IMG/VR virus record: IMGVR_UViG_3300042898_002309
Coordinates: 1 to 64,000 of that record
Source: a virus
Strand: one strand, 5' to 3'
Length of the DNA: 64,000 nt
The notes under the pieces were generated by a model that was not told the DNA's origin, did not search any database, and saw nothing but the letters and a program-made list of their open reading frames with translations. The position numbers were made by a program, and so were the translations under genes. This document shows positions 1 to 64,000 of the stretch, piece by piece. The first letter of the stretch is position 1, and the number at the start of each line of letters is the position of its first letter.

Positions 1-2
1 GA

Positions 3-137
3 GATATACTAATGATATGTACTACTAAATTAGAATTGTCATACCAAGAAACTAAACATCAATTTGTATTAGGAGTACTTGAGTCTGATAAATATTTAAA
101 CGGTAATATACTGGGACGTTTCTATAAATTTAAATAA
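3..137 (+). CDS. 3' fragment of GIY-YIG-like nuclease-family protein (truncated by window start)
   Basis: Frame 3 is open from the window edge: DILMICTTKLELSYQETKHQFVLGVLESDKYLNGNILGRFYKFK*. Matches the 'EIL.C.K.ELSY.E.K.QF..VL...Y.N.NI.G.F' C-terminus of a common phage GIY-YIG-like family. Not in the ORF track. Confidence 0.6.
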   Translation, partial: DILMICTTKLELSYQETKHQFVLGVLESDKYLNGNILGRFYKFK

Positions 138-161
138 TATAAGTTTAAATAATAAAAAGTT

Positions 162-554
162 ATGGATAAAAATAGTTTAGAAAAAATAATGTTTGGCTTA
201 GTCAGTCATGGTATTAAAAAAGTTGTAGTACATTATGAAGGTGGTGGAGATAGTGGAGCAATTGAATATGTTAATGCTACTCAAGATCCATATATAGATT
301 ATGATGAATTAGAAAATTGGGATCAAGAATACTTATTAAATGATATTGATAGTGGATTAAGTACTTTAATTGAAGATTACTGTCAAGAGATGTTATTAAA
401 TGATATAGAAGACTGGTGGAATAATGAAGGTGGCCGTGGTTATGTTCATATTGATGTAGAACTTGGTACATATACAATTAATAATAGTATCAGAGTTGCT
501 GATTGGGAAGAATATATTTATGAAGGTAGTTTAAAAGATAAAAATAAGAAATAA
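162..554 (+). CDS. acidic hypothetical protein, DUF6878-like
   Basis: 130 aa, V.HYEGGGDSGAIE and WWNNEGG.G motifs; stop overlaps the next start (TAATG). Confidence 0.55.
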   Translation: MDKNSLEKIMFGLVSHGIKKVVVHYEGGGDSGAIEYVNATQDPYIDYDELENWDQEYLLNDIDSGLSTLIEDYCQEMLLNDIEDWWNNEGGRGYVHIDVELGTYTINNSIRVADWEEYIYEGSLKDKNKK

Positions 555-895
555 TGAGTCATCCTATACAACATGCAAAATCTGCTGCAAAACGGTGGGG
601 AGGAACATGGGAAGATTACATAGCTATTGAGGAGTGGTTTGATGAAACTAAAGCCTGGATAGGTCATAGTAAACACAGAATGTTTAGACATCATAGTGAA
701 GGTATATTTGAATGTGAAAAAGTATTTGGAATGTCTTTTGTCAACTCAGATGGTAAAACTGTATATACAAGATATGTTGGAGAACAACATGTAAAAGAGG
801 ATTGTAATAATTATATCCCAAGTGCTAAAGAATGGGTTCAGAATTTAGATAAACCCACAGAATGGATGATTAAAACCTTAAAAATAGAAGACTAA
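554..895 (+). CDS. DUF6915-like His-rich putative metal-binding protein
   Basis: HP..HA.S...WGG...DY, HR.FRHHSEGIF, NSDG, GEQHV.ED motifs. Confidence 0.7.
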   Translation: MSHPIQHAKSAAKRWGGTWEDYIAIEEWFDETKAWIGHSKHRMFRHHSEGIFECEKVFGMSFVNSDGKTVYTRYVGEQHVKEDCNNYIPSAKEWVQNLDKPTEWMIKTLKIED

Positions 896-1068
896 TGGAA
901 AAGATGAACAAAGAAGTAGAAACACAAGTAGTAAACTTGTTAAATCAATTAGAAGTACTAATTTCTAATAATATGGAATATGATGATGAAAATCCAGAAA
1001 CATGTCAAAAAACTGAAGTTTTAGGGTTATTAAATTATATTGAATCTGAACTTTTAGAAATATACTAG
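895..1068 (+). CDS. small hypothetical protein (57 aa)
   Basis: ATG overlaps the previous stop (TAATG); MEKMNKEVETQ...ELLEIY*; fills an operon gap. Confidence 0.65.
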   Translation: MEKMNKEVETQVVNLLNQLEVLISNNMEYDDENPETCQKTEVLGLLNYIESELLEIY

Positions 1069-1072
1069 AATT

Positions 1073-1168
1073 ATGGAAATGCAATTATTTATAATAGATG
1101 GCTATAGAATCTGGGCATTTACATATGAAGATGCATATGCAAATTACTTAGTGATATCAAAATTATAG
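1073..1168 (+). CDS. very small hypothetical protein (31 aa)
   Basis: MEMQLFIIDGYRIWAFTYEDAYANYLVISKL*; tiles exactly between its neighbours (4-nt and 2-nt gaps). Confidence 0.55.
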   Translation: MEMQLFIIDGYRIWAFTYEDAYANYLVISKL

Positions 1169-1170
1169 AA

Positions 1171-1578
1171 ATGGAAAAAGTAGTACTGAATAGAGAAAGT
1201 GTTGAAAGTATATATGAAATGTATAATTCTCCTGATAAAGAGAATCATGTTGTTGCAAATGAAATACTAAATAATTGTGATATTGATGCATCTGAAGGAT
1301 GGTTAATCATATTTTATGGTATGAGTTTAAAAAGTGATGATTATTGGTTAGAAAATATACCTAATGTTTTTGTTAGAGTCCGTGAATTAGGTATTCAAAG
1401 TGATCATAAGTTAAGTGCAGCACAACTTGTTAATGCTTTAATTGTTGCAAAAGTAGAACCTGGGATTATGGATTATTATTTAGAAATTCATGTTGAAGAC
1501 TTAAAAAGAGCAATGTCAAACTGGGGTTATCCAGTTAATAAGTTAAATTACTCAATAACATTAAAAAATGAAGAGTAG
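1171..1578 (+). CDS. hypothetical protein; shares the EMxNSxDxxNHxxAxEI motif with 4044..5297
   Basis: 135-aa ORF overlapping the next gene. Confidence 0.7.
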   Translation: MEKVVLNRESVESIYEMYNSPDKENHVVANEILNNCDIDASEGWLIIFYGMSLKSDDYWLENIPNVFVRVRELGIQSDHKLSAAQLVNALIVAKVEPGIMDYYLEIHVEDLKRAMSNWGYPVNKLNYSITLKNEE

Positions 1579-2758
1579 AGAAGATAGTTTAGCAAAAACC
1601 AGTAAAGACTTGATGTTAAAAGAGCCCTATTATGGGTTCTTTTTAATCATGTTAAATAAAGTATGGAATAATAAAATAGTTCCTACTGCTGGTGTAAGTA
1701 AAAATAATATTAATTATCAACTTACAATTAATGAAGATTTCTGGACAAGTTTATCTGAGGATCATAGATTAGGTTTACTTAAGCATGAGTTACTTCATAT
1801 AGCTTTTGGTCATCTTACTATGTATTTTAAGTTTAGTGATAAAAAACTGGCTAATATAGCTATGGATATGGAGATTAATCAGTATATTTCAGATGAATTA
1901 CTACCAGAAGGTGGTATTAATATAGATGATTATCCTGATTTAAATCTTGATAGAAAAGCAGGTTGTAGATATTATTATGATAAACTACAACAGGCTAAAG
2001 AAGATAAAGACAAAAATGGCACAAGTGGTGATGATAATTTTGATAAGTTAGCTGATCAAATGGATGCTGGAGATGAAATGGCCAGTGATCATCCTACTTG
2101 GGCTGATTTTGAAGACATGACTGAAGCTGAGCAAAAGCTAATTGAGAAACAATTGAATAAAATTCTCAATGATGCTAAGGAGATGACTGAAAAGAAAAGA
2201 GGTAATATCCCTGGAGAAATTGAGGGTTTACTTGAAATGGAAGAAATTAAGCCTGCTAAATTTGATTGGAGAGGATATATCAGAAGATTTACTGGTGTGT
2301 CATCTAAAGTGTATACTAAAAAGATAAGGAGAAAAGAGAATAAAAGATATTCTGAGAATCCTGGTCTTAAGATTAAAATGAAACAACATATGTTGTTGGC
2401 TATTGATACTTCAGGATCAGTATGTGATCAAGAGTTACATGAATTTATGAATGAAATATTACACATCTATAAACAAGGTGTTGATATTACCATAGTACAA
2501 TGTGATACTGCTATCAAAAGCATAGAACCTTATAAAGGTAAAAATGAAATTGAGATATATGGAAGAGGTGGGACAGAATTTGATCCCGTCCTTGAATATT
2601 ATAATGAGAATATAAGAAAATATACTAGCTTAGTGTATTTTACTGACGGTGAGTGTTATACTAATGTAAAGCCAAAAGCTCCTGTATTGTGGGTGCTGTC
2701 TGAGCAATCTTATATGAACACGGAACTTCCCGGAAAAGTTATTAAGTTAGAAATTTAA
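1568..2758 (+). CDS. HExxH metallopeptidase + vWA domain protein (DUF2201-type, MoxR partner)
   Basis: LLKHELLH zinc motif, N.A.D.EINQ, MIDAS motif IDTSGS, GRGGTEF, YFTDG. Confidence 0.9.
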   Translation: MKSREDSLAKTSKDLMLKEPYYGFFLIMLNKVWNNKIVPTAGVSKNNINYQLTINEDFWTSLSEDHRLGLLKHELLHIAFGHLTMYFKFSDKKLANIAMDMEINQYISDELLPEGGINIDDYPDLNLDRKAGCRYYYDKLQQAKEDKDKNGTSGDDNFDKLADQMDAGDEMASDHPTWADFEDMTEAEQKLIEKQLNKILNDAKEMTEKKRGNIPGEIEGLLEMEEIKPAKFDWRGYIRRFTGVSSKVYTKKIRRKENKRYSENPGLKIKMKQHMLLAIDTSGSVCDQELHEFMNEILHIYKQGVDITIVQCDTAIKSIEPYKGKNEIEIYGRGGTEFDPVLEYYNENIRKYTSLVYFTDGECYTNVKPKAPVLWVLSEQSYMNTELPGKVIKLEI

Positions 2759-2771
2759 AAAATTAAAAAAG

Positions 2772-3947
2772 ATGAGTCAAGTTCAATTAAATGTAGAAGA
2801 ATTAAAAGGGTTTTTAAAACACATAGTTGGTAATAATCAATACATCCAAGCTGAAGGTAAAGTACCTGTTGCAATAAATGTAGAAGGTGATGCAGGTCTT
2901 GGAAAGACTTCAGCTGTTAAGCAATTAGCAATTGAGATGGGTATGAATATTATTAAATTAAATCTTTCACAGATTGAAGAGTTAGGTGATTTAATTGGTT
3001 TTCCATTCAAAGAATTTGAGATGGTTAGAGAAGATGGTGCTACTAAATGGGTTCAAGAATCTTTAATGGAAACTTATATTAAGAATAGATATAAACCTAC
3101 TAATAGTAGTAGAATGTCACATGCTGCTCCAGAATGGATACAAGGGCAAGGTGAAGGTGGTTTCTTGATTTTAGATGATTATACTAGAGCTGATCATAGA
3201 TTTATGCAAGCAACTATGGAGCTTATTGATCAGCAGGAATATATTTCTTGGAAATTGCCAAAAAACTGGCACATAATATTAACTTCAAATCCAGACAATG
3301 GAGATTATAATGTAACTGCATTAGATGTAGCTCAAAAGACTAGATTTATCTCAGTTGAAATTAAATTTGATATTAATGTATGGGCTAAGTGGGCTGAGCA
3401 AGTAGGAATTGATGGTAGATGTATCAATTTTATGTTGATGAATCCAGAAGTAGTAACTCAAAAAGTTAATCCAAGAGCTATTACTACTTTCTTTAATGCT
3501 ATTAGTTCTATTGAGAAGTTTGAAGAGCAGTTACCGTTAATTCAAATGATTGGAGAAGGTTCAGTAGGACCTGAATTCTCTAGTATGTTCACTATGTTTA
3601 TTAATAACAAGATGGATAAAATTATATCTCCAGCTGATATTATGACTAATGTAAATGAAGCATATGTAGTTGGAGCATTAAATGGAGCAATAGGTACTGG
3701 AGATGAATTTAGAGCTGATATTAGTAGTATTATTACTACAAGACTTATAAATTATTCATTGACACATGCAGCTAATCATTCTATAAGTGATGCTATGATA
3801 AACAGATTAGTAAAACTTACTACAGACTGTGATGCATTCACTAATGATCTTAAATACTATTTAGTGAAAGAGTTATTAGCAGGCAATAAGCCTAAATTTG
3901 CTAAGCTAATGCAAAATCCACAAGTAGTGAAGATGGCTGTTAAATAG
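2772..3947 (+). CDS. MoxR-like AAA+ ATPase
   Basis: Walker A GDAGLGKTS, Walker B LILDDYTR, LTSNP sensor-1, AQKTRF arginine finger; adjacent to the vWA gene. Confidence 0.9.
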   Translation: MSQVQLNVEELKGFLKHIVGNNQYIQAEGKVPVAINVEGDAGLGKTSAVKQLAIEMGMNIIKLNLSQIEELGDLIGFPFKEFEMVREDGATKWVQESLMETYIKNRYKPTNSSRMSHAAPEWIQGQGEGGFLILDDYTRADHRFMQATMELIDQQEYISWKLPKNWHIILTSNPDNGDYNVTALDVAQKTRFISVEIKFDINVWAKWAEQVGIDGRCINFMLMNPEVVTQKVNPRAITTFFNAISSIEKFEEQLPLIQMIGEGSVGPEFSSMFTMFINNKMDKIISPADIMTNVNEAYVVGALNGAIGTGDEFRADISSIITTRLINYSLTHAANHSISDAMINRLVKLTTDCDAFTNDLKYYLVKELLAGNKPKFAKLMQNPQVVKMAVK

Positions 3948-4004
3948 TAAAAGCATAAAACTGTTTCCCATAAAAAGGAGCATAAACACAATTAAAACAA
4001 ATAT

Positions 4005-4030
4005 AAAGCGGTGTAAAAGCCGCTTTTTTT
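4005..4030 (+). terminator. intrinsic terminator
   Basis: aaagcgg-tgtaaaag-ccgcttt followed by a T run. Confidence 0.75.
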
Positions 4031-4043
4031 AAAATTAAATTAT

Positions 4044-5297
4044 ATGAAAGAGGCATTATTTATAGAAATGGAACTTACAAATGGTGATTGGTATGATAAT
4101 CATGACATAAATTCTTTATCTTTTAGGTTTGAAATAGAAACTAAAATATGTGATTTTGATAATGTGGATGATAATAAAATATTTAACACAGTATCAACAG
4201 GTTATATACCTACATTAAATGATAAATTATATTTTGCAAAAGGAGTTAATATTCCAAGAGTAAAACTTAAAAATCTGACAAAAGATTACAAAATTAAATC
4301 TACTACTAATTTAGCAGATGCAACAGCAATTTTTGTTTCAGAAAATAGTAATTCAAAATACATTACTTATCAATGGACATATACTGTTGCTACTGTTGAG
4401 TTTAAACAATATTTTGAAAATTATTTAGCTTTAAACTTAGGTGATGATTATTATAATCAAAAAGTAATAGATGCATTAGAATTTTATACTGAAGAATCAA
4501 TTGGAGTTTCATATAATACAAGAGGTTTTCTTGAAAGTTCATATATTCCATTTAGATTAACATCTGGTACTAGTTATTCTTCTAAAAGATATAATAAAAT
4601 ACAAGATGAGTATCTTAGTGCTTATCATGAAATAAATAAGTCAACTCTACCAGTATATGATGAATCAGAATTACTAAAACACCTTAATGGAAATGAGGCA
4701 TTAGGTATTGATTCTGATATGTTTGAAAGTTTATGTGAAATGTTTAATAGTTCTGATACTGATAATCACACAATGGCTATGGAAATCATGGCTAATTCAA
4801 ATTTTGAAGACAGTGTATTATATCTTAGTTTACTATTTTATTCATACTCTGGTCAAATGCAGCAATGTAGAAGTAAAGGACATGTAAATTTTAAATCATT
4901 ATTATCTTTAATGACATTACCAAGTTCATATTTTAGAATGAATATTGATGATGTTATGGATAAACTGAAAAAGCATAAGCAATTAACTAAAGAAAATGTT
5001 GACATAGTGCTAAAGCTCCACGGGGATGATATAACTGATGGAGGTAATTCTTTATATTTTAGAGTAAAAACTATTACTTTATGTACTGAATATCTTGAAG
5101 CTATGGATTTTAATTATACTTTTGTAGTGCAAGAAGACTTTGTTGTATCATCCCCAGAACTTGAATTACCTGATTTAGAAGAAGAAGCAGTTGTTGCATC
5201 TATTGCAACAGAACCTGAAAAAATAGATAAAGTCTTAATTGATTTTGATAATGTGAATCTAGAATTAAAAACAAACACTGATGGCTATTTCTTATAA
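4044..5297 (+). CDS. hypothetical protein with acidic C-terminal tail
   Basis: 417-aa ORF containing LCEMFNSSDTDNHTMAMEIMAN. Confidence 0.75.
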   Translation: MKEALFIEMELTNGDWYDNHDINSLSFRFEIETKICDFDNVDDNKIFNTVSTGYIPTLNDKLYFAKGVNIPRVKLKNLTKDYKIKSTTNLADATAIFVSENSNSKYITYQWTYTVATVEFKQYFENYLALNLGDDYYNQKVIDALEFYTEESIGVSYNTRGFLESSYIPFRLTSGTSYSSKRYNKIQDEYLSAYHEINKSTLPVYDESELLKHLNGNEALGIDSDMFESLCEMFNSSDTDNHTMAMEIMANSNFEDSVLYLSLLFYSYSGQMQQCRSKGHVNFKSLLSLMTLPSSYFRMNIDDVMDKLKKHKQLTKENVDIVLKLHGDDITDGGNSLYFRVKTITLCTEYLEAMDFNYTFVVQEDFVVSSPELELPDLEEEAVVASIATEPEKIDKVLIDFDNVNLELKTNTDGYFL

Positions 5298-6288
5298 TGA
5301 AGAATTAAATCAATTTTATAATAGTGACTTTTATTTTAGTTACTCAAGTATAAATAAGCTGCTGTATTCACCGGCAGCTTTTTATAGACACTATATCTTA
5401 AATCAAAGAGAAGATATGGTTGATGCTCATTTAGTAGCAGGGAAAGTAGTACATTGTTTACTACTTGAACCAAAGAATTTTGATAAAGAATTCATAGTAA
5501 TACCTAGTAATCTTCCAAAAGATAACAACAGGTTATTAGTAGATGAAGTCTTTAAGGTTTATCAATCACAACCTGATACTGATTTAACATTAACTGATTT
5601 CCCTGATTCAATAATTAATGTACTTGCAGGTATTAACTTGTATCAGTCATTAAAAAATGATGAAGGTAGAATTGCAAAAATGACAACTGAACAGAATATG
5701 CAGTACTTTGAATTTTTAAAAGTAAAGCAAGGTAAGACTATTGTGGATCAAGCTACACTAGACACAGCAAAAGAATCTGTAGAGTTATTAAGAAAGCATC
5801 CAATTGTGAGTGAGTTGATGCAACTTAATGGTGATATAGATGAGAATGTTAAGATCTTTAATGAAGAAGGTGTACAGATAAAATCAAGTAAGTATAAATT
5901 TGGTTTTAAAGGTATCTTAGATAATGTAGTCATGGACTATAATACTAAGACTTTATTTATTAATGACTTAAAAACAACTGGTAAACCTATTCAGGATTTT
6001 CCAGACTCAGTGCAATATTATAAATATTGGATACAGGCCGTCATGTATAAACAGTTGAGTTTGGGTAAATATCTTAAAGGTATACCTGATATGGCTGAAT
6101 GGAAAATTGTTATTACTTTTATTGTGATTGATAAAGCTAATTTAATTTATCCTTTTCAAGTATCAACAGAAACATTAAAGGTGTGGGAAGAAAATTTTAA
6201 AGAGATATTGACAGTTGTAGACTATCATTATACTAATAAGGATTTTACTCTTCCATATCAATTAGCAACCGGTAATGTAAAACTATAA
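5281..6288 (+). CDS. PD-(D/E)XK exonuclease (RecE/DUF3799-like)
   Basis: FSYSSI, G.VVHCLLLE, KGILD, INDLKTT, YWIQAVMY motifs. Confidence 0.85.
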   Translation: MAISYNEELNQFYNSDFYFSYSSINKLLYSPAAFYRHYILNQREDMVDAHLVAGKVVHCLLLEPKNFDKEFIVIPSNLPKDNNRLLVDEVFKVYQSQPDTDLTLTDFPDSIINVLAGINLYQSLKNDEGRIAKMTTEQNMQYFEFLKVKQGKTIVDQATLDTAKESVELLRKHPIVSELMQLNGDIDENVKIFNEEGVQIKSSKYKFGFKGILDNVVMDYNTKTLFINDLKTTGKPIQDFPDSVQYYKYWIQAVMYKQLSLGKYLKGIPDMAEWKIVITFIVIDKANLIYPFQVSTETLKVWEENFKEILTVVDYHYTNKDFTLPYQLATGNVKL

Positions 6289-6293
6289 CAATT

Positions 6294-6863
6294 ATGAGTA
6301 TTAGTGCGCTTTATAAGAATTACTTTCAAAAATCCAAGATATTTGTATATCCACTCTTGGGCATTAAAAAAGGTTTAAGTGTTACTCCAGTTCAAACTTA
6401 TTTTGGCTGGAATGATTATGTAAAACCTGAGGATATGAAACTAGTAGCAATTTTTCATGAAAGAAAAGATCAAGACTATCTGAATTTTGAGAAAAATGTA
6501 CTGTTAAAACACAATAGACTAAGTGATTATATTAAACTGAATGATACTGAGGTATTATATACATTTGATTTTTCTGACATGAAAGATGATTGGATGCATT
6601 TAATTAATGGTAGATACAGTAAGATGAATCCCACAGTTAAGCGCAAAATAAGAGACCATTTTGATAAGAATGGCAGCAATTTCATGTATATGGATAGCTT
6701 TTTATTTCCTGAAAAGTATTTTAATATTTATTCTGAGTTACTTGGTATATCAGAAGAGACATTAAGAGATGTAGGAGAATTATGTACTATACCAGATATG
6801 GAAAAAGAAATATTAATAGTAAACATAGAAGAGTTACAAAAATTAAATAAAGATTTAAAATAA
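6294..6863 (+). CDS. conserved phage hypothetical protein
   Basis: 189-aa ORF within the operon; F.YPLL.I and G.YSK motifs. Confidence 0.7.
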   Translation: MSISALYKNYFQKSKIFVYPLLGIKKGLSVTPVQTYFGWNDYVKPEDMKLVAIFHERKDQDYLNFEKNVLLKHNRLSDYIKLNDTEVLYTFDFSDMKDDWMHLINGRYSKMNPTVKRKIRDHFDKNGSNFMYMDSFLFPEKYFNIYSELLGISEETLRDVGELCTIPDMEKEILIVNIEELQKLNKDLK

Positions 6864-6868
6864 AAATT

Positions 6869-7255
6869 ATGACAGGAGAAAACACAATGACATTAATTAG
6901 TTCAGAATGGAATGGACACAGTACATTTAGAATGATACCAGTATCTAATGATTCACCCTATGTAGAGTGTATCTATGATTTGACATCAGGATTATTTGTT
7001 ATCATAGGTAAAGTAACTAAAACTACATTACACATGTTACCAAAACTAGATGAAAATGGAGACCCTACTGCTACTAAAGCATTGAGACCTAATGGTAGAA
7101 ATGTAAAAGAAGAAAGAGTGTCAAGTGAAACATTTCAAGAGTACTACTTAGATAACAAGTTAGATATTAAAAATCTAATTAACTATATAGGTATTAATGC
7201 TAAAGAGTTTGACTTTCAGACTACACTTGATAAAGCAGTACAACCTGCAAAATAA
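6869..7255 (+). CDS. hypothetical protein
   Basis: 128-aa ORF within the operon, followed by a terminator. Confidence 0.7.
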   Translation: MTGENTMTLISSEWNGHSTFRMIPVSNDSPYVECIYDLTSGLFVIIGKVTKTTLHMLPKLDENGDPTATKALRPNGRNVKEERVSSETFQEYYLDNKLDIKNLINYIGINAKEFDFQTTLDKAVQPAK

Positions 7256-7265
7256 TTAAATAATT

Positions 7266-7298
7266 CACAGAGTGTCATTACTGATGCTCTGTGTTTTT
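7266..7298 (+). terminator. intrinsic terminator
   Basis: cacagagtgtca-ttac-tgatgctctgtg followed by ttttt. Confidence 0.75.
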
Positions 7299-7335
7299 AA
7301 CTAAATAGGGGAAACAGCTTAACTGAATAATAAAT

Positions 7336-9336
7336 ATGGCACAAACAGCTAAGACCCACTGGGTTATGGATTATGAGACTATGATTAACTGTTTCATAGC
7401 ATGCTTTGAAAGCATAAAATCAGATGAGAGACATGTATTTGTTGTACATGATTTACAAAATGATTTTGATGATTACATTCAATTTATTAAAAGGAATATA
7501 TTACATGATGAATGGCATGTATCTTATAATGGATTAGGATTTGATGGTCAGATAACTGAATATATAATTCAGAATGCTGAAAGTCTATCTTATATGTCAG
7601 GTAGTGAAATTGCTAACTGGATATATGGTAAAGCACAGCATGTAATTAATAAACAAAGTAATGGGGAATTCCTAGATTTTTATGAAAAGACTATGAGTGT
7701 TAAGCAAGTAGATGTCTTTAAGTTAAATCATTGGGATAATCCTGCTAAAAGAAGCTCACTAAAGTGGATTCAGTATAGTATGGATTGGGAAAACATACAG
7801 GATATGCCAATACACCATACTACCAAAGTGACCACATTTAATCAGATTGATGAGATAATTGGTTATTGTTGGAATGATGTAAAGTCAACTAAGCGTATAA
7901 TGATGCTTAGTAAAAGTCAAATTGCTTTAAGGAAAACATTAACTGAGGAGTATAATATTCCTTTATTCAGTGCATCTGAGCCAAGAATTAGTAAAGAGTT
8001 GTTTTTACATTTCTTGAGTGAGAGTACTGGTATTAAAAAGTATGAGTTAAGACAATTAAGAACTAAAAGAGAAAGTATTACTGTAAAAGATATAATACTT
8101 GATTATACTGAATTTAAAACTGCAACATTTCAAAAACTATTAACAAGATTTAATGAAATAATTGTATATCCAGAAAACACAAAAGGAGGATTTAAATATA
8201 GTCTGAATTATAAAGGTGTTAAAACTGATTTTGGTTTAGGTGGTATTCACGGTGCAAGAAAGAGTGGTATATATGAGTCTAGTAAAGATGTTATTATTAT
8301 GTCAAGTGATGTGGTATCATATTATCCCAACTTAGCAATCAGAAATGGTTGGTCTCCAGCACATTTACCAAAAGCAGAATTTTGTGAGTTATATGAATGG
8401 TTCTTTAATGAAAGAAAGAAGATAAGTAAAAAAGATGTAAGGAATTATGTATATAAGATTATTCTTAATTCAACTTATGGATTAAGTAATGATGCTAATA
8501 GTTTTCTGTATGACCCAGAGTTTACTATGCAAATTACAATTAATGGCCAGTTAAGTTTATGCATGCTATATGAAATGATATGTGAAGAGATTCCTGATGC
8601 ATATCCTTTGATGCAAAATACTGATGGTCTAGAAACTATTATACCTAGAGAATATCAAGATAAGTATCTAGAGATTTGCAATAGATGGGAAAAGATAACT
8701 AATCTTCAATTAGAACATGATACTTATAGTAAAATGATTCTTGGAGATGTAAATAACTACATAGCAATACATGATTATAAACTTGTTGATAAAGATAGAT
8801 ATAATGAAATGAAGCAAGAGAATCCGCATTATCTTTTTAAAGAAGGAAATGGTACGTTCTATTATGCTGCAACTAAGTGTAAAGGTAGATTTGAGTTTAA
8901 TAATCTGGCCTTACATAAAAATAAAAGTTTTTTAATTATACCAAGAGCAATATATTATCATTTTGTACACGGTATTAAACCTGAAGCTTTTCTACTTACT
9001 CAGACTAATGTGTATGATTATTGTGGAGGAGTTAAGATAAAAGGTGACTGGGAATTTATTGAAGAGAAAATAGAAATGTCTGAGTATTCAGCTACAAAAC
9101 TACAGCAGACTATTAGATATTATATATCTGAGAAAGGGTCTAAAATTATTAAGACAAATAAAACTGATGGTAGAAAGATACAAGTTGAAAGTGGTAAGTG
9201 GATGCAGACTGTATTCATTAACTATGTAAAGAAACCTTTTGATGAATATTTAATTAATAAGCAATTTTATTTACAGAAAATCAATAAAGAAATTAACCAG
9301 TTAGCACCAAATAGTAATCAATTAAAATTATTTTAA
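7336..9336 (+). CDS. polB: DNA polymerase family B (crAss-like type) with 3'-5' exonuclease
   Basis: ExoI MDYET, ExoII YNGLGFD, ExoIII YCWNDV, motif A SDVVSYYPN, motif B YKIILNSTYG, motif C NTDG. Confidence 0.93.
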   Translation: MAQTAKTHWVMDYETMINCFIACFESIKSDERHVFVVHDLQNDFDDYIQFIKRNILHDEWHVSYNGLGFDGQITEYIIQNAESLSYMSGSEIANWIYGKAQHVINKQSNGEFLDFYEKTMSVKQVDVFKLNHWDNPAKRSSLKWIQYSMDWENIQDMPIHHTTKVTTFNQIDEIIGYCWNDVKSTKRIMMLSKSQIALRKTLTEEYNIPLFSASEPRISKELFLHFLSESTGIKKYELRQLRTKRESITVKDIILDYTEFKTATFQKLLTRFNEIIVYPENTKGGFKYSLNYKGVKTDFGLGGIHGARKSGIYESSKDVIIMSSDVVSYYPNLAIRNGWSPAHLPKAEFCELYEWFFNERKKISKKDVRNYVYKIILNSTYGLSNDANSFLYDPEFTMQITINGQLSLCMLYEMICEEIPDAYPLMQNTDGLETIIPREYQDKYLEICNRWEKITNLQLEHDTYSKMILGDVNNYIAIHDYKLVDKDRYNEMKQENPHYLFKEGNGTFYYAATKCKGRFEFNNLALHKNKSFLIIPRAIYYHFVHGIKPEAFLLTQTNVYDYCGGVKIKGDWEFIEEKIEMSEYSATKLQQTIRYYISEKGSKIIKTNKTDGRKIQVESGKWMQTVFINYVKKPFDEYLINKQFYLQKINKEINQLAPNSNQLKLF

Positions 9337-9337
9337 A

Positions 9338-10579
9338 ATGGCAATAAGAACTAAAGACTGCACAAAAGAATATTTAACTAGTGTAGCATTACCAAATCAT
9401 GCAGAATCATATACTGTTATCTCACATGAATTTATTATTAATCATACCATGGAGCAATTAGCTCTCCATGGTTTTACTGTAGAAAAAGAAACATATAGAT
9501 CTAATTCTGATGGCTCTATTGCTCAAGGCATATATTATATTAACTATGATAAAGATCCTGAGATAGGATTAATGTTTGCATGGTCTAATAGTTATAATAA
9601 ACTAATGAGATTTAAATGTGCAATGGGTGGTTATGTATTCATATGTATGAATGGTGTAGTAGCCGGAGATATGGGTTCATATGGAAGAAAACATCTTGGA
9701 ACTGCAGACACTGAAACTATTAAAGCAATCATTGAGCAAATTAGTAATGCAGATATATACTTTGATAGAATTGTAGCTGATAAAGATACAATGAAGAAAA
9801 TTACTATTACTGAAAGAAAACAAGCTGAATTATTGGGTATATTATACGCAGAGTATGAACTTCTTACTAATGAGCAGATAAGTATTGTAAAACAACAAAT
9901 GGATAAACCAAGTTATGACTACAACTGTGAGATAAATTCATTGTGGGCATTCTATAATCATGTTACTTATGCATTGAAAAAATCACATCCTAGAGACTGG
10001 ATGGATGACCAGAGAAAATTTCACTGGTTTGTTGCATTTGAATTTGATTTAGCTAACTTTGTTGAAGGTGCTGAATTAGTTCCTGTAGATCAATTAGAGT
10101 TAAACTATGGGCAACCTGAGAATCAGTTAAATATTCTTACTGAGATTGAAAAAGCTGAAGAAAATGCTGAGTTATCTCAATTAGCAATTGAAAGAGATAA
10201 CATGCAAGCTGATATTGAAGCTGATATACTTGATGAAGATATTAGATATGCTGCAAATTATGATGCTGTATTCTATGAAGATCCAGCAGGTAATACATTT
10301 GAAGCACCTATAGTAGAAACTCAAGTAGAAAGACTATCTTTAGATGATATTCTAATAAGAATACCAAATGCTGAGAAAAAAGCACTTGAAGAAACACTTG
10401 AAGTAGAAGAGGTTAAACCTGTTGAAGCTGAGGAACTTATACAGTTACAAGAAAAGTTAGATAAAAGAGAAATTAAAGTTATAGCAAAAAATATACTAGA
10501 AGATGATGATTTTAATTTTGATCTTGATTTTGATGATGCTAATAAAGATGACACATTAGGAGGAGAATTCTTCTTATAA
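9338..10579 (+). CDS. DUF932-like protein with long acidic C-terminal extension
   Basis: Y..ISH, NSYN.....F....G..VFICMNG, KH.G, SLWAFYNHVT..LK motifs. Confidence 0.65.
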   Translation: MAIRTKDCTKEYLTSVALPNHAESYTVISHEFIINHTMEQLALHGFTVEKETYRSNSDGSIAQGIYYINYDKDPEIGLMFAWSNSYNKLMRFKCAMGGYVFICMNGVVAGDMGSYGRKHLGTADTETIKAIIEQISNADIYFDRIVADKDTMKKITITERKQAELLGILYAEYELLTNEQISIVKQQMDKPSYDYNCEINSLWAFYNHVTYALKKSHPRDWMDDQRKFHWFVAFEFDLANFVEGAELVPVDQLELNYGQPENQLNILTEIEKAEENAELSQLAIERDNMQADIEADILDEDIRYAANYDAVFYEDPAGNTFEAPIVETQVERLSLDDILIRIPNAEKKALEETLEVEEVKPVEAEELIQLQEKLDKREIKVIAKNILEDDDFNFDLDFDDANKDDTLGGEFFL

Positions 10580-10623
10580 AGACACTTGCTCCAAGGGAGT
10601 ATAGTTAAACAAATATATCAATT

Positions 10624-10651
10624 AGGAGGTACAGCAATGTATCTCCTTTTT
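10624..10651 (+). terminator. intrinsic terminator
   Basis: aggaggtaca-gcaa-tgtatctcct followed by tttt. Confidence 0.75.
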
Positions 10652-10697
10652 AAACTTGATATATTTAAATATAAATAAATATAAATAAATAAAATTT

Positions 10698-10982
10698 ATG
10701 GAAAACGCAACACCTGTTAAAAAACCAGTATTAACAATTGGACAGTATATAATTATTGCGGTAGTTATATTTATAATTGCTAAAGCATGTGATACTACAC
10801 CTAGTGCATGTGATTGTTATGATATTTTAAATGTTCCTTCTGAAAGATTAATAAATGATAATGGAGAAAGATATGGTATGCCATTTGCAACTGGAAATCA
10901 ATCCAATGAAGAATATAAAAAGTATAAAAAGTGTCAAGATGCATACGCTGGTCCAGCTGGAGCATTGTTGAAATGTAATTAA
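10698..10982 (+). CDS. small membrane-anchored/lipoprotein, CDC motif
   Basis: Hydrophobic stretch YIIIAVVIFIIAKA-C, then ACDC and two further Cys. Confidence 0.7.
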   Translation: MENATPVKKPVLTIGQYIIIAVVIFIIAKACDTTPSACDCYDILNVPSERLINDNGERYGMPFATGNQSNEEYKKYKKCQDAYAGPAGALLKCN

Positions 10983-11011
10983 AAATTATAAAAAAATTAA
11001 AAATAATCTAA

Positions 11012-11269
11012 ATGAAAAATTTTAATATAACTATTAAACAAGGTGTTTATATTGCTTCATCTATTATTGGATTAACATTGTTTAATTCATGTGGAAGTGC
11101 TGTTAATCCTTGTGATTGTGCAGAAATTGGTCCGATTACACAAATGATTGGTTATAGCAACTTAAGTGATGAGCAAAAAACAACCTTTGATAATTGCAGT
11201 AATAAATATTCAACACCTTCTGAAGCATATGAGGATTGTGTAAATAAATTATCAAATGAATTAAAATAA
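11012..11269 (+). CDS. small lipoprotein, CDC motif (paralog of 10698..10982)
   Basis: Signal peptide with lipobox-like LFNS-C, then PCDC and two further Cys. Confidence 0.7.
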   Translation: MKNFNITIKQGVYIASSIIGLTLFNSCGSAVNPCDCAEIGPITQMIGYSNLSDEQKTTFDNCSNKYSTPSEAYEDCVNKLSNELK

Positions 11270-11272
11270 TAT

Positions 11273-11308
11273 AAGGAGAGAGCCACAACGGTTCTCTCCT
11301 TTTTTTTT
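11273..11308. terminator. terminator at the convergence of the early and late blocks
   Basis: aaggagagagcc-acaac-ggttctctcctt followed by a T run; lies between convergent genes. Confidence 0.85.
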
Positions 11309-11309
11309 C

Positions 11310-11444
11310 CTACTTACCTTGACCTCTATATCCTTTCTTATAGAGCTTTGATTTTTTAAGCTTAGATGTACCATTCTTAGAGTGTACACCTGGTCTTGAT
11401 ACTTTTACTGAAGTACCTGCACTTCCTGTTGTTTTATTAGCCAT
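11310..11444 (-). CDS. small highly basic protein (44 aa), YRGQGK family
   Basis: MANKTTGSAGTSVKVSRPGVHSKNGTSKLKKSKLYKKGYRGQGK*; starts 6 nt after the 2086-aa gene stop; not in the ORF track. Confidence 0.75.
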   Translation of the reverse strand: MANKTTGSAGTSVKVSRPGVHSKNGTSKLKKSKLYKKGYRGQGK

Positions 11445-11450
11445 TGTTAT

Positions 11451-14400
11451 TTATATTTTAGAAGAATACCTTTCATAATTTTTAATAAGTGTTTCAACAT
11501 CACCTGTTCTACCTGTTATACCAATTGTTTTTAAAATATGGCTTTTTATTTTAGCTTGACCTTCTTTTTGCCATGAATATGGACCACTTTCAATTTGGTA
11601 ATATGCTGCATCTTTTCCAGCTACCATCATAAATATATCTTCTATAATTTTTGCATATAAGGTCAATGTAGATCCAAAAGATGTACTTGTTACACTAATG
11701 AAGTTATTATAATCATCAAAACCTAAACCAGGTAAAGGTACAAATGCAGATGTTTCAGCTCCTACTTGTAATAGTAAATTTAACATGTGATTAGTAATAA
11801 AACCATTCATTTTAAAACCTTCAGTACCAAATGCATCTGATCTATTTTTAATTTTTTCCCATCTTTCATCATCATCAGGATCATATGCAAATAGTAAACC
11901 ACCTAATACACTGAAAAGAAATATTGATACTCCTTCTGATATCATTTTTTTGGTATCAATTTTATCTTCTTCAGACATATACGGATAATATTTACCTGCA
12001 GATTTAACTAATTTATATAATGAAACAATACCAGATATATAATAACCTCTTGATGTTTCACCTAATCCCCAATCATATCTTCTTCCCCATCTATTTTCTT
12101 TAGATAAATCAGCACCAAATCTATTTGTAAACATTGATGTTGTCCATTTTCTCATAAAGTAAAACATTCTATAAATAAAATATTTATTACCTTCTGCTTG
12201 TCCAAAATCATCATATACACCATATAATCTTCTAGAAATAGTTTGAAATTTATTTTTAAATTGTTTAAATTTAACTGATTGAGCAATTACTAACTCACTA
12301 CCTTCTATAAGATTTTCATTTTTAGATATTCTATTTTTAGCTTTTAATTCATCTACTGGAATAGAATATTTTTCAGAAATTGATTCAAGTGTATCTGTAG
12401 CTTCTACTGTATGATATATAGTTTTATTTCCCCATTCAGGATTAATACCTTTTTTTAATGAAAGTACACCATCTTTATCTAATTCCCAAGCATCAATATA
12501 TCTTATTGGTACAACTTTACCTGTTGAAGTAATTTGATCTACATATTGATGATGCATAAATCCACCAAATAATTGCATAGCAGCTTCCATCTCACCAAAT
12601 TTTCTGAATGAATACATCCAAGAACCATCAAGTGTGTCTTTAGCTCTAGTTCTTGATAAATTTTCACCAAATTGTTTTTCAGTTTTAAAGAATGCATCAA
12701 AAGATTGAATTATTTGTGAATTAAGAGATTGACTACCTCTAGCATATATTCCTACTGCTGACCATTCTAACATAGTTTTAGCAGCCCAAGGTCTTGCTAA
12801 TGCCATAGATTTTAATGATACATATTTACCTCCTGAAGCTTCAATAAGATTTTGTACTATCTGACCATATCTGTTTTTTAAATCTGAAGGAACATTAATA
12901 GCAAGTGTTGCTCTACCAGCTGCACTTAACATAAAGTTTGACATTTTATGCAACCAAGGATTACTCTCTTCAATACCTACAATTTTTCTACCATACAGTT
13001 CTCTTTCTACAAGTGATCTTACTTGCTCAAGTCTATTATATGTATCACCTTTATTTTTATTTACATTTACAAGTTTACCTGTAATTTTATTTATGGTTCT
13101 ACTTTGTTTATTAATATTTTTTAAACCATTTTTAGGATCTTCTAATACTGATAATATAGAATTAAGTAATGGTGCAGATTCAATTAATTTAGCCTGCATA
13201 TTAATTGACTGAATGTATTGAAATATACCAGGTAAAAAGTCTTTAGATGTTTTTTCAATATCTAAGTTATATGTACCTGTTACTGGTACGTAACTAATTT
13301 CATTACCTTGCATATCTGTTGTTACAAGATTTTTCTTTGCATCATAGTTTAAACCTAATTCATAATCATCATTAGATTTACCTATCATTTTTTGCCAATA
13401 GTAATCCCATGAACCTTTAAGTGCTTTTGCTTTATCAGATAATGCACCAGCTTGAAGATTTTCTAACATACCTTTTTTACCATATCTTGGTAAGTCATAC
13501 CATAATCTTGAACCAAGTGCAGCATCATTTTGAAACTTAATGTAATATTCTTTAATGGTTTCAATTAATTTATATTGATCATTATTTGCTGCTTTAAGTT
13601 TTAAATAGTCATAGTCTACAAATCTATCATCTTTTGCACTATTAGTTTCTCCTTTCTTATAAGGTCTTGGTAAATAGTTACCAGCATTATCTTTAATGGT
13701 ACCAATATAATCTTTCCAATCTTCCCCTATAGGTATTGTTCTATACTTAGGGTCATTTTTAATTCTAAATTCAGTGTGTCTTGAATTTGGTAATCCATTA
13801 ATTGTAAACTCAGTACCAGTTTGAGGATTGATTAATTTAGTTTTAATATAGTCTTCTTCATTATTTGGTACTGATACTGAATAACATGCAAGTCTTTCAA
13901 AATATATATCAATGTCGCCTGTTCTTGAGTATCTTTTTTTAGTAACATGGTTGTTAAAAAACCAATTTCTAAATTTTGTATCATCACTTAATAAATCTTT
14001 AAATGATTCTGAGTTTATTAAATCATCAACAGTAGTTTCACTAGTTTCACCTTTACCTAATATTTGTGTTAGATAATAGTTCATTGTCTCCATATAATAC
14101 TCAGTAGGTATCTTAGAAGAAATTTCTGCTAATTCACTATATATACCTTGTATTTCTGCAGATTCTAATGCAGTTAATCCATCTGGTGTATTTTCTTTTA
14201 TCAGTTTTAAATATCTTAATTTTTGCTCATCAGATAATGTTTCTGTTTTTGATTTAATAATATTGATATACTCATTTAATTCAGATGCTTGTGCTTTAGT
14301 TAACTTAGAAGTTTTTTGCTCTGCAAATTTAGAGTCATTAATTTTTTGTTGTAATTCTTTAATTTTTTGTATTCTCTCTGCTTTTAATTCAGAAGGAATA

Positions 14401-17400
14401 GGTTGACCTTGTGAATCTCTAAAAGAAAATAGTAAATCATAGATTTCACTAAATGCTTCACCAGTATTAAATTCTGATTTATCAGTTTTTTTATCTTGTA
14501 ATTCTTTTAATCTAGTGATTAATTCTTTTTTTCTTGTATAATAAGTTTCTGAATAAGCAACTCTAGTGTTTTGTCTTATCCATTTAGCATTCATCTCATT
14601 AAATACTTCTTTTGATACACCTTCTGCAATTATAGAATTAATAAATTCATTATATGATGTTTGAAGAGAACCTTCTTTTGCTACACTTTCATAAAAATCA
14701 GATGTCTTTTCTTTATGCTCTCTTAGTATAAGTGCTATTGATAAATCATATATGTTATTTTCAGGATCATCAACTTTAGGTGAACCATCAATATAATTTA
14801 ATTCATATAATTGTTGATATTTTCTCCATAAAGCTTGGGCAGATGAATACTTTTCAAATCTTTCTAATTCAGTTGAGAATATACTTAACTCAGAATTATA
14901 ATCTTCTAATGCTTGTTTTCTTGTTAACCATGCTAATCTATGTACAGGAGATTCATTAAATATATCATCAGCATCTAAAACTATTTTAGTATACTTATCA
15001 TACATATAATCTTTTTTAAATTGCTTTAATGCTGCAGCAGCAGTAGCAATTGCTTCTTTATCTTTAGTTTCTAAAGCTTTAGAATAATCATTTTGTAATT
15101 TAGCTTGTTCATATCTGTAACCTTTCCACTCATTTTTAAGTGTAAAAATTTCTTTTTTAACTACTTCACCTTTTTCATCATAACCTAATACCTCATCTCT
15201 ACTTGAAATTAAATCAGCAACTTGAGCTGTATTATTATAATTAATATTATTTGCTTTTAATATTGGTTCAAGTTTCCCTCTAAATACTTCAGTTTCATTA
15301 AGTGTCTTTAACTGTGCATCAGTTTTAATATTTTGAATATACATTGCTAATCCACCTACAATTGGGTCATTACTTGATGTATATGATTCTAAGAATCTAT
15401 TAAACCAAGATACATCTTTTGCATTACCAGATAGTATGTCTCTTAATTTAAGTTCATCAATTTTAAGATAATTGTATTCTGATATAAAGTCATTTATGTA
15501 TTTTTTTTCAACACCTTTTGCTATTATTTTTGCCATATCTTCATCAGCAATATTACCGGATACAACTTTATCATAAAAGTCTTCTAATTCTTCTGCAGTT
15601 AATTTATTCTTTAAAGCATTACCAAGATCTTTTTTAAGTTTATCATCTAAAAATTCTTGCATATAAGCCGTGTAGGTTCTATAAAAATCTACAGAGGAGT
15701 CTTTATATATCTTTTGCAGTAAAGTGATTGCAGACTTTGCATTTGTATTCATTTCACTAAGTAAATTACTTAATGCATTACTTGAATCTAAATTAAAATC
15801 TTCTTTAAATAATTCTACAGTATCATCAACAAACTCAATGTAATTTGATAAATTGGTTCTATAGATACCTAATACTGATAATGTACTTCTTTCACCAAAG
15901 TTTTTATCTTTTTGTATATCTAATAAATCCTTGTATATATTTTTAATAATATTATTAGTGATTTCTAAACTGCTTACAAAATTGATAGACTTATTAGTCA
16001 TATCTTTTATTCTTCTTAACTCAGATTCAATAACTTCTTCAATTATTTCATCTTTACTTGCTTTTCCAGTATCAACAATTGATTGGTATGGAGTAAGAGA
16101 TTTTTTAATTGCAGGTAATAATTCATTTGTCCCTTCTATAAACAATGTTTTTTGTAACATTGGATAAAGATTAGATTTTTTACTAAATTTTTTAGCTGAA
16201 TTTAGCATTGAAGATGTAGATGCATAAAAATTATCTATAGCACTCTGCATTGCATTTTCAGATACATTCTTTGTTAATATTTTTACCCTGGCATTTGTAT
16301 ATCTAGAGAACATTGCAATATCTTCATCTGTAACTAAGTCAGTTTGATACTCAAAATCTTTTGAAACCATCATATCAGCTAACTCACCTAGTGTAGTTGA
16401 TTCATTTATTTTAGAAATATTCTGAGTATTACTAAAAAATGATCTAAATATTTGTTTTATGCTATATAACAGATTTTTAATAAATGAAACAAATCCTTCT
16501 GATTGAGGAGTATTTGTTATTTTATCATATGCTGCCTGTTGCAAAGCATGAACTATAACTTCTTCCATAAATAATGGAGAGTCAGTTGTTAATTCAGGGT
16601 ACAATCTTTTAACTTTTTCTATAATTGCTTGACCCTCTGTAGTACTTTTTACTTGGGTAAATAAATTATTAAACAGTTTCACATTTTCAACTCTTATAGC
16701 ACCAATTAATGGATGACCAAACTCATGTAAAGCAGTCTCAAGATTAAAATTATCTCCCACAAAATAAACTATTCCACCAAAAAAGAAAGCAGGTTCACCA
16801 TTATAAGATATAACTCTATTCTTTAGAATTTGTTTTGCTTCTGCTTCAGTAATAATTTGATATGATGTTTTTAAGTTTTTAGATAATCTATCAGCTAGTA
16901 TTTCAGCAACCTCAGTAGCTCTTGCTTTTTGAGATACTTCTGCATCTAATGTTAAAAATTGTTCACCTTCAACTGATGCTCTCATAAACCTTGGTTCAGA
17001 TTCTTTTGTAGGAATATATTCATATACACCTTTAGTAACCTCTTGAGCCCTATTTTGTTCAACTAGTTTATTCCATAAGCCTTTACTTAAAGAATTTAAT
17101 TCTCCACTTCTAAGTAATATATCTTGATCAGCTAAACTATCACCTAATATATTATAAGTATCAGTTGCTAATCCCTGTCTTTGAAAATCTTCATTAATTT
17201 TAACTGCACCTACTGTAGCAATACTATTATCTAATTCATAATTAACAGTACCTACTTTAATATTATCTTTTATAATATCAAGATTATATCCATTATCACC
17301 ATATGCACTACTAAATTCTAATTTAATTTTAGATTCATCTTCAGTTTCTTCAAATGCATCAGTAAGACCAAGTGCTCTTTCATTTTTTTCTTCATATGCG

Positions 17401-17711
17401 TTTACACAGTCTTGTAGTGCATCAAATAATAATTCATTAGGTACAACTCTATATGTAGTATCATATATAGCATCAGATATATATGCTTTACTATTTGTAT
17501 TTGATTGTTTTTTATGTTTTTCAGTATCTATAGTAAATAATAATTCATCTGGAGCAGGTAATAGTCCATATTTAATTCTAGCATACTCTGTAAGTTTTTT
17601 ATTTATTATATTAAACTTATCAGTATTACCATCTATAATAGCTCTTACATCTGTAATATATTCTTTTTTAATTAAATAATCTAATGTATTTGATTGTACT
17701 ACACACTTCAT
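11451..17711 (-). CDS. giant virion ejection/cargo protein (GNAT-like, HExxH peptidase-like, LysM and hydrophobic C-terminal region)
   Basis: 2086 aa immediately downstream of the vRNAP; FQRQGLAT..Y, LHEFGHP, HTVEATDTLESISEKYSI.V..L...N; hydrophobic GVSIFLFSVLGGLLFAY. Confidence 0.8.
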   Translation of the reverse strand: MKCVVQSNTLDYLIKKEYITDVRAIIDGNTDKFNIINKKLTEYARIKYGLLPAPDELLFTIDTEKHKKQSNTNSKAYISDAIYDTTYRVVPNELLFDALQDCVNAYEEKNERALGLTDAFEETEDESKIKLEFSSAYGDNGYNLDIIKDNIKVGTVNYELDNSIATVGAVKINEDFQRQGLATDTYNILGDSLADQDILLRSGELNSLSKGLWNKLVEQNRAQEVTKGVYEYIPTKESEPRFMRASVEGEQFLTLDAEVSQKARATEVAEILADRLSKNLKTSYQIITEAEAKQILKNRVISYNGEPAFFFGGIVYFVGDNFNLETALHEFGHPLIGAIRVENVKLFNNLFTQVKSTTEGQAIIEKVKRLYPELTTDSPLFMEEVIVHALQQAAYDKITNTPQSEGFVSFIKNLLYSIKQIFRSFFSNTQNISKINESTTLGELADMMVSKDFEYQTDLVTDEDIAMFSRYTNARVKILTKNVSENAMQSAIDNFYASTSSMLNSAKKFSKKSNLYPMLQKTLFIEGTNELLPAIKKSLTPYQSIVDTGKASKDEIIEEVIESELRRIKDMTNKSINFVSSLEITNNIIKNIYKDLLDIQKDKNFGERSTLSVLGIYRTNLSNYIEFVDDTVELFKEDFNLDSSNALSNLLSEMNTNAKSAITLLQKIYKDSSVDFYRTYTAYMQEFLDDKLKKDLGNALKNKLTAEELEDFYDKVVSGNIADEDMAKIIAKGVEKKYINDFISEYNYLKIDELKLRDILSGNAKDVSWFNRFLESYTSSNDPIVGGLAMYIQNIKTDAQLKTLNETEVFRGKLEPILKANNINYNNTAQVADLISSRDEVLGYDEKGEVVKKEIFTLKNEWKGYRYEQAKLQNDYSKALETKDKEAIATAAAALKQFKKDYMYDKYTKIVLDADDIFNESPVHRLAWLTRKQALEDYNSELSIFSTELERFEKYSSAQALWRKYQQLYELNYIDGSPKVDDPENNIYDLSIALILREHKEKTSDFYESVAKEGSLQTSYNEFINSIIAEGVSKEVFNEMNAKWIRQNTRVAYSETYYTRKKELITRLKELQDKKTDKSEFNTGEAFSEIYDLLFSFRDSQGQPIPSELKAERIQKIKELQQKINDSKFAEQKTSKLTKAQASELNEYINIIKSKTETLSDEQKLRYLKLIKENTPDGLTALESAEIQGIYSELAEISSKIPTEYYMETMNYYLTQILGKGETSETTVDDLINSESFKDLLSDDTKFRNWFFNNHVTKKRYSRTGDIDIYFERLACYSVSVPNNEEDYIKTKLINPQTGTEFTINGLPNSRHTEFRIKNDPKYRTIPIGEDWKDYIGTIKDNAGNYLPRPYKKGETNSAKDDRFVDYDYLKLKAANNDQYKLIETIKEYYIKFQNDAALGSRLWYDLPRYGKKGMLENLQAGALSDKAKALKGSWDYYWQKMIGKSNDDYELGLNYDAKKNLVTTDMQGNEISYVPVTGTYNLDIEKTSKDFLPGIFQYIQSINMQAKLIESAPLLNSILSVLEDPKNGLKNINKQSRTINKITGKLVNVNKNKGDTYNRLEQVRSLVERELYGRKIVGIEESNPWLHKMSNFMLSAAGRATLAINVPSDLKNRYGQIVQNLIEASGGKYVSLKSMALARPWAAKTMLEWSAVGIYARGSQSLNSQIIQSFDAFFKTEKQFGENLSRTRAKDTLDGSWMYSFRKFGEMEAAMQLFGGFMHHQYVDQITSTGKVVPIRYIDAWELDKDGVLSLKKGINPEWGNKTIYHTVEATDTLESISEKYSIPVDELKAKNRISKNENLIEGSELVIAQSVKFKQFKNKFQTISRRLYGVYDDFGQAEGNKYFIYRMFYFMRKWTTSMFTNRFGADLSKENRWGRRYDWGLGETSRGYYISGIVSLYKLVKSAGKYYPYMSEEDKIDTKKMISEGVSIFLFSVLGGLLFAYDPDDDERWEKIKNRSDAFGTEGFKMNGFITNHMLNLLLQVGAETSAFVPLPGLGFDDYNNFISVTSTSFGSTLTLYAKIIEDIFMMVAGKDAAYYQIESGPYSWQKEGQAKIKSHILKTIGITGRTGDVETLIKNYERYSSKI

Positions 17712-17714
17712 ATC

Positions 17715-20700
17715 TTAACATTTAAACGGATCTTCTTCCTCTGTAAATAAATTATCAATTTCTGCATCACTAATTCCTTGCTTTTCTGCAACTAAATCAA
17801 GCATATCTGTAAACATAGTTGAATTAGGATTTATATATCCAAATTCTTCATAAAGTCTACGTGATAAATATACAAATAATTCTTGAGGCATGACATTTAT
17901 ATCTCCATATCCTTTAGTAGAAAAAGCAATTTTGTTTCCTGCTTCAATTAATTCTTTCATGTTTTGAATTGCTTCTTCCCATTTATCTTTAACAACAAAG
18001 TATTTTGATGCCGGTATTGTAGCTAAATTATCAACTGGATTATTTAAAGCAGTTATTAATGCTATATTCATTCCTTTTGCTGCTTTATTAATAAAGCTTT
18101 GACCTTTGAATTGTTTTGATGGATCTCTTAACTCTAAATCAGTTGTACTATTTATGAATACTGTAGTTGGATTAGATTCAACTAGATTTTTATAGTGTAC
18201 ATTTGTTAAATCCCCATCATCATATTTAAAAATAAAATCACTAATAGTAGGTTCTAATGTGTATTCAGATTTAGTTACCTTTTTTTCTTGGTTAAAATCC
18301 ATGAAATAATCTTTAAATCTGCTTTTTTCAAAATTACTTATACTATTTTGTTTATTAAATACTTTATAGTATTCATCTAAAAATGCAAGTCCTTTTTCTT
18401 CATTATCAAGTAAACTCATAAGTTTATTTTTTTCTTGCTCAATAACATTAATAAAAGGTGTATAGTCTACTATATTAACAAAATTAAACTTGGTTTTATT
18501 TATGCCAGATTGTAAAAATGCATATAAAGGTAATTGTGCAAAAAAGTCTGAAATGTATTGATTTTCTTTTTCATTTGCTGATTTTTTAATCTTAGGATTA
18601 GCTAAGTCAAGTAAATTTTTATGATATATATTTGAAAGTGAATTAGTATAATCTTTTTGATTAACATAAATATTAAACATTTTATTATCCTTATCAGAAT
18701 CTGATTTCATAACATCAAGTACATCATAATCAAGTCTTAACTTAGGATTTTTAGTTAAAATATTACTTAGTCTAATTGCAAATGCTGACTCAGTATTTTT
18801 AAATAAATGACTTGGATTAAAAGTATTTGATAATGCTTTATCTGCAAGTATTTTTTCATATGCTAATCTAACTTGTTTTTCATATGGTAAATCTTTTTTG
18901 GATTCTTTAATTTTTTTTAATTCACCTACAAACTCATTTGTTTTACTTATTTCAGAAAAAGGTGATATGCTTCTTAAATATTCTCTTTCAGCTACAAATC
19001 TAAAATACTCTTCTTTATTAGAGTTTCCATTATTCATGAAAGTAGAAATAGGAAGTGCATATAAACCTTTACTGTTATAACTTAATTCATCAGTTGCTGA
19101 TTTTGACCATGATTTATTTTCAAATTCTTTTTCAAGTGTAACTTTATCAATATACATAGTTGGTATACCAGATTTATTCTTTTTTACAAATGCACCAAAT
19201 TTTGGTAAATTAGCAAATTCTACTGGTATTGTTTCTTCAACATTATATGACTTATAAAATTTATCTATGTTGTACTTCCTTAATGTATTTTGTAGTATTA
19301 ATGATATCATATCATTTCTGAATGTATCAACATATAAATCTTTTTTATTTACCCCAAATGTTTTTTCTAATGAATTTCTTATATCTTGGTTATTAATTAC
19401 CATCCATTTAGTAATTAATGGGTGATATCTCATTTTAAATAAAGGTCTACCAATTTGTAAAGCCATTGGGCCATTAAAGAATGAACTAGTAACAGAGTCA
19501 TTAATCATTTTCCATAATAATGTCTGATCAAGTTTTGTCTCATCTTTTAAATTTTCTAATGATGACTCAGTATCTTCTATTTGACTAAATGATGTCTTTA
19601 AACTAGTATCTGCATTTGCATTTAATTTTAATTTTTTAACACCATTCATTTGTTGTTCAATTTCTAAATAATGTAAAAACATTAATTTAGATAATTCTGA
19701 ATTAGCTGCTTCTGGATCAGTTCTGCTATCTTTAATTAAGTTAAGCATTTCATTTTCTGTAAATTCAGGAATTGCTTTATCATCAAAATATTCATCAGCT
19801 AATTTTGTTGTAACTGAATATCTTGCATCACTTTTTATTTTTTGATTAAAGTGTTTAGCAATTACATTTCTTGATGCATTAGATGGAATATAATTAACTG
19901 AGTCAGCTGCTTTACCTAATGGTTCAGCAAATGTACTTTTAGCAACACGTTGTTCTTCTACATATTCTTTTACTAATGGTTGAGATACAAAATAAATTGC
20001 TTCTTTAACAGGTACACCTGCCTTAAGTAAATAAAGTAAAATTGGTGCTACTTCAGAGTTACCTTGAATAAAGAATATCCATGCATCTTTCTCAACATCT
20101 ACCCATCCATTTATTGCTTGAGCAAATAAATCTGCTATTTTATTTATATTATCAGCATCATATCTATTAGATAATGATACTACTTCTTTACCATAATCAA
20201 TAGAGTCTTTTTCATTATTAATAAGAGTATTGTGTTTTAAAAATAACCTTACATCTCTTGGTATTTTTTCTTTACCATGTATATAAGTAGATGGCATTGA
20301 TGCACCAAGTGAATTAAATAATGTATGAAATGTATTTTCAATTGCTCCAAGTCCTAATGTTTTCTTACCTACTACATTAGATTCATGTTTATAAATATTA
20401 TATAATGATTCTAATACTCTTGTAGGACTTATAACTGATGCATATTTTCCTGTTTCCTTATCTTGCTTAATGCTTTGATTAGGTTGGTCACTCATCATAT
20501 TAGCTTTTGGATCATAATCCATTACATATTGTGCTAAACTATCTGCAATTCCTTTTAGTAAATAAGTACCATTTGGTCTAATTAAAGATGCATAGTTTTC
20601 AGGTAATGCAAGTATGTTTTTAATATCTTGTATTAATTCATTTTCTAATGCAGCTTTTTGTAATTTAAATATTTTTGCTAATGGTTCACCATTTGCTTTA

Positions 20701-23700
20701 GCTTCATTTACAGCAGCCTCTAATTCAGTATGACTTGCATAAGTTCTTTTTGTATATTCACCTGACTCAGATACATTAGGCATAAAGATTGTCATCTTAT
20801 CAATATCAAAATCTCCTCCAGACTTAGCTACTATTTCAGTTGGTGCTACTATTATATTTCCTGCTTCAGCCGGTAAGAAATGATACACTTCCATAAACTC
20901 CATAGAGTTAAGACCCTGTACTGGAATCCTTACACCTACCATTGTAACTGCATCCCGGTTATCAGCCATTTCTAACCATTCATCATCTTTAATAAGATCA
21001 TTAAGTTTATCAATAGTACCAATAGTATTACCTGCTTTATCTTTAAGATTTAATAAATTAATGAAATCACCTTGAAGTGAAACCATAACTTTCATACCAG
21101 CAGTAAAACCATCAGCATTTTTATGATATGTAGGTAAGAAGTTAGACCCAACATATTTTTTAATATCAGCATCAGTAGCATTCTTAAGTTTACCACCATC
21201 AAATACTCCTTCATACATTGCTGCAGATACTTGTACAAGTGCTTCACCGTGTACTTTTTGTTTAATTAATCTTTTGTTTATTACAGATAAGATTAATTTT
21301 TCAATTTTAGAAGCCTCTGGATGTAATGATAAGTCAAATTTTAATTCACCATCTTCTGTAGTAGTAATAAATTCAATTAAGTGATCACCTAATACATCTT
21401 CTTTTTCAAGATTAGCTCTAATAAAACGTGCTAGTTTTTCAGTACTTTCTTTATCTACAGGTGTATATTTACTATTACCATTAGTATCTGTTGTTTGCTC
21501 AAATCCAATTTCATCAAGTAACTCAAGTTTTAACAATGATGATAACTCAGATACATGATTAATATAGTTAAGTACTTTATTATTTGTAATTTGAGTTTCA
21601 TCAGTAGATGCTATGATACCTTTTTCATATAAACCTTCAAGAATAAGTTTTCTTAACTGAGTAGAGAATATTGTTTTTTCTTTATATACTTTATTAATCT
21701 CAGTTTGATTTTTTAAATATTCTACAAATGCAACATTATTAGTAAGTTTAGCATTTAAATCAATTGAACCATTTTTATCAGTAATTATATCACCTCCTGA
21801 TTCATTAGATGAAATGTGTGCAATTTTTGAACCTGTTCCAAATATAACATAATCAGTTTCATTTTTTAACATTAATTCATGTAATGCATTTAACTTAGCA
21901 CCTTTAATAACAGATGGAATAAGTGGAGCAAGAGAGAACTTATGAAATGATGTTACTGTTAATCCTGTAGATTCTATATTACCAAAATACTGTAATTTAT
22001 ATGGTGGAAAAAACTCAACTATATCTCTAGCATTAACTTCTTCTTCATTAACAATTTTTCTATATAATTCTTCTTGATCATCTGACCAGTTACCTTCAAG
22101 TTTTTTAAGCATACGGTATGTATCAAAAGCAATATGTCCTTGACCATCACCTTCTTTCATTCCTGTATATTCTTTTATTTCAGTATCAGCCATTTTATTA
22201 GCATAGTCTACTTTTTCTTTTTCACTTAAAGTATCATTATTTTTTAATCTTTCAGTCCAGTCTTCATGTAATGCTTCTCTATATTCATCATAGTATACAG
22301 ATTTATCAACTACTTTTTCTTCTATAATAGCAGTATTTAAAGTACCATTATATACACGTTGTTTAAATCCTCTTTTTTCAGAATATAAGTTTTTAAATAA
22401 TGGGCCATTAATAAAACTTTGAGCTCTTAAATCAGTTCTAAAACCTCTACCTGGAGATGTTAAACCTGCATTACGTTTATGAAACTCTTCTTTATCATGA
22501 TTAAATTGTGCTAAATCACCATATGTAAGAATAACTGTTTCATAATTATGTATCCATGAGTTATAAGTATATGCTTTTACTAATACTTCATCAACTTGTT
22601 GTCTTGATAATTCAGGAGAATCAACTATTTCAACAAGAGATGAATCAATATATCTTGTTTTTTGTAATCTATTGTAATTTGCTTGAGTTTGTTTTTCAAA
22701 ATATGTATTTACATCTTTTCTTATTTTCTCAAGTAAAGCATCATCAGTATCTAGATATTTAATTAAATCAGATTTAATTGCATATAATTCATCTTTAGTA
22801 CTTTGTGTTAATACATCATCAAAAGCTGTAAATACTGATCCTGCTAATTTTTCTTCACCATTTTTAGTTTTTACTTTTCTATTATAACCTGCCCAGTTAG
22901 ACATGTTTTTTGCACCAGTAAGAGACTTATTATTAATGTTTGCATTAAATCTATTTATTCTTTCATGTTCTCCTGCAAGATATTTAAGCATTATATTAAA
23001 TCCTTCATTTGCACCTTTGTTTAAAGAATTAGGTTTAAATGCACTGATATCAACATATAGGTAATCAGCTTTTTTACCATCATATGTTTTAATTTTATCA
23101 ATAGATACACTTTGTGACATTTGCTTAGAGGCATGTCTCATAAATTCTTGTACACCTCTTAACAACATTGTATTCATTTCTTGTAAATACTTTGTTGTTC
23201 TATCAGATGAACTAGTTGTTACACCATTTGATTTATTTGAACCAGTTGTTAATAATTCTGTACCTGATACATTTTTAATATCTATTTCAGCATTTGGTCT
23301 CTTTTTTCCATAGTCAGGAGATAGAGGATCTAAAATAAATAAAGAATTTAATAATACAGAGTATTTAGCATGTGGATTATTATTATCATTTAACCATCTC
23401 ATGTGACGGTATCTTTTATTAATATCTACAGTATCACTTGTTAATTCAGTAAAATTATCAACTTTATTCATAGCAGCCATTCTACGTGTTAATGTACTAT
23501 CCATAAAGTGTTCAAATACACGGTTGCCTTCTGGAGTTAATACACTAAAGTTAGAGAAACTATTTGAGAACATATTTTGAATCTCAGCAAGTGCTCTTAA
23601 ACGTGCTCTTACTTCTTCATTACCTGATATAGATTTTTTATCTTTTATTAATACATCATCTAAACCATTTAATAAATATTGTATAGGTTTTTCTGCAAAA

Positions 23701-26700
23701 TTTTGTGCTGCAAGTTTTTCTTCTTCAGTACCTGATACTGCAAATTTATTTACTATTTGTAATATATTAAATATACGGTCAATACCATAATTAGAAGAGA
23801 ATCTTGGAGTTGCCATAATTTTTTCAATCTCCATACTCTCTTGATCCATTTCAATACCAATTGCTTTTAAAAACTCTTGAGCATATTTAGCTTTAAATAC
23901 TCCTTCCTCATTACCAAATCTTTTTAATATTTTAGGTATGTCAATAGAATTTACTAATAGGTCATTAGTTTTTATAAACTCATTAGATTCTAAATCTGAA
24001 TTAATTAAATTATTTGTCCATTCATTAATAACTTTATATACATCAAAACTAGCATTAGCTAATCTTGATTCATATGTTGCTATCTCAGGTATTAAAGTAT
24101 TTGTTGCTCTATCAAATTGCTTTTTTTGAATAATAGTTTTATTAATATTTAATTTTACATATGGTATTCTTGGTTTTTTAAAGTCTTGCCAAAAATTAGT
24201 CTCTGTATCAAACTCACTTACTGTACCTACATTACCAGGATTAAATGAAAATGGATTAGATAATACATCTAATAGTTGAGCAAATTCAACATAGTTTTCT
24301 CTATATTTAGAAATAACATTATACATATCAACAGGATCTAATTGACCCTGTAATACTCTTGCAAGTTTATTCCATATTTTATCTACATTTTCTAATTCAT
24401 CAAAACCTAATGCATTTTCTACTGGTACCAATTCTCCAGTTGAAGATTTAGTCATCTTAAATATACCTGCAAGTAACATCATTGTTTGCTCACTTGCTAA
24501 TGATTTAGATGACATAATATTACCATTAGTAGATTCTTTTACAACTCTAGTTTGGCCAATTTCTGAAGCATCATCTTCTAGTTCAGTAAATGTATCTTTT
24601 AATACATTGAATCTTGTATTTTCAATATTAAATGCAACTACACCTTTTTTAGTTTCACCATCTAATGATTTTTGTATATCACCAAAATTGTCAATTACTT
24701 TATTTAATAGAATTACTTTACCTAGTAATGCTTCTTCTTTAAAGTAATCAGGTTCTTCAGCTGTAGCATTATCTAATGTAGTTTTTTCTAACTGAGAAGT
24801 ATATGCATCTACTCTTTGTTGAATTTTAACTTTAGCAATTTTATATAATTCAGTTCTATTTTGTGGATTATGAAAAATTCTTTCAGCACCATTAGTAACA
24901 TTTTTAGAAGTGTTATATGTTTTAATTATAGAAGCTATAATACTATCTATAGATTTACTTACTAAACTTGCTTCATCAATGGTAAATACTGATTGATCAA
25001 ATGTATTAATAGTTTTAGATCTATTTAATACATCAAAACTTGTCCATATATTTTTAAGAGAAGGTTGTAAGTCAATAAACTCACCTTTATATAACTTATC
25101 ATAATATTCTTTAACAGATGCAATATCACGTGGTCTTAACATATCACGTCTAGTAATTTTACCAAACATCTTTCTTAAGAAATCAAGCATCTTTTTAAAT
25201 ATTCTACCAATTGGCCCAGTAAATTTACCTTGTCCTTTAGCATATGATCTAAAGTCTTCTGCAAGTACTTCTTCAATATCTAAATATGATGAATTTTTCC
25301 ACTTGTCCTGTTTCTTCATTGTATCATATAACTCTTGTTTTTCTTCAAGAGTTAAAAATAATTGAGAAAATGCATGCCAAGCTTCATGGTATAAATCTAC
25401 TGAAGTACCACCATCTGCTTCATATAATGTAATACCAAATCCTGACCAAGAGGCAAATGCATTTGAGTTAACAATAGTTGTAATTCTTTCAAGTGAAATA
25501 TGATCTTTTAATGGAGACTCTGACCACCATTTTTCTACATTTGCAATATCTTTTTTCTCAAAGAATTTACCAAACAGTCTTGCAAAAGTTTTACCTCTTA
25601 ATAAACCACCAATGTCATTGTTTGTTATTATTTTAAACTCCTCTTCATCACTTAAATCTTCTGCTTTAGTTTTTGCTTTAGTAGTTTCAGCTGTAGTTAC
25701 ACCAAATCTAGATAAAAATGCTTTTTTAGTTTTGCTATCTTTATTATCTTTAGTTCTAAACATCCATTGCTTAGGTGCATTAACTTCAACAGTTAAACCT
25801 AATTTTTTAGCAGCAATAGTTGCAGCTTCAGCAACACCAGATTGACCACCAGTTACAACTTTAGTTATAGGTTTATCAAGTGCTTCATTTAATTTTTCTA
25901 ATAAGTCAAGTACATATCCATTTATTTTTTCTTGAGATTTTAAATCTGCAAGATTATCACCTGTAATATGTACTTCTGTAGCCTTAAGTTTATTTAATTG
26001 AGTGGCAGTTTTATCTACCATTGCTTGTGAAGGTTTAATAATTACTTTAGGTAAAGTTACGGGTACATTTTTTTGACCCGCTTGTTTTTTAGTTGCAGCA
26101 GCAGTACCTTTAGTAAAGTCTCTTCCAATATTTATTGTAGCATCTGTTGAGTCAATATTAGATCCGTTTAACTCTTTATAATCCTTATTAGTTGGATTAA
26201 ATTTTACACCTCCTTCATTAATTACTGTTTCTAAATCATCTTCTGTTGTTTCTCCTTCAGTAAATTCTGTAACTGGAAGATTAGATAATACATCTTCAGG
26301 TATATCAAATCTTAAATATGAATTAAAACCTGATTTTAAACTCATTGAGTCTTTACTATATTCAATTTTAATATATGGTTTTACAAAATCAAAATAGTTT
26401 TCTTCTTTTTCAGTAATCTTATCCCCGGTAATAATATAATCAGTAAAAGATCCATTTTTTAAACCTTCATTAGAATAACTAATATTAGCTGCATAAAAAG
26501 TATTTTTATTTGTAATCTTATTTGTAATATGTTTAGCTTTTAATAAATGATTTTTAATTATTGTGTATGCCTCAGGTTTTGATAAATCAATTTTACGATA
26601 GCTTGATGGAGTGTCATCTGATTGTAAATCATCATAATTAGGAATAAGTTTTACTTCAAGATATTCTATACCTTCTTGATCTTCTTTTACTTGAATATTA

Positions 26701-28124
26701 ATTTTATTAGAATCAATTGCATTACTTAAAAAGTGATCAGTATATGCTTTTCTTCTATTAGCATCTAATGGTTGACCATTTAATTTAGCTTGTGTAGTAA
26801 GTACTGTAGCAATTTTATCTGCTAAAGATTCTGGCATATCACCTCTTTGTAATGTAACAGGAATATCCATTGAAACACCTGCTCTATCACGTGATATTGT
26901 TACAGTTGCAAAACCAGACTTTTTACTACCTTTTACTGTATTAATTGTTATGTCTTGTAAATCATCTTCAGTTAAATCTGTTTGAGATAAAGGAACATAT
27001 TTAGTATCAGTAATACCAAAACTTCCACTTACAATTGGTAATGTAATTACTTCTTCTGGGTTATTAAGTACTTTTTGTCTTAACTTGTATAAGTTGTTAA
27101 TCTCATCTTCTTGTTGTTGTTTCTTTTGAGCAATTAAATCAAAGTAATATTTTTCATCAAATACTAATCCTGCATCTTCTTGTTGTGTACGTATTGTAGC
27201 AACTATATCTTTTGGAGAAGCAAGTGTTTGGTGTCTTCCAGATTTTGAAGTTAAACTTAATTTACCATCAACTTTAGTTATATCTCTAATATTTTGATAT
27301 ACCATTATACCGGTATCTTCAGTAGTTATTTTACCTTCATTATCAAAATATAATATATTACCTTCTTCATCAGATATAAGTGCTATTACACCTCTATAAA
27401 GAGGATTAGCATCTAACCATGCTTTATCAGTTGGAGTTAATTTTTCTTTTACAGATTGTGATTGTACTACTCTTAATTTTAATTTTTCACCATTATAAAC
27501 AACATCATCAGTATTTAATAATCTTTGTCTTGTTATATATGTAATGTTTTGAATTACACTATATATTAATGCTTTTTCTGGGTCTTCAAAATTTCTATTT
27601 TCATCTGTAATAAATTCAGGATTTATAGCTACTGCTTGTTGTGGAACAGTCATATATGCTGATACTGCTTTTTGACCTTCAAATTGTTTCTCAGTCCATA
27701 TTAAATTTTCCTCAGTACCATCAATTATATCAAAATTGTATTGATTAGTATTATGGTCCATTATTATTTCTTGTACTTCTTCAAAAGACTTTTCTTCAGG
27801 TGTAACATATTTTAATACATTATCTAAAGATTTAGAAAACTCATCTCCTAAATCAGCTAAATCATCAAGTGAAAATAATTTTTTATCTCTTAATTCTTTA
27901 AGATATTTTTTAACACGGTCATCCATACTAACCAATGTCAGTATATCTGGTACAGCTTGGGCATATATTAGTGCTTTGCTTTCATCAACACCTTCATATA
28001 CTTCTTTAATTAAAGTTTTTATATTAAATACAGGAAGTTTATCATCAACTATTCTATCATGAATTTCACCATATATTACTTCATATAAATCAATTATCTG
28101 TTCTTTATTTAATGCACAAGCCAT
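17715..28124 (-). CDS. virion-packaged DNA-dependent RNA polymerase (crAss-like, double-psi beta-barrel), multidomain
   Basis: 3469 aa; catalytic GGDFDIDK (DFDID at 20799-20813), RIPVQG, DGQG and STQLRKL motifs; N-terminal HEAWH. Confidence 0.92.
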   Translation of the reverse strand: MACALNKEQIIDLYEVIYGEIHDRIVDDKLPVFNIKTLIKEVYEGVDESKALIYAQAVPDILTLVSMDDRVKKYLKELRDKKLFSLDDLADLGDEFSKSLDNVLKYVTPEEKSFEEVQEIIMDHNTNQYNFDIIDGTEENLIWTEKQFEGQKAVSAYMTVPQQAVAINPEFITDENRNFEDPEKALIYSVIQNITYITRQRLLNTDDVVYNGEKLKLRVVQSQSVKEKLTPTDKAWLDANPLYRGVIALISDEEGNILYFDNEGKITTEDTGIMVYQNIRDITKVDGKLSLTSKSGRHQTLASPKDIVATIRTQQEDAGLVFDEKYYFDLIAQKKQQQEDEINNLYKLRQKVLNNPEEVITLPIVSGSFGITDTKYVPLSQTDLTEDDLQDITINTVKGSKKSGFATVTISRDRAGVSMDIPVTLQRGDMPESLADKIATVLTTQAKLNGQPLDANRRKAYTDHFLSNAIDSNKINIQVKEDQEGIEYLEVKLIPNYDDLQSDDTPSSYRKIDLSKPEAYTIIKNHLLKAKHITNKITNKNTFYAANISYSNEGLKNGSFTDYIITGDKITEKEENYFDFVKPYIKIEYSKDSMSLKSGFNSYLRFDIPEDVLSNLPVTEFTEGETTEDDLETVINEGGVKFNPTNKDYKELNGSNIDSTDATINIGRDFTKGTAAATKKQAGQKNVPVTLPKVIIKPSQAMVDKTATQLNKLKATEVHITGDNLADLKSQEKINGYVLDLLEKLNEALDKPITKVVTGGQSGVAEAATIAAKKLGLTVEVNAPKQWMFRTKDNKDSKTKKAFLSRFGVTTAETTKAKTKAEDLSDEEEFKIITNNDIGGLLRGKTFARLFGKFFEKKDIANVEKWWSESPLKDHISLERITTIVNSNAFASWSGFGITLYEADGGTSVDLYHEAWHAFSQLFLTLEEKQELYDTMKKQDKWKNSSYLDIEEVLAEDFRSYAKGQGKFTGPIGRIFKKMLDFLRKMFGKITRRDMLRPRDIASVKEYYDKLYKGEFIDLQPSLKNIWTSFDVLNRSKTINTFDQSVFTIDEASLVSKSIDSIIASIIKTYNTSKNVTNGAERIFHNPQNRTELYKIAKVKIQQRVDAYTSQLEKTTLDNATAEEPDYFKEEALLGKVILLNKVIDNFGDIQKSLDGETKKGVVAFNIENTRFNVLKDTFTELEDDASEIGQTRVVKESTNGNIMSSKSLASEQTMMLLAGIFKMTKSSTGELVPVENALGFDELENVDKIWNKLARVLQGQLDPVDMYNVISKYRENYVEFAQLLDVLSNPFSFNPGNVGTVSEFDTETNFWQDFKKPRIPYVKLNINKTIIQKKQFDRATNTLIPEIATYESRLANASFDVYKVINEWTNNLINSDLESNEFIKTNDLLVNSIDIPKILKRFGNEEGVFKAKYAQEFLKAIGIEMDQESMEIEKIMATPRFSSNYGIDRIFNILQIVNKFAVSGTEEEKLAAQNFAEKPIQYLLNGLDDVLIKDKKSISGNEEVRARLRALAEIQNMFSNSFSNFSVLTPEGNRVFEHFMDSTLTRRMAAMNKVDNFTELTSDTVDINKRYRHMRWLNDNNNPHAKYSVLLNSLFILDPLSPDYGKKRPNAEIDIKNVSGTELLTTGSNKSNGVTTSSSDRTTKYLQEMNTMLLRGVQEFMRHASKQMSQSVSIDKIKTYDGKKADYLYVDISAFKPNSLNKGANEGFNIMLKYLAGEHERINRFNANINNKSLTGAKNMSNWAGYNRKVKTKNGEEKLAGSVFTAFDDVLTQSTKDELYAIKSDLIKYLDTDDALLEKIRKDVNTYFEKQTQANYNRLQKTRYIDSSLVEIVDSPELSRQQVDEVLVKAYTYNSWIHNYETVILTYGDLAQFNHDKEEFHKRNAGLTSPGRGFRTDLRAQSFINGPLFKNLYSEKRGFKQRVYNGTLNTAIIEEKVVDKSVYYDEYREALHEDWTERLKNNDTLSEKEKVDYANKMADTEIKEYTGMKEGDGQGHIAFDTYRMLKKLEGNWSDDQEELYRKIVNEEEVNARDIVEFFPPYKLQYFGNIESTGLTVTSFHKFSLAPLIPSVIKGAKLNALHELMLKNETDYVIFGTGSKIAHISSNESGGDIITDKNGSIDLNAKLTNNVAFVEYLKNQTEINKVYKEKTIFSTQLRKLILEGLYEKGIIASTDETQITNNKVLNYINHVSELSSLLKLELLDEIGFEQTTDTNGNSKYTPVDKESTEKLARFIRANLEKEDVLGDHLIEFITTTEDGELKFDLSLHPEASKIEKLILSVINKRLIKQKVHGEALVQVSAAMYEGVFDGGKLKNATDADIKKYVGSNFLPTYHKNADGFTAGMKVMVSLQGDFINLLNLKDKAGNTIGTIDKLNDLIKDDEWLEMADNRDAVTMVGVRIPVQGLNSMEFMEVYHFLPAEAGNIIVAPTEIVAKSGGDFDIDKMTIFMPNVSESGEYTKRTYASHTELEAAVNEAKANGEPLAKIFKLQKAALENELIQDIKNILALPENYASLIRPNGTYLLKGIADSLAQYVMDYDPKANMMSDQPNQSIKQDKETGKYASVISPTRVLESLYNIYKHESNVVGKKTLGLGAIENTFHTLFNSLGASMPSTYIHGKEKIPRDVRLFLKHNTLINNEKDSIDYGKEVVSLSNRYDADNINKIADLFAQAINGWVDVEKDAWIFFIQGNSEVAPILLYLLKAGVPVKEAIYFVSQPLVKEYVEEQRVAKSTFAEPLGKAADSVNYIPSNASRNVIAKHFNQKIKSDARYSVTTKLADEYFDDKAIPEFTENEMLNLIKDSRTDPEAANSELSKLMFLHYLEIEQQMNGVKKLKLNANADTSLKTSFSQIEDTESSLENLKDETKLDQTLLWKMINDSVTSSFFNGPMALQIGRPLFKMRYHPLITKWMVINNQDIRNSLEKTFGVNKKDLYVDTFRNDMISLILQNTLRKYNIDKFYKSYNVEETIPVEFANLPKFGAFVKKNKSGIPTMYIDKVTLEKEFENKSWSKSATDELSYNSKGLYALPISTFMNNGNSNKEEYFRFVAEREYLRSISPFSEISKTNEFVGELKKIKESKKDLPYEKQVRLAYEKILADKALSNTFNPSHLFKNTESAFAIRLSNILTKNPKLRLDYDVLDVMKSDSDKDNKMFNIYVNQKDYTNSLSNIYHKNLLDLANPKIKKSANEKENQYISDFFAQLPLYAFLQSGINKTKFNFVNIVDYTPFINVIEQEKNKLMSLLDNEEKGLAFLDEYYKVFNKQNSISNFEKSRFKDYFMDFNQEKKVTKSEYTLEPTISDFIFKYDDGDLTNVHYKNLVESNPTTVFINSTTDLELRDPSKQFKGQSFINKAAKGMNIALITALNNPVDNLATIPASKYFVVKDKWEEAIQNMKELIEAGNKIAFSTKGYGDINVMPQELFVYLSRRLYEEFGYINPNSTMFTDMLDLVAEKQGISDAEIDNLFTEEEDPFKC

Positions 28125-28127
28125 GTC

Positions 28128-31100
28128 TTAACAAATTGGTGAGTTATTTTTTAATTTACTAAATCTTTGTAATTTAGTTTGTAATTGAGTTTTAATTTTT
28201 ATATCATCAAAAATACTTAAATCTTTTTTAATATCATCAAGATTGTTTTTAGTCTCAACTACTGCAGCAGTATCTTCTTCAGTTATTGCTACTGGTTCAT
28301 TAGTAATTTCATATGCCATCTTATTATGCTTTTTAAAATTATCTATTAATTCTTCATTTGTAGCAGTATATATTTTATTTGTAGTTAATAATTTAATTTT
28401 TACTTTTTTATCATTAACTTCACTTACTATAAATATATCTCCTCTTACACTGTCAAAGATAGCTTTTTTAGCAATGATATAATCATCTTTAGATAAATTT
28501 TTATCACTTACTTTAGATCCTAATGCAACTTGTTTTTCATTAAATTTTAATTCTATTGCATTAATTAATGCATTACTATCACCAGGTATATTTCCTTCAG
28601 TAACAGCAATCATAGCATTTGCATAAGCTATCATTAAGTCACTAATTTTTCTTGCACTTTGCATTGGTTGAAGCAAGTCATCAAATTTAGGAATAACAAT
28701 CTCACCTTCTTCATTTACATCAATTACAAAATCACCTAATGCACTAGATGATTTAATAATTTTTTTAGCATCTTCTATTGATGTTTCATCAGCTGTAGTA
28801 TCTGTAGTACTTAAAGCAGCTAGTTTATTTTCTATTGCTTCTATTTTATCTCTTATAATAGCACCGTTTTCAAAATCTAAAACATCCATTACTTCTGCAC
28901 TTTCTTTTTTTAATCTTTTTAATTCAATTTCTAATTCAGCTTTAGTATCTGTAGTAGGTGTTTCTTGCACAACATTTAATTGTGCTTGAAGTTCAGTAAT
29001 TTGTTGAGTAATTTGAGCAGCTTTTTCTAAATCACCCATTACATCTCTTTCAATAACTAACTCATTTTCTAATGAATTTATAAGTTTTTGTATTTCAGAT
29101 CTATCTTGTTCCTCTGTTTCAATATTGATATCCTCAATATTTTTTAATGGTACATATTTATCTACTGCATCTACTGGTACTAATTCTACAGTACTTTTAC
29201 CTTTATCTACAATTTCTGTTGCAAGTTTAGCTGATTTAATATAACCATTTACATCATAATTAAGTTCAATTGGTAATAATTTTATAGTAGCTTTTTTACC
29301 TGTCATATTATACAACAAGTTTTTATAAATAGTTTGTTGTGTACGGTATGCATATTTTTTACTAAAATTATTTGTACCTTCTTTATTAAAATTATCCCAA
29401 GTAGCTTTTTGTGCAGTTTTAATATCAATTATAGATATGTTACCTTTATTATCTACTACTAATAAATCCATTTCACCTGCAAGTCCAGTATCTCCTAAAT
29501 CTTTATCAAATACATTTAAGTTATTTGCATATACAGTATACTTACCATCAATTACATCATCTTTAATAAGAGTTAATATACCATCTTTTTGTCCTGTACC
29601 ATTTTCTTGTCCAAATAAACTATCAAATGCACCTTGACTCATATTAGATGGTTTAATTAATTTAACATCATTAAAGAAATCTCTTATTAAACCATCTATT
29701 AATGTACCAGAATCTGCAGCTGCACTATATGATAAATCATTAATAATACTAAAAACTGATTTTTCAGTAAATTCTTTTTCTAATGCAGTTTTTATTTTTG
29801 CAAATTTTATTTCATTAAATTGTTTAAAAGTTTTATTATTTTTTATTTCTGAATCAAGTCTATCTAAAAATGCTTTTAATTTTCCACTTTCTTTAATAGT
29901 AGTATCAGCTTCAATTTGCATATAATAACCAACAGCAGTTGTTGTTGCTTGATTTATATATGGGTCTTTACCAGTTTCTTCTTTTTCTATATCTACTACT
30001 AGTTTAGTTACTCTTTGTGGTTCTTTACCATTATCAAATATGTAACCTTTTTTAGTTTTAGTTGCAAGATCTTCAAGTGATTTAACATCTTTTCCAGTTG
30101 TACCATCAGTAAATAATACATCAATTTCATCTTGTCTTTCAAGTAAATTAGTATTAAGTAAGTTAACTATACTTTCAAGATTAGTTGTAGCTTTTCTTGT
30201 AGTTCTTATAAATCTAATATAACTTTGAAGTGCATTAATATCAGATTTAATATTATTAGCTTCTTTAGATTTTACTTTTGTTTTTGGTAACTTAGTTTTT
30301 AATATATTTAAAATACCTTTTAAATCTTCTACTGATAATTGATCTAAAGTTTTACTATCAAATGTATTTGCTATAGATTTAAACTTAGGTATTCTAGCTA
30401 TTAATTCTGGTTCAACATTTTCAGTACCTATTTGAGCATTGTTATATTGATCAATTAATAAACTTTGAGATCCTAACCAGTTTTGTCTTATTATTGCAAG
30501 TGCTGTTGCATCTTCATTAGGATATGTACTATTAGCAAATGTATCAAATTCTTTTTGTAGAATTACTTTAAGATCATCTGGTATATTACTCCAAGGAGTT
30601 GTAACTGTAACTCTTTCAGGAATTGCATTAACTTCTTCTACTGTACTTGGAGTTGCACCAGCTTTTTTAAAATCTTTAATGATACCATTGAATACTTCTT
30701 CATAGTCTTCATTAATTTTTTTAATAAGTGCTTGGTAATCTTTCCATGCATCAGTTGTTTCAATATCAATTACATCAACTTCTGGTTTTGATAATTCTTC
30801 TATAGTATCTTTTAAAGTGTTAATTTTTTCTTTAATAAGTTCAGGAAATGCAAATTTATATGATGCAACTACAAATGCTTGAGTAGTAGCTTCTTCTTGT
30901 GATAAACCATTTAAAACAGCTTCAGTAATTAAATCTTGAACAAATGGTGTTGCCTCTTCAACTTTTTTAGGATTTTTAAAATACTCTTCAACAAATAAAT
31001 TTATTTCTCCTTCAGTAGCTATTTCATTGTCTATTGCTCCATCAACTACAGCTTGTAATTCTTCAACATCAACATCTATTTTTTCAAGTTGTTCTATTAT

Positions 31101-34100
31101 TCCTTTAAGATTTTCAAGTTTAGCTTTAGCATCCTCTAGTTCTTGTGAATTTTCATTATTAGCTTCTTGTTTTAACTTGTTAATTTCTTCTTCATTATAT
31201 CCTGTATCTCTTTTTAACTGAGTATTAAATGCAATTTTAGCATCTTCAAGTTCTTTATCTTTTTGTTTTTGCTTTTCATCTATTGTATCTTTTAATTTTT
31301 CATTAACAGTAAGATCTGGTCCAGATGGTTTATTAATATGTCTTTCAGCAATAGTGATAAAAGTTTCATAATACTCATTATATAACTCACTTCCTTCAGG
31401 AATTATTCTTTTATTAGATTCTTGTATAAAATGTGAAGGTTTATTATTATGATCTTCAATCCAGTCAGCAAATTCATCTAAGTCAACATAAATATCTTCA
31501 TCAGCTAATGCAGCTAATAAATCATTATACTCAAGATTAGTAATAGATTTATTTACAGTATCTTTTACATAGTCTTTTCTATTTTGATATAGATTTTTCA
31601 TCCAGTCAAAATTTCTTTTAACATGTTCTGCAAATCCTTCTGGTGTTAAAAATAAATTTACATATTTAGCAAGTACTTTATTTTCATTTTTTAAACCATG
31701 ATAATCAAGAATATGATTAAAGGCATCTTCTAAATTTTGAATACCTGTATCAGTCTTTAATCCATTTTCTACTTGTAATAAATCTTCACCTCCTTTAACT
31801 AAGCTTTTTAAATAATTAGTAAATGAATCTTTATATTTTTGTTTATAATCAACTCCAGCATCTTTTAAATCTTTTTCAACTTGTTGCATTGCTATGATAT
31901 CAGCATCTTCACCAGTTAAACCTTCTTTTTGTTTTATTGCTTCTATTCTTTCTTTTACTGCTGTTTTTGAAACAAAATGAGAATGATAATTTGTATAATC
32001 CTCCATCATGTCTTGCATTGCCTCTAATTTATTAGTTTTTTGAGTTACTTGTTTTTTAGATTTATCATCTTTAAGAGTTTTTAATACATTAATTTCTTCT
32101 GTTAATAAGTCTATTTCAGTTAAAAATCTTTCAGGATCAGTAATAAGTTGTATATCATTAACATTAATAATTTGACTACCAGATAGTTTATCTAAAGAAG
32201 TGTTTATATTATTTAGTCTTTCTAAATTATCTTTAAAAGATTCATCTAAAAATATTGCATTGAATTGACCTTTTTGCCATGCTTTTTGAAATACAGCAGC
32301 CATTTCATACTGTGGTGTATCTTTTTTATAATTGCTAAGTTTAACAGGAGATTTCATTTTCTCAGTCCAGAATGTATGTGTTTTTTGCATTCTTTTAACT
32401 TTCTCAATTACTTTATCAATTTTTTGTGAAGCAGCAACTCCTTCTCCAGGTTTTAATTTCATTGCTTCTTCAAGTTGTTCAGGTTCTAATTTTTGAAGAT
32501 CTTTAAAATTTTCTATAAACTGTTTACTAGTACCAGTTTCAAGCATGTGATATACACTAGATACAAAAGCAGCATTTTTTGCATCTTTTACTGCTTTAGT
32601 ATCTGCTTCTTCATCATCATGTATTCTTGCTACTCTAGATTGAGTACCATAATTAAAATATGCTGAGTTAAAAAACTCAATAGGATCTTTATAGATTTCA
32701 TTTAATGAGTCTACTACTTCTTGTGCTCTTATTTTACTTTCTGCAGTTTGTCTTATATTTTCTGCATATTTTTCTTTATTAAAAATTTTATTGTATCCAA
32801 TAGAAGCAGCTTTACCAATATGTTCTATACCTCCTTGTAATGAACCCATTGCAAAACCTGATGCAAATGTTTCCCAACCTTGAGCACTAAATTGTTTTTT
32901 GGTAGCATTTCTAACAGTACCCATTGAATAATCAAAAGTAGCTTTAGCTGGATCATAATAAGAATCCATATAATAATTCTTAGTAGCTTCACCTATAACA
33001 TCTTGAGAAACTTCTTGTAAACCTTCTACCAAGTTTCTTTTAAAATAACTTAATCCAACTTTACCATATGTTGCTGGTTTTTTTAATGCTGCTAAAGATT
33101 GTTTAAATCCTTTTTCTGCAATTTTAAAACCTGCTTTAGGATCTAGTATTAAATCAGCACCTTTTAATGACATAATTTTTTCAGAAGTACCTAATAATCT
33201 TCTTGCTGAACCTTGCATAATATTAGGTACAGTAAGTTTATTACTATAATTAATAAGTACAGCATTTTTTAAAGTTACTTCATTACCAACTTGATTTGCT
33301 ACTTTTCTATATTGTGCTTGTAAATCATCAGATGGAGCTTCACCATTTTCATTATAGTATTTTTCATACATTTCTCTGTATGTCTCATTTTCTTTCATTC
33401 CACCTTCTAGTCTACCTTCAGAAAGTGCCATGTTAATATTTCTTACATCAAAATAAAATGCACCAAAACCTTTACTAACTTTAGCTAAATTACTTAAATT
33501 TTTAAATTCATCTGCACCTGTAAATGCTGCTTTACCATATGCCCAACTATTTTCTATAGGATTTATAAATTTAGCACCTGCATTTACTGTAGCATTAAAA
33601 AAAGTTCTTGCAGCTCCAACATCTTTTAAACTATTAACTTTTTTTAATAATTTTGAACCTGTTTCAGCAATATTCCATAATGCTTTTGGAGCTTTTAATA
33701 ATGAAGCAATACCTCCTCTAAGTCCACCTCCAACAACTCCAACTGCTGTTCCTTCAGGTCCTGCTAATGTACCAATTGCACCACCAATAACGGCACCTTC
33801 AACCATTCCTTCTCCAAATATACCAAGTGTATAAGAAAAACTATTAAATATATTATTAACAAAACCTCCTAATCCACCTACACTAGAATAACCAATAGCA
33901 GCTGCTTCTTCATAATCTAATGCTTCATCAATGTCTCCACCAAAATTACCTTGAGCCATTTGAGCATAACTTTTAGGACCAGAGATTGCACCTTTTATAA
34001 ATAATGGTACAGCAGAATGTTGGAACATTCTTATAGCACGATCTATTCCAGTAGTTTGTGAGTTATACATTAACTCATTATTCATTTCAGGATTAAAACC

Positions 34101-34478
34101 TACTCTATCATAAGTCTTTTGACCAAATGCTTTATATTTTGCTTTATGTGCTCCTTGAGCAGAAGCATCATAACTATGTGGTCTTATAAAAGATTCATTG
34201 CTCTGTAATTTTTGAAGACTGTTAGTCATATAATTTGACCAATCTTGAGCAGTAGCAGGAGTACTTTTTTTATTTACTTGTCCTGGATAACCTACAACTC
34301 TTTCTTGTATTGGCAATTGATTAACAATTAAACTTGGAACAACAGGTTTATAAAGAAACATGTCTTTATGCATGTTAATTTTTTCACCATTAAATGGAAG
34401 AAAGTCCTGAAGGTCTGCTTTACCTTGTTTAAATAAATCAGGATTAAGATTTTCTGAATTTGTTGGAGTATCTGCCAT
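28128..34478 (-). CDS. giant virion ejection protein with Gly-rich membrane segments and PD-(D/E)XK nuclease domain
   Basis: 2116 aa; hydrophobic Gly-rich N-terminal region, EGLQEVSQ; G..ID...RDFF...AGEMDLL...IIDIKT...Y..Q..IY. Confidence 0.8.
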   Translation of the reverse strand: MADTPTNSENLNPDLFKQGKADLQDFLPFNGEKINMHKDMFLYKPVVPSLIVNQLPIQERVVGYPGQVNKKSTPATAQDWSNYMTNSLQKLQSNESFIRPHSYDASAQGAHKAKYKAFGQKTYDRVGFNPEMNNELMYNSQTTGIDRAIRMFQHSAVPLFIKGAISGPKSYAQMAQGNFGGDIDEALDYEEAAAIGYSSVGGLGGFVNNIFNSFSYTLGIFGEGMVEGAVIGGAIGTLAGPEGTAVGVVGGGLRGGIASLLKAPKALWNIAETGSKLLKKVNSLKDVGAARTFFNATVNAGAKFINPIENSWAYGKAAFTGADEFKNLSNLAKVSKGFGAFYFDVRNINMALSEGRLEGGMKENETYREMYEKYYNENGEAPSDDLQAQYRKVANQVGNEVTLKNAVLINYSNKLTVPNIMQGSARRLLGTSEKIMSLKGADLILDPKAGFKIAEKGFKQSLAALKKPATYGKVGLSYFKRNLVEGLQEVSQDVIGEATKNYYMDSYYDPAKATFDYSMGTVRNATKKQFSAQGWETFASGFAMGSLQGGIEHIGKAASIGYNKIFNKEKYAENIRQTAESKIRAQEVVDSLNEIYKDPIEFFNSAYFNYGTQSRVARIHDDEEADTKAVKDAKNAAFVSSVYHMLETGTSKQFIENFKDLQKLEPEQLEEAMKLKPGEGVAASQKIDKVIEKVKRMQKTHTFWTEKMKSPVKLSNYKKDTPQYEMAAVFQKAWQKGQFNAIFLDESFKDNLERLNNINTSLDKLSGSQIINVNDIQLITDPERFLTEIDLLTEEINVLKTLKDDKSKKQVTQKTNKLEAMQDMMEDYTNYHSHFVSKTAVKERIEAIKQKEGLTGEDADIIAMQQVEKDLKDAGVDYKQKYKDSFTNYLKSLVKGGEDLLQVENGLKTDTGIQNLEDAFNHILDYHGLKNENKVLAKYVNLFLTPEGFAEHVKRNFDWMKNLYQNRKDYVKDTVNKSITNLEYNDLLAALADEDIYVDLDEFADWIEDHNNKPSHFIQESNKRIIPEGSELYNEYYETFITIAERHINKPSGPDLTVNEKLKDTIDEKQKQKDKELEDAKIAFNTQLKRDTGYNEEEINKLKQEANNENSQELEDAKAKLENLKGIIEQLEKIDVDVEELQAVVDGAIDNEIATEGEINLFVEEYFKNPKKVEEATPFVQDLITEAVLNGLSQEEATTQAFVVASYKFAFPELIKEKINTLKDTIEELSKPEVDVIDIETTDAWKDYQALIKKINEDYEEVFNGIIKDFKKAGATPSTVEEVNAIPERVTVTTPWSNIPDDLKVILQKEFDTFANSTYPNEDATALAIIRQNWLGSQSLLIDQYNNAQIGTENVEPELIARIPKFKSIANTFDSKTLDQLSVEDLKGILNILKTKLPKTKVKSKEANNIKSDINALQSYIRFIRTTRKATTNLESIVNLLNTNLLERQDEIDVLFTDGTTGKDVKSLEDLATKTKKGYIFDNGKEPQRVTKLVVDIEKEETGKDPYINQATTTAVGYYMQIEADTTIKESGKLKAFLDRLDSEIKNNKTFKQFNEIKFAKIKTALEKEFTEKSVFSIINDLSYSAAADSGTLIDGLIRDFFNDVKLIKPSNMSQGAFDSLFGQENGTGQKDGILTLIKDDVIDGKYTVYANNLNVFDKDLGDTGLAGEMDLLVVDNKGNISIIDIKTAQKATWDNFNKEGTNNFSKKYAYRTQQTIYKNLLYNMTGKKATIKLLPIELNYDVNGYIKSAKLATEIVDKGKSTVELVPVDAVDKYVPLKNIEDINIETEEQDRSEIQKLINSLENELVIERDVMGDLEKAAQITQQITELQAQLNVVQETPTTDTKAELEIELKRLKKESAEVMDVLDFENGAIIRDKIEAIENKLAALSTTDTTADETSIEDAKKIIKSSSALGDFVIDVNEEGEIVIPKFDDLLQPMQSARKISDLMIAYANAMIAVTEGNIPGDSNALINAIELKFNEKQVALGSKVSDKNLSKDDYIIAKKAIFDSVRGDIFIVSEVNDKKVKIKLLTTNKIYTATNEELIDNFKKHNKMAYEITNEPVAITEEDTAAVVETKNNLDDIKKDLSIFDDIKIKTQLQTKLQRFSKLKNNSPIC

Positions 34479-34482
34479 TGAC

Positions 34483-37400
34483 TTATTTTTTTGATTGGTT
34501 TATTTGATTTAATGTTATATTATTTGCACTTTCTAAATCTATAATTTGATTATTTAATACAGCTGGTACTAATTCAATGTTTCCACCATAATTTTGAGAT
34601 GGTGTATAATCTGTTCTTACATCCCATGTTCCATCAGATAAAAGAACTCTTATTTTATGTTGTACACTATAACCACCTGGCATATTTGCATTTGCTGTTA
34701 TTACATAACTATTATTTGGATCTATTGGACTTACATATTTAAAACCTTTTTCACCTTGTGCATTAATTACACCTTCAACTGGACCCATTCTTGATTTTTT
34801 TGCTAATGTATTTGACCAATGATTATTTGGTGCTACAAATGAAATACCATATGTCATTGCTGAATTTGCTTCATCTTCTGTTATTAATCCTGTTGGATTA
34901 GTTTTAGTAATAATTAAATCTTTATATGTTTCAGGACTAAATTTAAATATCATTGCAGATTTATTACTGTCTTCACCTGCAATAATTGCATGTTGTACAT
35001 AAGATCTTCCAGGAGTTTCTCTTTGAGATAATACTTGTATTAAATTTATAATTTTTTGAGTGTGGGCATTTCCCATTGCTTTAGAAGCATCTAATGTTCC
35101 TTTACTAATACCACTAAATGTAGCAGTATAATTTTTTGAATCAGATTGATTAAAATTTTGTATATCTCTTATTGTTTCATTAAAAATAGCATTTCCAACA
35201 GCACCAGGTACTTTTGGAAGAACTTCAACTGCTTGTAAATCCATTGAATATTTAGCTGTTTTACCACCTGCTGATGTTCTACCAACTACATCATATCTTT
35301 TAATTTCATTACTTTTTACAATATTAGTATATGCAGTATTTAATGAATTATATACCGATTCAATATCAGATGCACTATTTAACTCATTAATGTAATCATT
35401 TACTATTTTAGCACCTGTATCATTTGGTTTATACCATGCAGATTCTTTTGGTTGTGCTTTACCTGCAGCAATTCTTTTTTTCAATTCATTTTGTTGTGCA
35501 GTTGTTAAATTATTTGGTTTATTAGTAATATCACTAATACTATATACATTATCCATATTATTAAGCATAAGATATTTATCTTCACCTTTTTTAGGTAAAT
35601 TTTTTGCTAATGCTGCTGTATTTTTTAAAAATTTAGTTTTATCAATTAAATCTAAACCAGATACTGATGAATTTGCAATTTTTTCTGCAGTTATATCATC
35701 AATTCCTTGTGATTTTAATACTCCTTTTAATGAAGTTACTATTGTTTTACGATTTGCAATATCAGTTTGGTATATACCTTTTAATGCTGAAGTATATGTA
35801 GACATTTTTAATCCAGCACTTAATTCTCCATCAGGTGAATAATTCATATTATTAATATAAGTTGCTACAGATTCTCTTGCATTTTGACTTTTTGCATATG
35901 CATCAATTGCTTGTTTTAATTTTATTAATTTTGCAGTACCATAAGTATTTAAAAAAGCTGTTGGATTTTTATTATACTCTTCTAAAAATTTAGCAGGAGT
36001 CATCATTTTCATTGTTCCTCCAATTAATTCATCTCTTACAGTAGTACCTTTTAACATTGCTGATACTACTGGAAGTGCAACGTTTGTTGAACTTAATTCA
36101 TTACTTAACATATTCATAGTAGTTGATAACCACGGTGTTACATTTTCTTTTGCCCAATCACCTTTTTGTTCTCTGTTTTCAAGTACACCTGAATTTGGAT
36201 CAGCAGCACCAGCACCACTATTTGCTCCTGGTAATGTAAAAGTTTGAAAAACATTTTCATTATCAACTATTTGACCTTGTGCATTAATTACTTTGCTACC
36301 AGTATCTACACCTTTTAAAAGTATATCTCTTTGAAATTTAAGATCATCATCTTCTCTTTGTGCTTGTCTTGTTCTTTGTGCTTCATCTACTCTATACATA
36401 TGAGCTTCTGCTTGTAATGCAAATGGATTAGCTTGATAATCTACTTTAACATGGCTATCAGCAAAAATAAGTGCAGATTCTTGTATATCTTGACTTAATA
36501 ATAAACTTGCAGTACCTACATCTACTTTTTGTCTTAATGATGCAATATCTGAAAAAGGATTATTATCTCCTGTTGTAGTTGATAAAGTTCTTGAATTAGG
36601 GGTATTTACTATATTATTAACAGTTTCATCATTTGCTAATACAGCATCAGTTACTGCAATATTTTTTTTAAGTTGTTCAAGATATGCATTAGTATTAATA
36701 TTTGCGTCACCACTTTCTATAGATTTAGTTACTTCTTGTTCTCTATTACTATTTACAGTTTGTTCATTTTTTGAATTTTCATATCTTTGTTTAGAATATT
36801 GACTTATATTATTATACTGTTTTGTCAAATACTCTCTTTCAGCAAGATTAACATCCCCTCCATGAACAGCAGCATTTTGATACATGTAATCTTTTCTATT
36901 TAAATAAGCCTGAGTTTTATAAACATCTGCAACAGCAGGATCTGAACTAAATTGAGCTTGAAGTAATTTCATTAATGGTTCAACAATAGCTTCTCTTCCT
37001 CCAGTAGTCTTAACAATAAATTTACCATCAAATTCAATTGGTGCTTCAATTTTATCAAACCCATTATCTTTAGCAATTTTTTGAGCTTTTTCAATTATAT
37101 TAAGATAAGGAGTGTAAGATACATTACCAAGATTCATTGTTTCCTCAAGAGTAGAATTTTTAAATTCTTCAGTTCTATAATCAATTTCTCTTAACCCATC
37201 ATCCCAATATTTTGCTGCTTGCTTTTCATCTTTATTATTTTTTAAACCAAGACCATATTCTCTCTCACTATTTTTATTTTTAGTCCAAGCCATATCTTTC
37301 ATAAGATGTTTATCTTGATAGAAAGGTTTAAATACTTGAGTAGCTTGATCAACATTTTGTTGTAATGATAAATCTAAACCAGAAACACGTTTTAAATTAA

Positions 37401-37617
37401 AGTCAATTGCTTTAAGTAATTCATCTTTCTTTTTAAGATTATCTCCATGAGTTAAATCTGCATAGAAATATTGACCATAAACATTATTTAATGCTTTATA
37501 GTTTGTATCATACTGATTTTGCTTTGTCTGTAATGTTTTTGCATAAAAATTTAAATCAGGTTGAAAGGGTTGAAATTGAGGTATAAAATCAGTAACTCCT
37601 TGAAGATATGTTGCCAT
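34483..37617 (-). CDS. virion cargo/ejection protein
   Basis: 1044 aa; N-terminus MATYLQG...FQP..NFY...L..KQ.QYD; lies directly upstream of the giant trio as in crAss-like phages. Confidence 0.65.
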   Translation of the reverse strand: MATYLQGVTDFIPQFQPFQPDLNFYAKTLQTKQNQYDTNYKALNNVYGQYFYADLTHGDNLKKKDELLKAIDFNLKRVSGLDLSLQQNVDQATQVFKPFYQDKHLMKDMAWTKNKNSEREYGLGLKNNKDEKQAAKYWDDGLREIDYRTEEFKNSTLEETMNLGNVSYTPYLNIIEKAQKIAKDNGFDKIEAPIEFDGKFIVKTTGGREAIVEPLMKLLQAQFSSDPAVADVYKTQAYLNRKDYMYQNAAVHGGDVNLAEREYLTKQYNNISQYSKQRYENSKNEQTVNSNREQEVTKSIESGDANINTNAYLEQLKKNIAVTDAVLANDETVNNIVNTPNSRTLSTTTGDNNPFSDIASLRQKVDVGTASLLLSQDIQESALIFADSHVKVDYQANPFALQAEAHMYRVDEAQRTRQAQREDDDLKFQRDILLKGVDTGSKVINAQGQIVDNENVFQTFTLPGANSGAGAADPNSGVLENREQKGDWAKENVTPWLSTTMNMLSNELSSTNVALPVVSAMLKGTTVRDELIGGTMKMMTPAKFLEEYNKNPTAFLNTYGTAKLIKLKQAIDAYAKSQNARESVATYINNMNYSPDGELSAGLKMSTYTSALKGIYQTDIANRKTIVTSLKGVLKSQGIDDITAEKIANSSVSGLDLIDKTKFLKNTAALAKNLPKKGEDKYLMLNNMDNVYSISDITNKPNNLTTAQQNELKKRIAAGKAQPKESAWYKPNDTGAKIVNDYINELNSASDIESVYNSLNTAYTNIVKSNEIKRYDVVGRTSAGGKTAKYSMDLQAVEVLPKVPGAVGNAIFNETIRDIQNFNQSDSKNYTATFSGISKGTLDASKAMGNAHTQKIINLIQVLSQRETPGRSYVQHAIIAGEDSNKSAMIFKFSPETYKDLIITKTNPTGLITEDEANSAMTYGISFVAPNNHWSNTLAKKSRMGPVEGVINAQGEKGFKYVSPIDPNNSYVITANANMPGGYSVQHKIRVLLSDGTWDVRTDYTPSQNYGGNIELVPAVLNNQIIDLESANNITLNQINQSKK

Positions 37618-37632
37618 AATATTATTATTAAT

Positions 37633-37682
37633 CTATATTGTAAATATATTAAAATTTTATAAGTTTACTAAACCTATAAAGT
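37633..37682 (-). promoter_or_regulatory. putative late promoter (GTTTA..GTAAAC + AAAATT..TATATTT..ATA)
   Basis: Motif shared with the intergenic regions at 43696-43745, 58858-58882 and 61769-61795. Confidence 0.5.
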
Positions 37683-40600
37683 TTATGTAAACATAAAAGG
37701 AAAAACATTAGATCCCATTACATATGCCATTTGAACAGAACCACCTTTTTTACCTTGTGACATATTATTATACATATCAGGTATTTCATTACTTATACCT
37801 TGTTGATTCATATAATTATTTAACAATAGTCCTTGTGATTTTTCTGGTAATCCTGCAGCATTTATTTTATTAGCATATGCAAAATAATCTTTTTGTTGCT
37901 CAGGAGAAAAACCTCTATTAGTATCACGGTAATACATTCTACCACCTGATCTAGGATCAACTGCATAATTTGGATACATTTGATTCATTGCATCAGTTTG
38001 CCACATATTAGTAAGTAATGTATTTTCTGAGTCAACTAAGTTATGTCTTAGTGCACGTTTAGTATTATCAAATTGTTGATTAGCAATTACATTTTGATCA
38101 TATAACTGTTTATTTTGTGCTTGATTATATCTTTGAGCTTCATTTCTTATTTGTGCATTACTACCAGCAAATTGATTAGCTAAACCAACATTAAGATTAT
38201 TATATCTTCCTAATGTATCTGCTGCTTGTTTAGCTCCTTGTCCTTGAATAGATGCTGCTCTTGCAGATAAATCTTGTGCCCCCATAAATTGCCCTAATGC
38301 TTGATTAGTTATATTTGCTTGTTCAGATTGTGCTGCTAACTCTCTAGTAGGATCATAGAAAGTAGGATCTAACATTTCAGGATGATAACTAGCTGCCCAT
38401 GGTAAATATTTTTCAGCACTAAAATAATCTAATCCAGCATTAAGTCTATTTAATTTATCTTGTGCCCATGGTGCTGGAGGAATTTCAACATTTGGTTCTT
38501 GTTGGTATTCATCTTGAACAATTTCTTCTTCAGTTGGTATACCTTCTACATCAGTTTCATATAATTCTTTTTTTGTTGGAACATATGCTCCTTTTTGTTC
38601 TCCAGTAGTATCAGTATATACCCAATCAATAGGAGAAATTCTAGGATTTTTTTGTCCTTTTTCATCAGCCGCACCACTTTCATATGCTCCCCAATTTTCT
38701 AATGCTTTTTTTTCTTCTGGTGTTTTTACTTTATTATTTATTGCATCAGTAAATCCTTGAAAAGTAGCTTGTTCTAATGCTGTATCCCCTAATTTAATTC
38801 CAACTCTATCAAATGCTTTTCCTAAATCAGTAATGTCTTTATCCTTATATATTTTATATTGATTTTGTGCTTCAGTAAGAGTTATTGGTTTTCCAGCATC
38901 TGTTATAATTTTTTTAGCAACCATTTGTTGAGGTGTCAATAATTTACCAGTGGATGCATTTTCAAAATATCTTGCTTGAATACCATGTGCTTGTAATGCA
39001 GTATTTCTTTTTTGATGTTTAAGAAAAGCATCTCTTATTTCTTCATTACTAAACTGTTTATCTTTATATGCTGTATATGCTTTACTAGTTTTACCAGTAC
39101 TACTTCTATATTTAGTTTCATCTTTAAGTGCTGCACGTGTATAATCTGCAAGAACTTTTGTAAATTCAGGAGTATTAATGGATTTTTCCATTTCTCTAAA
39201 TGTTGCAGCATATTCTTTTGCATTATTCCAAGTAGTTCCTAAATCTTGACCAGTGTATGGATCTGATCCTACTGTTCTTTGAGATACTTTTTTATATTTA
39301 CCATCTGGCATAAGTATATAAACTGGTTTAGTACCTGCTTTAGCAAATTCTAAATCTCTTGCTTTAGCATATTCTTCATCAGTTTTATATTCACCTCTAT
39401 TAATTACAACAGCCCCTTCAGGAATATTATATTTAACTTCACCTTTACTTTGGTATCTAGTTAATGAACCACCATTTCTATATCCTGAAGGAGGAGTATA
39501 ACCATCAGTTCCAATACTACCTTGTGAAAATCTTGGAGTTTCACCTTTAAAACTAGGTGTAAAAGGAGCACTTTGATTAGTTTTTAAACTTGCATTTACA
39601 AAATTATTTTCACCTTGATTAGTTGGCACTTCAGGTGTTGAAGATACTTCAGGTACTTCAGGTGTTGAAGGTGTTGAAGATCCATAAGTATTATAATAAT
39701 TATTTTGACTTTGTGGTCTTACTTGTGTGTTATCATTATTTTGATTAGATGCTGCACCAGATTGAGGATAACCATAATAATTATTAATTACATTTTTTTT
39801 ATTTTTAATTCTACGTTTATTATTACCACCAAATAAATTACTAAAGAATCCACCACCACTTGTAGATTGATTATTTTCTGAATTATTTTCTGAACCAAAT
39901 TGTTCCATAGGATTAAAGCCACCCATAGTAGTTCCATATTGAGCCATAGGTGTTTCCATCATTTCCTCTTGTGGATTCTGTCCTTGAGGACCTTCAGCCA
40001 TTTCTTCTTGAGGATTTTGTTGTCCTTGTTGCATTACTTCTTGAATAGCAGCCTGTGCTTCTTCTTGAGGCATACCAACTTGTACAAGTATTTGCATTAT
40101 TGCTTGAGGAGGAACTTGATTTTGTAGTAATTGCATTATTACATCTTCAGGTTGTGCACCTTGTTGTAACATTTGTTGAACTTGTTGAACCATTTGTGCA
40201 AGAGGATCAGCACCACCTTGTTGTTGTGGTGCACCTTGTTGTTGCTGTTGTTGCATCATTGCCATTTCTTCAGGAGAAGGTTGACCTTGTTCCATTCCTT
40301 GTTGAGCTACTCTTAATCTTCTACCCATTTGAAAGCCATATCTTCCCATTGGAGATTCCATAGACTCTTCTTGAGGATTTTGCATACCTTGAACTTGCTC
40401 TACAGATTCTTCTTCAGGAGATTGTACACCCATACCTTGATTCTCATATGGATTTTGCATTGCTTGACTATTAACCTGTGCTTCTGGTTTAGCTTTTTGT
40501 GGTATCAAGTCTTCATCTTTAATGCCCATTTGTTCCATATATGGTCTAGCTACTTCAGGTATACCTTGTGGGAATCCTTTTTTACTTTCTTGTGCAATTG

Positions 40601-41117
40601 CTAATGCACCAAGTTTCATATTAATATTTTTAATCATTAACTCAGCAGACTTTTTATCTACTTTATCTGAGTTAGGATCTTCTAATATTTTTCTATACTT
40701 ATTAATATCATATGGTTTAGCTAGTTCAGCAGGAGTAAATGACCCAGTTTTTTTACCAAATTTAGCAAGTATTTTTGGATCTTTAATTTTCATAGATGCA
40801 GTATCACTGAATATAAATGTACCATCAGGCAAATTTAAAGGAGTTCCTCCATTACTATGTCTTTTTCCACCAATAAGCATGTGTTCAGGAAACCCATCTC
40901 CATTGATATCACCAAATGCAGACTCACCTTTTTCAGCTTCTAGATTAGCTTCATCTCTTGGTACTTGTTTTAGATACCTAGTATTTTCAAGATGTCTTGA
41001 TGCAGCATTCATATCAGCTCCACCAAAACTAATTACTTGCTTATTTAAATTGTTACCTGTAAAACCTCCTGATTTTGCTTGTGGTAATCCTTTAGTTATT
41101 TTTACTTTAAAGTACAT
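37683..41117 (-). CDS. virion cargo protein with Gln-rich low-complexity region
   Basis: 1144 aa; EAEKGE...GKRHSNGG...P.GTFIFSD motif; Q/M/P-rich segment; Q/N/A-rich helical C-terminus. Confidence 0.7.
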   Translation of the reverse strand: MYFKVKITKGLPQAKSGGFTGNNLNKQVISFGGADMNAASRHLENTRYLKQVPRDEANLEAEKGESAFGDINGDGFPEHMLIGGKRHSNGGTPLNLPDGTFIFSDTASMKIKDPKILAKFGKKTGSFTPAELAKPYDINKYRKILEDPNSDKVDKKSAELMIKNINMKLGALAIAQESKKGFPQGIPEVARPYMEQMGIKDEDLIPQKAKPEAQVNSQAMQNPYENQGMGVQSPEEESVEQVQGMQNPQEESMESPMGRYGFQMGRRLRVAQQGMEQGQPSPEEMAMMQQQQQQGAPQQQGGADPLAQMVQQVQQMLQQGAQPEDVIMQLLQNQVPPQAIMQILVQVGMPQEEAQAAIQEVMQQGQQNPQEEMAEGPQGQNPQEEMMETPMAQYGTTMGGFNPMEQFGSENNSENNQSTSGGGFFSNLFGGNNKRRIKNKKNVINNYYGYPQSGAASNQNNDNTQVRPQSQNNYYNTYGSSTPSTPEVPEVSSTPEVPTNQGENNFVNASLKTNQSAPFTPSFKGETPRFSQGSIGTDGYTPPSGYRNGGSLTRYQSKGEVKYNIPEGAVVINRGEYKTDEEYAKARDLEFAKAGTKPVYILMPDGKYKKVSQRTVGSDPYTGQDLGTTWNNAKEYAATFREMEKSINTPEFTKVLADYTRAALKDETKYRSSTGKTSKAYTAYKDKQFSNEEIRDAFLKHQKRNTALQAHGIQARYFENASTGKLLTPQQMVAKKIITDAGKPITLTEAQNQYKIYKDKDITDLGKAFDRVGIKLGDTALEQATFQGFTDAINNKVKTPEEKKALENWGAYESGAADEKGQKNPRISPIDWVYTDTTGEQKGAYVPTKKELYETDVEGIPTEEEIVQDEYQQEPNVEIPPAPWAQDKLNRLNAGLDYFSAEKYLPWAASYHPEMLDPTFYDPTRELAAQSEQANITNQALGQFMGAQDLSARAASIQGQGAKQAADTLGRYNNLNVGLANQFAGSNAQIRNEAQRYNQAQNKQLYDQNVIANQQFDNTKRALRHNLVDSENTLLTNMWQTDAMNQMYPNYAVDPRSGGRMYYRDTNRGFSPEQQKDYFAYANKINAAGLPEKSQGLLLNNYMNQQGISNEIPDMYNNMSQGKKGGSVQMAYVMGSNVFPFMFT

Positions 41118-41126
41118 AATATAAAA

Positions 41127-43685
41127 TTATAAGTATTCTAATTCACCTCCATTAGCAATGAAGTCATCTATTTCTTCTTGAGTCATGTATTGAGTATCCT
41201 CATCATCATCTTCAATATTTCCACCAGTAGCATAAACTCCTCCACCATATTTTGAAACACCATTGAATCCCATTTTATTTGGTCTAAATAATCCTGAGTT
41301 AGGATCATAGTCTCCTTGATCATAAGCATTATTTATACCATAATTACTTTCAGCAGATGTTGCATTTGCTAACATTTGATTTTCTTGTTTATTAGCTCTA
41401 ACTTGATCAGTAATATTTGCAAAAGCATTACCTGCTAATAAACTTAAATCTCCAAGTCCTGCTTTATCAATATCCCAAGCTTGTTTATTTCTAAATTTTT
41501 GAGAAACACCTTCTTGATCTTCATATTTAATACCTTCATTAACATAGTTACCATCTGAACCCATTCTTACTGCTGGAGTTTCACCTGTTAATGGATTTTT
41601 TTTAGGTTGTGAAAATGGATTTTCTAATAAATCTCCAGGTTCAGACATTTTAAAATTTGTATTTCTTTTTTTAGTTATATTACCTTCAAAGTCAACACAA
41701 TCACCTTTATAATCTTTTGTTGAACCCATTGGACAATCATTTATACCAGTTTCAAAACCTTCTGCAGCTTTATACAATTCTGGTATAGATACATCTCCTC
41801 CATAAGCATATTGAGTATAATCAATTGGCCCACCATATGCTTTATATGCAGGTCCTTGATGTCTAATTAAAAAATCTTGATATGAATTTTGATCATCTGA
41901 TAAATTAGAATTTGTACTACCAGCTGCTAATGCTTCAATTTTTTTTGCTTGATCAATTTGTTTTTGATTTTCTGGTGTATTAATAAATTCAGATTCAGGA
42001 TTTGAATTTGTAAAATTATTATTACCAAGAAATCTATTTAACTGTCTATCATCTCTATTTTCTTTTCTTTGAGCTCTTGGACTTATAGGTGGATAATAAG
42101 GTTCATTACTAGTAACTAATGGACTATTTTCTGAAGATTCAACAAGGTTATTAGGTCCTTCATATCCAACTCCCCATGGTATTAGTTTAGCTCCAAGTTG
42201 TTGTATTCCTGGTATTTTTGTATTTACCATTCCTCTACCTAATCTTTCACCAAAAGTTTTACCTCTATATTGTTCATCACTTGGATCACCCATTGATGCA
42301 TTATTTACATTACCTTGACCTGGATTATAAGTAGGTACTTTAAATGAAGCAATTTTTGGTGTAGCTCCATAGTTATATGTCATCTTTTTAGGTCTACCAA
42401 ATATTCCATATTTATCTACATTAACACTTGATGGTAATCTACCTGCAAGATCTGGTCCTGTATATCTTTCACCTGATTGAGTATAGTATGGAGAACCAAC
42501 AGCTTTATTATATTGTTCACCTCTACTAATAATAGGAGATCTAAATATACCTTGTCCATATCCACCTTGATTACCTCTTTGTTGCATGTACTGTTGCATC
42601 ATATATTGTTGCATCATTTGTTGCTGTTTTTGGGCAGTAGTAGTATTTTGAGTAACTAACTCATCATATTTCTTTTTATAGTCTTCAGTATCTGCAACTT
42701 TTTGATCTTCAGGTCTTTCAACAAAATCTGATATACCATTTTTATTTACATCTACAATACTATTACCAGTACCTTGATATTTATATAATGATCCACCACG
42801 TTTAGCATATCTTTGATAATCTAAATCAGAATCTTGATACTGTTCATCCATTGATTCATTATCACCTCCTCCTATAAATTTATATAAACCTTGACCTGTA
42901 TTACCTCCATATTGTTCTAATGCTGCAATATCATTTTGAGTATACATGTTATCAGAAAAGATATGTCTTCTAGCTGCAGTATTTTTAGCTAAATGATCAT
43001 ATGGACTTTCAGTATCTATTTGTTCTTGATTTATACCACCATCTTGTGCATATGCACCAACTTGTGGATTACCATATATAGCATTATATTGTTCTTCAGC
43101 TGCTTGTTTTTGTTGTGCTGAATTAACTGATTCACTAATACCTTTAAAGAAATTACTTACATGTTGTTCTCTACCACCAAGTACATCATCTGCTCCTGGA
43201 GAAGGTGTATTTCCACCTTGAGCCATTTTTGCAAACTTAGTATATTGATTTATAAAACTTCTTTTACTTGGTTTAGAACCACCATATCTTGCAACTTCTT
43301 CTTCTTCTTCTGCTCCTGCTGTTCCATCATCAACTACACTATTGATTATATCTTGATTACCAGTAACATACATTTGTCTTCTTGATTCTTCTTCTGCAGC
43401 ATTTTGTTCATCAAGTATTTTTTGTTGTTCTAATACTTGTGCTTCTGCTAAAGCAATTTTTTGTTTTTTTGAAATATCACTTTCACCATATAAATCATCA
43501 GCTTCTTCAATATATTTATCTGCAGTAGTTTCATCAATACCAGCTTGTATTAACTCTTCTTTAATTGCATCAATATCATAATCATCTACATTCATTTTTT
43601 CAGCAATAAAATTTCTTATTAATTGCTCTTGAGTAGGTTCATTTGACTGACCACCTGCTTTATATATTCTTACTCTCTTTTTCAT
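41127..43685 (-). CDS. virion cargo protein, low complexity, many xxxGG motifs
   Basis: 852 aa; about 12 xxxGG motifs; C-terminus YMTQEEIDDFIANGGELEYL. Confidence 0.7.
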   Translation of the reverse strand: MKKRVRIYKAGGQSNEPTQEQLIRNFIAEKMNVDDYDIDAIKEELIQAGIDETTADKYIEEADDLYGESDISKKQKIALAEAQVLEQQKILDEQNAAEEESRRQMYVTGNQDIINSVVDDGTAGAEEEEEVARYGGSKPSKRSFINQYTKFAKMAQGGNTPSPGADDVLGGREQHVSNFFKGISESVNSAQQKQAAEEQYNAIYGNPQVGAYAQDGGINQEQIDTESPYDHLAKNTAARRHIFSDNMYTQNDIAALEQYGGNTGQGLYKFIGGGDNESMDEQYQDSDLDYQRYAKRGGSLYKYQGTGNSIVDVNKNGISDFVERPEDQKVADTEDYKKKYDELVTQNTTTAQKQQQMMQQYMMQQYMQQRGNQGGYGQGIFRSPIISRGEQYNKAVGSPYYTQSGERYTGPDLAGRLPSSVNVDKYGIFGRPKKMTYNYGATPKIASFKVPTYNPGQGNVNNASMGDPSDEQYRGKTFGERLGRGMVNTKIPGIQQLGAKLIPWGVGYEGPNNLVESSENSPLVTSNEPYYPPISPRAQRKENRDDRQLNRFLGNNNFTNSNPESEFINTPENQKQIDQAKKIEALAAGSTNSNLSDDQNSYQDFLIRHQGPAYKAYGGPIDYTQYAYGGDVSIPELYKAAEGFETGINDCPMGSTKDYKGDCVDFEGNITKKRNTNFKMSEPGDLLENPFSQPKKNPLTGETPAVRMGSDGNYVNEGIKYEDQEGVSQKFRNKQAWDIDKAGLGDLSLLAGNAFANITDQVRANKQENQMLANATSAESNYGINNAYDQGDYDPNSGLFRPNKMGFNGVSKYGGGVYATGGNIEDDDEDTQYMTQEEIDDFIANGGELEYL

Positions 43686-43695
43686 ATAACATGTA

Positions 43696-43745
43696 ATATA
43701 TATTAAATATAATAATTTTTAGTTTACTGGATAAACATTAAAAGT
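43696..43745 (-). promoter_or_regulatory. putative late promoter
   Basis: Minus strand reads acttttaatgtttatccagtaaactaaaaattattatatttaatatata, similar to 37633-37682. Confidence 0.5.
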
Positions 43746-46700
43746 TTATTTGATTCTTTCTATGATATATCCTGCTTTTTCTAGTGCTTTAATTTCATCA
43801 TCATCTAAGTCATCTTCCCATGATTCAATATCACCACCATTTTTTTCTTGTTGTAATGCACCTACACCTAATGTTCCTGCAATTGGAGCAACTGCCCAAA
43901 CTTTATTAAATAACTTAGCAGCTGATTTTCCATTATCTTTTTTTATTATTTTAACAAACTGAGTATCTACTGGAGTATTTCCTAAAGCAACTTCTTTAAA
44001 CATTTTATCTGCTTGTTCAGGAGTTATTATATCATCAGGAGATAAATCAAAATATTTTCTAAGTTCCATTATTCTTGCCTGTACTTCTGTTGGGTCTGAT
44101 AAATAATCTATAAGTTTATCAACTTCTTTACTATTATTTATTTTTTTTCTTTCTTTAAGATAAGGATAATCAATTGCATCTTCAATAATTTTTTTTTGAT
44201 CAGTTAATTCTAAAGATTGTGCTTTTGTCCAATCATGTGTTAATTCATGTATTCCTGTACTTAATCTATTTTTAGGATCTAACCATCTTGAAACCCAATT
44301 ACCATGTCTTATAAATTGTGGTTTAGTATCTAAAGCATTAGGCTTAGTTTTAATTAATTTATCAACTTTAGGAATTTCAGATTCTAATTTATTTTTTGAA
44401 AGTGGAATATAAGTATTTTCAGGCATATTTAAAATTTCTCCTGGAATATCTTCATGAGTATAATTAATTCCTGCATTATCTTTATGAATATTAGGAAATT
44501 CAGTTAATTGCTCTATTATAGGATATTCTTGCAATCTTCCTGCAGGTTTATATCCACTAGTAAATTTAATTACTTCTTCTAAATTATGTTTTGCAATTGG
44601 TGAATTTTCAACTGTACCAAATACTGAATGATAGTTAGGTGATTTTAAACTTTCTTTATAACTATTAATAATTTTTTCTTGAGTTGCAGGATGACTCACC
44701 CATCCTTGCATCCAATTTTCAGCTTCTCTTAATGTTTTAAGTCTCTCTGGTGTTTTAGTTATAACATCATAAAATCTACCAGGTAATTTACCAATTCCTT
44801 TAATCATGTTAACAGCATTAGGAGAACCTGGTAATGTTTTACCAATTGCTTTAGTACCTTGATTTAAATATTTAGCACCTTGATTTATATCTTGAGCAAG
44901 AGATTTAACACCTTGTATAGCAGTTCTACCAGATCCTGGTACACCTGCAAATGCTAAACCTGTTTCTAAAAGACCTGTTGCATAATTACCTTTATGTAAT
45001 TCATTACCAGCATGACCACCCCAATATCCTGGATTAACTATATTAGCAAGATCAGAAATTTCAAATTGGCCTTTAGTTTGTCCTGTAGCTTTTAAATATT
45101 TATCATACTCAGGACTTTCAGTATTCATTAAACCTCTTCCCATTCCAGGTATATATGCTTGATTACCTGTTAATGCATTACCTGCCATAAGAATTGGGTG
45201 AGCAATAGCAGCTTGAGTTACATCTAAAGCTTTTTCAGCAAAAGACATTTTATTATATTTATTCCACTGTTCTTTTTCAAATGCTGCCTGTTCTTTTTTT
45301 CTTGCTTCACGTTTTGCAGTTTCTTGTGGAGAATTATAAAATGCTGCATTATTAATATCACTTACAACTTGTTTAGGTATTACTGTACGTGTATTATCAC
45401 TTACAGGTCCTCTAGGAATTGCATCATTTATTGCTTTTTGTTTTGCAAGTTTTTCTTTTGCAAGTTTTATAGCTTTTTCTTTATTAAGTTCTTGTTGATA
45501 TTTTTTTACAAGATCTTGCTTATTTAATTCTGGTGAGTCTGAATTTTTCTTTATATATTGTTGCTTATGATCTTGCATAAGTAAATTAAACTGAGGTGCA
45601 GGTTGCTCTAATGGTTTTTTATATACTGTTTTACCACCTTGTGCTTTATCTAATATACCTCCATTTTTAAATCCTCCTTCAATAGTTGCTGGTTGTAAAT
45701 GCCATTGATCTAATGCTGCACCAGTACCTATTGTTAAAGGTATAGCAGCTTTATATATATTAGGATTAGTCATGTCAAATTTACCATTATTTCTTAACAA
45801 AGATTTAATATTTTTTGGATTAATTATAGAATAGTTATTTTTATTAATTGGTGCACGCAAACCTCTTAGTACATCTCCATTAAATCCAGCATACATACCA
45901 GCATCTTTGATATTTTTAAAATTAACTGCATCATATCCTAATTTTTTAGCAATATCCGTAACTTCAGCTGTATCATATTTTTTCTTTGGCTTTATTCCCA
46001 AAACATTAAAATTTTCCTGACCAATTCTATTAATTAACTCATCATGATCAAGTTTTGTCCATAGTTTATTTTTAGCATCAAAAATTAATGGGTTTTTTGT
46101 TTTAGCAGCTAACTCATATCTTTTAGAAAAAGGATTTAATTTTAGTCTGTATGAATCAGCATCTTTAGGAGAATTAGCTAAATAAACCCCATCTTCTAAA
46201 TCACCTACTTTACCTTTTCTAAATTCTTGAATATTACCTTTATTAGAACCATGATATCCTGTAACATAGTTATCTCCAAAAGCATTTTTAAAGTTTTCAC
46301 TATTCTGTTGTACAAATTGTTCAGGAGTTCCTTTATAAGCAGAACCATCTGAATTTTTCATCCAAGTTCCATTAGTTTTAGTAGCTTCTTCTATTTTAGA
46401 ATACTCTTTTAATAAAGGTTCATCTGCAAGTATTTCTTTATTCCAATTACCCCAATTAATTTCAGACTGAAAAGGAGTTCTATAATCGTCTACTTTAGAT
46501 AATAAACCTGTTTCTGTTCCTAATGCTTTACCTAAATATTTAACACCTGGTTTTACACCTAATCTTACTGCATCATCAAGTAATCCTGAACCTGGTATAA
46601 ATCTTAATCCTTCTAAAAAAGCAGAACCATAATTACCCTTTCCTATATTTCTTACAACTTTATCTCCCGCATCAAAAAGATTTAATGTACTATTTAATGT

Positions 46701-49700
46701 ATTACCTACAAGATTTCTTCCTTCTACTACACCAGGATCAATACCTGCCATACGCATTTCATTAATATTATGTGGCATATTTTCTGCACCTCCTCCTGAT
46801 ATAGCATATTCTGCAGCAGTAAATGGATTAGTAATATATTCCCATGCTCTATTTGAATTACTTTGTGTTGGTGCTGCTTGTACTGCATCAGGTTCACCTA
46901 TTTGACCTACACCTGCACTTTTCCAATGCATGTTCTCAATATCATCTAAATCTTTTTGAGTAATTGCATATCCATTTTTTTTACCACTTGCAATATAATC
47001 TTTTTGAGAAGTTGCAATTTTATCTTTAACTTTTGTATATGCATCTTTACCTGTTACTTTAAACTTTTCATCAAATAATTTTTGTGCAGTTTTTTGTTGT
47101 ACAGTGGGTTGAACTGGTTTCTTTTTACTTGGTGTAACATTTTTTTCATTACTCCATCCAGCATTAGATTTACTATTTTGATCATTATTATATCTATCAA
47201 GTGCTTGTTTTTTTTGTATTGCTAAACCTTGTCCAACTATTTGTCCTAATGGAGAAGTATAAAAATTATAAGGTTTTTCTTTAACAGCAACTTTAGGTTG
47301 TACTTCACCTTTTTTTTGATAAGAATCTAATGCTCCACCTTGTCTAAATCCTCCTTCAATAGTTGCTGGTTGTAAATGCCATTTAGTTCTAGGTACTTTT
47401 TTATATCCCTGCAACCAATGTTGTTTATAAACATTAACATTTGGATGATTAAATGAAAGAGGTGCATTACCTGGTGTTGTAATTTCATAACCAAAATTTT
47501 CAAATGGAGATACACCATTTGTATTAAAATTTGCTATATCATGAGAATTAGTTACTTCAACCATATGAGGACCTTCAAATTTATTCCAATTCCACACTCT
47601 ATTATTTTTTCCACCAGCAAATGATGTTTTATCAATTACTTCTTGAGGAAACTTATATTTTTTAGCATCAAATGGAACACCTTGACTATAATATGTTTCT
47701 TCAAATGCTTTATTACTAAAACTTGGATCATATACATCTACTTGATTACTTCTAAATACACCAGATTGTTGTGCATCTTCTAATCCTTCTTTACCTAACA
47801 TTCTATATGCTGATGTAGGTTCAGGTTTCCATGCCCAGGGATTTACATCACTTACTTTAGATAATAAACCTGTTTCTGTTCCTAATGCTTTACCAACAGT
47901 TTTAGCACCTTGTGCAACATCATCAGCAACTGACTTAAATCCTGCTTTTGATCCTATTAATCCTGCTGCAATTTCTGCAGTTCCTGCTGCTGCTTCTTTC
48001 CAATCTTTAGTACCTTGTGATACATCATACCAATCTCTAACATTTTTAGGAGTTTGATAAAAACTATTAGCCATACCTGCGGCCATTGCAGCATTACCTA
48101 CAGTAGCACCTGGTACAGCAGCCATTCCTGGAAGTGACATTGCTCCTATAGCACCTGCGGCTTCTAATGCAGCTGGAGCAGCAAAAGGTAAAGTCCAAAA
48201 CCAATCAGCAGAACCTGCACTTTGTGGACCAAAATTAGGACCATGTAGTTTACGTGCCAATTCTTTTGACTGTTCTTGCCATTGCCAGTTTCTATATTTT
48301 TCTGCATATTCTTTAGGAGAAAGTTGTATTCCTTTTGGTCTATTATTATTAGCAGGTGTAACAGTTACTTCATCTAGATATCCAGTACTAGATATTATGC
48401 CTTTAGCTTTGTCACTTTCATATTTAGCTTTTTGTTGTTGATAATTTTTATACCATTCCTCATCAGGTAATGTTCCATCTGGTTCTCCCCCTTCTTTAAA
48501 ATTTTCAGTAAGAACTGCTGGTTTTAAATGTTTTTTATTATCTTGAATTACATTAGTATTAGAAGTACCAGTATTAATATTATAATTTTGACTACCAGCA
48601 GCCTCATCTGTCCATGGAACTTCTTTGTATGTAGTAACTGGTCTTTGTCTTTTTATATTTCCTAATACAGGATCTTTAATCCAATAATCTTCTACACCTT
48701 GAACTGGTACACGGAGTGTTCTTTGTACAGCTTTTTGTACAGGTATAGTCATTTGTTCTCTAACAGGTTTAGATAAAATGGATTGCTCAGGTCTTTTAAA
48801 TTCTTGATATGGTATATTATTAAGTGGTGTAACTTCTTCAATAGATTGTACAGGTTGTACAGGTTTTTTATATACATTATGTATTACTGGTTTTTTATAT
48901 TGTCCAACTCTATGTAATCCATTATTATATGTAACAAAACCTACTGGTTTATTTAATTTTTTAGTTTTATCTGAAAAAGAACCAATATTTAAATAATCCA
49001 TATAATCTTTGTCACTGAGTTTTATACCAAATTGTTTATCTTGATCTTTTAAATTTTTTAATGAAGTATTATATGACTCATATTTTTTTGTAGCAGAATT
49101 TATAGTTTGATTTTTTGGTGTTTTTTTAGTTTTATCTGCTTTAATAACATTATTTATTCCACTATTATAAAAAGATAAACTATCAGATTCAGCTGCAAAG
49201 GCTTTATTATAGTCATCTCTATTAGTATGTGTTACTGTTCTACCTGTTTGAGCTTTATGAAGTATACCACCATATTTACGTGTAACTACAGGTTGAGCAC
49301 CTCTTTGTTGTTGCTGATATTCAAGATTTTTTTGTTGGAAAGTATCACTATCTCTTTTTCTTCTAGCTGCCTCTCTTTGTTCTTGAGTATATCCTTCAGG
49401 TAAATCTAAATTCTCATCACCAGCTAATACACCATATCTTGGACCGGCATAATGAACAGGTTTTTTATATGGTTTAGCTAGAATAATTTGTTGTTCAGGT
49501 CTTGTAAATTCTTGATATGATATAGGTTTAAGAGGAGTAACTTCCTCAACAGGTTTTACTGGGTATTTTTTTAAATAATCTGCAGTAGGTGTATTACCAT
49601 TTTTATCTAGTATTTTTTTATTAACAGGTTTTTTATCTATTGGTTTTACTGATTGTATTGAAGAAGATAATCCTAATGTTTTTAATTTTGATTGAGGTAT

Positions 49701-51269
49701 TCCAGATGCACCATATTTTTTAAATCTTATTTTTATTTCATCATCTGAAAGCATGTTTGCAGGTTTTATAGCAAGAGGATCATAATAAGGCAGCGTTGTA
49801 ATATATCCAGGTAATTTTTTATCTATTTCTTCATCTTTTTTAGTTCTATAAATCCATTCATTTATAGATTTTTCTGGATCTTTTAATTTAATTGCTGCAC
49901 CAATATTGATTAATTTTTTTTTATAATTTGCTTTTTTTATAGGATCATTTTCTAATTTATAACGTATTATATTGGTTGTCCAACTATTTGAATATGATGG
50001 AGCATTAGATGTAGTCATTTTTTGTATTTTAGCTATATCTGGTGATACATTCTCTGCAAATGTATATTTTTTAGGTTGATAAGTAATTTGTCCTTGTGGT
50101 TTTATTCTAGTATCATATTTTAACAATGGAGCTTTTGGATCTATAGCTCCTGTAATTACGTCAGACATATAAATAGCATTAGCATTTTTATTATTTTTAA
50201 TAATAGTTTTATTTGAACTAGAAACACTAGGGTGCGCTAAGGTTTCTTTTTGAATGTTTTTTAAATCCCAAGAACCATCATACCAAAGACCAATTTCTGG
50301 ATTATTATAATATGGTTTTAAATTATCATAAAAACCTTTTAACTTAATAGCATTATTATATAATGATAAACTATCAGAAGCTGTAGCAAGTCCTGTTTGT
50401 GCTTTAACTAGTTCATGTTGTACAAAACCACCCGCTTTAAATCCTTTCATCATTGGTGCCACTTCTTTATAGTGTTCCGCAAAATATTGTGCTTCTTCAG
50501 GAGTTCTGAAGTTTATATCTTCTTTACTTGGGGGAGGGTTTTCATTATACTCTAATTCATTACCACCTTTATCTTGTAACAATGGTACTGCTTGATTTCC
50601 CATAGAAGCCATAAAATGTGTACCTAAATCTCCATTTCCAAACTCATAAGTTTTAGGATTAGGTGAAACCATCCTTTGAGCTGCTGGATTTTTAAATTCG
50701 TTTTCAGTAGCCATTCTAGCTTTCATCATAGCATTCATAGCATTTTTGTCAACAGGTATTTCTTCTGCTCTAGGACCCGCTGTATTTTGTGGACCACCAT
50801 CTTGTGCTTCAGGTAATTCTTCTACTACATAACCACCATCTCTATATGCTTGTATTTCTTCATCAGTAAGATCAAGATCTTCATAATCAGCTTCTCCACC
50901 ATTTTCTTTAGTAGGTAGATTAAAACCATAATTTAATTCATAGTGACTTAATGGATTAGGATTAAGATTAATAGTACCAAGTTTAGAACCACCCTTCTTA
51001 GCCATAGGTGTTTCATCTACATAAGATGCACCAGGAAAGTTATAATCTTGATTAGGTTGCATCATTGATCCAGGACCAACATTAGGTTGAGCCCATACAG
51101 GATAAGGTACACCTTGCATAGTAATATCATTACCAGGGATTCTAGTTTTTTGACCTGGATATTTCCATTGACCTGCTGGATCAGTTATTATATCTTTTGG
51201 TTTACCTGGTGCTTTTGCTTTACCTAATTCTGATACAGCTTTAGATAATACTTTTTTATTGAATCCCAT
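43746..51269 (-). CDS. modular polyvalent effector/cargo polyprotein (two ART-like domains, HExxH metallopeptidase, internal repeats)
   Basis: 2507 aa; YHGS..GVY....A..Y..GYDAV..PKNIKS..NNG.FD (ART-PolyVal-like); YRMLG..G..D...SG.FR (ART-like); IHELTH...YLSDPTEVQAR; repeated cassette borders. Confidence 0.8.
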   Translation of the reverse strand: MGFNKKVLSKAVSELGKAKAPGKPKDIITDPAGQWKYPGQKTRIPGNDITMQGVPYPVWAQPNVGPGSMMQPNQDYNFPGASYVDETPMAKKGGSKLGTINLNPNPLSHYELNYGFNLPTKENGGEADYEDLDLTDEEIQAYRDGGYVVEELPEAQDGGPQNTAGPRAEEIPVDKNAMNAMMKARMATENEFKNPAAQRMVSPNPKTYEFGNGDLGTHFMASMGNQAVPLLQDKGGNELEYNENPPPSKEDINFRTPEEAQYFAEHYKEVAPMMKGFKAGGFVQHELVKAQTGLATASDSLSLYNNAIKLKGFYDNLKPYYNNPEIGLWYDGSWDLKNIQKETLAHPSVSSSNKTIIKNNKNANAIYMSDVITGAIDPKAPLLKYDTRIKPQGQITYQPKKYTFAENVSPDIAKIQKMTTSNAPSYSNSWTTNIIRYKLENDPIKKANYKKKLINIGAAIKLKDPEKSINEWIYRTKKDEEIDKKLPGYITTLPYYDPLAIKPANMLSDDEIKIRFKKYGASGIPQSKLKTLGLSSSIQSVKPIDKKPVNKKILDKNGNTPTADYLKKYPVKPVEEVTPLKPISYQEFTRPEQQIILAKPYKKPVHYAGPRYGVLAGDENLDLPEGYTQEQREAARRKRDSDTFQQKNLEYQQQQRGAQPVVTRKYGGILHKAQTGRTVTHTNRDDYNKAFAAESDSLSFYNSGINNVIKADKTKKTPKNQTINSATKKYESYNTSLKNLKDQDKQFGIKLSDKDYMDYLNIGSFSDKTKKLNKPVGFVTYNNGLHRVGQYKKPVIHNVYKKPVQPVQSIEEVTPLNNIPYQEFKRPEQSILSKPVREQMTIPVQKAVQRTLRVPVQGVEDYWIKDPVLGNIKRQRPVTTYKEVPWTDEAAGSQNYNINTGTSNTNVIQDNKKHLKPAVLTENFKEGGEPDGTLPDEEWYKNYQQQKAKYESDKAKGIISSTGYLDEVTVTPANNNRPKGIQLSPKEYAEKYRNWQWQEQSKELARKLHGPNFGPQSAGSADWFWTLPFAAPAALEAAGAIGAMSLPGMAAVPGATVGNAAMAAGMANSFYQTPKNVRDWYDVSQGTKDWKEAAAGTAEIAAGLIGSKAGFKSVADDVAQGAKTVGKALGTETGLLSKVSDVNPWAWKPEPTSAYRMLGKEGLEDAQQSGVFRSNQVDVYDPSFSNKAFEETYYSQGVPFDAKKYKFPQEVIDKTSFAGGKNNRVWNWNKFEGPHMVEVTNSHDIANFNTNGVSPFENFGYEITTPGNAPLSFNHPNVNVYKQHWLQGYKKVPRTKWHLQPATIEGGFRQGGALDSYQKKGEVQPKVAVKEKPYNFYTSPLGQIVGQGLAIQKKQALDRYNNDQNSKSNAGWSNEKNVTPSKKKPVQPTVQQKTAQKLFDEKFKVTGKDAYTKVKDKIATSQKDYIASGKKNGYAITQKDLDDIENMHWKSAGVGQIGEPDAVQAAPTQSNSNRAWEYITNPFTAAEYAISGGGAENMPHNINEMRMAGIDPGVVEGRNLVGNTLNSTLNLFDAGDKVVRNIGKGNYGSAFLEGLRFIPGSGLLDDAVRLGVKPGVKYLGKALGTETGLLSKVDDYRTPFQSEINWGNWNKEILADEPLLKEYSKIEEATKTNGTWMKNSDGSAYKGTPEQFVQQNSENFKNAFGDNYVTGYHGSNKGNIQEFRKGKVGDLEDGVYLANSPKDADSYRLKLNPFSKRYELAAKTKNPLIFDAKNKLWTKLDHDELINRIGQENFNVLGIKPKKKYDTAEVTDIAKKLGYDAVNFKNIKDAGMYAGFNGDVLRGLRAPINKNNYSIINPKNIKSLLRNNGKFDMTNPNIYKAAIPLTIGTGAALDQWHLQPATIEGGFKNGGILDKAQGGKTVYKKPLEQPAPQFNLLMQDHKQQYIKKNSDSPELNKQDLVKKYQQELNKEKAIKLAKEKLAKQKAINDAIPRGPVSDNTRTVIPKQVVSDINNAAFYNSPQETAKREARKKEQAAFEKEQWNKYNKMSFAEKALDVTQAAIAHPILMAGNALTGNQAYIPGMGRGLMNTESPEYDKYLKATGQTKGQFEISDLANIVNPGYWGGHAGNELHKGNYATGLLETGLAFAGVPGSGRTAIQGVKSLAQDINQGAKYLNQGTKAIGKTLPGSPNAVNMIKGIGKLPGRFYDVITKTPERLKTLREAENWMQGWVSHPATQEKIINSYKESLKSPNYHSVFGTVENSPIAKHNLEEVIKFTSGYKPAGRLQEYPIIEQLTEFPNIHKDNAGINYTHEDIPGEILNMPENTYIPLSKNKLESEIPKVDKLIKTKPNALDTKPQFIRHGNWVSRWLDPKNRLSTGIHELTHDWTKAQSLELTDQKKIIEDAIDYPYLKERKKINNSKEVDKLIDYLSDPTEVQARIMELRKYFDLSPDDIITPEQADKMFKEVALGNTPVDTQFVKIIKKDNGKSAAKLFNKVWAVAPIAGTLGVGALQQEKNGGDIESWEDDLDDDEIKALEKAGYIIERIK
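45668..45706. repeat. 39-bp direct repeat B, copy 2 (encodes WHLQPATIEGGF)
   Basis: taaatcctccttcaatagttgctggttgtaaatgccatt, identical to 47345-47383. Confidence 0.95.
46491..46532. repeat. 42-bp direct repeat A, copy 2 (encodes GKALGTETGLLSKV)
   Basis: tactttagataataaacctgtttctgttcctaatgctttacc, identical to 47853-47894. Confidence 0.95.
47345..47383. repeat. 39-bp direct repeat B, copy 1
   Basis: Identical to 45668-45706. Confidence 0.95.
47853..47894. repeat. 42-bp direct repeat A, copy 1
   Basis: Identical to 46491-46532. Confidence 0.95.
48783..49555. repeat. diverged ~65-bp direct repeat pair (48783-48847 and 49491-49555)
   Basis: Both encode EEVTPL..I.YQEF.RPEQ; roughly 80% DNA identity by eye. 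Confidence 0.8.
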
Positions 51270-54200
51270 TATCTGAGTGATATTTGATTTTTACTATTGC
51301 TCAATTTAATAATCATATTAACATCCTGTGAATCAGTTCTGCTCAAATATAAGAAATTTAAATAATTCCTGAATTTTTTTCTTTGCAGTTCTGTTTTATT
51401 ATAATTTAAATTTGTTGGAGTTAATGTTTTTATATATCCATTAGCTTGTGTTACCCATATTGATTCTTGATCATAACTTCCTGCTAATACTGTAGTACTA
51501 GGAACTAATGGTCCTGTTGGAGGATAATTAGATCCAATTGGGAACTCACCTCTATTTCTTGTTATATCCCAGAATTGATTAAATCTATATTTGTTTTCTT
51601 CTTTAGAGAATAGTATATCTATAGATGTAGGATTAATAAGAGGATATGTATTAGCAAGAGTAATATTATTTTTAGGAAAGATATTAAGATTTAAGTATCC
51701 TGATACTTGTTCTGAATTAAATATTACTGCTTTATCAAAATTATAATCCAACACATGGAATTGATCTACACAGTTATTAGAATGATTTTTATAGCATTCA
51801 AGTATATACTCTATAGATTTTAAAGTGGTAACTGTCTGTCCCGTAATAAGGGGTATCTCAACTTCAAATGGATGTTGAACTCCATAAAATTTACAGTAAC
51901 TATTACATACTGCATTATGTTTCCATACTTTACCTCCTTTAGTTGTTGCAAAATATTGTCTTGCTGGTAATACAAAGTCTGGATGCCAGTCATGAAAAGA
52001 TATCCAATGTTGACTTTTAGGGTCAAAACTTGTAGTCCATGAAGCACTTTCAAATATAAGTGGATTACCTAATTCAACTTTTGCTATACCATCTACTAAG
52101 AAATAATCACCATAAGAAAAATATACTACTCTATTTGCATATTGAGGTTTTAATTTATAATCTTTTTTACAGAAATATATAACACCATTATAATTATCAT
52201 ATACTGCTTGAGTACCAATACCTGCTACAGGATTATCTGTATGTGGATATTCTGGAAAATCTTCAGTAAGTTTATATGGTAAGAATAAACTAAACCACCA
52301 TTTCATTCCTGCTTGAGATATTTCTGTTAAACCTTGAGCAAATGAAAATACTCTTCCTTGATTTTGAGACATATAATACATTCCTGCAGGAGTACCAATA
52401 ACACCAAATTTATTTTGAGAAGACCCATACTCATACTCTACATCTGATATAGTAATATTTTGAGGAGGATTAGAAAATAAGCCACCATCACCTATAGTAA
52501 GTTTAGTACCTAACTCAGTTGTAAGAGTATCTACACCTTGATACATTAATGGACTAGCATTTTGGAATGTAATAAACATACCAGTTTTAGCATAAGGTTT
52601 TATACTAGTAATTCTATTCTTAAAGTCATGAAAATTATTTACTAAATATACAAACCAAGAATCTTTTGTAGACCAGTTTTGTTGTGGTAGTGAATATACT
52701 ACTCTATCAGGATAATAAGTATAACATAATTGGGATACAACAGGATTATAATATCTTGATTGTAGATTACCTTGTGAAAAATATTGTGTAAATATTTTAG
52801 ATATACTTAATGAATAGTCATATGCATAATAGTTACCCTGTGTTATTGTATTAGGGTCCATATTAAACATTTCTGGTAAATTAGTATATGAATTTACATC
52901 ATAATTTTTTTGCCAAGTTTCTAAACCAGGTTGTCTAAAATCTACTATTACATCTGACTCAACAAAGAAATCTCTTACTGAAGAATTAGCTAAATAAAAA
53001 TATGAATTTTTAGCACCAAATACTCCAGGATATGTATCTGGAAAACCTGATGCTGTATCATTTGAATACTTATATTTACGTATACTATTTACATAGTAAT
53101 CTAAGTTATAAAAACCTGTTGGTAAAAGCCCTGTTCCAGCAGGTGGATTAATTAAATCTGCAATTGAACTTGGTGTAAGATCACCTACATCATATTCTTC
53201 ACTGTTAGCCCAAAATCTTGGTTCAGCTATCATATGTCTTAGAATATAATTATATTCATAACCATCAGGTTGTCCATATAACCAGTCATAGAAAAAGAAC
53301 ATGTTGTTTTTTTCAGTATATCTATTTACATAAGTGTCTCCTCCAAATAATACAGGAGTTTGAGTTATTGTTTCTAAAGTAACTAACTTAGCTGCAGTAC
53401 CATAAGGAGTACTAATAGTACACCAAAAACTACTAAATGTTACTGGTATATTTTGATTATTATAATTTAATTTTTGTTCTGAAGGTGTAATAGGTATTTC
53501 TTTAAGTGAATCAAGTTGACCATATTGATTTCTTAATCTAACTTTGATACCAACATAATGACTTGCAATACTAAGATTAAATTCATTAGTCTTTTTTGAT
53601 TTCATGTCAACTGGTAATCCAATACCTGCTTGTATAGCAGTACCCAATGTTACAAGTGAAGTATCACCATATCCTGTAGCTGTAGAAGGATTAAGAATAT
53701 AATCAGGTCCAAAATTTTGATTTAAATTATTAGTAGTTCTTAAAGTAACAGTTGTCTGTCTTTGAAGATTATTAATTATATAACTAATTCCACTGAAAGG
53801 CTTAAGACCTTGAATATTATTTTTTAAATATAAACTATCTTCAATATTAAATCTTTGTCTTTTACCTGTAACTGGTGCAGCAAAACTACTATAGAAACCT
53901 TCTGCAATAGCTTGTAATGCATATTGTCTATATGGTATTAAAGCATATACTAATCTAATTGTTGTATTTGCTCCTTCTGAAAAATAAAAAAATGATTGTT
54001 GAACAAAATTAGCAATACCAAAAATACCTGCATATTGATATTTAGGTACATCTTTAGTATATGATCTTCCGGTAACACCTGTACCACCTAGTCCTGCACT
54101 GGTAGTATTTGCTGTTATATATGCACCATATATACCTGCAAAAAGCGGATTACCAAGAGGATTTAAGGCATCAGTTAAATATAAACCTGTACTTAAATAA

Positions 54201-56566
54201 GTACTTAATGCAGCTTGATAAGTTGTTTGCCCAACTTGCATAACTCCTGCTGCAACATGTGCTGCTGTTACTACTGCTCCTAATCCATCACTACCACCTG
54301 TTGCTGGAGTTGGAGCAGCTTCATTAATTGTCCATTTACCTCCTTGTTGTAATGCAAGTTCAATAACACCGGCTAATATAGCTGCGGCTACTGTTATATC
54401 AGCTAATAGTTTAAATTTTGGATGATTATTAGGTTCTTGAAAATACTGTACTGAAGTACCTCTTAAACTACCATATATTTTTAATTCAGTAACAGATAAA
54501 TATGGATTTCTAAAATTAGTATCTGGTGAATGAAAAGTCATTAAATTAGTTGGTATTGTTTGATCTACAATTTGATCACTACTATTTGTTAATTTAATAT
54601 ATGGATCATTAACACCTGAAACATTTCCACCTAATAAACTTGAAAGTGGTCTAATGGTATTAAAAGGATAATTAGGATATAAACCAATTCTGTTTCCAGT
54701 ATTGTTACCTTTAATATTATAGGTACGCATATTATTAACCATACCTTTAGCAATAATACTTCTGTTACCCTCTCTAGACCCTCTTAGTATTTCATAACCT
54801 ACTATTCCTGGTATATCATTACCATCATTATCTTTTGGTAAAAATATATTAGTAAAGTTTACACCCATTAATCTAATACTAGTACCTCCATTAGAATAAT
54901 GATTTGTAAGTAAAGAACCTGCTGTAATATTATCAGGAAACTTATGATGTCTTATTGGTTCAGCACATAAATCAAATTGTGGATCAGTTGTACCTGACCA
55001 ACACTGAGATGATGAATCCCATATATCATGTCTATTATCTGGATACTTTTCTGTTGATTCCCAGTATCCCATTCTACCTGTTGCAATAATTTTACCACCA
55101 TCAGGTAATGTTGTTACAGGAGGTAAACCACCTAAAGTTGCTGTATTATATACTTCAAATACTCTATCATTTGTATCTAAAACATCTATACCTGTTGCAG
55201 GAGCTGTTTCTAATGACCCTTTGTATTGCATTGGGGCACGTCCAGGAATATGATATGATGAAGATTTATCTCCAGTACTATATACCCATCTAATAAAGAA
55301 AGCATATACTTCATCTCTTAGATAACTTGTATTGCTTCCTCCTTTTACATAATAATCTGCAGGATATTCAACTGATACCCATTGTGATCTTATTTGATTA
55401 GCTAAAGGTTGATAGTTAAAATCAAATTTAGATCTTGGTGCAATTTTTAATAAATATGTATTAACCTCAGTAATCTGATCTGATGTTTCATATACAGGAG
55501 ATCTTAATGGAAGTACTTCAACAGGTATAGTAATAAGATCATCTTTAATTTGATCTAAATGTACTACAGATGTACTTGTAGAATATAATCCAATTCTTTT
55601 TGCTACCGCACCTTGGTTAATTACTTGTATTACTACTAATTCAAATTCATCAAAATGTTTTGTATCAGCTGTAATTAATATATCAATACATCCTTGTACA
55701 TCATTAATATTCCAAATTGGTTGAGTATTACTTGGTGAAAAATAATCTGTAACTCTTTGACCTTTAATAGTATATGCAAGAGTTGCAAAGTATGATCCAT
55801 TTCTTAATACACCTCCACCAATACCTGGTACAACTTGAATAGTTGGTGTATCCATTAATCTTGAAAGTCTTAATTCTTCACAATTTAATGTAGTTAAATC
55901 TTTACATATAATACATCCTACAGGAATATAACCACCTGGAGCTGGTACTATAATATTATTTTCATCTTTACATTCTTGATTCCATTGAATTCCTGGCCAT
56001 TGAATATTTACACCTGATCCATTTGCATATGTATTACTACCAATCCATATATAATCAGGAGTTGGCCATAATGCATCATCTCCAACATTTAAATATCTAT
56101 CAGGATTTCTACCATCAGCAAAATATACAGACCATGAACAGTCTTCTTTTTCTCTTGATGCACCTGTAATTAAAAATTGTTTATCAAAATTTAAACAAAG
56201 ATCTTGCACCATAATTCTATATCTACAACTATCTTCTTCAAATAATCCTATTTCACATCCAGTAGCTGCACCAACTCCTGATGTTGGATGTGCTACAGTA
56301 AAAAGGACCCATTTATCACTATATAAATGTATTGCACCTATAATATATTTTTTACCAGAAAGTGTTGCTCCTGCTTCTGCACATAATATATTTGATGTTT
56401 CATTTGATAATGTACCAACATTACCTTCTAAAGTATTGTTAACTGCATTACGTGCATGAGTCCACATGCCCTCACTTACAAATGTAGGATCTGAATCTTT
56501 ATTTAATCCCTTTATAAAGGTGTTAGTTTTATTTTGACTTGTATCTTGTATATTTTTCTTTGCCAT
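51269..56566 (-). CDS. tail stabilisation / muzzle protein (P22 gp10-like, crAss muzzle)
   Basis: 1765 aa; KGLNKD...A.N.V...G...NE N-terminus, PIRHHKFPD, LFGGDTY, WISFHDW.P; position downstream of the ring proteins. Confidence 0.82.
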   Translation of the reverse strand: MAKKNIQDTSQNKTNTFIKGLNKDSDPTFVSEGMWTHARNAVNNTLEGNVGTLSNETSNILCAEAGATLSGKKYIIGAIHLYSDKWVLFTVAHPTSGVGAATGCEIGLFEEDSCRYRIMVQDLCLNFDKQFLITGASREKEDCSWSVYFADGRNPDRYLNVGDDALWPTPDYIWIGSNTYANGSGVNIQWPGIQWNQECKDENNIIVPAPGGYIPVGCIICKDLTTLNCEELRLSRLMDTPTIQVVPGIGGGVLRNGSYFATLAYTIKGQRVTDYFSPSNTQPIWNINDVQGCIDILITADTKHFDEFELVVIQVINQGAVAKRIGLYSTSTSVVHLDQIKDDLITIPVEVLPLRSPVYETSDQITEVNTYLLKIAPRSKFDFNYQPLANQIRSQWVSVEYPADYYVKGGSNTSYLRDEVYAFFIRWVYSTGDKSSSYHIPGRAPMQYKGSLETAPATGIDVLDTNDRVFEVYNTATLGGLPPVTTLPDGGKIIATGRMGYWESTEKYPDNRHDIWDSSSQCWSGTTDPQFDLCAEPIRHHKFPDNITAGSLLTNHYSNGGTSIRLMGVNFTNIFLPKDNDGNDIPGIVGYEILRGSREGNRSIIAKGMVNNMRTYNIKGNNTGNRIGLYPNYPFNTIRPLSSLLGGNVSGVNDPYIKLTNSSDQIVDQTIPTNLMTFHSPDTNFRNPYLSVTELKIYGSLRGTSVQYFQEPNNHPKFKLLADITVAAAILAGVIELALQQGGKWTINEAAPTPATGGSDGLGAVVTAAHVAAGVMQVGQTTYQAALSTYLSTGLYLTDALNPLGNPLFAGIYGAYITANTTSAGLGGTGVTGRSYTKDVPKYQYAGIFGIANFVQQSFFYFSEGANTTIRLVYALIPYRQYALQAIAEGFYSSFAAPVTGKRQRFNIEDSLYLKNNIQGLKPFSGISYIINNLQRQTTVTLRTTNNLNQNFGPDYILNPSTATGYGDTSLVTLGTAIQAGIGLPVDMKSKKTNEFNLSIASHYVGIKVRLRNQYGQLDSLKEIPITPSEQKLNYNNQNIPVTFSSFWCTISTPYGTAAKLVTLETITQTPVLFGGDTYVNRYTEKNNMFFFYDWLYGQPDGYEYNYILRHMIAEPRFWANSEEYDVGDLTPSSIADLINPPAGTGLLPTGFYNLDYYVNSIRKYKYSNDTASGFPDTYPGVFGAKNSYFYLANSSVRDFFVESDVIVDFRQPGLETWQKNYDVNSYTNLPEMFNMDPNTITQGNYYAYDYSLSISKIFTQYFSQGNLQSRYYNPVVSQLCYTYYPDRVVYSLPQQNWSTKDSWFVYLVNNFHDFKNRITSIKPYAKTGMFITFQNASPLMYQGVDTLTTELGTKLTIGDGGLFSNPPQNITISDVEYEYGSSQNKFGVIGTPAGMYYMSQNQGRVFSFAQGLTEISQAGMKWWFSLFLPYKLTEDFPEYPHTDNPVAGIGTQAVYDNYNGVIYFCKKDYKLKPQYANRVVYFSYGDYFLVDGIAKVELGNPLIFESASWTTSFDPKSQHWISFHDWHPDFVLPARQYFATTKGGKVWKHNAVCNSYCKFYGVQHPFEVEIPLITGQTVTTLKSIEYILECYKNHSNNCVDQFHVLDYNFDKAVIFNSEQVSGYLNLNIFPKNNITLANTYPLINPTSIDILFSKEENKYRFNQFWDITRNRGEFPIGSNYPPTGPLVPSTTVLAGSYDQESIWVTQANGYIKTLTPTNLNYNKTELQRKKFRNYLNFLYLSRTDSQDVNMIIKLSNSKNQISLR

Positions 56567-56578
56567 AACATAATAATA

Positions 56579-57595
56579 TTATAATATCCGCATACTGTTA
56601 TAGTTAAAACTTTTAAACATGTCATAGTATTTAGAATACTGTGCTCTTCTGTTAGCCATCCATAACCCTTTCATCTCTGCAAAGTTAGGTGTATTAACAA
56701 TTGATAAAGCATAATTTCTTGCAGCTTTTAATCTTTGTTCTATAAGTTGTAATTTTTGTACTACATCTTCACCATTAAGATATAAGTTTTCAAATATTCT
56801 TTGCTTTACAGCATATTCATAATACTCATTAATTTCATCATGATCTGGAACTAATAAGTTACCATTATCATCTTCTAGTGCTCCTTGATAATTAATATAT
56901 ACTTTACCACAATCAAAAGTAGTATGTAAGAAACCATCTTTAATCCATGCTTCATTAGCTGCATTAAGATAAAGATTAGGACAATCACATTCTATTTCTC
57001 TTGAAGATCTAAACCTTAAAGGAATTAGTGATTCATATATTCTTGTTTCTCCAGTAGGTATTACTTGAATTAATTCAAATGCTTCACCTTTACAGTTAGA
57101 AAATACTCTTGGTCTTATACAAGTATTACCAAATGGATTATTAGGATCATATTGTGGAACTAATATAGGAGTATTATTAAATGTAGTATCTGCACAAGCA
57201 ATAGTATGATTACATGGGTTAGCATTACAAGTACTACAATTAACTGTAGGGGGTGCACATATATCTACTGTACTTGGTACTTCAGTATAAGGTACTTCCA
57301 TAGTAGTAGTACCTCCAGATTGATATCCTACCTCTTGTCTAAATGATCCACATATTGACCCAAAGTTCATTACATAAAAATCATCAGGTAATTTTACCTT
57401 ATGATGTTCTACTTCTAATATGGCTTCTTTAGTCATATTAATTCTAAGACCTAAATCATATGTTACTCTTTTTGCAACTTTAATTAGTTGTTGAGGCTCA
57501 ATTAAATTTTCAAGAGCATATGTATTTAAGTCAATAGTAACATCTTCCAGTAATTGGTCAAATGTTCTAAACTTGAGTGTATAGTTAAAGTCCAT
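56579..57595 (-). CDS. tail ring / tubular protein (P22 gp4-like)
   Basis: 338 aa; VKLPDDF, I..GFL.T.F..GKVYINY.G...DD.G..LVPD. Confidence 0.7.
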   Translation of the reverse strand: MDFNYTLKFRTFDQLLEDVTIDLNTYALENLIEPQQLIKVAKRVTYDLGLRINMTKEAILEVEHHKVKLPDDFYVMNFGSICGSFRQEVGYQSGGTTTMEVPYTEVPSTVDICAPPTVNCSTCNANPCNHTIACADTTFNNTPILVPQYDPNNPFGNTCIRPRVFSNCKGEAFELIQVIPTGETRIYESLIPLRFRSSREIECDCPNLYLNAANEAWIKDGFLHTTFDCGKVYINYQGALEDDNGNLLVPDHDEINEYYEYAVKQRIFENLYLNGEDVVQKLQLIEQRLKAARNYALSIVNTPNFAEMKGLWMANRRAQYSKYYDMFKSFNYNSMRIL

Positions 57596-58266
57596 TATCT
57601 TAATGAGTTTTGACTATCATCAGGACCATTTGTAGGTACATTAATAGACATAGTTAATTCTTTTAATACATATTGTTCAATTTCACCAAATAAGTAATCT
57701 GGAAACATTAATTGGTCATCATTTCTGAATCTACATTCTTGAGATGTATCACATGTAAAACCTGTAATAGTATCTTCAAACATACCTTCTACTTTAATTG
57801 CTTCCCATGGAACATTAGGCATATATAAATAACCATCTAAATACCAGAAATATTTTCTAGTATTATATCTGAAACTATTTACTTTAGTCATAGAAGAATA
57901 TGTACCTGGATCAGTTCTAAATAATTCTACTGATGTATCTAATGAAGATACAGTACGTATAAGTGGCCCATTAAGTCCATCAAAAAACTTAGGTAGTCTT
58001 TCTTTAGTTCTTTTAATATAACAACCAGAGGTAATACCAAAGCATCCTGCCTCTACTTTATCTACATCTATTAATTCAACAAATGTTAAAGTAGAAAATA
58101 TTGAACTTATCTTCATTAACCTGTTCTGATTATCTTCTCTCTTTAAAAGAGATTTCCCATATTTTGAAATTGCAAAATATATTGTTCTATCAGTTAAGAA
58201 TGGATCCTCCTTTACAGCTTTAAGTGCATTCCTAACTCTTGATATTGCTTCACCAATTGTTGTCAT
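57595..58266 (-). CDS. tail ring protein
   Basis: 223 aa; MTTIGE.ISR, LTDR.IY, YFW..DGYLY.PN; translationally coupled to its neighbours. Confidence 0.65.
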   Translation of the reverse strand: MTTIGEAISRVRNALKAVKEDPFLTDRTIYFAISKYGKSLLKREDNQNRLMKISSIFSTLTFVELIDVDKVEAGCFGITSGCYIKRTKERLPKFFDGLNGPLIRTVSSLDTSVELFRTDPGTYSSMTKVNSFRYNTRKYFWYLDGYLYMPNVPWEAIKVEGMFEDTITGFTCDTSQECRFRNDDQLMFPDYLFGEIEQYVLKELTMSINVPTNGPDDSQNSLR

Positions 58267-58853
58267 ATATCAAATTCATTATATGTTTTTAACTTTTCTT
58301 TTTCAACACTTTTAAAATATTCCTTTTGCCTAGACTTAGTAAACATCTTACGTATTTTTTTCATTGGATCAACCTGTATATACATAGGCCAATTTTCTGA
58401 ATATGTTTTAGCTACACTTCTTTTAAAGTTTCTAGATCCTGCAAAGGCCCAACATTCTCTATTATTAAAAGTATACTTAGTAGCATTATTAGTATAAAAG
58501 ATTTTAGCAAGTTTGCCATCTGTATCCCAATTTGTATTTGTTACTATTACTCCATATTTTGTTGACTTGCCAAAATCAATGTTTCTTCTAAACTTACTTG
58601 TTTGACATGTACCAATAAATATGTTACCTAAATTCTCTGGCAACTTTACACCATCCCTGGTTTCAATTACTGTTTCAAAAAATAAGTTATGAAATGTTGT
58701 ACATATTTTATATAAGTCCTTAGTGTCTACATCCTTATACTTAGGATACTTTTCTTTAAATGCTTTATAGAATTGTCTATTTAATACATGATATACATCT
58801 TGTCTAAATCTTTTACCTTTTACATCTGGTCCCTTAAATATTTTACTTTCCAT
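58263..58853 (-). CDS. IHF/HU-like DNA-binding protein (crAss-like)
   Basis: Basic 196 aa; GVKLPENLGNIFI; usual position upstream of the tail ring genes. Confidence 0.6.
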   Translation of the reverse strand: MESKIFKGPDVKGKRFRQDVYHVLNRQFYKAFKEKYPKYKDVDTKDLYKICTTFHNLFFETVIETRDGVKLPENLGNIFIGTCQTSKFRRNIDFGKSTKYGVIVTNTNWDTDGKLAKIFYTNNATKYTFNNRECWAFAGSRNFKRSVAKTYSENWPMYIQVDPMKKIRKMFTKSRQKEYFKSVEKEKLKTYNEFDI

Positions 58854-58857
58854 ACCT

Positions 58858-58882
58858 TATACATTAATATACTAAAATTTTC
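58858..58882 (-). promoter_or_regulatory. putative late promoter
   Basis: Minus strand reads aaaattttagtatattaatgtata, just upstream of the ATG and downstream of a terminator. Confidence 0.45.
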
Positions 58883-58934
58883 AGACTTATAAAAATTACA
58901 AGTTAAACAAATATAATATATATAACTCATATAT

Positions 58935-58972
58935 AAAAAATAACCCCGGTAATAAAATACATACCGGGGTCT
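58935..58972 (-). terminator. intrinsic terminator
   Basis: Minus strand reads accccggta-tgtattttat-taccggggt followed by tatttttt. Confidence 0.75.
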
Positions 58973-59017
58973 CGTTGTTAGCCACAGAAACCAACAAACT
59001 GCGACAATATTTTTAAA

Positions 59018-60313
59018 TTAACCAATCATTTTACCATTTGCTAATTCTATATTCCAAGCATATCCTGTTCCTAAATCTTGTACACAAGTTAATGTTAAAG
59101 ATTGATTTTTAAATAACACATTAGTTCCTATTGATGCAGTATCATCAAAAGTTAATAATGGTGACGTGCTTAGAACACCTGTATATTCAAGAATAACTGC
59201 TGGATCATAAAAAGAATAAAATATAACATCAAATACTCTACCTTCTAAAATTTGCCATGTTGATAAACTACCTCCACCACCTTCTGTAGTAGCACTGATT
59301 TTTATAATATCTCCTACAACTACTCCTGATGAAGGAAGTGTTAAAGATGTAAATGCCCCTGTAGTATCTCTAATAACATATCCATTATTAGCTGCAAGTG
59401 TTACTACAGGACTAGGTCCTGTTATGGTACTCCAAGTTAAACCACCACCACTACTAGGTGTTTGCCATTGAGCTTCTCCATTTCCAGTTATACATGTTAA
59501 AACTTTACCTACTCCTTCAGTACCATCCTGTAATCGTAAAGCATATTTACTTAATGAAGTACCTCCTACTATAAATGTACCACCAACACCAACTGCAGGA
59601 GCATTTGCTGTAACTACAGCCAAAAGTCCAGTATTTGTTAAACTTGAATTATTAACACTTATTTCTAAACCTCTGTTTTCTTGAGTATTAGTACCAGTAT
59701 TAGTAATATAAGCTCCATTTGTTATACTAGTTGCATTTAATAATTGGTCTATTCTAACAGTTGTATTTTTTGAGGCATTGCTAACATACAAAAGTGCATT
59801 AGCAGAAGGGGCTGCTCCAATTCCAACTGATACACCATCATCTCTAGTAACACCTATTCCAAGTGTAGTTCCATTTGGAGTCCAACGTGCAAGATAATTA
59901 AGTGTTCCAGAACCTGTAACTCCACCACTTGATATAACAGATAAAGGATTTGCAAAAGTACCATCACCTGAAAGTGTACCATCTACAAATATTCCTGTAA
60001 AACTAATTATTGGATTAAGTGGATCTGCATTATTTACATATACACCACCTGCACCATTATCAGTAACTGATTGTATACAGTTTAAAGAATTTGTACAAAA
60101 AAATAATACAATACTTTCTAATGCCTCAGCAATTGAAGAATCTTGTGCAACAACAATATTTGATCCACAAGTAATATTTTTTAGTGTATACATTACACAT
60201 TGTGCATCAAAAAATTCTGCACACGGTTGTGGATTAGGACAATCTACTGGAGTTGGGCAAGGAGGTAAAGAAGGGTAAGCATCATCACATCCGCATTTTA
60301 TACATGTATTCAT
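59018..60313 (-). CDS. tail fibre/spike-like structural protein with Cys-rich N-terminus
   Basis: GSGT.NYLARW, DGTEG.GKVLT..NG.AQW, NNGY..DTT.GA...LTLPS...VGD.I.I fibre-type motifs. Confidence 0.6.
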   Translation of the reverse strand: MNTCIKCGCDDAYPSLPPCPTPVDCPNPQPCAEFFDAQCVMYTLKNITCGSNIVVAQDSSIAEALESIVLFFCTNSLNCIQSVTDNGAGGVYVNNADPLNPIISFTGIFVDGTLSGDGTFANPLSVISSGGVTGSGTLNYLARWTPNGTTLGIGVTRDDGVSVGIGAAPSANALLYVSNASKNTTVRIDQLLNATSITNGAYITNTGTNTQENRGLEISVNNSSLTNTGLLAVVTANAPAVGVGGTFIVGGTSLSKYALRLQDGTEGVGKVLTCITGNGEAQWQTPSSGGGLTWSTITGPSPVVTLAANNGYVIRDTTGAFTSLTLPSSGVVVGDIIKISATTEGGGGSLSTWQILEGRVFDVIFYSFYDPAVILEYTGVLSTSPLLTFDDTASIGTNVLFKNQSLTLTCVQDLGTGYAWNIELANGKMIG

Positions 60314-60324
60314 AATATTTTTAT

Positions 60325-61758
60325 TTATTTAACTTTTTGTATTGACATTCTTGCAACATCACCGGGAGTTGATGCATATACTGCATTTGAATTATTAAGT
60401 ACTCTAAGACATAATTGATCACCTGCTGTTATAGGTCTTCCTAATACAGTTCCAGTTACATCAACATATTGTAATGCATTTGTTATTCCACAAGTAGCAG
60501 CTATATAATAACTTGTTCCTGAAGTAATAGTAATACCAGCACTAATACTTCCAGAAGTATAATTATCTTTTAAATGTACCCAAAAACATAAATTATATAT
60601 TCCTGTTGAAGGACAAGTCCAAAAACCTGTTAAAGGATTATATGCAGCAACATCATCATATTCTATATTAGTAAGTTTTACTAATACACCATTAGATAAA
60701 TCTACTAAATTTGATGGTGCTACTATTGGTAAAGCTGGAGGAGTTACCCATGCAGACATTGCAGGTGGTACTATTACATCTGCTGTTAATGTATATGTTG
60801 GTCCAACACCTACTGATAAATTTACTGTTGCTGTATCTGCAATTGATTGAGCTTGAGGAATTACATCTGCACTAACTATATAAGCTGGTCCTCCTGTTAC
60901 ATTCATAGTAATTGTAGGAGTATTTAAACCAGTAAGAGTTGTATGTCCATTTCTTAAATCTTCAATACATGCCCAAATATTATTAATGGTATCACATATT
61001 TGTACTGCCGGTGTTACCCATAATCCTGCATATTGTGCAGACATTTGTGCAAGAGGATTTGCTATAGAAAGATCAGTAGATGCAACAGTTTGATTTGTAA
61101 TTGCAGTTGCTAAGCATCCAGCATCTCCTGTTGTACTAACATAAGTACACCATACATCATTTATAAATGATTGTAGTATAAGATCAATTGCTTGTGTACT
61201 ACCACTAAGTAATGTAGATATATCACAACCTAATGTAAACTCAGGTGTAGTATATGATGGAGGTACTGTATTTTCTAAAGTAGTTACTCTTATATCTAAA
61301 TCACCAATTGCTACATCTTGTAATGCATTAACATCAATAATTGCACATATTTTTTCACCAATAGCAAGTACGTACTCAGTTAGATTCATTGTAGTTATAG
61401 TACCATTTATAAAACATGGTGCTACTGTTACAATACAATCTGTTGGACATCCATTTGAAGGAGGTACATCAGGTACTAATGGAATGTTTTCAAGTTCACA
61501 TATTTTAACTATTAAGAAATTAATCAAATCAGTAAAAGTACTTGGTGCACAATTTACTAAATTAAAGCAATCAAGATCATAAGAATTAATATCTAATATA
61601 TCTAGAATTGCACATAACTCAGTTGCAAGTTTCTCAACTACATCTGTAATAGAATCTCCTCTACATAAGTTTATACACTTTAAATCCGGACCTGCCCAAA
61701 TTACACAATTTGAAGAAGTTGGACTACACGGTGAATTGTCAAAATTTAATGGTTTCAT
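60325..61758 (-). CDS. Cys-rich fibre protein with C-terminal C1q-like domain
   Basis: YNPLTGFWTCPSTGIYNL is a C1q signature; short coiled coil LDIRVTTLE. Confidence 0.7.
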   Translation of the reverse strand: MKPLNFDNSPCSPTSSNCVIWAGPDLKCINLCRGDSITDVVEKLATELCAILDILDINSYDLDCFNLVNCAPSTFTDLINFLIVKICELENIPLVPDVPPSNGCPTDCIVTVAPCFINGTITTMNLTEYVLAIGEKICAIIDVNALQDVAIGDLDIRVTTLENTVPPSYTTPEFTLGCDISTLLSGSTQAIDLILQSFINDVWCTYVSTTGDAGCLATAITNQTVASTDLSIANPLAQMSAQYAGLWVTPAVQICDTINNIWACIEDLRNGHTTLTGLNTPTITMNVTGGPAYIVSADVIPQAQSIADTATVNLSVGVGPTYTLTADVIVPPAMSAWVTPPALPIVAPSNLVDLSNGVLVKLTNIEYDDVAAYNPLTGFWTCPSTGIYNLCFWVHLKDNYTSGSISAGITITSGTSYYIAATCGITNALQYVDVTGTVLGRPITAGDQLCLRVLNNSNAVYASTPGDVARMSIQKVK

Positions 61759-61793
61759 ATCTTTAGTATCTATTTATAATATAACAATTTTAA

Positions 61794-63359
61794 TTAAGAA
61801 TTGCAACCACAACCACAATTTATAGTTTGTTGACAACTGTGAGTAATAGGAGTATTGCAACCACATCCACAACCTGTATCATGTGAACAACAATCTTGAA
61901 AAGGAGTACATACATAATCAGGATTCATAATTGCTTGTAACTCTAATAATTGAAATTTAATATCAAGTCTATACAAGTCATCTTCTGGACAACATGGAGC
62001 AATACCATATCTTTGTGCTATAACGTCTTTATATAGGACCTGAGAGTATGAGCAAGCTATTCTTTCATAATATTCAGTTGAACATGCTGGAGAATTATAT
62101 CCTGGTCTTATACTTTTAAAAGGAACATCTGATGGACATGCATTATCTACACATGGACCATTATCAGTATATATTTCAGGAAGATCCCATTCTTGAGGAT
62201 AAATCCATCTTAATACACAAAACTTTACACTAGTTGCTCCTGCTGCTAATGTAATTGATTTAATTGCATTATCACAATCTTCAAATGAGAAAACTGCAGT
62301 AGCAGTACTGTTATTAGTTATTGTACTACAGAAACATACTGTATTAGTTAAACATACTTCACATGATTCATATACTGCCTCTACTATAACTAAATCATCT
62401 GATGTATCTATATCAGTTTCTTCAACATAGTAACATGACTCAGGACAAAATTTAAGTTTAATAATAGATGTTAAGTATGCAGATAAATCAGTAGTAGTAT
62501 ATACTGTTGGAGCTATACCTGCACAATCTATTACTGCATATCTTGTTGCTGCACATTCTTGACATGTATCATAAGCATTTGTAACTACTACTATTACTGG
62601 AGAAGGTACTTCACCATTATATATACTTACATAAAAGCATCCTTCATATTCATCAAGAGTTACTATTCTATTTAAATATGCAGATAAATCTTCTGATGTA
62701 TATAATACAAAACTATCTGCTGGGTCACATGATTCTAATTTATAATTAATTACAGGAAGACATTCAGTACAATCTGTAAATGTAATAAGTACTGTTACAG
62801 GAATAGGAGATATACATAATCGTGCAATTGTTATTTCCCAACATCCTGGAAATTCAGCAAGTGTAACAATTTGACCAAGTGAATATGGAAATGCTAATTC
62901 TTGTGAATTAGATTGTATAACTTCATCTGTTTCACAATTAGTTAATTCATAACATACATCTTGACATTCATATATTTTACTATTAGGAAGAAGCACACAT
63001 GGTAAACCCATAGTAATATTAATATCAGTGCCTACAGCATCTGGATATGAACGTGAACATATTCTTGTTGGAGTTGTTTCATTTATAAGATTATTAATAG
63101 AATCTATATAAGTTACATTACCTATACCAGTAATTGTATAACATTTAGTTACACAAGGTACACATTGTTCTTCACTATATACTACAGGAATTAATGGTAA
63201 TACTATACTAGTTACTATTGTTACATACCAACAATTAATTGGATCTAAAGCAGTAGGCATTAATTTATTAACATATGCACTACACAAAGGACAATTAGCA
63301 GTATCTGTATATATTACTTCATCATTAAAACAATTATATAACTTATAATATGTTTGCAT
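61794..63359 (-). CDS. Cys-rich repeat structural protein
   Basis: 521 aa; tandem ~65-70 aa repeats Y.L..C....Y...DL..Y...........C(W/Y/F).V........V...Y..C..C. Confidence 0.75.
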   Translation of the reverse strand: MQTYYKLYNCFNDEVIYTDTANCPLCSAYVNKLMPTALDPINCWYVTIVTSIVLPLIPVVYSEEQCVPCVTKCYTITGIGNVTYIDSINNLINETTPTRICSRSYPDAVGTDINITMGLPCVLLPNSKIYECQDVCYELTNCETDEVIQSNSQELAFPYSLGQIVTLAEFPGCWEITIARLCISPIPVTVLITFTDCTECLPVINYKLESCDPADSFVLYTSEDLSAYLNRIVTLDEYEGCFYVSIYNGEVPSPVIVVVTNAYDTCQECAATRYAVIDCAGIAPTVYTTTDLSAYLTSIIKLKFCPESCYYVEETDIDTSDDLVIVEAVYESCEVCLTNTVCFCSTITNNSTATAVFSFEDCDNAIKSITLAAGATSVKFCVLRWIYPQEWDLPEIYTDNGPCVDNACPSDVPFKSIRPGYNSPACSTEYYERIACSYSQVLYKDVIAQRYGIAPCCPEDDLYRLDIKFQLLELQAIMNPDYVCTPFQDCCSHDTGCGCGCNTPITHSCQQTINCGCGCNS

Positions 63360-63364
63360 CTTAA

Positions 63365-63502
63365 TTATTTTTTTGGTTGTGATTGTTTAAGTTTTATTTC
63401 ATAAGCTGAAATACAATGTGTACATACCTGTGCTTTATTTGATGCAACTCTTTTTTGACATCCACATGATAAATTTTTACTGCAGTTTGAGCATCTAGCC
63501 AT
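63365..63502 (-). CDS. small Cys-rich zinc-ribbon-like protein (45 aa)
   Basis: MARCSNCSKNLSCGCQKRVASNKAQVCTHCISAYEIKLKQSQPKK*; not in the ORF track. Confidence 0.7.
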   Translation of the reverse strand: MARCSNCSKNLSCGCQKRVASNKAQVCTHCISAYEIKLKQSQPKK

Positions 63503-63523
63503 AATCTTTGGTTTTTTAATGGT

Positions 63524-64000
63524 TTAACAATTTTTACACTCTATTTTACGCATTATCTTTAATGCATAATTATATAAAGTCATTCCGTGAGTTGGTTCAT
63601 GACAGAATTCTACTTTTGCTTTTGCAGCATCCAAGTACATCTTAGCCATCTTCAATATCTCTAATTTCTTTTGAATACTTGCAGGTGGTTCACACGCAGC
63701 AAGATCTAATTTACATAAAATATTATTATAAATATTTAATGCTCTTGTAATTCTTAAATGATTATATATTACAAATACTGTATCATTAGGTGACACGCTA
63801 TATTTAATAACATATATACCATCTGGTAAATCACTAAATACTGTACCACCACATCCTTGAGTTTGTAATTGTAAATCACATGCTGTAAGAATTGTGTTTG
63901 CACCTTGCACTGTTGTAAGTTGAGTTGAATAATTAAATCCAGGTACAGTTACATTTAATGTAGGACATGATACGGGCATCAATGGTGAATAAATACTTGT
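63524..64000 (-). CDS. virion structural protein, 3' part (truncated by window end)
   Basis: Frame is open to the window edge; LPDGIY.IKYSVSPN motif; Cys-rich C-terminus. Confidence 0.7.
   Translation of the reverse strand, partial: TSIYSPLMPVSCPTLNVTVPGFNYSTQLTTVQGANTILTACDLQLQTQGCGGTVFSDLPDGIYVIKYSVSPNDTVFVIYNHLRITRALNIYNNILCKLDLAACEPPASIQKKLEILKMAKMYLDAAKAKVEFCHEPTHGMTLYNYALKIMRKIECKNC

Follow-up and report, generated by a model that had tools for sequence, protein, structure and literature searches.

Paired terminal cysteines mark the breaks between giant, cysteine-depleted cargo proteins of crassviruses and may join them in a head-to-tail disulfide chain

No phages are more abundant in the human gut than the crassviruses. 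In the 64-kb window analysed here (the whole stretch of viral DNA, from whose first letter all coordinates are counted), three adjacent giant genes of this group, designated A, B, and C, encode proteins that are almost devoid of cysteine, and yet a cysteine stands at each of the four ends that face one another (Table 1). The question raised by this locus is why cysteine should be found at precisely these ends. The answer favored here, to which we assign a probability of about 0.6 from the comparison of sequences, is that the cysteine pairs join A, B, and C head-to-tail as a reducible disulfide chain.

Table 1. Position and content of the polymerase module, its junctions, and the neighboring genes in the window.
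Feature	Coordinates	Strand	Content
Gene A	28128..34478	(-)	2116-aa Cys-depleted cargo protein; 1 Cys, the last residue (codon 28133-28131)
Gene B	17715..28124	(-)	3469-aa virion RNA polymerase, DFDID catalytic motif; 2 Cys, residue 3 (28118-28116) and the last residue (17720-17718)
Gene C	11451..17711	(-)	2086-aa RNAP-associated ejection protein, LysM/transglycosylase region; Cys 3 (17705-17703), 102, and 1276
A/B junction	28116..28133	(-)	TGT (Cys2116) TAA GAC ATG GCT TGT (Cys3 of B)
B/C junction	17703..17720	(-)	TGT (Cys3469) TAA GAT ATG AAG TGT (Cys3 of C)
Upstream cargo-type ORF block	34483..51269	(-)	1044, 1144, and 2507 aa, 0 Cys each; 852 aa, only Cys651/Cys663
Muzzle protein and tail ring protein 1	51269..57595	(-)	1765 aa, 19 Cys (PF25731, E 2.2e-31); 338 aa, 11 Cys (PF24228, E 2.9e-12)

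The initial annotation had placed these residues by eye, and the computed count (one cysteine in A, two in B, and three in C) proved it exact: A ends in NNSPIC and B starts with MAC, B ends in DPFKC and C starts with MKC, no further cysteine occurs in the about 5600 residues of A and B, only two more occur in C, and the free ends of the trio (MADT... and ...SSKI) have none. The two internal cysteines of C are lineage-specific. Together the three proteins hold 6 cysteines in 7671 residues, compared with 0.3–8.6% cysteine in the replication and tail ORFs of the window; cysteine is thus far rarer in them than elsewhere in the proteome, as in cysteine-suppressed phage ejection proteins. The chance that six cysteines scattered at random over 7671 residues would hit all four of the named three-residue end zones is about 8e-12. 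The three ORFs share a single frame, and the DNA of the two junctions is near-identical (TGT TAA GAY ATG NNN TGT G). The four cargo-type ORFs upstream, of which the 2507-aa one contains an ART-PolyVal domain, have cysteine depletion in common with A, B, and C, yet they are not part of the cysteine-paired chain. On the other hand, the muzzle and ring proteins show that the depletion does not extend to the external proteins of the virion.

Several lines of evidence identify A, B, and C as the polymerase module of the Crassvirales. By tblastn, B is related to g066 of phage phi14:2 (E 2e-20) and to cr108_1 (9e-30), and its HMM matched phi14:2 g066 at 2.1e-21 and crAss001 gp50 at 1.2e-19. The consensus of its DFDxD motif is KSGGDFDIDKLT, with GGDFDIDK around the catalytic motif, and D639, F640, D641, and D643 are invariant in 15 sequences including that of the window. 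The named crassviruses were matched only through this catalytic part of B. The HMM of C matched phi14:2 g065 and crAss001 gp49, and a LysM domain was recognized in C with Pfam (E 4.6e-6). The HMM of A matched crAss001 gp47 (E 2.7e-28) and gave no match to phi14:2 gp67; A is thus the counterpart of the former by HMM, and of the latter by gene position and cysteine pattern. Synteny is in agreement: upstream of the module and in the same orientation are the genes with PF25731 (crAss_MUZ) and PF24228 (CrAss_Ring_1), which place it in the tail and cargo gene block of the Crassvirales. B had no phmmer match in the PDB, and none was obtained in the phage collection either by megablast with the region or by tblastn with the N-terminal 200 residues of B; Pfam and PHROGs returned nothing informative for A and B. 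The module is thus homologous, in B and C, to those of both phi14:2 (gp67/gp66/gp65) and crAss001 (gp47/gp50/gp49), and in A to that of crAss001, although the B of the window is about 1000–1300 residues longer than its counterparts. In these model phages, the module proteins are known to be packaged in virions, where the polymerase is known to be active, and are presumed to be ejected (PMC10172136; 10.1101/2020.03.07.982082); the virus of the window is uncultured.

A failure of the terminal cysteines to be conserved in homologues had been named in the initial annotation as an outcome that would speak against a link; in the homologues compared, they are conserved. From the close relatives in IMG/VR, a non-redundant set of 78 complete proteins (A, B, and C; 33–49% identity; 212,269 residues) was obtained, in which 110 cysteines were counted (0.052%), 105 of them at 10 residues or fewer from a junction end. 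Cysteine flanks both sides of the break in 23/23 distinct A/B junctions and 22/22 distinct B/C junctions of these relatives; the free C-terminus of C lacks it in 22 of 22, and the free N-terminus of A in 21 of 22, the single exception resembling a miscalled start. For B, 1.84 billion representatives were also searched with a profile, and the best 150 of 3136 homologues (less than 50% mutual identity) have an overall cysteine content of 0.060% and a modal count of two. A cysteine lies within 10 residues of the C-terminus in 145 of these 150 proteins and of the N-terminus in 123, while about seven that look full-length lack the N-terminal one. In one of these seven or so, P0085, the start call seems to be truncated, and the relatives found with it carry the pairs.

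The same pattern is present in cultured and RefSeq crassviruses. In phi14:2, the sole cysteine of gp67 is its last residue, gp66 has cysteines at positions 3 and 2179 of 2180, and gp65 at position 3; in crAss001, they are found at position -2 of gp47, at 5 and -8 of gp50, and at 5 of gp49. Other examples are cr85_1, cr128_1, DAC15, cr112_1, and the bajarodcaudo virus. The pattern has been found in three named families, Steigviridae, Suoliviridae, and Intestiviridae (including phi14:2, crAss001, and crAss002), from a sample that excludes Crevaviridae and the epsilon and zeta groups; a search with an Intestiviridae query returned near-identical contigs only. At the gp055/gp056 break of IAS virus, which is probably a frameshift, cysteine occurs on one side only. 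Two apparent exceptions have been resolved: in one relative (L038), a frameshift has left the N-terminal MAC piece of protein C in another frame, and crAss002 gp33 has an annotated start that is probably 32 codons too early. The residues around the cysteines vary by lineage while the cysteine itself is retained; acidic residues often precede the C-terminal cysteine of B, for example in EEDPFKC, and short conserved motifs lie near some cysteines, such as (D/N)PF by the C-terminus of B.

Modules with more breaks between proteins have correspondingly more pairs. Modules of two proteins have one pair, as in Suoliviridae, where a B-containing protein of 4500–5800 aa is followed by C, and in Intestiviridae, where a protein of about 2000–2500 aa is followed by one of about 4300 aa. 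Modules of four proteins have three pairs. In six of these relatives (L037, L058, L060, L063, L065, and L067), an extra protein of 242–655 aa has cysteine only at residue 3 and at its last residue, and in L068 it is A that is split. The gap in the module of L037, an apparent exception, is occupied by this extra Cys-capped protein. In four sister genomes (L061, L062, L064, and L066), the extra protein is fused to B, a fusion found to be real by blastp, and the fused ORF has cysteine only at residue 5 and at the end. In this B-plus-C1 fusion, no cysteine occurs at the former break, nor does one occur before residue 4026 in the fused ORF of cr1_1. The fused modules hold the same content in fewer and larger ORFs, with a peptide bond in place of the cysteine pair. 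Breaks due to group I introns, in cr108_1 and the bajarodcaudo virus, have no cysteine at either pseudo-break. The gap between gp054 and gp053 of cr108_1, which appears at first as an exception, is such an intron. A domain of the window's B matches crAss001 gp47 (E 2.8e-10), and the A/B break appears to be non-homologous between crAss001 and the clade of the window, at a different point in the series of domains; the pair therefore seems tied to the break and not to a domain.

An effect at the nucleotide level could also be proposed for these residues, either as a by-product of a translational-coupling cassette (TGT TAA GAY ATG NNN TGT) or through a read-through polyprotein with a CX4C motif, and the single frame and near-identical junctions of the window agree with it. 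However, relatives in the window's clade have spacers of anywhere from -11 to +12 nt, their junctions include each of the three relative frames, TGT and TGC are both used, the cysteine lies 0–9 residues from the end of the upstream protein, and 2–5 residues precede the downstream one. Moreover, in Steigviridae of the crAss001 type (phi14:2 excepted), gene A is on the strand opposite to B and C, and both the C-terminal cysteine of A and the N-terminal one of B are kept. The effect is therefore not at the nucleotide level, and this account, refuted as a general one and highly improbable on the whole, could apply to local coupling in the genome of the window. The C-terminus-to-N-terminus link proposed in the initial annotation has, on the contrary, gained support from the comparison of genomes, in which pairs appear at new splits, are absent from the fusions checked and from intron pseudo-breaks, and are kept when the genes lie apart. 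The programmed read-through polyprotein has been rejected as a general account, as frames 0, 1, and 2 and overlaps occur among relatives and the frame is not conserved. Two further candidates have also been rejected: a split intein or trans-splicing, given the 0–9 residues after the upstream cysteine, the 2–5 before the downstream one, and no Pfam intein domain in A, B, and C; and one Zn(Cys)4 node shared by all four ends, as modules with 2 and 6 terminal cysteines exist.

The remaining alternatives concern what the cysteines bind. Disulfides with other partners (A–A, B–B, C–C, a cyclised B, or portal, capsid-interior, or tail proteins) would act as anchors and not as a chain. The residue counts alone fit such pairings too, for example a self-cyclised B with an A–C link, or homotypic dimers, and candidate partners are at hand in the many cysteines of the window's muzzle and ring proteins and in the Cys-rich structural proteins of crAss001, with their intersubunit disulfides (PMC10172136). 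We consider anchoring unlikely, although the least so of these alternatives: fission provides both new ends with cysteine at once and fusion removes both, which is unparsimonious unless the two are mutually paired. Cysteine is also missing from the free ends of A and C, although anchoring would not forbid one there. Slightly less credence is given to a non-linking role, in which the residues would be recognized or processed, for instance in packaging, chaperoning, or proteolysis, or would act as redox sensors, their placement on both sides of a break being incidental. Motifs such as (D/N)PF beside some cysteines would suit a signal, but the cysteine stays while the surrounding sequence differs between lineages, and a signal would have to be confined to break-facing ends, absent from every free end, and lost upon fusion. 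Less probable again is pairing across each break by a bridging metal ion or other non-disulfide chemistry, an option for which the initial annotation had left room with its mention of metal sites. The evidence for pairing is identical to that for the disulfide chain, and the acidic residues that often precede the C-terminal cysteine of B could be read in its favor; however, each junction offers two thiolates, with no conserved His, Cys, or Asp partner in four sequence contexts, and two-coordinate thiolate metal sites are rare. The number of cysteines, two per break (2, 4, or 6), also excludes a single shared Cys4 node.

In the disulfide chain that we favor, A, B, and C would be split pieces of the fewer, larger fused proteins of some crassviruses. 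Packaged inside the capsid, they would have to reach the host through the tail channel, unfolded at least in part, a passage that may be the reason why cysteine has been purged from them. The cysteines retained, within about 10 residues of each break, one C-terminal in the upstream protein and one N-terminal in the downstream protein, would form an intermolecular disulfide in the virion, giving A-S-S-B-S-S-C as one linear, covalently continuous thread with very short side stubs. Such a thread would fix stoichiometry and order and act like a fused polyprotein during packaging and ejection, until the reducing cytoplasm cleaves the disulfides and frees the subunits without a protease. Extended to the whole of the Crassvirales, for which we see an even chance, the rule would be that an ejected RNA polymerase "polyprotein" can be divided among 2, 3, or 4 genes, with breaks at different places, each cut being mended post-translationally by a terminal Cys–Cys disulfide; a single thread of 5,000–8,000 residues, cleavable by reduction, would thus be carried in the virion, injected whole and separating (perhaps activating) only in the reducing cytoplasm.

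Complex prediction weakly supports contact between the last 200 residues of B and the first 200 of C: the score was 0.36, against 0.01 for the best control, at least 48% of contacts are common to the runs, and the partners have a pLDDT of 70 or more. Of 80 solved complexes, 58 attained the mark used, as did 2 of 110 mismatched pairs; among scores of 0.60 or less, it was reached by only 7 of the 80 solved complexes and by both mismatched pairs that passed. Intersubunit disulfides have been observed in crAss001 virions (PMC10172136), and these could be a product of air exposure during purification. Thiols inside the capsid might stay reduced, as the cytoplasm is reducing at assembly and many hosts are gut anaerobes. 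A search of the record from which the window comes gave no match to an Erv1/ALR sulfhydryl oxidase, but the control genomes were also unmatched, and this negative therefore carries no information.

The proposed logic has parallels in other systems. In AB toxins (diphtheria toxin, clostridial neurotoxins, and ricin), one interchain disulfide is kept through membrane translocation, and its reduction in the cytosol separates the chains, which arise from nicking of one precursor and whose cysteines are not terminal. There is no homology with these toxins, and in crassviruses the partners, up to four, are separate gene products placed end to end. Another example is that of the Schitoviridae (N4-like phages), whose giant ejected polymerase and operon partners are almost cysteine-free, as in the crassvirus module; this suppression is established and has been ascribed to passage through the envelope (PMC11445570). 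However, the N4-type polymerase belongs to an unrelated family and is one polypeptide with essentially zero cysteine, whereas the crassvirus module is split and has cysteine at the breaks. Fusions within the module of other crassviruses have been noted in the phi14:2 preprint and proteolytic cleavage supposed; the text has zero occurrences of cysteine or disulfide (10.1101/2020.03.07.982082). In the crAss001 atlas, the disulfides described are confined to tail and portal-vertex proteins, and the cargo, with proteins of about 150–280 kDa each in this phage, is not visible in it (PMC10172136). In the literature searched (phi14:2 as preprint), no description of terminal cysteines or of a covalent link between the module proteins was found.

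The cysteine-pair rule is of practical use in annotation, as it allows real protein breaks to be told from introns, frameshifts, and miscalled starts. A cysteine pair that tracks the breaks also provides a concrete model for how giant proteins, including an RNA polymerase, are stored and injected, and two cultured systems, phi14:2 and crAss001, are open to a direct test of it. If the model is true, a covalent chain would set the stoichiometry and order of the cargo, the link would equate split and fused forms and so explain why the genes split and fuse freely, and cytoplasmic reduction would be a protease-free release switch. Crassviruses would then possess a previously undescribed means of ordering and coupling the ejection of proteins.

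In the window, cysteines lie on both sides of each of the two breaks between A, B and C, three giant cargo proteins encoded by consecutive ORFs, and none lies at the free ends of the trio (the N-terminus of A and the C-terminus of C). The initial annotation had made this tally by eye, and the script count agrees with it exactly. The probability of six random cysteines in 7671 residues reaching all four named end zones is about 8e-12; the observation is real and far above chance level. Sequence comparisons identify B as the crassvirus virion RNA polymerase (vRNAP): its central part matches g066 of phi14:2, the "catalytic RNA polymerase subunit" (tblastn, E 2e-20), as well as many Crassvirales genomes, and the motif GGDFDIDK is invariant in the alignment of B with its relatives. 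Profiles built from the relatives connect A with gp47 of crAss001, B with crAss001 gp50 and phi14:2 gp66, and C with crAss001 gp49 and phi14:2 gp65. The window belongs to an IMG/VR virus record of 97 kb; genes for a crassvirus muzzle protein (PF25731) and for tail ring protein 1 (PF24228) are upstream of this module.

Features of the window and of the compared loci (L-numbers); cysteines of A, B and C were counted by script
Feature	Locus	Position	Strand	Description
A	window	28128..34478	minus	2116 aa; one Cys, the last residue
B (vRNAP)	window	17715..28124	minus	3469 aa; two Cys, residue 3 and the last
C	window	11451..17711	minus	2086 aa; three Cys, at 3, 102 and 1276
A/B junction sequence	window	28116..28133
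B/C junction sequence	window	17703..17720
852-aa cargo-type protein	window	41127..43685	minus	sole Cys the close pair Cys651/Cys663
2507-aa ORF	window	43746..51269	minus	Cys-free; ART-PolyVal ADP-ribosyltransferase domain (PF18760), residues 1672-1831
ORFs of 431, 477 and 521 aa	window	59018..63359	minus	2.8, 4.4 and 8.6% Cys; upstream of the ring gene
Group I intron	cr108_1 (L041)	19790-20108		RF00028, 80 bits
Group I intron	bajarodcaudo virus 1 (L077)	21611-21700 and 22304-22491		47 and 32 bits; homing endonuclease ORF
Likely frameshift in protein C	L038	20830-21219
gp055/gp056 overlap	IAS virus (L045)	17352-17362		vRNAP pieces overlapping by 11 nt
gp33	crAss002 (L076)	21242-21421		internal MSC at residues 33-35
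Small thioredoxin-family proteins	L041	31067-31336		replication block
	L043	12091-12336		replication block
	MH552500 (L074)	14396-14665		replication block
	L077	16125-16370		replication block

Conservation of the terminal cysteines, a check proposed with the initial tally, is extensive. A search with B as query gave 38 IMG/VR loci (33-49% identity), in all of which the single cysteine of A is the last residue or up to 9 residues before it (0-9), B has cysteines at residue 3-5 and 0-7 residues before the end, and C carries one at residue 3-6. In a non-redundant set of 78 complete proteins (212,269 residues) from these relatives, 105 of 110 cysteines lie at most 10 residues from a junction end. 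Both cysteines are present at 23/23 A/B and 22/22 B/C junctions; the C-terminus of C has none (0/22), and the lone case at the N-terminus of A (1/22) is likely a start miscall. A profile search with B over 1.84 billion cluster representatives retrieved 3136 homologues. Among the best 150 of these, mutually less than 50% identical, the cysteine content is 0.060%, the commonest count is two, and 145/150 keep the C-terminal and 123/150 the N-terminal cysteine; the exceptions are mostly fragments, fusions at the N-terminus or proteins whose start is doubtful, and a handful lack the N-terminal cysteine.

The pattern extends to the named phages. In phi14:2, the sole cysteine of gp67 is its last residue, gp66 has cysteines at 3 and 2179 of 2180, and that of gp65 is residue 3; in crAss001, gp47 and gp49 have one cysteine each, at -2 and 5 respectively, and gp50 has cysteines at 5, 1334 and -8. 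cr85_1, cr128_1, DAC15, cr112_1 and bajarodcaudo virus are similar. In Suoliviridae, a single giant protein of 4460-5801 aa, in which the B part begins at about residue 1000 by HMM mapping, has a C-terminal but no N-terminal cysteine, and the next protein has one at 3-5 in all four genomes whose record includes that gene. In Intestiviridae, a protein of about 2000-2500 aa with a cysteine at -1 is followed by one of about 4300 aa that begins MSC and lacks a C-terminal cysteine. crAss002 fits once a probable start miscall is corrected: the annotated start of gp33 is probably 32 codons too far upstream, and by eye the internal MSC, with the similar sequence that follows it, matches the beginning (MSC) of cr11_1 gp66. 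The named families surveyed were Steigviridae, Suoliviridae and Intestiviridae.

In the window, A, B and C share one reading frame and both junctions read TGT TAA GAY ATG NNN TGT G, so that a nucleotide-level or read-through origin of the terminal cysteines had to be considered. This explanation fails among the relatives, where junction spacers of -11 to +12 nt and every relative frame are found, and TGT and TGC alternate; moreover, in crAss001-type Steigviridae gene A is convergent on the opposite strand and not adjacent to B, but both cysteines are kept. The common frame and junction sequence, which are not kept in relatives, may reflect local translational coupling or recent copying of one junction. 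The cysteine pairs track protein breaks. One clade (L037/L067, L058-L060, L063, L065) has an extra protein of 242-655 aa between B and C whose only cysteines are residue 3 and the last, giving a four-protein chain with three pairs. The sister genomes L061, L062, L064 and L066 encode this protein and B as a single fused ORF, with which the last ~120 aa of the protein align end to end (blastp, E 1e-11 to 4e-18); cysteines occur in it only at residue 5 and the end, both junction cysteines being absent. In L068, A is split in two, with a new pair at the split. One domain is N-terminally placed in window B but C-terminally placed in crAss001 gp47 (E 2.8e-10), so the A/B break has apparently shifted within the domain series, taking the pair along. 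Two annotated breaks that result from group I introns have no cysteine on either side; both introns sit in the vRNAP gene just past the catalytic region, the exons being annotated as separate proteins. The breaks in L038 and IAS virus, whose downstream vRNAP piece lacks an N-terminal cysteine, are probably sequencing or annotation artefacts rather than real protein ends.

Each break contributes two terminal cysteines, for totals of 2, 4 or 6, which rules out a single four-cysteine metal node. Pairings other than head-to-tail also fit the counts; a pairwise link is the simplest reading of the sequences. The C-terminus-to-N-terminus linkage by disulfides or metal sites proposed in the initial annotation passed all available comparative tests, and the fission, fusion and intron controls add to its support; its bond chemistry stays hypothetical. 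Structure prediction for the last 200 aa of B and the first 200 aa of C scored 0.36 (best control 0.01); 48% or more of the contacts recur between runs, and the pLDDT of the partners is 70 or higher. The support this lends is weak. The mark was reached by 58/80 solved complexes and 2/110 mismatched pairs, but at 0.60 or under by only 7 of those 80 and by both mismatches that passed.

Cysteine content differs elsewhere in the window, reaching 0.3-8.6% in replication and tail genes; the 431-, 477- and 521-aa ORFs gave no Pfam family matches. The ORFs of 1044, 1144 and 2507 aa between the muzzle gene and A have none. The 852-aa protein lies in the same stretch, and its crAss001 equivalent is probably cargo protein C1 (gp45). 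Like close pairs occur in gp45 (390/398) and phi14:2 g069 (369/378), and two in DAC15 gp080 (211/219 and 273/281); they may form a conserved intrachain disulfide or metal hairpin. Internal cysteines are more numerous in gut crassviruses than in the uncultured IMG/VR phages of the window's clade, whose content is about 0.05%: the modules of IAS virus, MH552500 and cr130_1, from animal guts, contain 10, 17 and 26, with the terminal ones kept. This would fit a redox rationale, and a link to oxygen exposure is possible.

Suppression of cysteine is already known from the ejected proteins of Schitoviridae (PMC11445570). In crAss001, disulfides between subunits occur in the virion, and the capsid cargo (gp47, gp49 and gp50) shows no resolved structure and has to unfold in part on its way out (PMC10172136). 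The phi14:2 preprint mentions fusion of the three proteins in some phages and handled protein in DTT/TCEP; the words "cysteine" and "disulfide" are absent from it (10.1101/2020.03.07.982082). No paper describing the terminal cysteines of crassvirus cargo was found in the full-text literature, whose coverage excludes many subscription papers, and prior mention is possible. Several crassviruses encode small thioredoxin-family proteins that may serve ribonucleotide reductase but could also be relevant to the thiols of the virion. In phages whose hosts are anaerobes, thiols may or may not be oxidised within the capsid. We hypothesize that in the virion an interchain disulfide connects the two cysteines of every pair and so strings the pieces together head to tail, and that the purge of other cysteines prevents wrong cross-links. 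As only a few residues separate these cysteines from the chain ends, the product would be topologically one thread, able to pass a narrow channel unfolded or partly unfolded, like the fused proteins of other crassviruses, and reduction in the cytoplasm would then free the subunits.

Follow-up and report, generated by a model that had tools for sequence, protein, structure and literature searches.

In three predicted cargo proteins of an uncultured crAss-like phage, exchangeable modules are strung into floppy chains, with a few conserved glycine-glycine peptides at their joints and ends. These proteins, of 2507, 852 and 1144 aa, are encoded by the first (43746..51269), second (41127..43685) and third (37683..41117) genes that follow the muzzle gene (51269..56566; Pfam crAss_MUZ PF25731, E = 2.2e-31), the anchor of the locus. 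All are on the minus strand of the window, i.e., the 64,000-nucleotide stretch of IMG/VR record IMGVR_UViG_3300042898_002309 that was analyzed, and the three downstream open reading frames exist as first described. The muzzle gene stop and the start of the 2507-aa gene overlap. The putative cargo genes lie directly 3' of the muzzle gene and 5' of the virion RNA polymerase block, and the first of them falls within the tail/cargo block, i.e., among the late/virion genes; the three proteins are probably carried inside the particle. Intergenic gaps at the locus are tiny and conserved (1-11 or ~60 nt).

The original prediction held that xxxGG strings recur in these proteins, often in pairs and at module boundaries, that they are rare in the three giant ejection proteins, and that they are either sites where a maturation protease cuts polyproteins or signals that dock cargo inside the capsid. 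The motif, its pairing, its position at junctions and its scarcity in the giants are borne out, whereas no sign of cutting at di-glycine was found. All listed strings are present in the three proteins. Glycine pairs alone are only mildly enriched (observed/expected 1.15-1.72), so the signal resides in the context of GG: K or R occupies position -2 at 16 of 41 sites (~5 expected), and A, Y or F occupies position -3 at 16 sites (~6.4 expected). The core motif [FYWAM][KRQ].GG occurs 13 times in the three proteins compared with a mean of 1.15 and a maximum of 5 in 200 shuffles that kept the composition of each protein, a comparison that the original prediction had named as part of what could refute it. 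For the paired form, GG.{1,6}[LIVM].[KERS][AY][QKW].{1,2}G, 9 instances were observed vs. a shuffle mean of 0.04, and for the acidic tag described below, 3 vs. 0. The three giant ejection proteins contain a single core match in 7671 residues. Association with module junctions, including the places after both copies of the WHLQPATIEGG repeat, has modest statistical support: the 2507-aa protein has 37 clusters of BLAST boundaries, of which 8 are within 15 residues of a motif vs. 3.6 expected (P = 0.023).

The remainder of the genome contains 8 core matches (2.65 expected), 5 of which are in four small basic proteins (0.28 expected) that are encoded near the capsid gene, outside the window, and carry M at -3 (MKxGG). 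The core motif is absent from the capsid, scaffold and portal proteins of this genome, and in the muzzle protein and its homologs it does not exceed chance. Glycine pairs close to the C-terminal ends of capsid and scaffold (PITGGSF, RTGGNNMFKRF) were considered and dropped because relatives do not conserve them. As an independent check, 35 related loci were fetched via the muzzle gene alone (muzzle identity 32-89%). The first, second and third downstream genes of these loci contain 105, 108 and 41 core motifs (9.2, 7.9 and 5.8 in shuffled sequences, respectively), an approximately tenfold enrichment, whereas upstream structural proteins (14 vs. 6.8) and the muzzle (5 vs. 7.7) are at chance; these counts are not independent trials because this window supplied the regular expression and the loci share ancestry with one another. 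At distant loci, the motif is present at non-homologous positions. The motif is confined to proteins that are expected inside the particle; the conserved elements occur only in the products of the post-muzzle genes and in the small basic proteins encoded near the capsid gene.

Judging from the alignments, the xxxGG strings appear to be pieces of one three-part grammar that consists of a leader, a junction and an acidic tag. The basic leader, M-K-x-K-V-K-I-x-K-L-P-x-A-x-x-G-G, is found at true N-termini only (63 N-terminal instances vs. 1 internal), and in almost every case, it starts the gene that follows a tag-ending gene. The second element begins with an end-of-module signal (aromatic residue or Ala, K/R, x, G-G) and continues by one of two routes, either a short strand and then K-A/Y-Q-x-G-(E/K)-V, or an acidic tag of ~30 residues (strand-helix-GG-strand) and then P-K-A-Q-x-G-G. 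The same tag forms the last residues of proteins and is the third element. It is present in at least 925 representative protein clusters (50% identity); in the best 149 tag-bearing proteins, 127 tags lie no more than 4 residues from the C-terminus at their end, and the gene of the best one (P0113) also lies directly 3' of a muzzle gene. Internal tags do not score below those at the ends (median 40.2 bits for internal vs. 36.5 for terminal tags), which suggests that they are working parts of long chains rather than relics. Conservation extends from about -3 to +12 around GG; compared with a leader whose last residue precedes a scissile bond, the element is longer and has greater symmetry. Motif copies are encoded by varied codons, which implies selection at the protein level. 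Pro and Lys are scarce right after GG (ratios of 0.33 and 0.09), but GG-Pro is found at the conserved sites KAYGGP and AQDGGP and in 19 of 1026 instances. Pfam and PHROGs searches with whole proteins and sub-regions matched neither junction nor tag to any family; a sub-threshold match of one relative's tag to DUF7210 was not repeated on eight other tags and was discarded.

By sequence comparison, the 2507-aa protein appears to be a mosaic, polyvalent-type predicted cargo protein with a conserved N-terminal module, a C-terminal tag and swappable modules in between. Close relatives measure only 862-1580 aa; what they have in common with it is limited to ~95-310 aa at the N-terminus, scattered modules and the final ~40 aa. 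The N-terminal module (aa 1-95; 50985..51269, minus strand), which ends in ETPMAKKGG, is the part of the first downstream gene most widely common to relatives, with BLAST coverage of 1-95 or 27-100 in nearly all of them, including the loci with 32% muzzle identity; it is also present in representatives P0146, P0192, P0222 and others. All further features of this gene are likewise on the minus strand. A full internal junction follows at aa 121-160 (50790..50909) and consists, in the alignment, of KENGG, the tag EADYEDLDLTDEEIQAYRDGGYVVEEL and PEAQDGG; it scores 87 bits against its own profile in the library search. The junction at aa 275-296 (KGFKAGGFVQHELVKAQTG; 50382..50447) is accompanied by BLAST boundaries at 293-298 and 309-311, and the minimal junction at aa 662-679 (VTRKYGGILHKAQTG; 49233..49286) by boundaries at 664-666 and 679-682. 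A core motif, ENFKEGG, matches at aa 922-928 (48486..48506), and the corresponding place in a relative reads NFKEGGTLVKAQNG. The two copies of the WHLQPATIEGG repeat, each with its junction, are at aa 1297-1321 (WHLQPATIEGGFRQGGALDSYQKKG; 47307..47381; BLAST boundary 1293-1294) and aa 1856-1880 (WHLQPATIEGGFKNGGILDKAQGGK; 45630..45704; boundaries 1853-1857 and 1868-1873). Between them lies one payload module, an ART-PolyVal domain (aa 1672-1831; 45777..46256; Pfam PF18760, E = 1.2e-10, 42.8 bits with the cutoff at 31.2). The last payload module (aa ~2100-2470) carries the HExxH motif HELTH at aa 2341-2345 (44235..44249) and is, by this motif, a candidate zincin-like peptidase of the type described in polyvalent proteins; the region has no Pfam match even at E <= 1. 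Several further inter-junction modules match no Pfam family. The acidic tag at aa 2473-2507 (EKNGG-DIESWEDDLDDDEIKALEKAGYIIERIK; 43749..43853, by motif and alignment) closes the protein, which ends 2 residues past the last strand of the tag.

Structure prediction makes the 852-aa predicted cargo protein largely disordered; it has some ten GG sites that are conserved. The AF2 model built with 55 orthologs has a mean pLDDT of 44.3, with 585 of the 852 residues, including the motif stretches, below 50, and thus offers no fold to search with; the ESM Atlas model is equally poor and gave no usable match. A tblastn search of this protein against GenBank phages found no match. In the same 55 orthologs, GG residues are better conserved than other glycines (0.875 vs. 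0.547), with little or no variation at G11/12, G135/136, G157/158, G216/217, G260/261, G629/630, G821/822 and G846/847. The N-terminal basic leader (MKKRVRIYKAGG; 43650..43685, this and the following features on the minus strand) recurs in relatives with nearly invariant columns M1, K2, K3, V5, R6, Y8, K9, G11 and G12, and AF2 predicts a strand at residues 5-8. A minimal junction matches the motif at aa 292-307 (RYAKRGGSLYKYQGTG; 42765..42812; YAKRGGTLNKYQDKGEV in relatives), and a double junction at aa 614-643 (YKAYGGPIDYTQYAYGGDVSIPELYKAAEG; 41757..41846) contains the invariant G629 and G630. At the C-terminus, SKYGGGVYATGG and the acidic tag span aa 811-852 (41130..41255) and end in MTQEEIDDFIANGGELEYL. 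Here, G821, G822, M834, T835, I839, F842, G846, G847, E848, L849 and E850 are invariant, and AF2 places a helix at 836-844 and a strand at 848-851 (pLDDT ~61-67).

The 1144-aa protein comprises a leader, a conserved GGKRHSNGG...FIFSD domain, Q-rich low-complexity sequence, a minimal junction, and KKGG with a hydrophobic tail. Its basic leader (MYFKVKITKGLPQAKSGG; 41064..41117, minus strand), delineated by alignment, has M1, V5, I7, P12 and G17 invariant across relatives down to a muzzle identity of 32%. The minimal junction is a motif match at aa 544-562 (SGYRNGGSLTRYQSKGEVK; 39432..39488, minus strand), and all orthologs share the ending, QGKKGG followed by the conserved hydrophobic tail SVQMAYVMGSNVFPFMFT (37686..37757, minus strand).

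The closest parallel comes from the cargo proteins C1 (gp45) and C2 (gp46) of Bacteroides phage crAss001 (Bayfield et al., 2023, PMC10172136; PDB 7QOG and related entries). As in our locus, the gp45 and gp46 genes are directly 3' of the muzzle gene, and the proteins are stored in capsid and tail, where most of their length is unresolved or disordered (PMC10172136); the proteins described here are known from their genes and predicted disorder. Two pieces of gp45 have been seen docked, residues 214-245 at the tail barrel and 425-552 at the portal (PMC10172136). We find that [AF]-x-GG motifs flank both docked pieces, the modeled segment 425-552 spanning the glycines 427-428, and that gp45, like the cargo proteins here, opens with a basic leader that ends in GG (MAKKKIKRRGKMPPNIFDTGG). 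Unlike our proteins, those of crAss001 have neither the pairing of K/R-x-GG with K-A-Q-x-G nor the acidic tag, and the structural paper describes no junction motif ("cleav" and "protease" have 0 occurrences in PMC10172136). BLASTP of the cargo proteins against gp45 and gp46 gave no significant match, and common to both are only short look-alike strings (GG-x-H...[VI]FSD, AYGGP). Homology between the 1144-aa protein's N-terminal domain and the portal-bound domain of gp45 was considered and rejected, the similarity not being significant: hhalign gave a probability of 5%, and the domain profile did not retrieve 7QOG chain M from the PDB sequences at E <= 1. By analogy, crAss001 would be a precedent with a weaker motif in a different family.

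Polyvalent proteins offer a second parallel; this class is defined by domains, and zincin-mediated processing has been proposed for it (Iyer, Burroughs, Anand, de Souza and Aravind, 2017, PMC5512222). As in these proteins, a giant late-gene product here joins unrelated modules, with at least two unrelated effector/enzyme domains, i.e., the ART-PolyVal domain and the separate HExxH module; the 2507-aa protein is probably delivered with the DNA, and its relatives are highly mosaic. No conserved linker or junction peptide is described for the class ("linker" and "glycine" have 0 occurrences in PMC5512222), whereas in the present proteins nothing is better conserved than the grammar of the junctions. 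The extent of the mosaicism is apparent from genomes that have 99% identical capsid proteins and differ by a reshuffled first cargo gene. A protein that fuses two adjacent genes of another locus at a junction was searched for and none was found, so that the equivalence between a gene boundary and an internal junction follows from the grammar only.

The conserved elements of the grammar are islands in fast-evolving, mosaic, mostly disordered proteins, and such short stretches of conservation amid disorder are typical of binding handles. A putative docking or packaging signal fits the facts better than cutting, and the explanation that we tentatively favor, with confidence a little short of even, is that the junctions are uncut hinge-and-docking handles. 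The GG pairs would serve as flexible turns and hinges, and the flanking strands and the tag as docking handles that fold only upon binding. These handles might fix the largely unfolded chain to the procapsid, portal, tail or neighboring cargo, so that the docked chain, uncut at least until ejection, would stand ready for threading out through the tail. Because every module bears the same short conserved ends, the junctions could double as crossover points for the exchange of modules between relatives.

Processing at the junctions is possible but doubtful. Under this alternative, cleavage by a protease of the phage itself, at GG or K-A-Q-x-G or close by, would take place in the procapsid or post-ejection, stripping leaders, freeing modules with their own tags and releasing enzymes to separate targets. 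The leaders of 10-18 residues that end in GG and the short tails after GG are propeptide-like, Pro and Lys are depleted just downstream of GG, and the presence of the motif on small basic proteins recalls the core proteins of adenovirus, which are cut at (M/I/L)xGG. There is one tag to each module, which exceeds the packaging need of a covalent chain and fits cutting before or after packaging, and the payload modules of relatives include cell-wall enzymes (VanY) beside likely cytoplasmic effectors (ART) that would act in different compartments, which counts against an uncut chain. Autoproteolysis of polyvalent proteins has been proposed, citing the processed DdrB of P1 (PMC5512222), and cleavage is expected for the polyproteins in which crAss-like phages have their virion RNA polymerase fused (Drobysheva et al., bioRxiv 10.1101/2020.03.07.982082). 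However, the virion RNA polymerase of N4, zincin domain included, is packaged unprocessed (PMC5512222), and crAss001 gp45 was modeled uncut through a related GG. The C39, adenain or Prp-like protease that the original prediction proposed to look for elsewhere in the genome did not emerge: within the sensitivity of the models, Pfam HMM scans of essentially all open reading frames that the 97-kb genome has from ~100 aa upward detected no C39, adenain (Peptidase_C5), Ulp/clan CE, Prp-like or prohead protease, and the portal-scaffold-capsid stretch with its neighbors had no peptidase match (S77, S78, U9, U35). The only candidates are zincin-like, and a co-packaged domain of this kind would be the most likely cutter: the HELTH module of the 2507-aa protein; a HEAWH motif at aa 913 of a 3469-aa protein; and a putative DUF2201_N metallopeptidase with a VWA-like domain (1568..2758, plus strand; PF13203, E = 8.8e-16; PF09967, E = 3.3e-17; PF18894, E = 2.2e-6), whose gene is followed by that of an AAA ATPase (2772-3947). 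The HELTH module is missing in most relatives that keep the motif, though, and the capsid and scaffold proteins lack the motif. Also at odds with cutting are the GG-Pro at conserved sites, the conservation that runs ~12 residues past GG, and the leaders and tags at true protein termini, where the elements are kept although nothing needs separating.

Instead of covalent chains with handles, the cargo could form a non-covalent head-to-tail train in gene order, in which the acidic C-terminal tag of one protein zips to the basic leader strand of the next (in the order muzzle, 2507-aa, 852-aa, 1144-aa, portal), with the train pulled through the tail in this form at infection and the internal junctions as its covalent version. 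The strictly N-terminal leader that starts after tag-ending genes, the small conserved gaps and the complementary charges of the leader and tag strands fit this arrangement, as do the single cysteines at the ends and starts of the giant proteins nearby. The sole leader-tag fold test, an AF2 model that runs in the natural frame from the 852-aa into the 1144-aa gene (TAA read as Q, 12 sequences), gave a pLDDT of 39 and a helix drawn over the junction, and so speaks neither for nor against the pairing; no set of modules was found fused in one case and split in another. We regard the train as improbable. Still less likely, the junctions might act at the DNA level only, as shared sequence for module recombination that encodes functionless peptides. 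The mosaic first cargo gene, the BLAST boundaries near motifs and the two WHLQPATIEGG repeats in one gene (noted earlier as nucleotide-identical, the peptide copies being confirmed here) are compatible with this possibility, but codons differ between motif copies, the peptide grammar persists at muzzle identities of 32-42% where DNA homology is gone, leaders and tags are strictly placed at protein termini, and tags inside proteins match those at the ends in conservation. A by-product of composition in Gly-, Lys- and Tyr-rich low-complexity sequence can be practically dismissed: the proteins are Gly-rich (8-10%) with Q-rich runs and only a slight excess of GG, but the shuffles that keep this composition fall far short of the core and paired counts, and the same positions are invariant in the 55 orthologs, so that this explanation is already refuted.

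Several known systems provide partial analogies. The internal proteins of T4 carry an N-terminal capsid targeting sequence that is cut after L/I-x-E by the prohead protease gp21, which also cuts capsid and scaffold proteins. Like this targeting sequence, the elements here are short terminal peptides common to unrelated head-internal proteins with an adjoining defined site; unlike in T4, no N-terminal-only signal, L/I-x-E cut or prohead protease was found, and the occurrence of the same site in scaffold or capsid proteins, as with T4 gp21 and phiKZ gp175, is not observed. The adenovirus protease cuts core and cement proteins at (M/I/L)xGG-x and (M/I/L)xGx-G, and double-glycine bacteriocin leaders are cut by C39 peptidases. 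As at these sites, a di-glycine follows a conserved upstream residue on small basic and virion-internal proteins. The register is different, with the hydrophobic residue (A/F/Y) three rather than two positions before GG and K/Q/R at -2, so that the adenain consensus of M/I/L two before GG does not apply. Unlike double-glycine leaders, the elements are conserved downstream of GG to ~+12 and most sites are internal, and in contrast to both systems, no C5 or C39 peptidase was detected. Polymorphic toxins have short junction motifs too, VENN for CdiA and PxxxxDPxGL for Rhs, and encapsulins, whose shell has the HK97 fold, dock their cargo inside by a short peptide at its terminus. As in the toxins, a short conserved peptide lies between a constant carrier and exchangeable payload modules, but there is no sequence relation to either system, each protein has several junctions, and the setting is a phage particle.

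crAss-like phages contain megadaltons of internal protein, and the crAss001 structure leaves its recruitment, ordering and passage through the tail to be explained. A short conserved peptide code, located where relatives swap enzymes, could answer part of the recruitment question. Should the handles alone be enough for packaging, they could be used in laboratory hosts to load phage particles with foreign proteins; if the junctions are cut, they would belong to a new viral processing system. The junction motif is real and widespread and apparently undescribed: no description was found in the literature searched, in which subscription journals were thinly covered, so that a description may still exist. 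The strong form of the motif was found in no cultured phage. The closest cultured material is the Cellulophaga phages phi4:1 and phi17:2, whose gp041 has a weaker form, [FY]-Q-x-GG (4 instances vs. 0.28 expected).

All the xxxGG strings listed in the original prediction are present in the three cargo proteins of 2507, 852 and 1144 aa (43746–51269, 41127–43685 and 37683–41117, respectively, all on the minus strand). Bare GG is barely enriched in these proteins, so that the signal lies in the surrounding context, namely K/R at position -2 and A/Y/F at position -3. The core motif [FYWAM][KRQ]xGG occurs 13 times compared with 1.15 times in composition-preserving shuffles, and the paired form (GG, a short strand, then K-A/Y-Q-x-G) occurs 9 times compared with 0.04, which makes composition alone an extremely improbable source of the motif. 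Its predicted rarity in the three giant ejection proteins is borne out as well (one core copy in all three combined). The strongest control is a set of 35 loci that were retrieved by the muzzle protein alone and hence without selection for the motif. In these loci, the motif is at chance upstream (14 observed vs 6.8 in shuffles for the structural proteins, 5 vs 7.7 for the muzzle), whereas the first, second and third downstream genes contain 105 vs 9.2, 108 vs 7.9 and 41 vs 5.8 copies, respectively. The motif persists in loci where the muzzle is only 32–42% identical and where its positions are not alignable to those in this genome.

When the instances are compared, xxxGG proves to stand for three elements that are related to each other: a leader, an internal junction and an acidic tag. 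The N-terminal leader (consensus M-K-x-K-V-K-I-x-K-L-P-x-A-x-x-G-G; for example, MKKRVRIYKAGG in the 852-aa protein and MYFKVKITKGLPQAKSGG in the 1144-aa protein) has 63 N-terminal occurrences and a single internal one among all proteins collected, and its residues M1, V5, I7, P12 and G17 are invariant in the alignment of distant relatives. The internal junction follows the pattern aromatic/Ala, K/R, x, G-G, x, L, P/x, K, A/Y, Q, x, (K), G, E/K, V, with information content exceeding the background from -3 to +12 relative to GG, and its two-part structure accounts for the pairing of motifs noted originally. Such junctions are located at aa 275–296, 662–679, 1297–1321 and 1856–1880 of the 2507-aa protein, aa 292–307 of the 852-aa protein and aa 544–562 of the 1144-aa protein. 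The acidic tag, as aligned, consists of GG, 6–9 acidic residues and [LM]-[TSD]-x-x-E-I-x-x-[YFL]-x-x-x-G-[GY]-x-[IV]-E-[EY]-[LI]; it forms the C-terminal end of the 2507-aa and 852-aa proteins and is present once internally (aa 121–160 of the 2507-aa protein), directly continuous with L-P-E-A-Q-D-G-G.

Searching 1.84 billion proteins with a profile of the tag gave matches in 925 representative clusters at E ≤ 0.001, of which 317 reach E ≤ 1e-10; matched proteins have 2–5 tag copies each, and the gene of the top match also sits immediately 3' of a muzzle gene. The 149 best-matching proteins have 127 tags that end no more than 4 residues from the C-terminus and another 238 at internal positions; almost every internal copy is followed by x-A/Y-Q-x-G(G). 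Leader, junction and tag have no matching family in Pfam or PHROGs, and no description of the junction grammar was found in the literature searched.

When the 852-aa protein is aligned with 54 orthologs (34% mean identity per column), few columns are invariant, and these include the GG pairs; conservation averages 0.875 for GG residues compared with 0.547 for other glycines and 0.557 for all residues. The AlphaFold2 model built with this alignment has a mean pLDDT of 44, with every motif stretch below 50; it predicts a short strand at the N-terminus (residues 5–8) and, in the C-terminal tag, a helix (836–844) and a strand (848–851) at pLDDT of about 61–67. The ESM Atlas model is equally poor. 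Short, highly conserved motifs of this kind within disordered sequence look like binding handles or processing sites rather than cores of folded domains.

The same motifs recur in four lysine-rich proteins (186, 125, 183 and 66 aa) encoded directly downstream of the capsid gene, outside the window (genome positions 67018–68887; 4018–5887 of the retrieved locus L041). These contain MKTGG, MKSGG, AKCGG, MKKGG, MKMGG and GGAAKSLPKAQLG (5 core motifs vs 0.28 expected), along with LPKAQ motifs. In a close relative, the array of small basic genes is different and larger but bears these motifs too, one of them being an N-terminal ...VLPKAQLG, and more distant relatives have one such gene or none; gene number and content vary even with respect to a relative whose capsid protein is 99% identical. 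The motif is thus common to the cargo and the small basic proteins, whose shared property is likely to be residence in the capsid interior. The 186-aa protein ends with DUF6321, a C-terminal domain common to many phage proteins of 99–928 aa.

Although the four closest contigs have a muzzle 87–89% identical to that of this phage and two others a 99% identical capsid protein, the 2507-aa protein has given way in these contigs to proteins of 512–1580 aa, which have in common with it only its first 95–310 residues, its last ~40 and some modules scattered in between. BLAST boundaries adjoin motifs at 91–100, 121–126, 158–159, 293–298, 664–666, 679–682, 1293–1294, 1853–1873 and 2461–2476. With regular expression and window fixed beforehand, 8 of 37 boundaries are near a motif vs 3.6 expected (P = 0.023), a modest excess in favor of the proposed location of motifs at module boundaries. 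The payload between junctions includes ART-PolyVal in this genome and VanY-type peptidase, SET and lysozyme-like modules in relatives. This mosaic fits the class of polyvalent proteins defined by Iyer et al. (PMC5512222), for which no junction peptide was described. The Crassvirus major capsid protein (Pfam; genome positions 70011–71627, outside the window) is 99% identical to those of two other contigs in which the muzzle is only 72–74% identical and the first cargo gene is rebuilt; parts of the virion module evolve, or are exchanged, at very different rates.

The original prediction further held that these proteins either are cut at di-glycine sites by a maturation protease or use the motif to dock inside the capsid. 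No evidence of cutting was found, and the C39/adenain/Prp-like protease suggested as a search target elsewhere in the genome did not turn up in Pfam searches: a scan of essentially every ORF detected no C39, C5, C48, S77 or S78 peptidase. The protease candidates that were found are all of other kinds, namely a putative metallopeptidase (DUF2201_N) that forms one protein with a VWA-like domain and is followed by an AAA (MoxR-like) ATPase (1568–3947, plus strand, in an early or replication-side block), HExxH motifs on their own in the proteins of 2507 and 3469 aa, and a Peptidase_C92 (permuted papain-like amidase; genome positions 82081–83611; L042:3081–4611) that is encoded near a phage lysozyme gene and is most simply a second lysis enzyme rather than a maturation protease. 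We tentatively favor the possibility that the junctions remain uncut at least until ejection, acting as hinges and handles, and would double as crossover points for module exchange. That the junctions are processing sites is a serious rival, which we consider somewhat unlikely: the grammar is propeptide-like, each module bears a tag of its own, putative zincin domains would be packaged along with the cargo, payload targets would lie in different compartments, and giant proteins are expected to be processed in published opinion (PMC5512222; bioRxiv 10.1101/2020.03.07.982082), but the module with the HELTH motif (aa 2341–2345 of the 2507-aa protein) is missing in most relatives that retain the GG motif, which does not occur in the capsid, scaffold or portal proteins. 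Further points against cutting are GG-Pro at conserved sites, conservation that runs well beyond GG, retention of leaders and tags at true protein termini, and internal tags conserved as well as terminal ones.

In the cryo-EM structure of crAss001 (PMC10172136), pieces of gp45 are docked in the tail barrel (214–245) and on the portal (425–552); both are flanked by [AF]-x-GG-type motifs in the crAss001 sequence, and the 425–552 model is continuous through A-F-G-G-W (425–429), which also speaks against processing. Because the gp45 motif is weaker than that in this phage and comes from another family, this is only a hint. An ordered cargo train, in which the acidic tag of one protein would zip onto the basic leader of the protein encoded by the following gene, fits the gene-order rule for tags and leaders; it is speculative and rather improbable, a fold test of tag-leader pairing at the 852/1144 junction gave no support, and a search for a fused-and-split pair of the same modules found none. 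A role of the junctions in DNA only is highly unlikely; the motif copies are encoded by varied codons, indicating that they are maintained at the protein level.

A domain near the N-terminus of the 1144-aa protein (...IGGKRHSNGGTPLNLPDGTFIFSDT...; window 40788–40955, minus strand; L054:23127–25814) is conserved in all relatives. By eye, it can also be recognized in gp041 of the cultured Cellulophaga phage phi17:2 (ETHEKGGVAIDLKEGEKVLSDHT) and in crAss001 gp45 (FINEGGSHEENP...YVFSD), although profile search and hhalign provided no statistical support for the link to gp45.

The window makes up the first 64 kb of a virus record of 97,024 bp, at 25–33% G+C. The cargo genes lie downstream of the Crassvirus muzzle gene (Pfam; 51269–56566, minus strand) and on the same strand; tail ring proteins 1 and 2 (Pfam) are encoded at 56579–57595 and 57595–58266. 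Beyond the cargo genes come a 1044-aa ORF and the giant ORFs of 2116, 3469 and 2086 aa. Genes are laid out likewise in crAss001 and phi14:2, in the block that encodes cargo and virion RNA polymerase. The phage is closely related to neither of them; no protein in the GenBank phage set is more than 25% identical to its muzzle, and the relatives of the phage come from IMG/VR, as contigs of uncultured origin.

Between the 852- and 1144-aa genes there is just one TAA, then a 9-nt spacer that is in frame and conserved (TAA TTTTRTATT ATG; window 41118–41129). All 12 of the 12 loci checked keep this arrangement (TAA TTTTATAAG ATG in distant ones), which could be a sign of tight coupling in translation or of sporadic readthrough. 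A 200-aa ORF antisense to the 5' end of the 1144-aa gene (40522–41124, plus strand) has most likely arisen by chance on the strand facing this conserved gene. Among the giant proteins (11451–34478, minus strand), the 2116-aa protein ends in ...NNSPIC, the 3469-aa protein starts with MAC and ends in ...DPFKC, and the 2086-aa protein starts with MKC; the lone cysteines at these protein ends, on either side of successive gene boundaries, could link the proteins head to tail. The LysM domain of the 2086-aa protein (aa 1767–1809; window 11451–17711, minus strand) suggests contact with peptidoglycan during ejection. Finally, a 150-aa DUF5856 protein, labeled in PHROGs as a starvation-inducible DNA-binding (Dps-like) regulator, is encoded amid the head genes (genome positions 65505–65957; L041:2505–2957).

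Follow-up and report, generated by a model that had tools for sequence, protein, structure and literature searches.

The window, that is, the whole stretch of 64,000 nucleotides that was analysed, belongs to a record of about 97 kb from an uncultured crass-like phage. Within a block of giant virion genes, it carries on the minus strand an uninterrupted open reading frame (ORF) of 7524 nt, P0001. This gene and its features are given below in gene orientation (window positions; ART, ADP-ribosyltransferase).

51269-56566, (-), muzzle protein gene, given for context (PF25731 crAss_MUZ, E 2.2e-31)
43746-51269, (-), ORF of P0001, polyvalent protein gene, 2507 aa; positional counterpart of PhiCrAss001 cargo protein C1 (gp45)
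48498-48530, (-), third, diverged B-like word HLKPAVLTENF, then KEGG (whole-record search)
47895-48179, (-), cassette-1 pre-segment, Gly/Ala-rich, aa 1031-1125; about 89% nt identity to G001, L014 and L015
47853-47894, (-), repeat A copy 1, GKALGTETGLLSKV, aa 1126-1139; 42 nt exact
47382-47852, (-), payload 1, aa 1140-1296; large family without a Pfam model, ART-like predicted fold
47345-47383, (-), repeat B copy 1, WHLQPATIEGGF, aa 1297-1308; 39 nt exact, followed by RQGG and then the linker
46533-47345, (-), linker and conserved pre-module (pre-module aa 1479-1579, 46533-46835)
46491-46532, (-), repeat A copy 2, GKALGTETGLLSKV, aa 1580-1593; 42 nt exact, joined to the ART-PolyVal payload
45705-46490, (-), payload 2, aa 1594-1855; N-terminal extension (FQSEINWGNW...) and ART-PolyVal (Pfam)
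45668-45706, (-), repeat B copy 2, aa 1856-1867; 39 nt exact, followed by KNGG
44817-44834, (-), junction word LPGSPN ahead of the third payload (motif position)
43860-44849, (-), third payload with HExxH (motif HELTH, 44235-44249, aa 2341-2345)
43749-43859, (-), C-terminal acidic tag GGDIESWEDDLDDDEIKALEKAGYIIERIK; second occurrence at aa 118-152

The P0001 gene follows the muzzle gene immediately on the same strand, the two having one base in common; on its other side, a gap of 60 nt separates it from the gene of an 852-aa protein. A place immediately downstream of the muzzle gene is that of gp45 in PhiCrAss001, an injected cargo protein of 90.8 kDa thought to form an ejection channel (Bayfield et al. 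2023; PMC10172136). The original prediction of a virion cargo gene therefore stands as far as position is concerned, while packaging in the virion and injection into the host are probable by analogy, because of this synteny. Like gp45, the P0001 protein has hydrophobic segments. It differs in being about three times longer and in carrying ART-type payloads, no enzyme domains being described for gp45 in PMC10172136. Moreover, the portal-binding domain of gp45, crAss_CARG1 (PF25725), was not detected in P0001 (Pfam, E<=0.1); it is found in six homologues that have other modules in common with P0001 (P0017, P0022, P0024, P0025, P0038 and P0039).

Exact repeats and payload modules

Repeats A and B each occur twice, exactly and in frame, as had been noted. 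They are direct repeats in the same codon phase, spaced by 1362 nt (A) and 1677 nt (B). The divisibility of both spacings by 3, which had been put forward as meaningful, is correct yet trivial, since the two copies of each repeat share an ORF and a codon phase. Copy 1 of B begins at codon position 2 of aa 1296, and the peptide WHLQPATIEGGF is coded by 47346-47381 and 45669-45704. The next longest exact repeat in the gene has 17 nt, which excludes chance for A and B. Given the codon usage of the window, the probability of nucleotide identity, if the peptides had been encoded twice independently, is 1.3e-4 for A and 2.4e-3 for B; the copies thus share descent and are not convergent. Their identity stops abruptly on the payload side and decays across about 20 nt on the outer side. 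In the 97-kb record A and B are confined to the P0001 gene, which also holds the one diverged B-like copy listed above. No RNA folding of either repeat was found (z from -0.16 to +1.4).

Payload 1 has no Pfam match and belongs to a family of which 383 cluster representatives (50% identity clusters) match at E<=1e-3. With its AF2 model (mean pLDDT 66), VIA-align gave the best Z score for Tpt1 (5.4), and lower scores for TreTu (4.7), Scabin (3.7), DarT (3.6) and LT (3.5). About two thirds of the 50 listed chains, counted by entry titles, are of the ART superfamily, and all of these align on model residues 34-187. The arginine R44 (model numbering) is nearly invariant. Foldseek returned no match at E<=0.001, and an ESM search gave a weak lead, Tox-ART-HYD1, at 0.86. 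Payload 1 probably adopts an ART-like fold, as judged from a middling model and low Z scores. In payload 2, the ART-PolyVal domain (PF18760) was matched at aa 1672-1831 (45777-46256; E 2.8e-12; 48.0 bits against a cut-off of 31.2; profile positions 10-140 of 140); the family alignment comprised 24 instances. The two payloads had been called unrelated, which holds for their sequences (hhalign probability <1%) but less well for their folds, both being probably ART-fold domains.

The third payload region (aa 2141-2470) gave no Pfam family above threshold, and the MPTase-PolyVal model was undetected there; homologues of its domain come after the pre-module in P0008 and P0025. Together, the payloads may act as ADP-ribosylating and proteolytic effectors. 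P0001 is a polyvalent protein: it is phage-encoded among virion/late genes, and it unites in one polypeptide unrelated domains, several of them enzymatic, in a number within the 2 to 15 typical of this class.

Junctions in related phages

What had been taken for a linker between the two cassettes includes the pre-module, which is better conserved than any other module of the family and in P0002-P0010 has 60-96% aa identity to P0001. Behind it stand at least 21 unrelated payload clusters across 66 proteins, the payload families being mutually unrelated by hhalign; precomputed Pfam matches in the homologues include YkuD, lysozymes, SLT, SET, LysM and ART-PolyVal. The A-like peptide KALGTE[TSE]GLLS[KN] occurs in 6 IMG/VR contigs, with synonymous changes between them, and stands before payload-1-like domains and at least three other domains. 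Yet another domain comes after A in P0043. A-like peptides thus lie ahead of at least four unrelated domains in other phages, where 32-38 of the 42 nt of A are identical. From these comparisons, A reads as a conserved word between a constant pre-module and varied payloads, and as the native N-terminal flank of the payload-1 family, kept as a peptide and not as a DNA site.

The relatives at the DNA level are few (G001, L014, L015 and L021), and the order and number of recombination events are not reconstructable from them. L021, a homologue of 725 aa, has pre-module, A and payload 1 in a single continuous stretch. Its pre-module resembles the left context of A copy 2 (86% nt, 84% aa), its payload 1 the right context of A copy 1 (91% nt, 85% aa), and in its A, 4 of the 42 nt differ. 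In G001, L014 and L015 (800-1150 aa), homology to the cassette-1 pre-segment stops at GAKTVGK, which is the first 6 nt of A copy 1. Beyond this point comes another domain, of 230 aa (domain X), and after it a B identical in nucleotides, KNGG and the C-terminal acidic tag; in L015, where B comes after domain X, a 52-nt stretch is 100% identical to the region of B copy 2. Two expectations of the original prediction were thus borne out, namely different domains behind conserved A/B borders (A-like peptides in some relatives, domain X before B in others) and a variable cassette number, which is one in each of these four relatives and three in P0001's phage.

The further idea that A...B is a general cassette format did not hold. 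B is restricted to P0001's phage and one small clade, and among 170 instances of payload 1 only one, P0001's own, is followed by B, while 30 run straight into an ART domain without any border. A and B are, as far as their distribution among relatives tells, conserved module junctions.

The ends of homology blocks point to the same places. Of 41 distinct ends, 11 fall at GG or at A/B edges (7.9% expected, P 2.5e-4), the most recurrent being aa 123, 158, 95 and 1593. The blocks of eight relatives stop at aa 1579-1594, that is, at A copy 2, and those of P0002, P0003 and P0006 start exactly at aa 1309, after B copy 1. When 150 representatives were aligned to cassette 1 with phmmer, starts lay mostly at about residues 6-12, before A, and full-length alignments ended at about residues 181-184, just before B.

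Origin of the repeated junctions

Background synonymous codon differences among relatives of P0001 amount to 8-20%, so that the exact identity of A and B needs no special mechanism. Indeed, the probability of zero synonymous differences in A and B is 0.04-0.34, depending on the flank chosen as background, and the exact identity is no younger than the background divergence. The proposed cassette exchange is thus supported, by comparison among phages, at the evolutionary scale, as recombination at junction words; the exact identity does not hold up as a sign of a special mechanism.

We consider it likely that the gene is a recent mosaic, in which A and B are the coding sequences of junction peptides, doubled by recombination at conserved junctions. 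P0001 would be a chain of modules, each consisting of a pre-segment, an enzyme domain as payload and a short tail with xxGG at its end. A would close the conserved pre-module and flank the payload-1 family N-terminally, and B would close a payload in P0001's phage clade. Crossovers between related phage genes would have fallen inside these conserved junction sequences. The ancestral unit may have been pre-module, A and payload 1, later split by recombination: A copy 2 would have retained the pre-module side and received the ART-PolyVal domain, and A copy 1 would have retained the payload-1 side and been set behind another pre-segment. The assembly of the gene through recombination at A and B would then account for their letter-for-letter doubling. 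At 39-42 bp, the repeats may still be usable substrates for in-frame deletion, duplication or exchange.

It is also possible, with distinctly lower probability, that A and B are kept for a role of the peptides, for instance as docking or hinge elements or as places near or at xxGG where the polyprotein is cut; their identical nucleotides would then be a by-product of recent descent. Such a role is compatible with a mosaic formed by recombination. The synonymous changes in A across distant phages, the occurrence of [KR]xGG after B in 5/5 copies seen and the location of module boundaries at GG are in line with it. In the structure model, B is a low-confidence stretch, neither helical nor strand, and A a low-confidence helix-loop-helix ahead of the domain core. 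P0001 moreover has an HExxH module, and metallopeptidase domains have been proposed to process the polyvalent proteins that carry them (PMC5512222). However, Pfam recognised no protease family anywhere in the gene, and gp45 is described as one chain spanning tail and capsid in PMC10172136, a paper from which the words 'cleav' and 'proteolytic' are absent.

We think it unlikely that the exact repeats are maintained as recombination sites for the originally proposed 'magazine', with in-frame loss, duplication or exchange of payloads going on continually in the phage population. The repeats are exact and in phase, and their length is within the range used by phage annealing recombinases (lambda Red recombineering arms). 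The phage also encodes a PD-(D/E)XK, exonuclease VIII-like nuclease beside an unassigned 417-aa ORF, and cassette number and content vary among close relatives. Nevertheless, the record contains neither RecT nor ERF. In other phages, synonymous sites within A vary, as expected of a peptide that is kept and not of a DNA site, and the cross-phage identity of B does not reach significance when set against the pre-segment background. A search of IMG/VR for A-A or B-B junction variants, a weak one in that it required exact flanks, found none. We would give an equally low probability to the more far-reaching proposal that the junction words (A, B, LPGSPN and xxGG) are a standard connector, serving both as polyprotein cut sites in the host and as homology patches for the trade of modules, with the repeats still yielding cassette-number variants. 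If true, the family would be the equivalent, in phages, of MARTX toxins, with effectors arrayed in a plug-and-play manner.

An assembly chimera, in which two co-occurring variants sharing A and B were threaded into one contig and the tandem arrangement is unreal, is very improbable. Three of the junctions (payload 1/B, B/linker and ART/B) are seen in this contig alone, and the protein's three contigs (NCBI, JGI and ENA) may be one assembly deposited three times. However, metagenome assemblers usually finish with k-mers longer than the 39-42 nt of the repeats, no break interrupts the ORF, the flanks differ between repeat copies as those of real paralogous junctions would, and there are relatives comparable in length and number of modules (P0002, 2463 aa; P0008, 2974 aa). 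Even were the contig chimeric, a pair of variants whose identical borders enclose different payloads would speak for cassette exchange.

A putative modular effector carrier and its analogues

P0001 and its relatives show that a gene at the place of gp45 can carry putative effectors in a highly modular way, with recognisable exchange points. Crass-like phages number among the most abundant known and, to our knowledge, their cargo proteins have been described structurally (PhiCrAss001) and not as carriers of host-modifying enzymes. Looking behind junction words may offer a route to the injected effectors of uncultured phages. The analysis also brings out a large unannotated family of putatively ART-like domains (383 clusters at 50% identity), and gives a testable model of how a phage first-strike arsenal might diversify, parallel to bacterial MARTX and polymorphic toxins.

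The closest analogues of P0001 are polyvalent proteins, MARTX toxins and tip-swapping of CdiA at VENN. The ART-PolyVal domain was defined in polyvalent proteins by Iyer, Burroughs, Anand, de Souza and Aravind in 2017 (PMC5512222). Like P0001, these are giant polypeptides encoded among virion genes, with several unrelated enzyme domains including ART-PolyVal and presumed delivery with the DNA; the HExxH module of P0001 may be a metallopeptidase-like one that could process the protein. In contrast to them, P0001 has its exchange points marked by conserved junction words (A, B, LPGSPN and xxGG), and the MPTase-PolyVal model, frequent among polyvalent proteins, is undetected in it. PMC5512222 does not mention crass-like phages, lacks the words 'linker' and 'shuffl', and considers cassette variation by recombination at a single kinase locus, as a possibility only.

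MARTX toxins likewise carry modular effector domains in series on a single polypeptide, up to five of them, in a set that differs between strains (PMC6315884). These exotoxins of bacteria have RTX repeats, and a cysteine protease domain frees their effectors; neither Pfam family was found in P0001 (E<=0.1), whose delivery would be by phage ejection. In CdiA, a short conserved word, VENN, stands where the constant region meets a variable enzyme domain, and the DNA coding for this word is thought to supply homology for tip replacement (PMC7662968). P0001 has such a conserved peptide word at the constant/variable border, but its borders are two-sided and several payloads follow serially in one reading frame. 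CdiA bears a single C-terminal tip, with an immunity gene and orphan cassettes located downstream (PMC7662968), whereas no immunity gene was found beside P0001, where the 852-aa protein is encoded next, and no orphan copies of A or B in the 97-kb record.

Phage T4 Alt is a packaged ADP-ribosyltransferase which, once injected, modifies host proteins as infection begins (summarised in PMC5512222), and a virion-carried, injected ART is also the role proposed for P0001. Unlike the single-domain Alt, two or three ART-type domains of different clades would here be alternative or serial modules of one cargo protein. Three different ART-type domains occur at one slot, among the at least 21 payload types that stand after one pre-module.

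Repeats A and B within the P0001 gene

The window contains a run of giant minus-strand genes. In the gene of P0001, a 2507-aa protein of this crass-like phage encoded at 43746-51269 (-), two exact direct repeats, A and B, were detected both by a scan for repeats and by a script that matches exact words. The two copies of A are spaced 1362 nt apart, those of B 1677 nt. This bears out the original prediction of exact repeats of 42 and 39 nt within a single gene.

Repeats and modules of the P0001 gene
50985-51269 (-): N-terminal module, aa 1-95, DxxGQWxxPG...ITMxGVxYPV...
50814-50918 (-): acidic tag near the N-terminus, aa 118-152, ...L[TD]xEEIxxYxxxGYxVEE
47894-47853 and 46532-46491 (-): repeat A, 42 nt exact, peptide GKALGTETGLLSKV
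47382-47852 (-): payload 1, aa 1140-1296, flanked by A copy 1 and B copy 1
47383-47345 and 45706-45668 (-): repeat B, 39 nt exact, covers WHLQPATIEGGF
46533-46835 (-): pre-module, aa 1479-1579, ahead of A copy 2, RAWEYITNPFTAAEYAISGGGAENMPHNINEMRMAGIDPGV...LRFIPG
44817-44834 (-): junction word LPGSPN, aa 2146-2151
43749-43853 (-): acidic tag at the C-terminus, aa 2472-2506

A chance origin of the repeats is ruled out, the next longest exact repeat inside the gene being only 17 nt. Given the window's codon usage, identical independent encoding of the peptides has a P of 1.3e-4 for A and 2.4e-3 for B; these values also rule out convergent peptide selection as the source of the nucleotide identity, and the two copies of A, like those of B, thus share descent. 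Beyond each repeat, the copies lose their identity at once toward the payload and gradually, over ~20 nt, toward the outside. The 97-kb phage record contains no further A or B, apart from one diverged B-like word at 48498-48530. RNA folding gave no sign of structure for either repeat, with z between -0.16 and 1.41, and an internal start in B was dismissed, AAGGAGG followed by ATG being present only in copy 2 and out of frame.

Borders A and B in other phages

Degenerate-pattern scans of IMG/VR recovered six further viral contigs with an A-like peptide, located each time behind a hydrophobic Gly/Ala-rich pre-segment and ahead of another domain. These downstream domains vary among the six contigs, and the A-like words match P0001's A at 32-37 of 42 nt; A is thus conserved at the peptide level. 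For B, the matches were a single viral contig (G001) and two contigs from metagenomes (L014 and L015), with complete nucleotide identity across 36-52 nt. The expectation of different domains at conserved borders is upheld for the A-like words; B is shared with those three contigs.

In G001, L014 and L015 the homologous gene encodes only 800-1150 aa. It has the pre-segment of P0001's cassette 1 (~89% nt identity) as far as GAKTVGK, so that the homology reaches 6 nt into A copy 1. The next element is domain X, 230 aa long and different from payload 1; behind it come B, KNGG and the acidic tag at the C-terminus.

Domain X in the slot held by payload 1 in P0001
L013:6820-7509 (G001): domain X
L014:5270-5959: domain X
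L015:1254-1943: domain X

The AF2 model of domain X is of poor confidence (pLDDT 40.5) and a PDB profile search gave no match. An ESM lead to ADPrib_exo_Tox (0.90), together with R...S...ExE-like motifs recognized by eye (SRRID, SWSGG, GERELLL), hints that domain X could be an ART; this is a lead only. Were this the case, one slot would be shared by three alternative ART-type domains. We do not claim nucleotide-level selection on B across these phages: synonymous differences in the pre-segment amount to 8-9% per codon, and zero differences in the 13 codons of B have a P of ~0.3 against this background, falling to ~0.01 only when the tail, which is more diverged, serves as the reference.

L021, a relative with a 725-aa protein, has pre-module, A and payload 1 in one continuous stretch. 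Its payload 1 is 85% identical to that of P0001 in amino acids and 91% in nucleotides, and the A of L021 shows 4 mismatches in 42 nt. Since L021 agrees with P0001 to the left of A copy 2 and to the right of A copy 1, an ancestral unit was probably split at A in the P0001 phage. In the homolog P0046, an A word with 12 aa identical to P0001's (aa 165-176) lies far upstream of the pre-module, so that A is not bound to a single protein position.

Payloads, neighbours and breakpoints

The payload flanked by the second copies of A and B (aa 1594-1855) contains an ART-PolyVal domain (Pfam, E 2.8e-12), a hallmark of the "polyvalent proteins" (Iyer et al. 2017, PMC5512222). Judged from its sequence, P0001 is a polyvalent protein in the features tested, with a bona fide ART-PolyVal domain. 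Payload 1 belongs to no Pfam family; its own family comprises 383 cluster representatives at E<=1e-3 and 88 at E<=1e-10 (clusters at 50% identity), with members at varied positions within proteins of 161-2617 aa. The AF2 model of payload 1 (mean pLDDT 66, core confident) aligned mostly to structures of the ADP-ribosyltransferase superfamily, to which, by entry titles, roughly two in three of the 50 chains listed belong; the scores were low (best Z 5.4), and Foldseek returned no significant match for the same model. The predicted fold of payload 1 is ART-like. A third module (aa 2141-2470) carries an HExxH motif and matched no family. Profile comparison found no relation among the payload families, in agreement with the prediction that the two payloads are unrelated in sequence.

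No part of the family is better conserved than the pre-module, itself without a Pfam family: it shows 60-96% aa identity even between proteins with nothing downstream in common, and across 66 proteins the payloads behind it fall into at least 21 unrelated clusters. In this census, the homolog P0043 has the ...GLLSKV junction of P0001 and then yet another domain. Scans of IMG/VR for the pre-module matched only one contig. To the right of payload 1, neighbours were counted for 170 near-full instances.

Right-hand neighbours of payload 1
ART-PolyVal unit, joined directly: 30/170
LPGSPN word, then another domain: 20/170
GG within 20 aa: 35/170
B: 1/170 (P0001 itself)

LPGSPN, a third junction word, separates two domains in 9 out of 41 homologs. 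Among the best 150 of the 383 representatives, phmmer alignments to cassette 1 mostly start before A, and the full-length ones end just ahead of B. When P0001 was compared with 14 relatives, 11 of 41 distinct homology-block ends fell at GG, A or B edges versus 7.9% expected (a rough P of 2.5e-4). The most recurrent ends are at aa 123, 158, 95 and 1593, and the homology of P0002, P0003 and P0006 begins exactly at aa 1309, directly behind B copy 1. Most of the recurrent breakpoints bear xxGG (aa 95, 123-125, 158, 668, 929, 1308-1312 and 1874), as in ...TRKQGG/TLESYQKKG of P0002 and ...FRQGG/ALDSYQKKG of P0001; xxGG may join modules or serve as a site of processing. The acidic tag, a candidate packaging or docking signal, has 25 copies in 13 of the 41 homologs. 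The N-terminal module is internal or C-terminal in P0023, P0027, P0034, P0037, L003 and L004, so that the movable modules include even the protein's "head".

Proposed mosaic origin and genome context

The P0001 gene is probably a mosaic, assembled as related phage genes recombined within conserved junctions; A and B in their exact copies would be footprints of such recombination as well as potential substrates for further rounds. Their exactness requires neither gene conversion nor DNA-level selection, because only 8-20% of same-residue codons differ synonymously among relatives, and zero synonymous differences in the 13-14 codons of A and B have a P of 0.04-0.34. Ongoing cassette switching in the phage population would be a further, less likely step; the IMG/VR scans contained no A-A or B-B junction forms. 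The phage possesses an exonuclease VIII-like PD-(D/E)XK nuclease and a neighbouring ORF without assignment, but RecT and ERF are absent from the phage record. The A and B peptides may also be functional in themselves, as putative processing or hinge sites: [KR]xGG always stands directly behind B, the AF2 model places B in a non-helical, non-strand part of low confidence, and autoprocessing has been proposed for polyvalent proteins by Iyer et al. (PMC5512222). A chimeric assembly is unlikely, and even a chimera would mean that identical borders enclose alternative payloads; by cluster look-up P0001 is present in NCBI, JGI and ENA, which may be non-independent assemblies.

Like MARTX, P0001 carries putative effector modules in series (PMC6315884), but without RTX repeats or a cysteine protease domain; its junctions recall tip replacement at the VENN word of CdiA (PMC7662968), but the locus has neither an immunity gene nor orphan cassettes. 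P0001 thus lacks the defining features of both systems. In the literature searched, no paper connected the cargo proteins of Crassvirales with polyvalent effectors or with junction words.

The upstream gene (51269-56566) encodes the crassvirus muzzle protein (PF25731, E 2.2e-31). In PhiCrAss001 the muzzle gene is followed by that of gp45, the cargo protein C1, which is kept in tail and capsid and is the first to be ejected (PMC10172136). The portal-binding domain of gp45, crAss_CARG1, was found in homologs having modules in common with P0001; a Pfam search did not find it in P0001 itself. The P0001 gene (megablast, tblastn) and the ART payload (tblastn) had no match among 50,697 GenBank phage records, and PHROGs contained no family for P0001. 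The muzzle protein is ~25% identical to its counterparts in Cellulophaga and Flavobacterium phages; in sequence terms, the phage stands far from cultured phages. These muzzle relatives suggest that a flavobacterium is the probable host.

Other genes in the window
4044-5297 (+): 417-aa ORF without family, overlapping the downstream nuclease ORF; candidate single-strand annealing partner
5281-6288 (+): PD-(D/E)XK nuclease, exonuclease VIII-like
11451-17711 (-): 2086-aa giant virion-block protein with a LysM (cell-wall-binding) domain near the C-terminus
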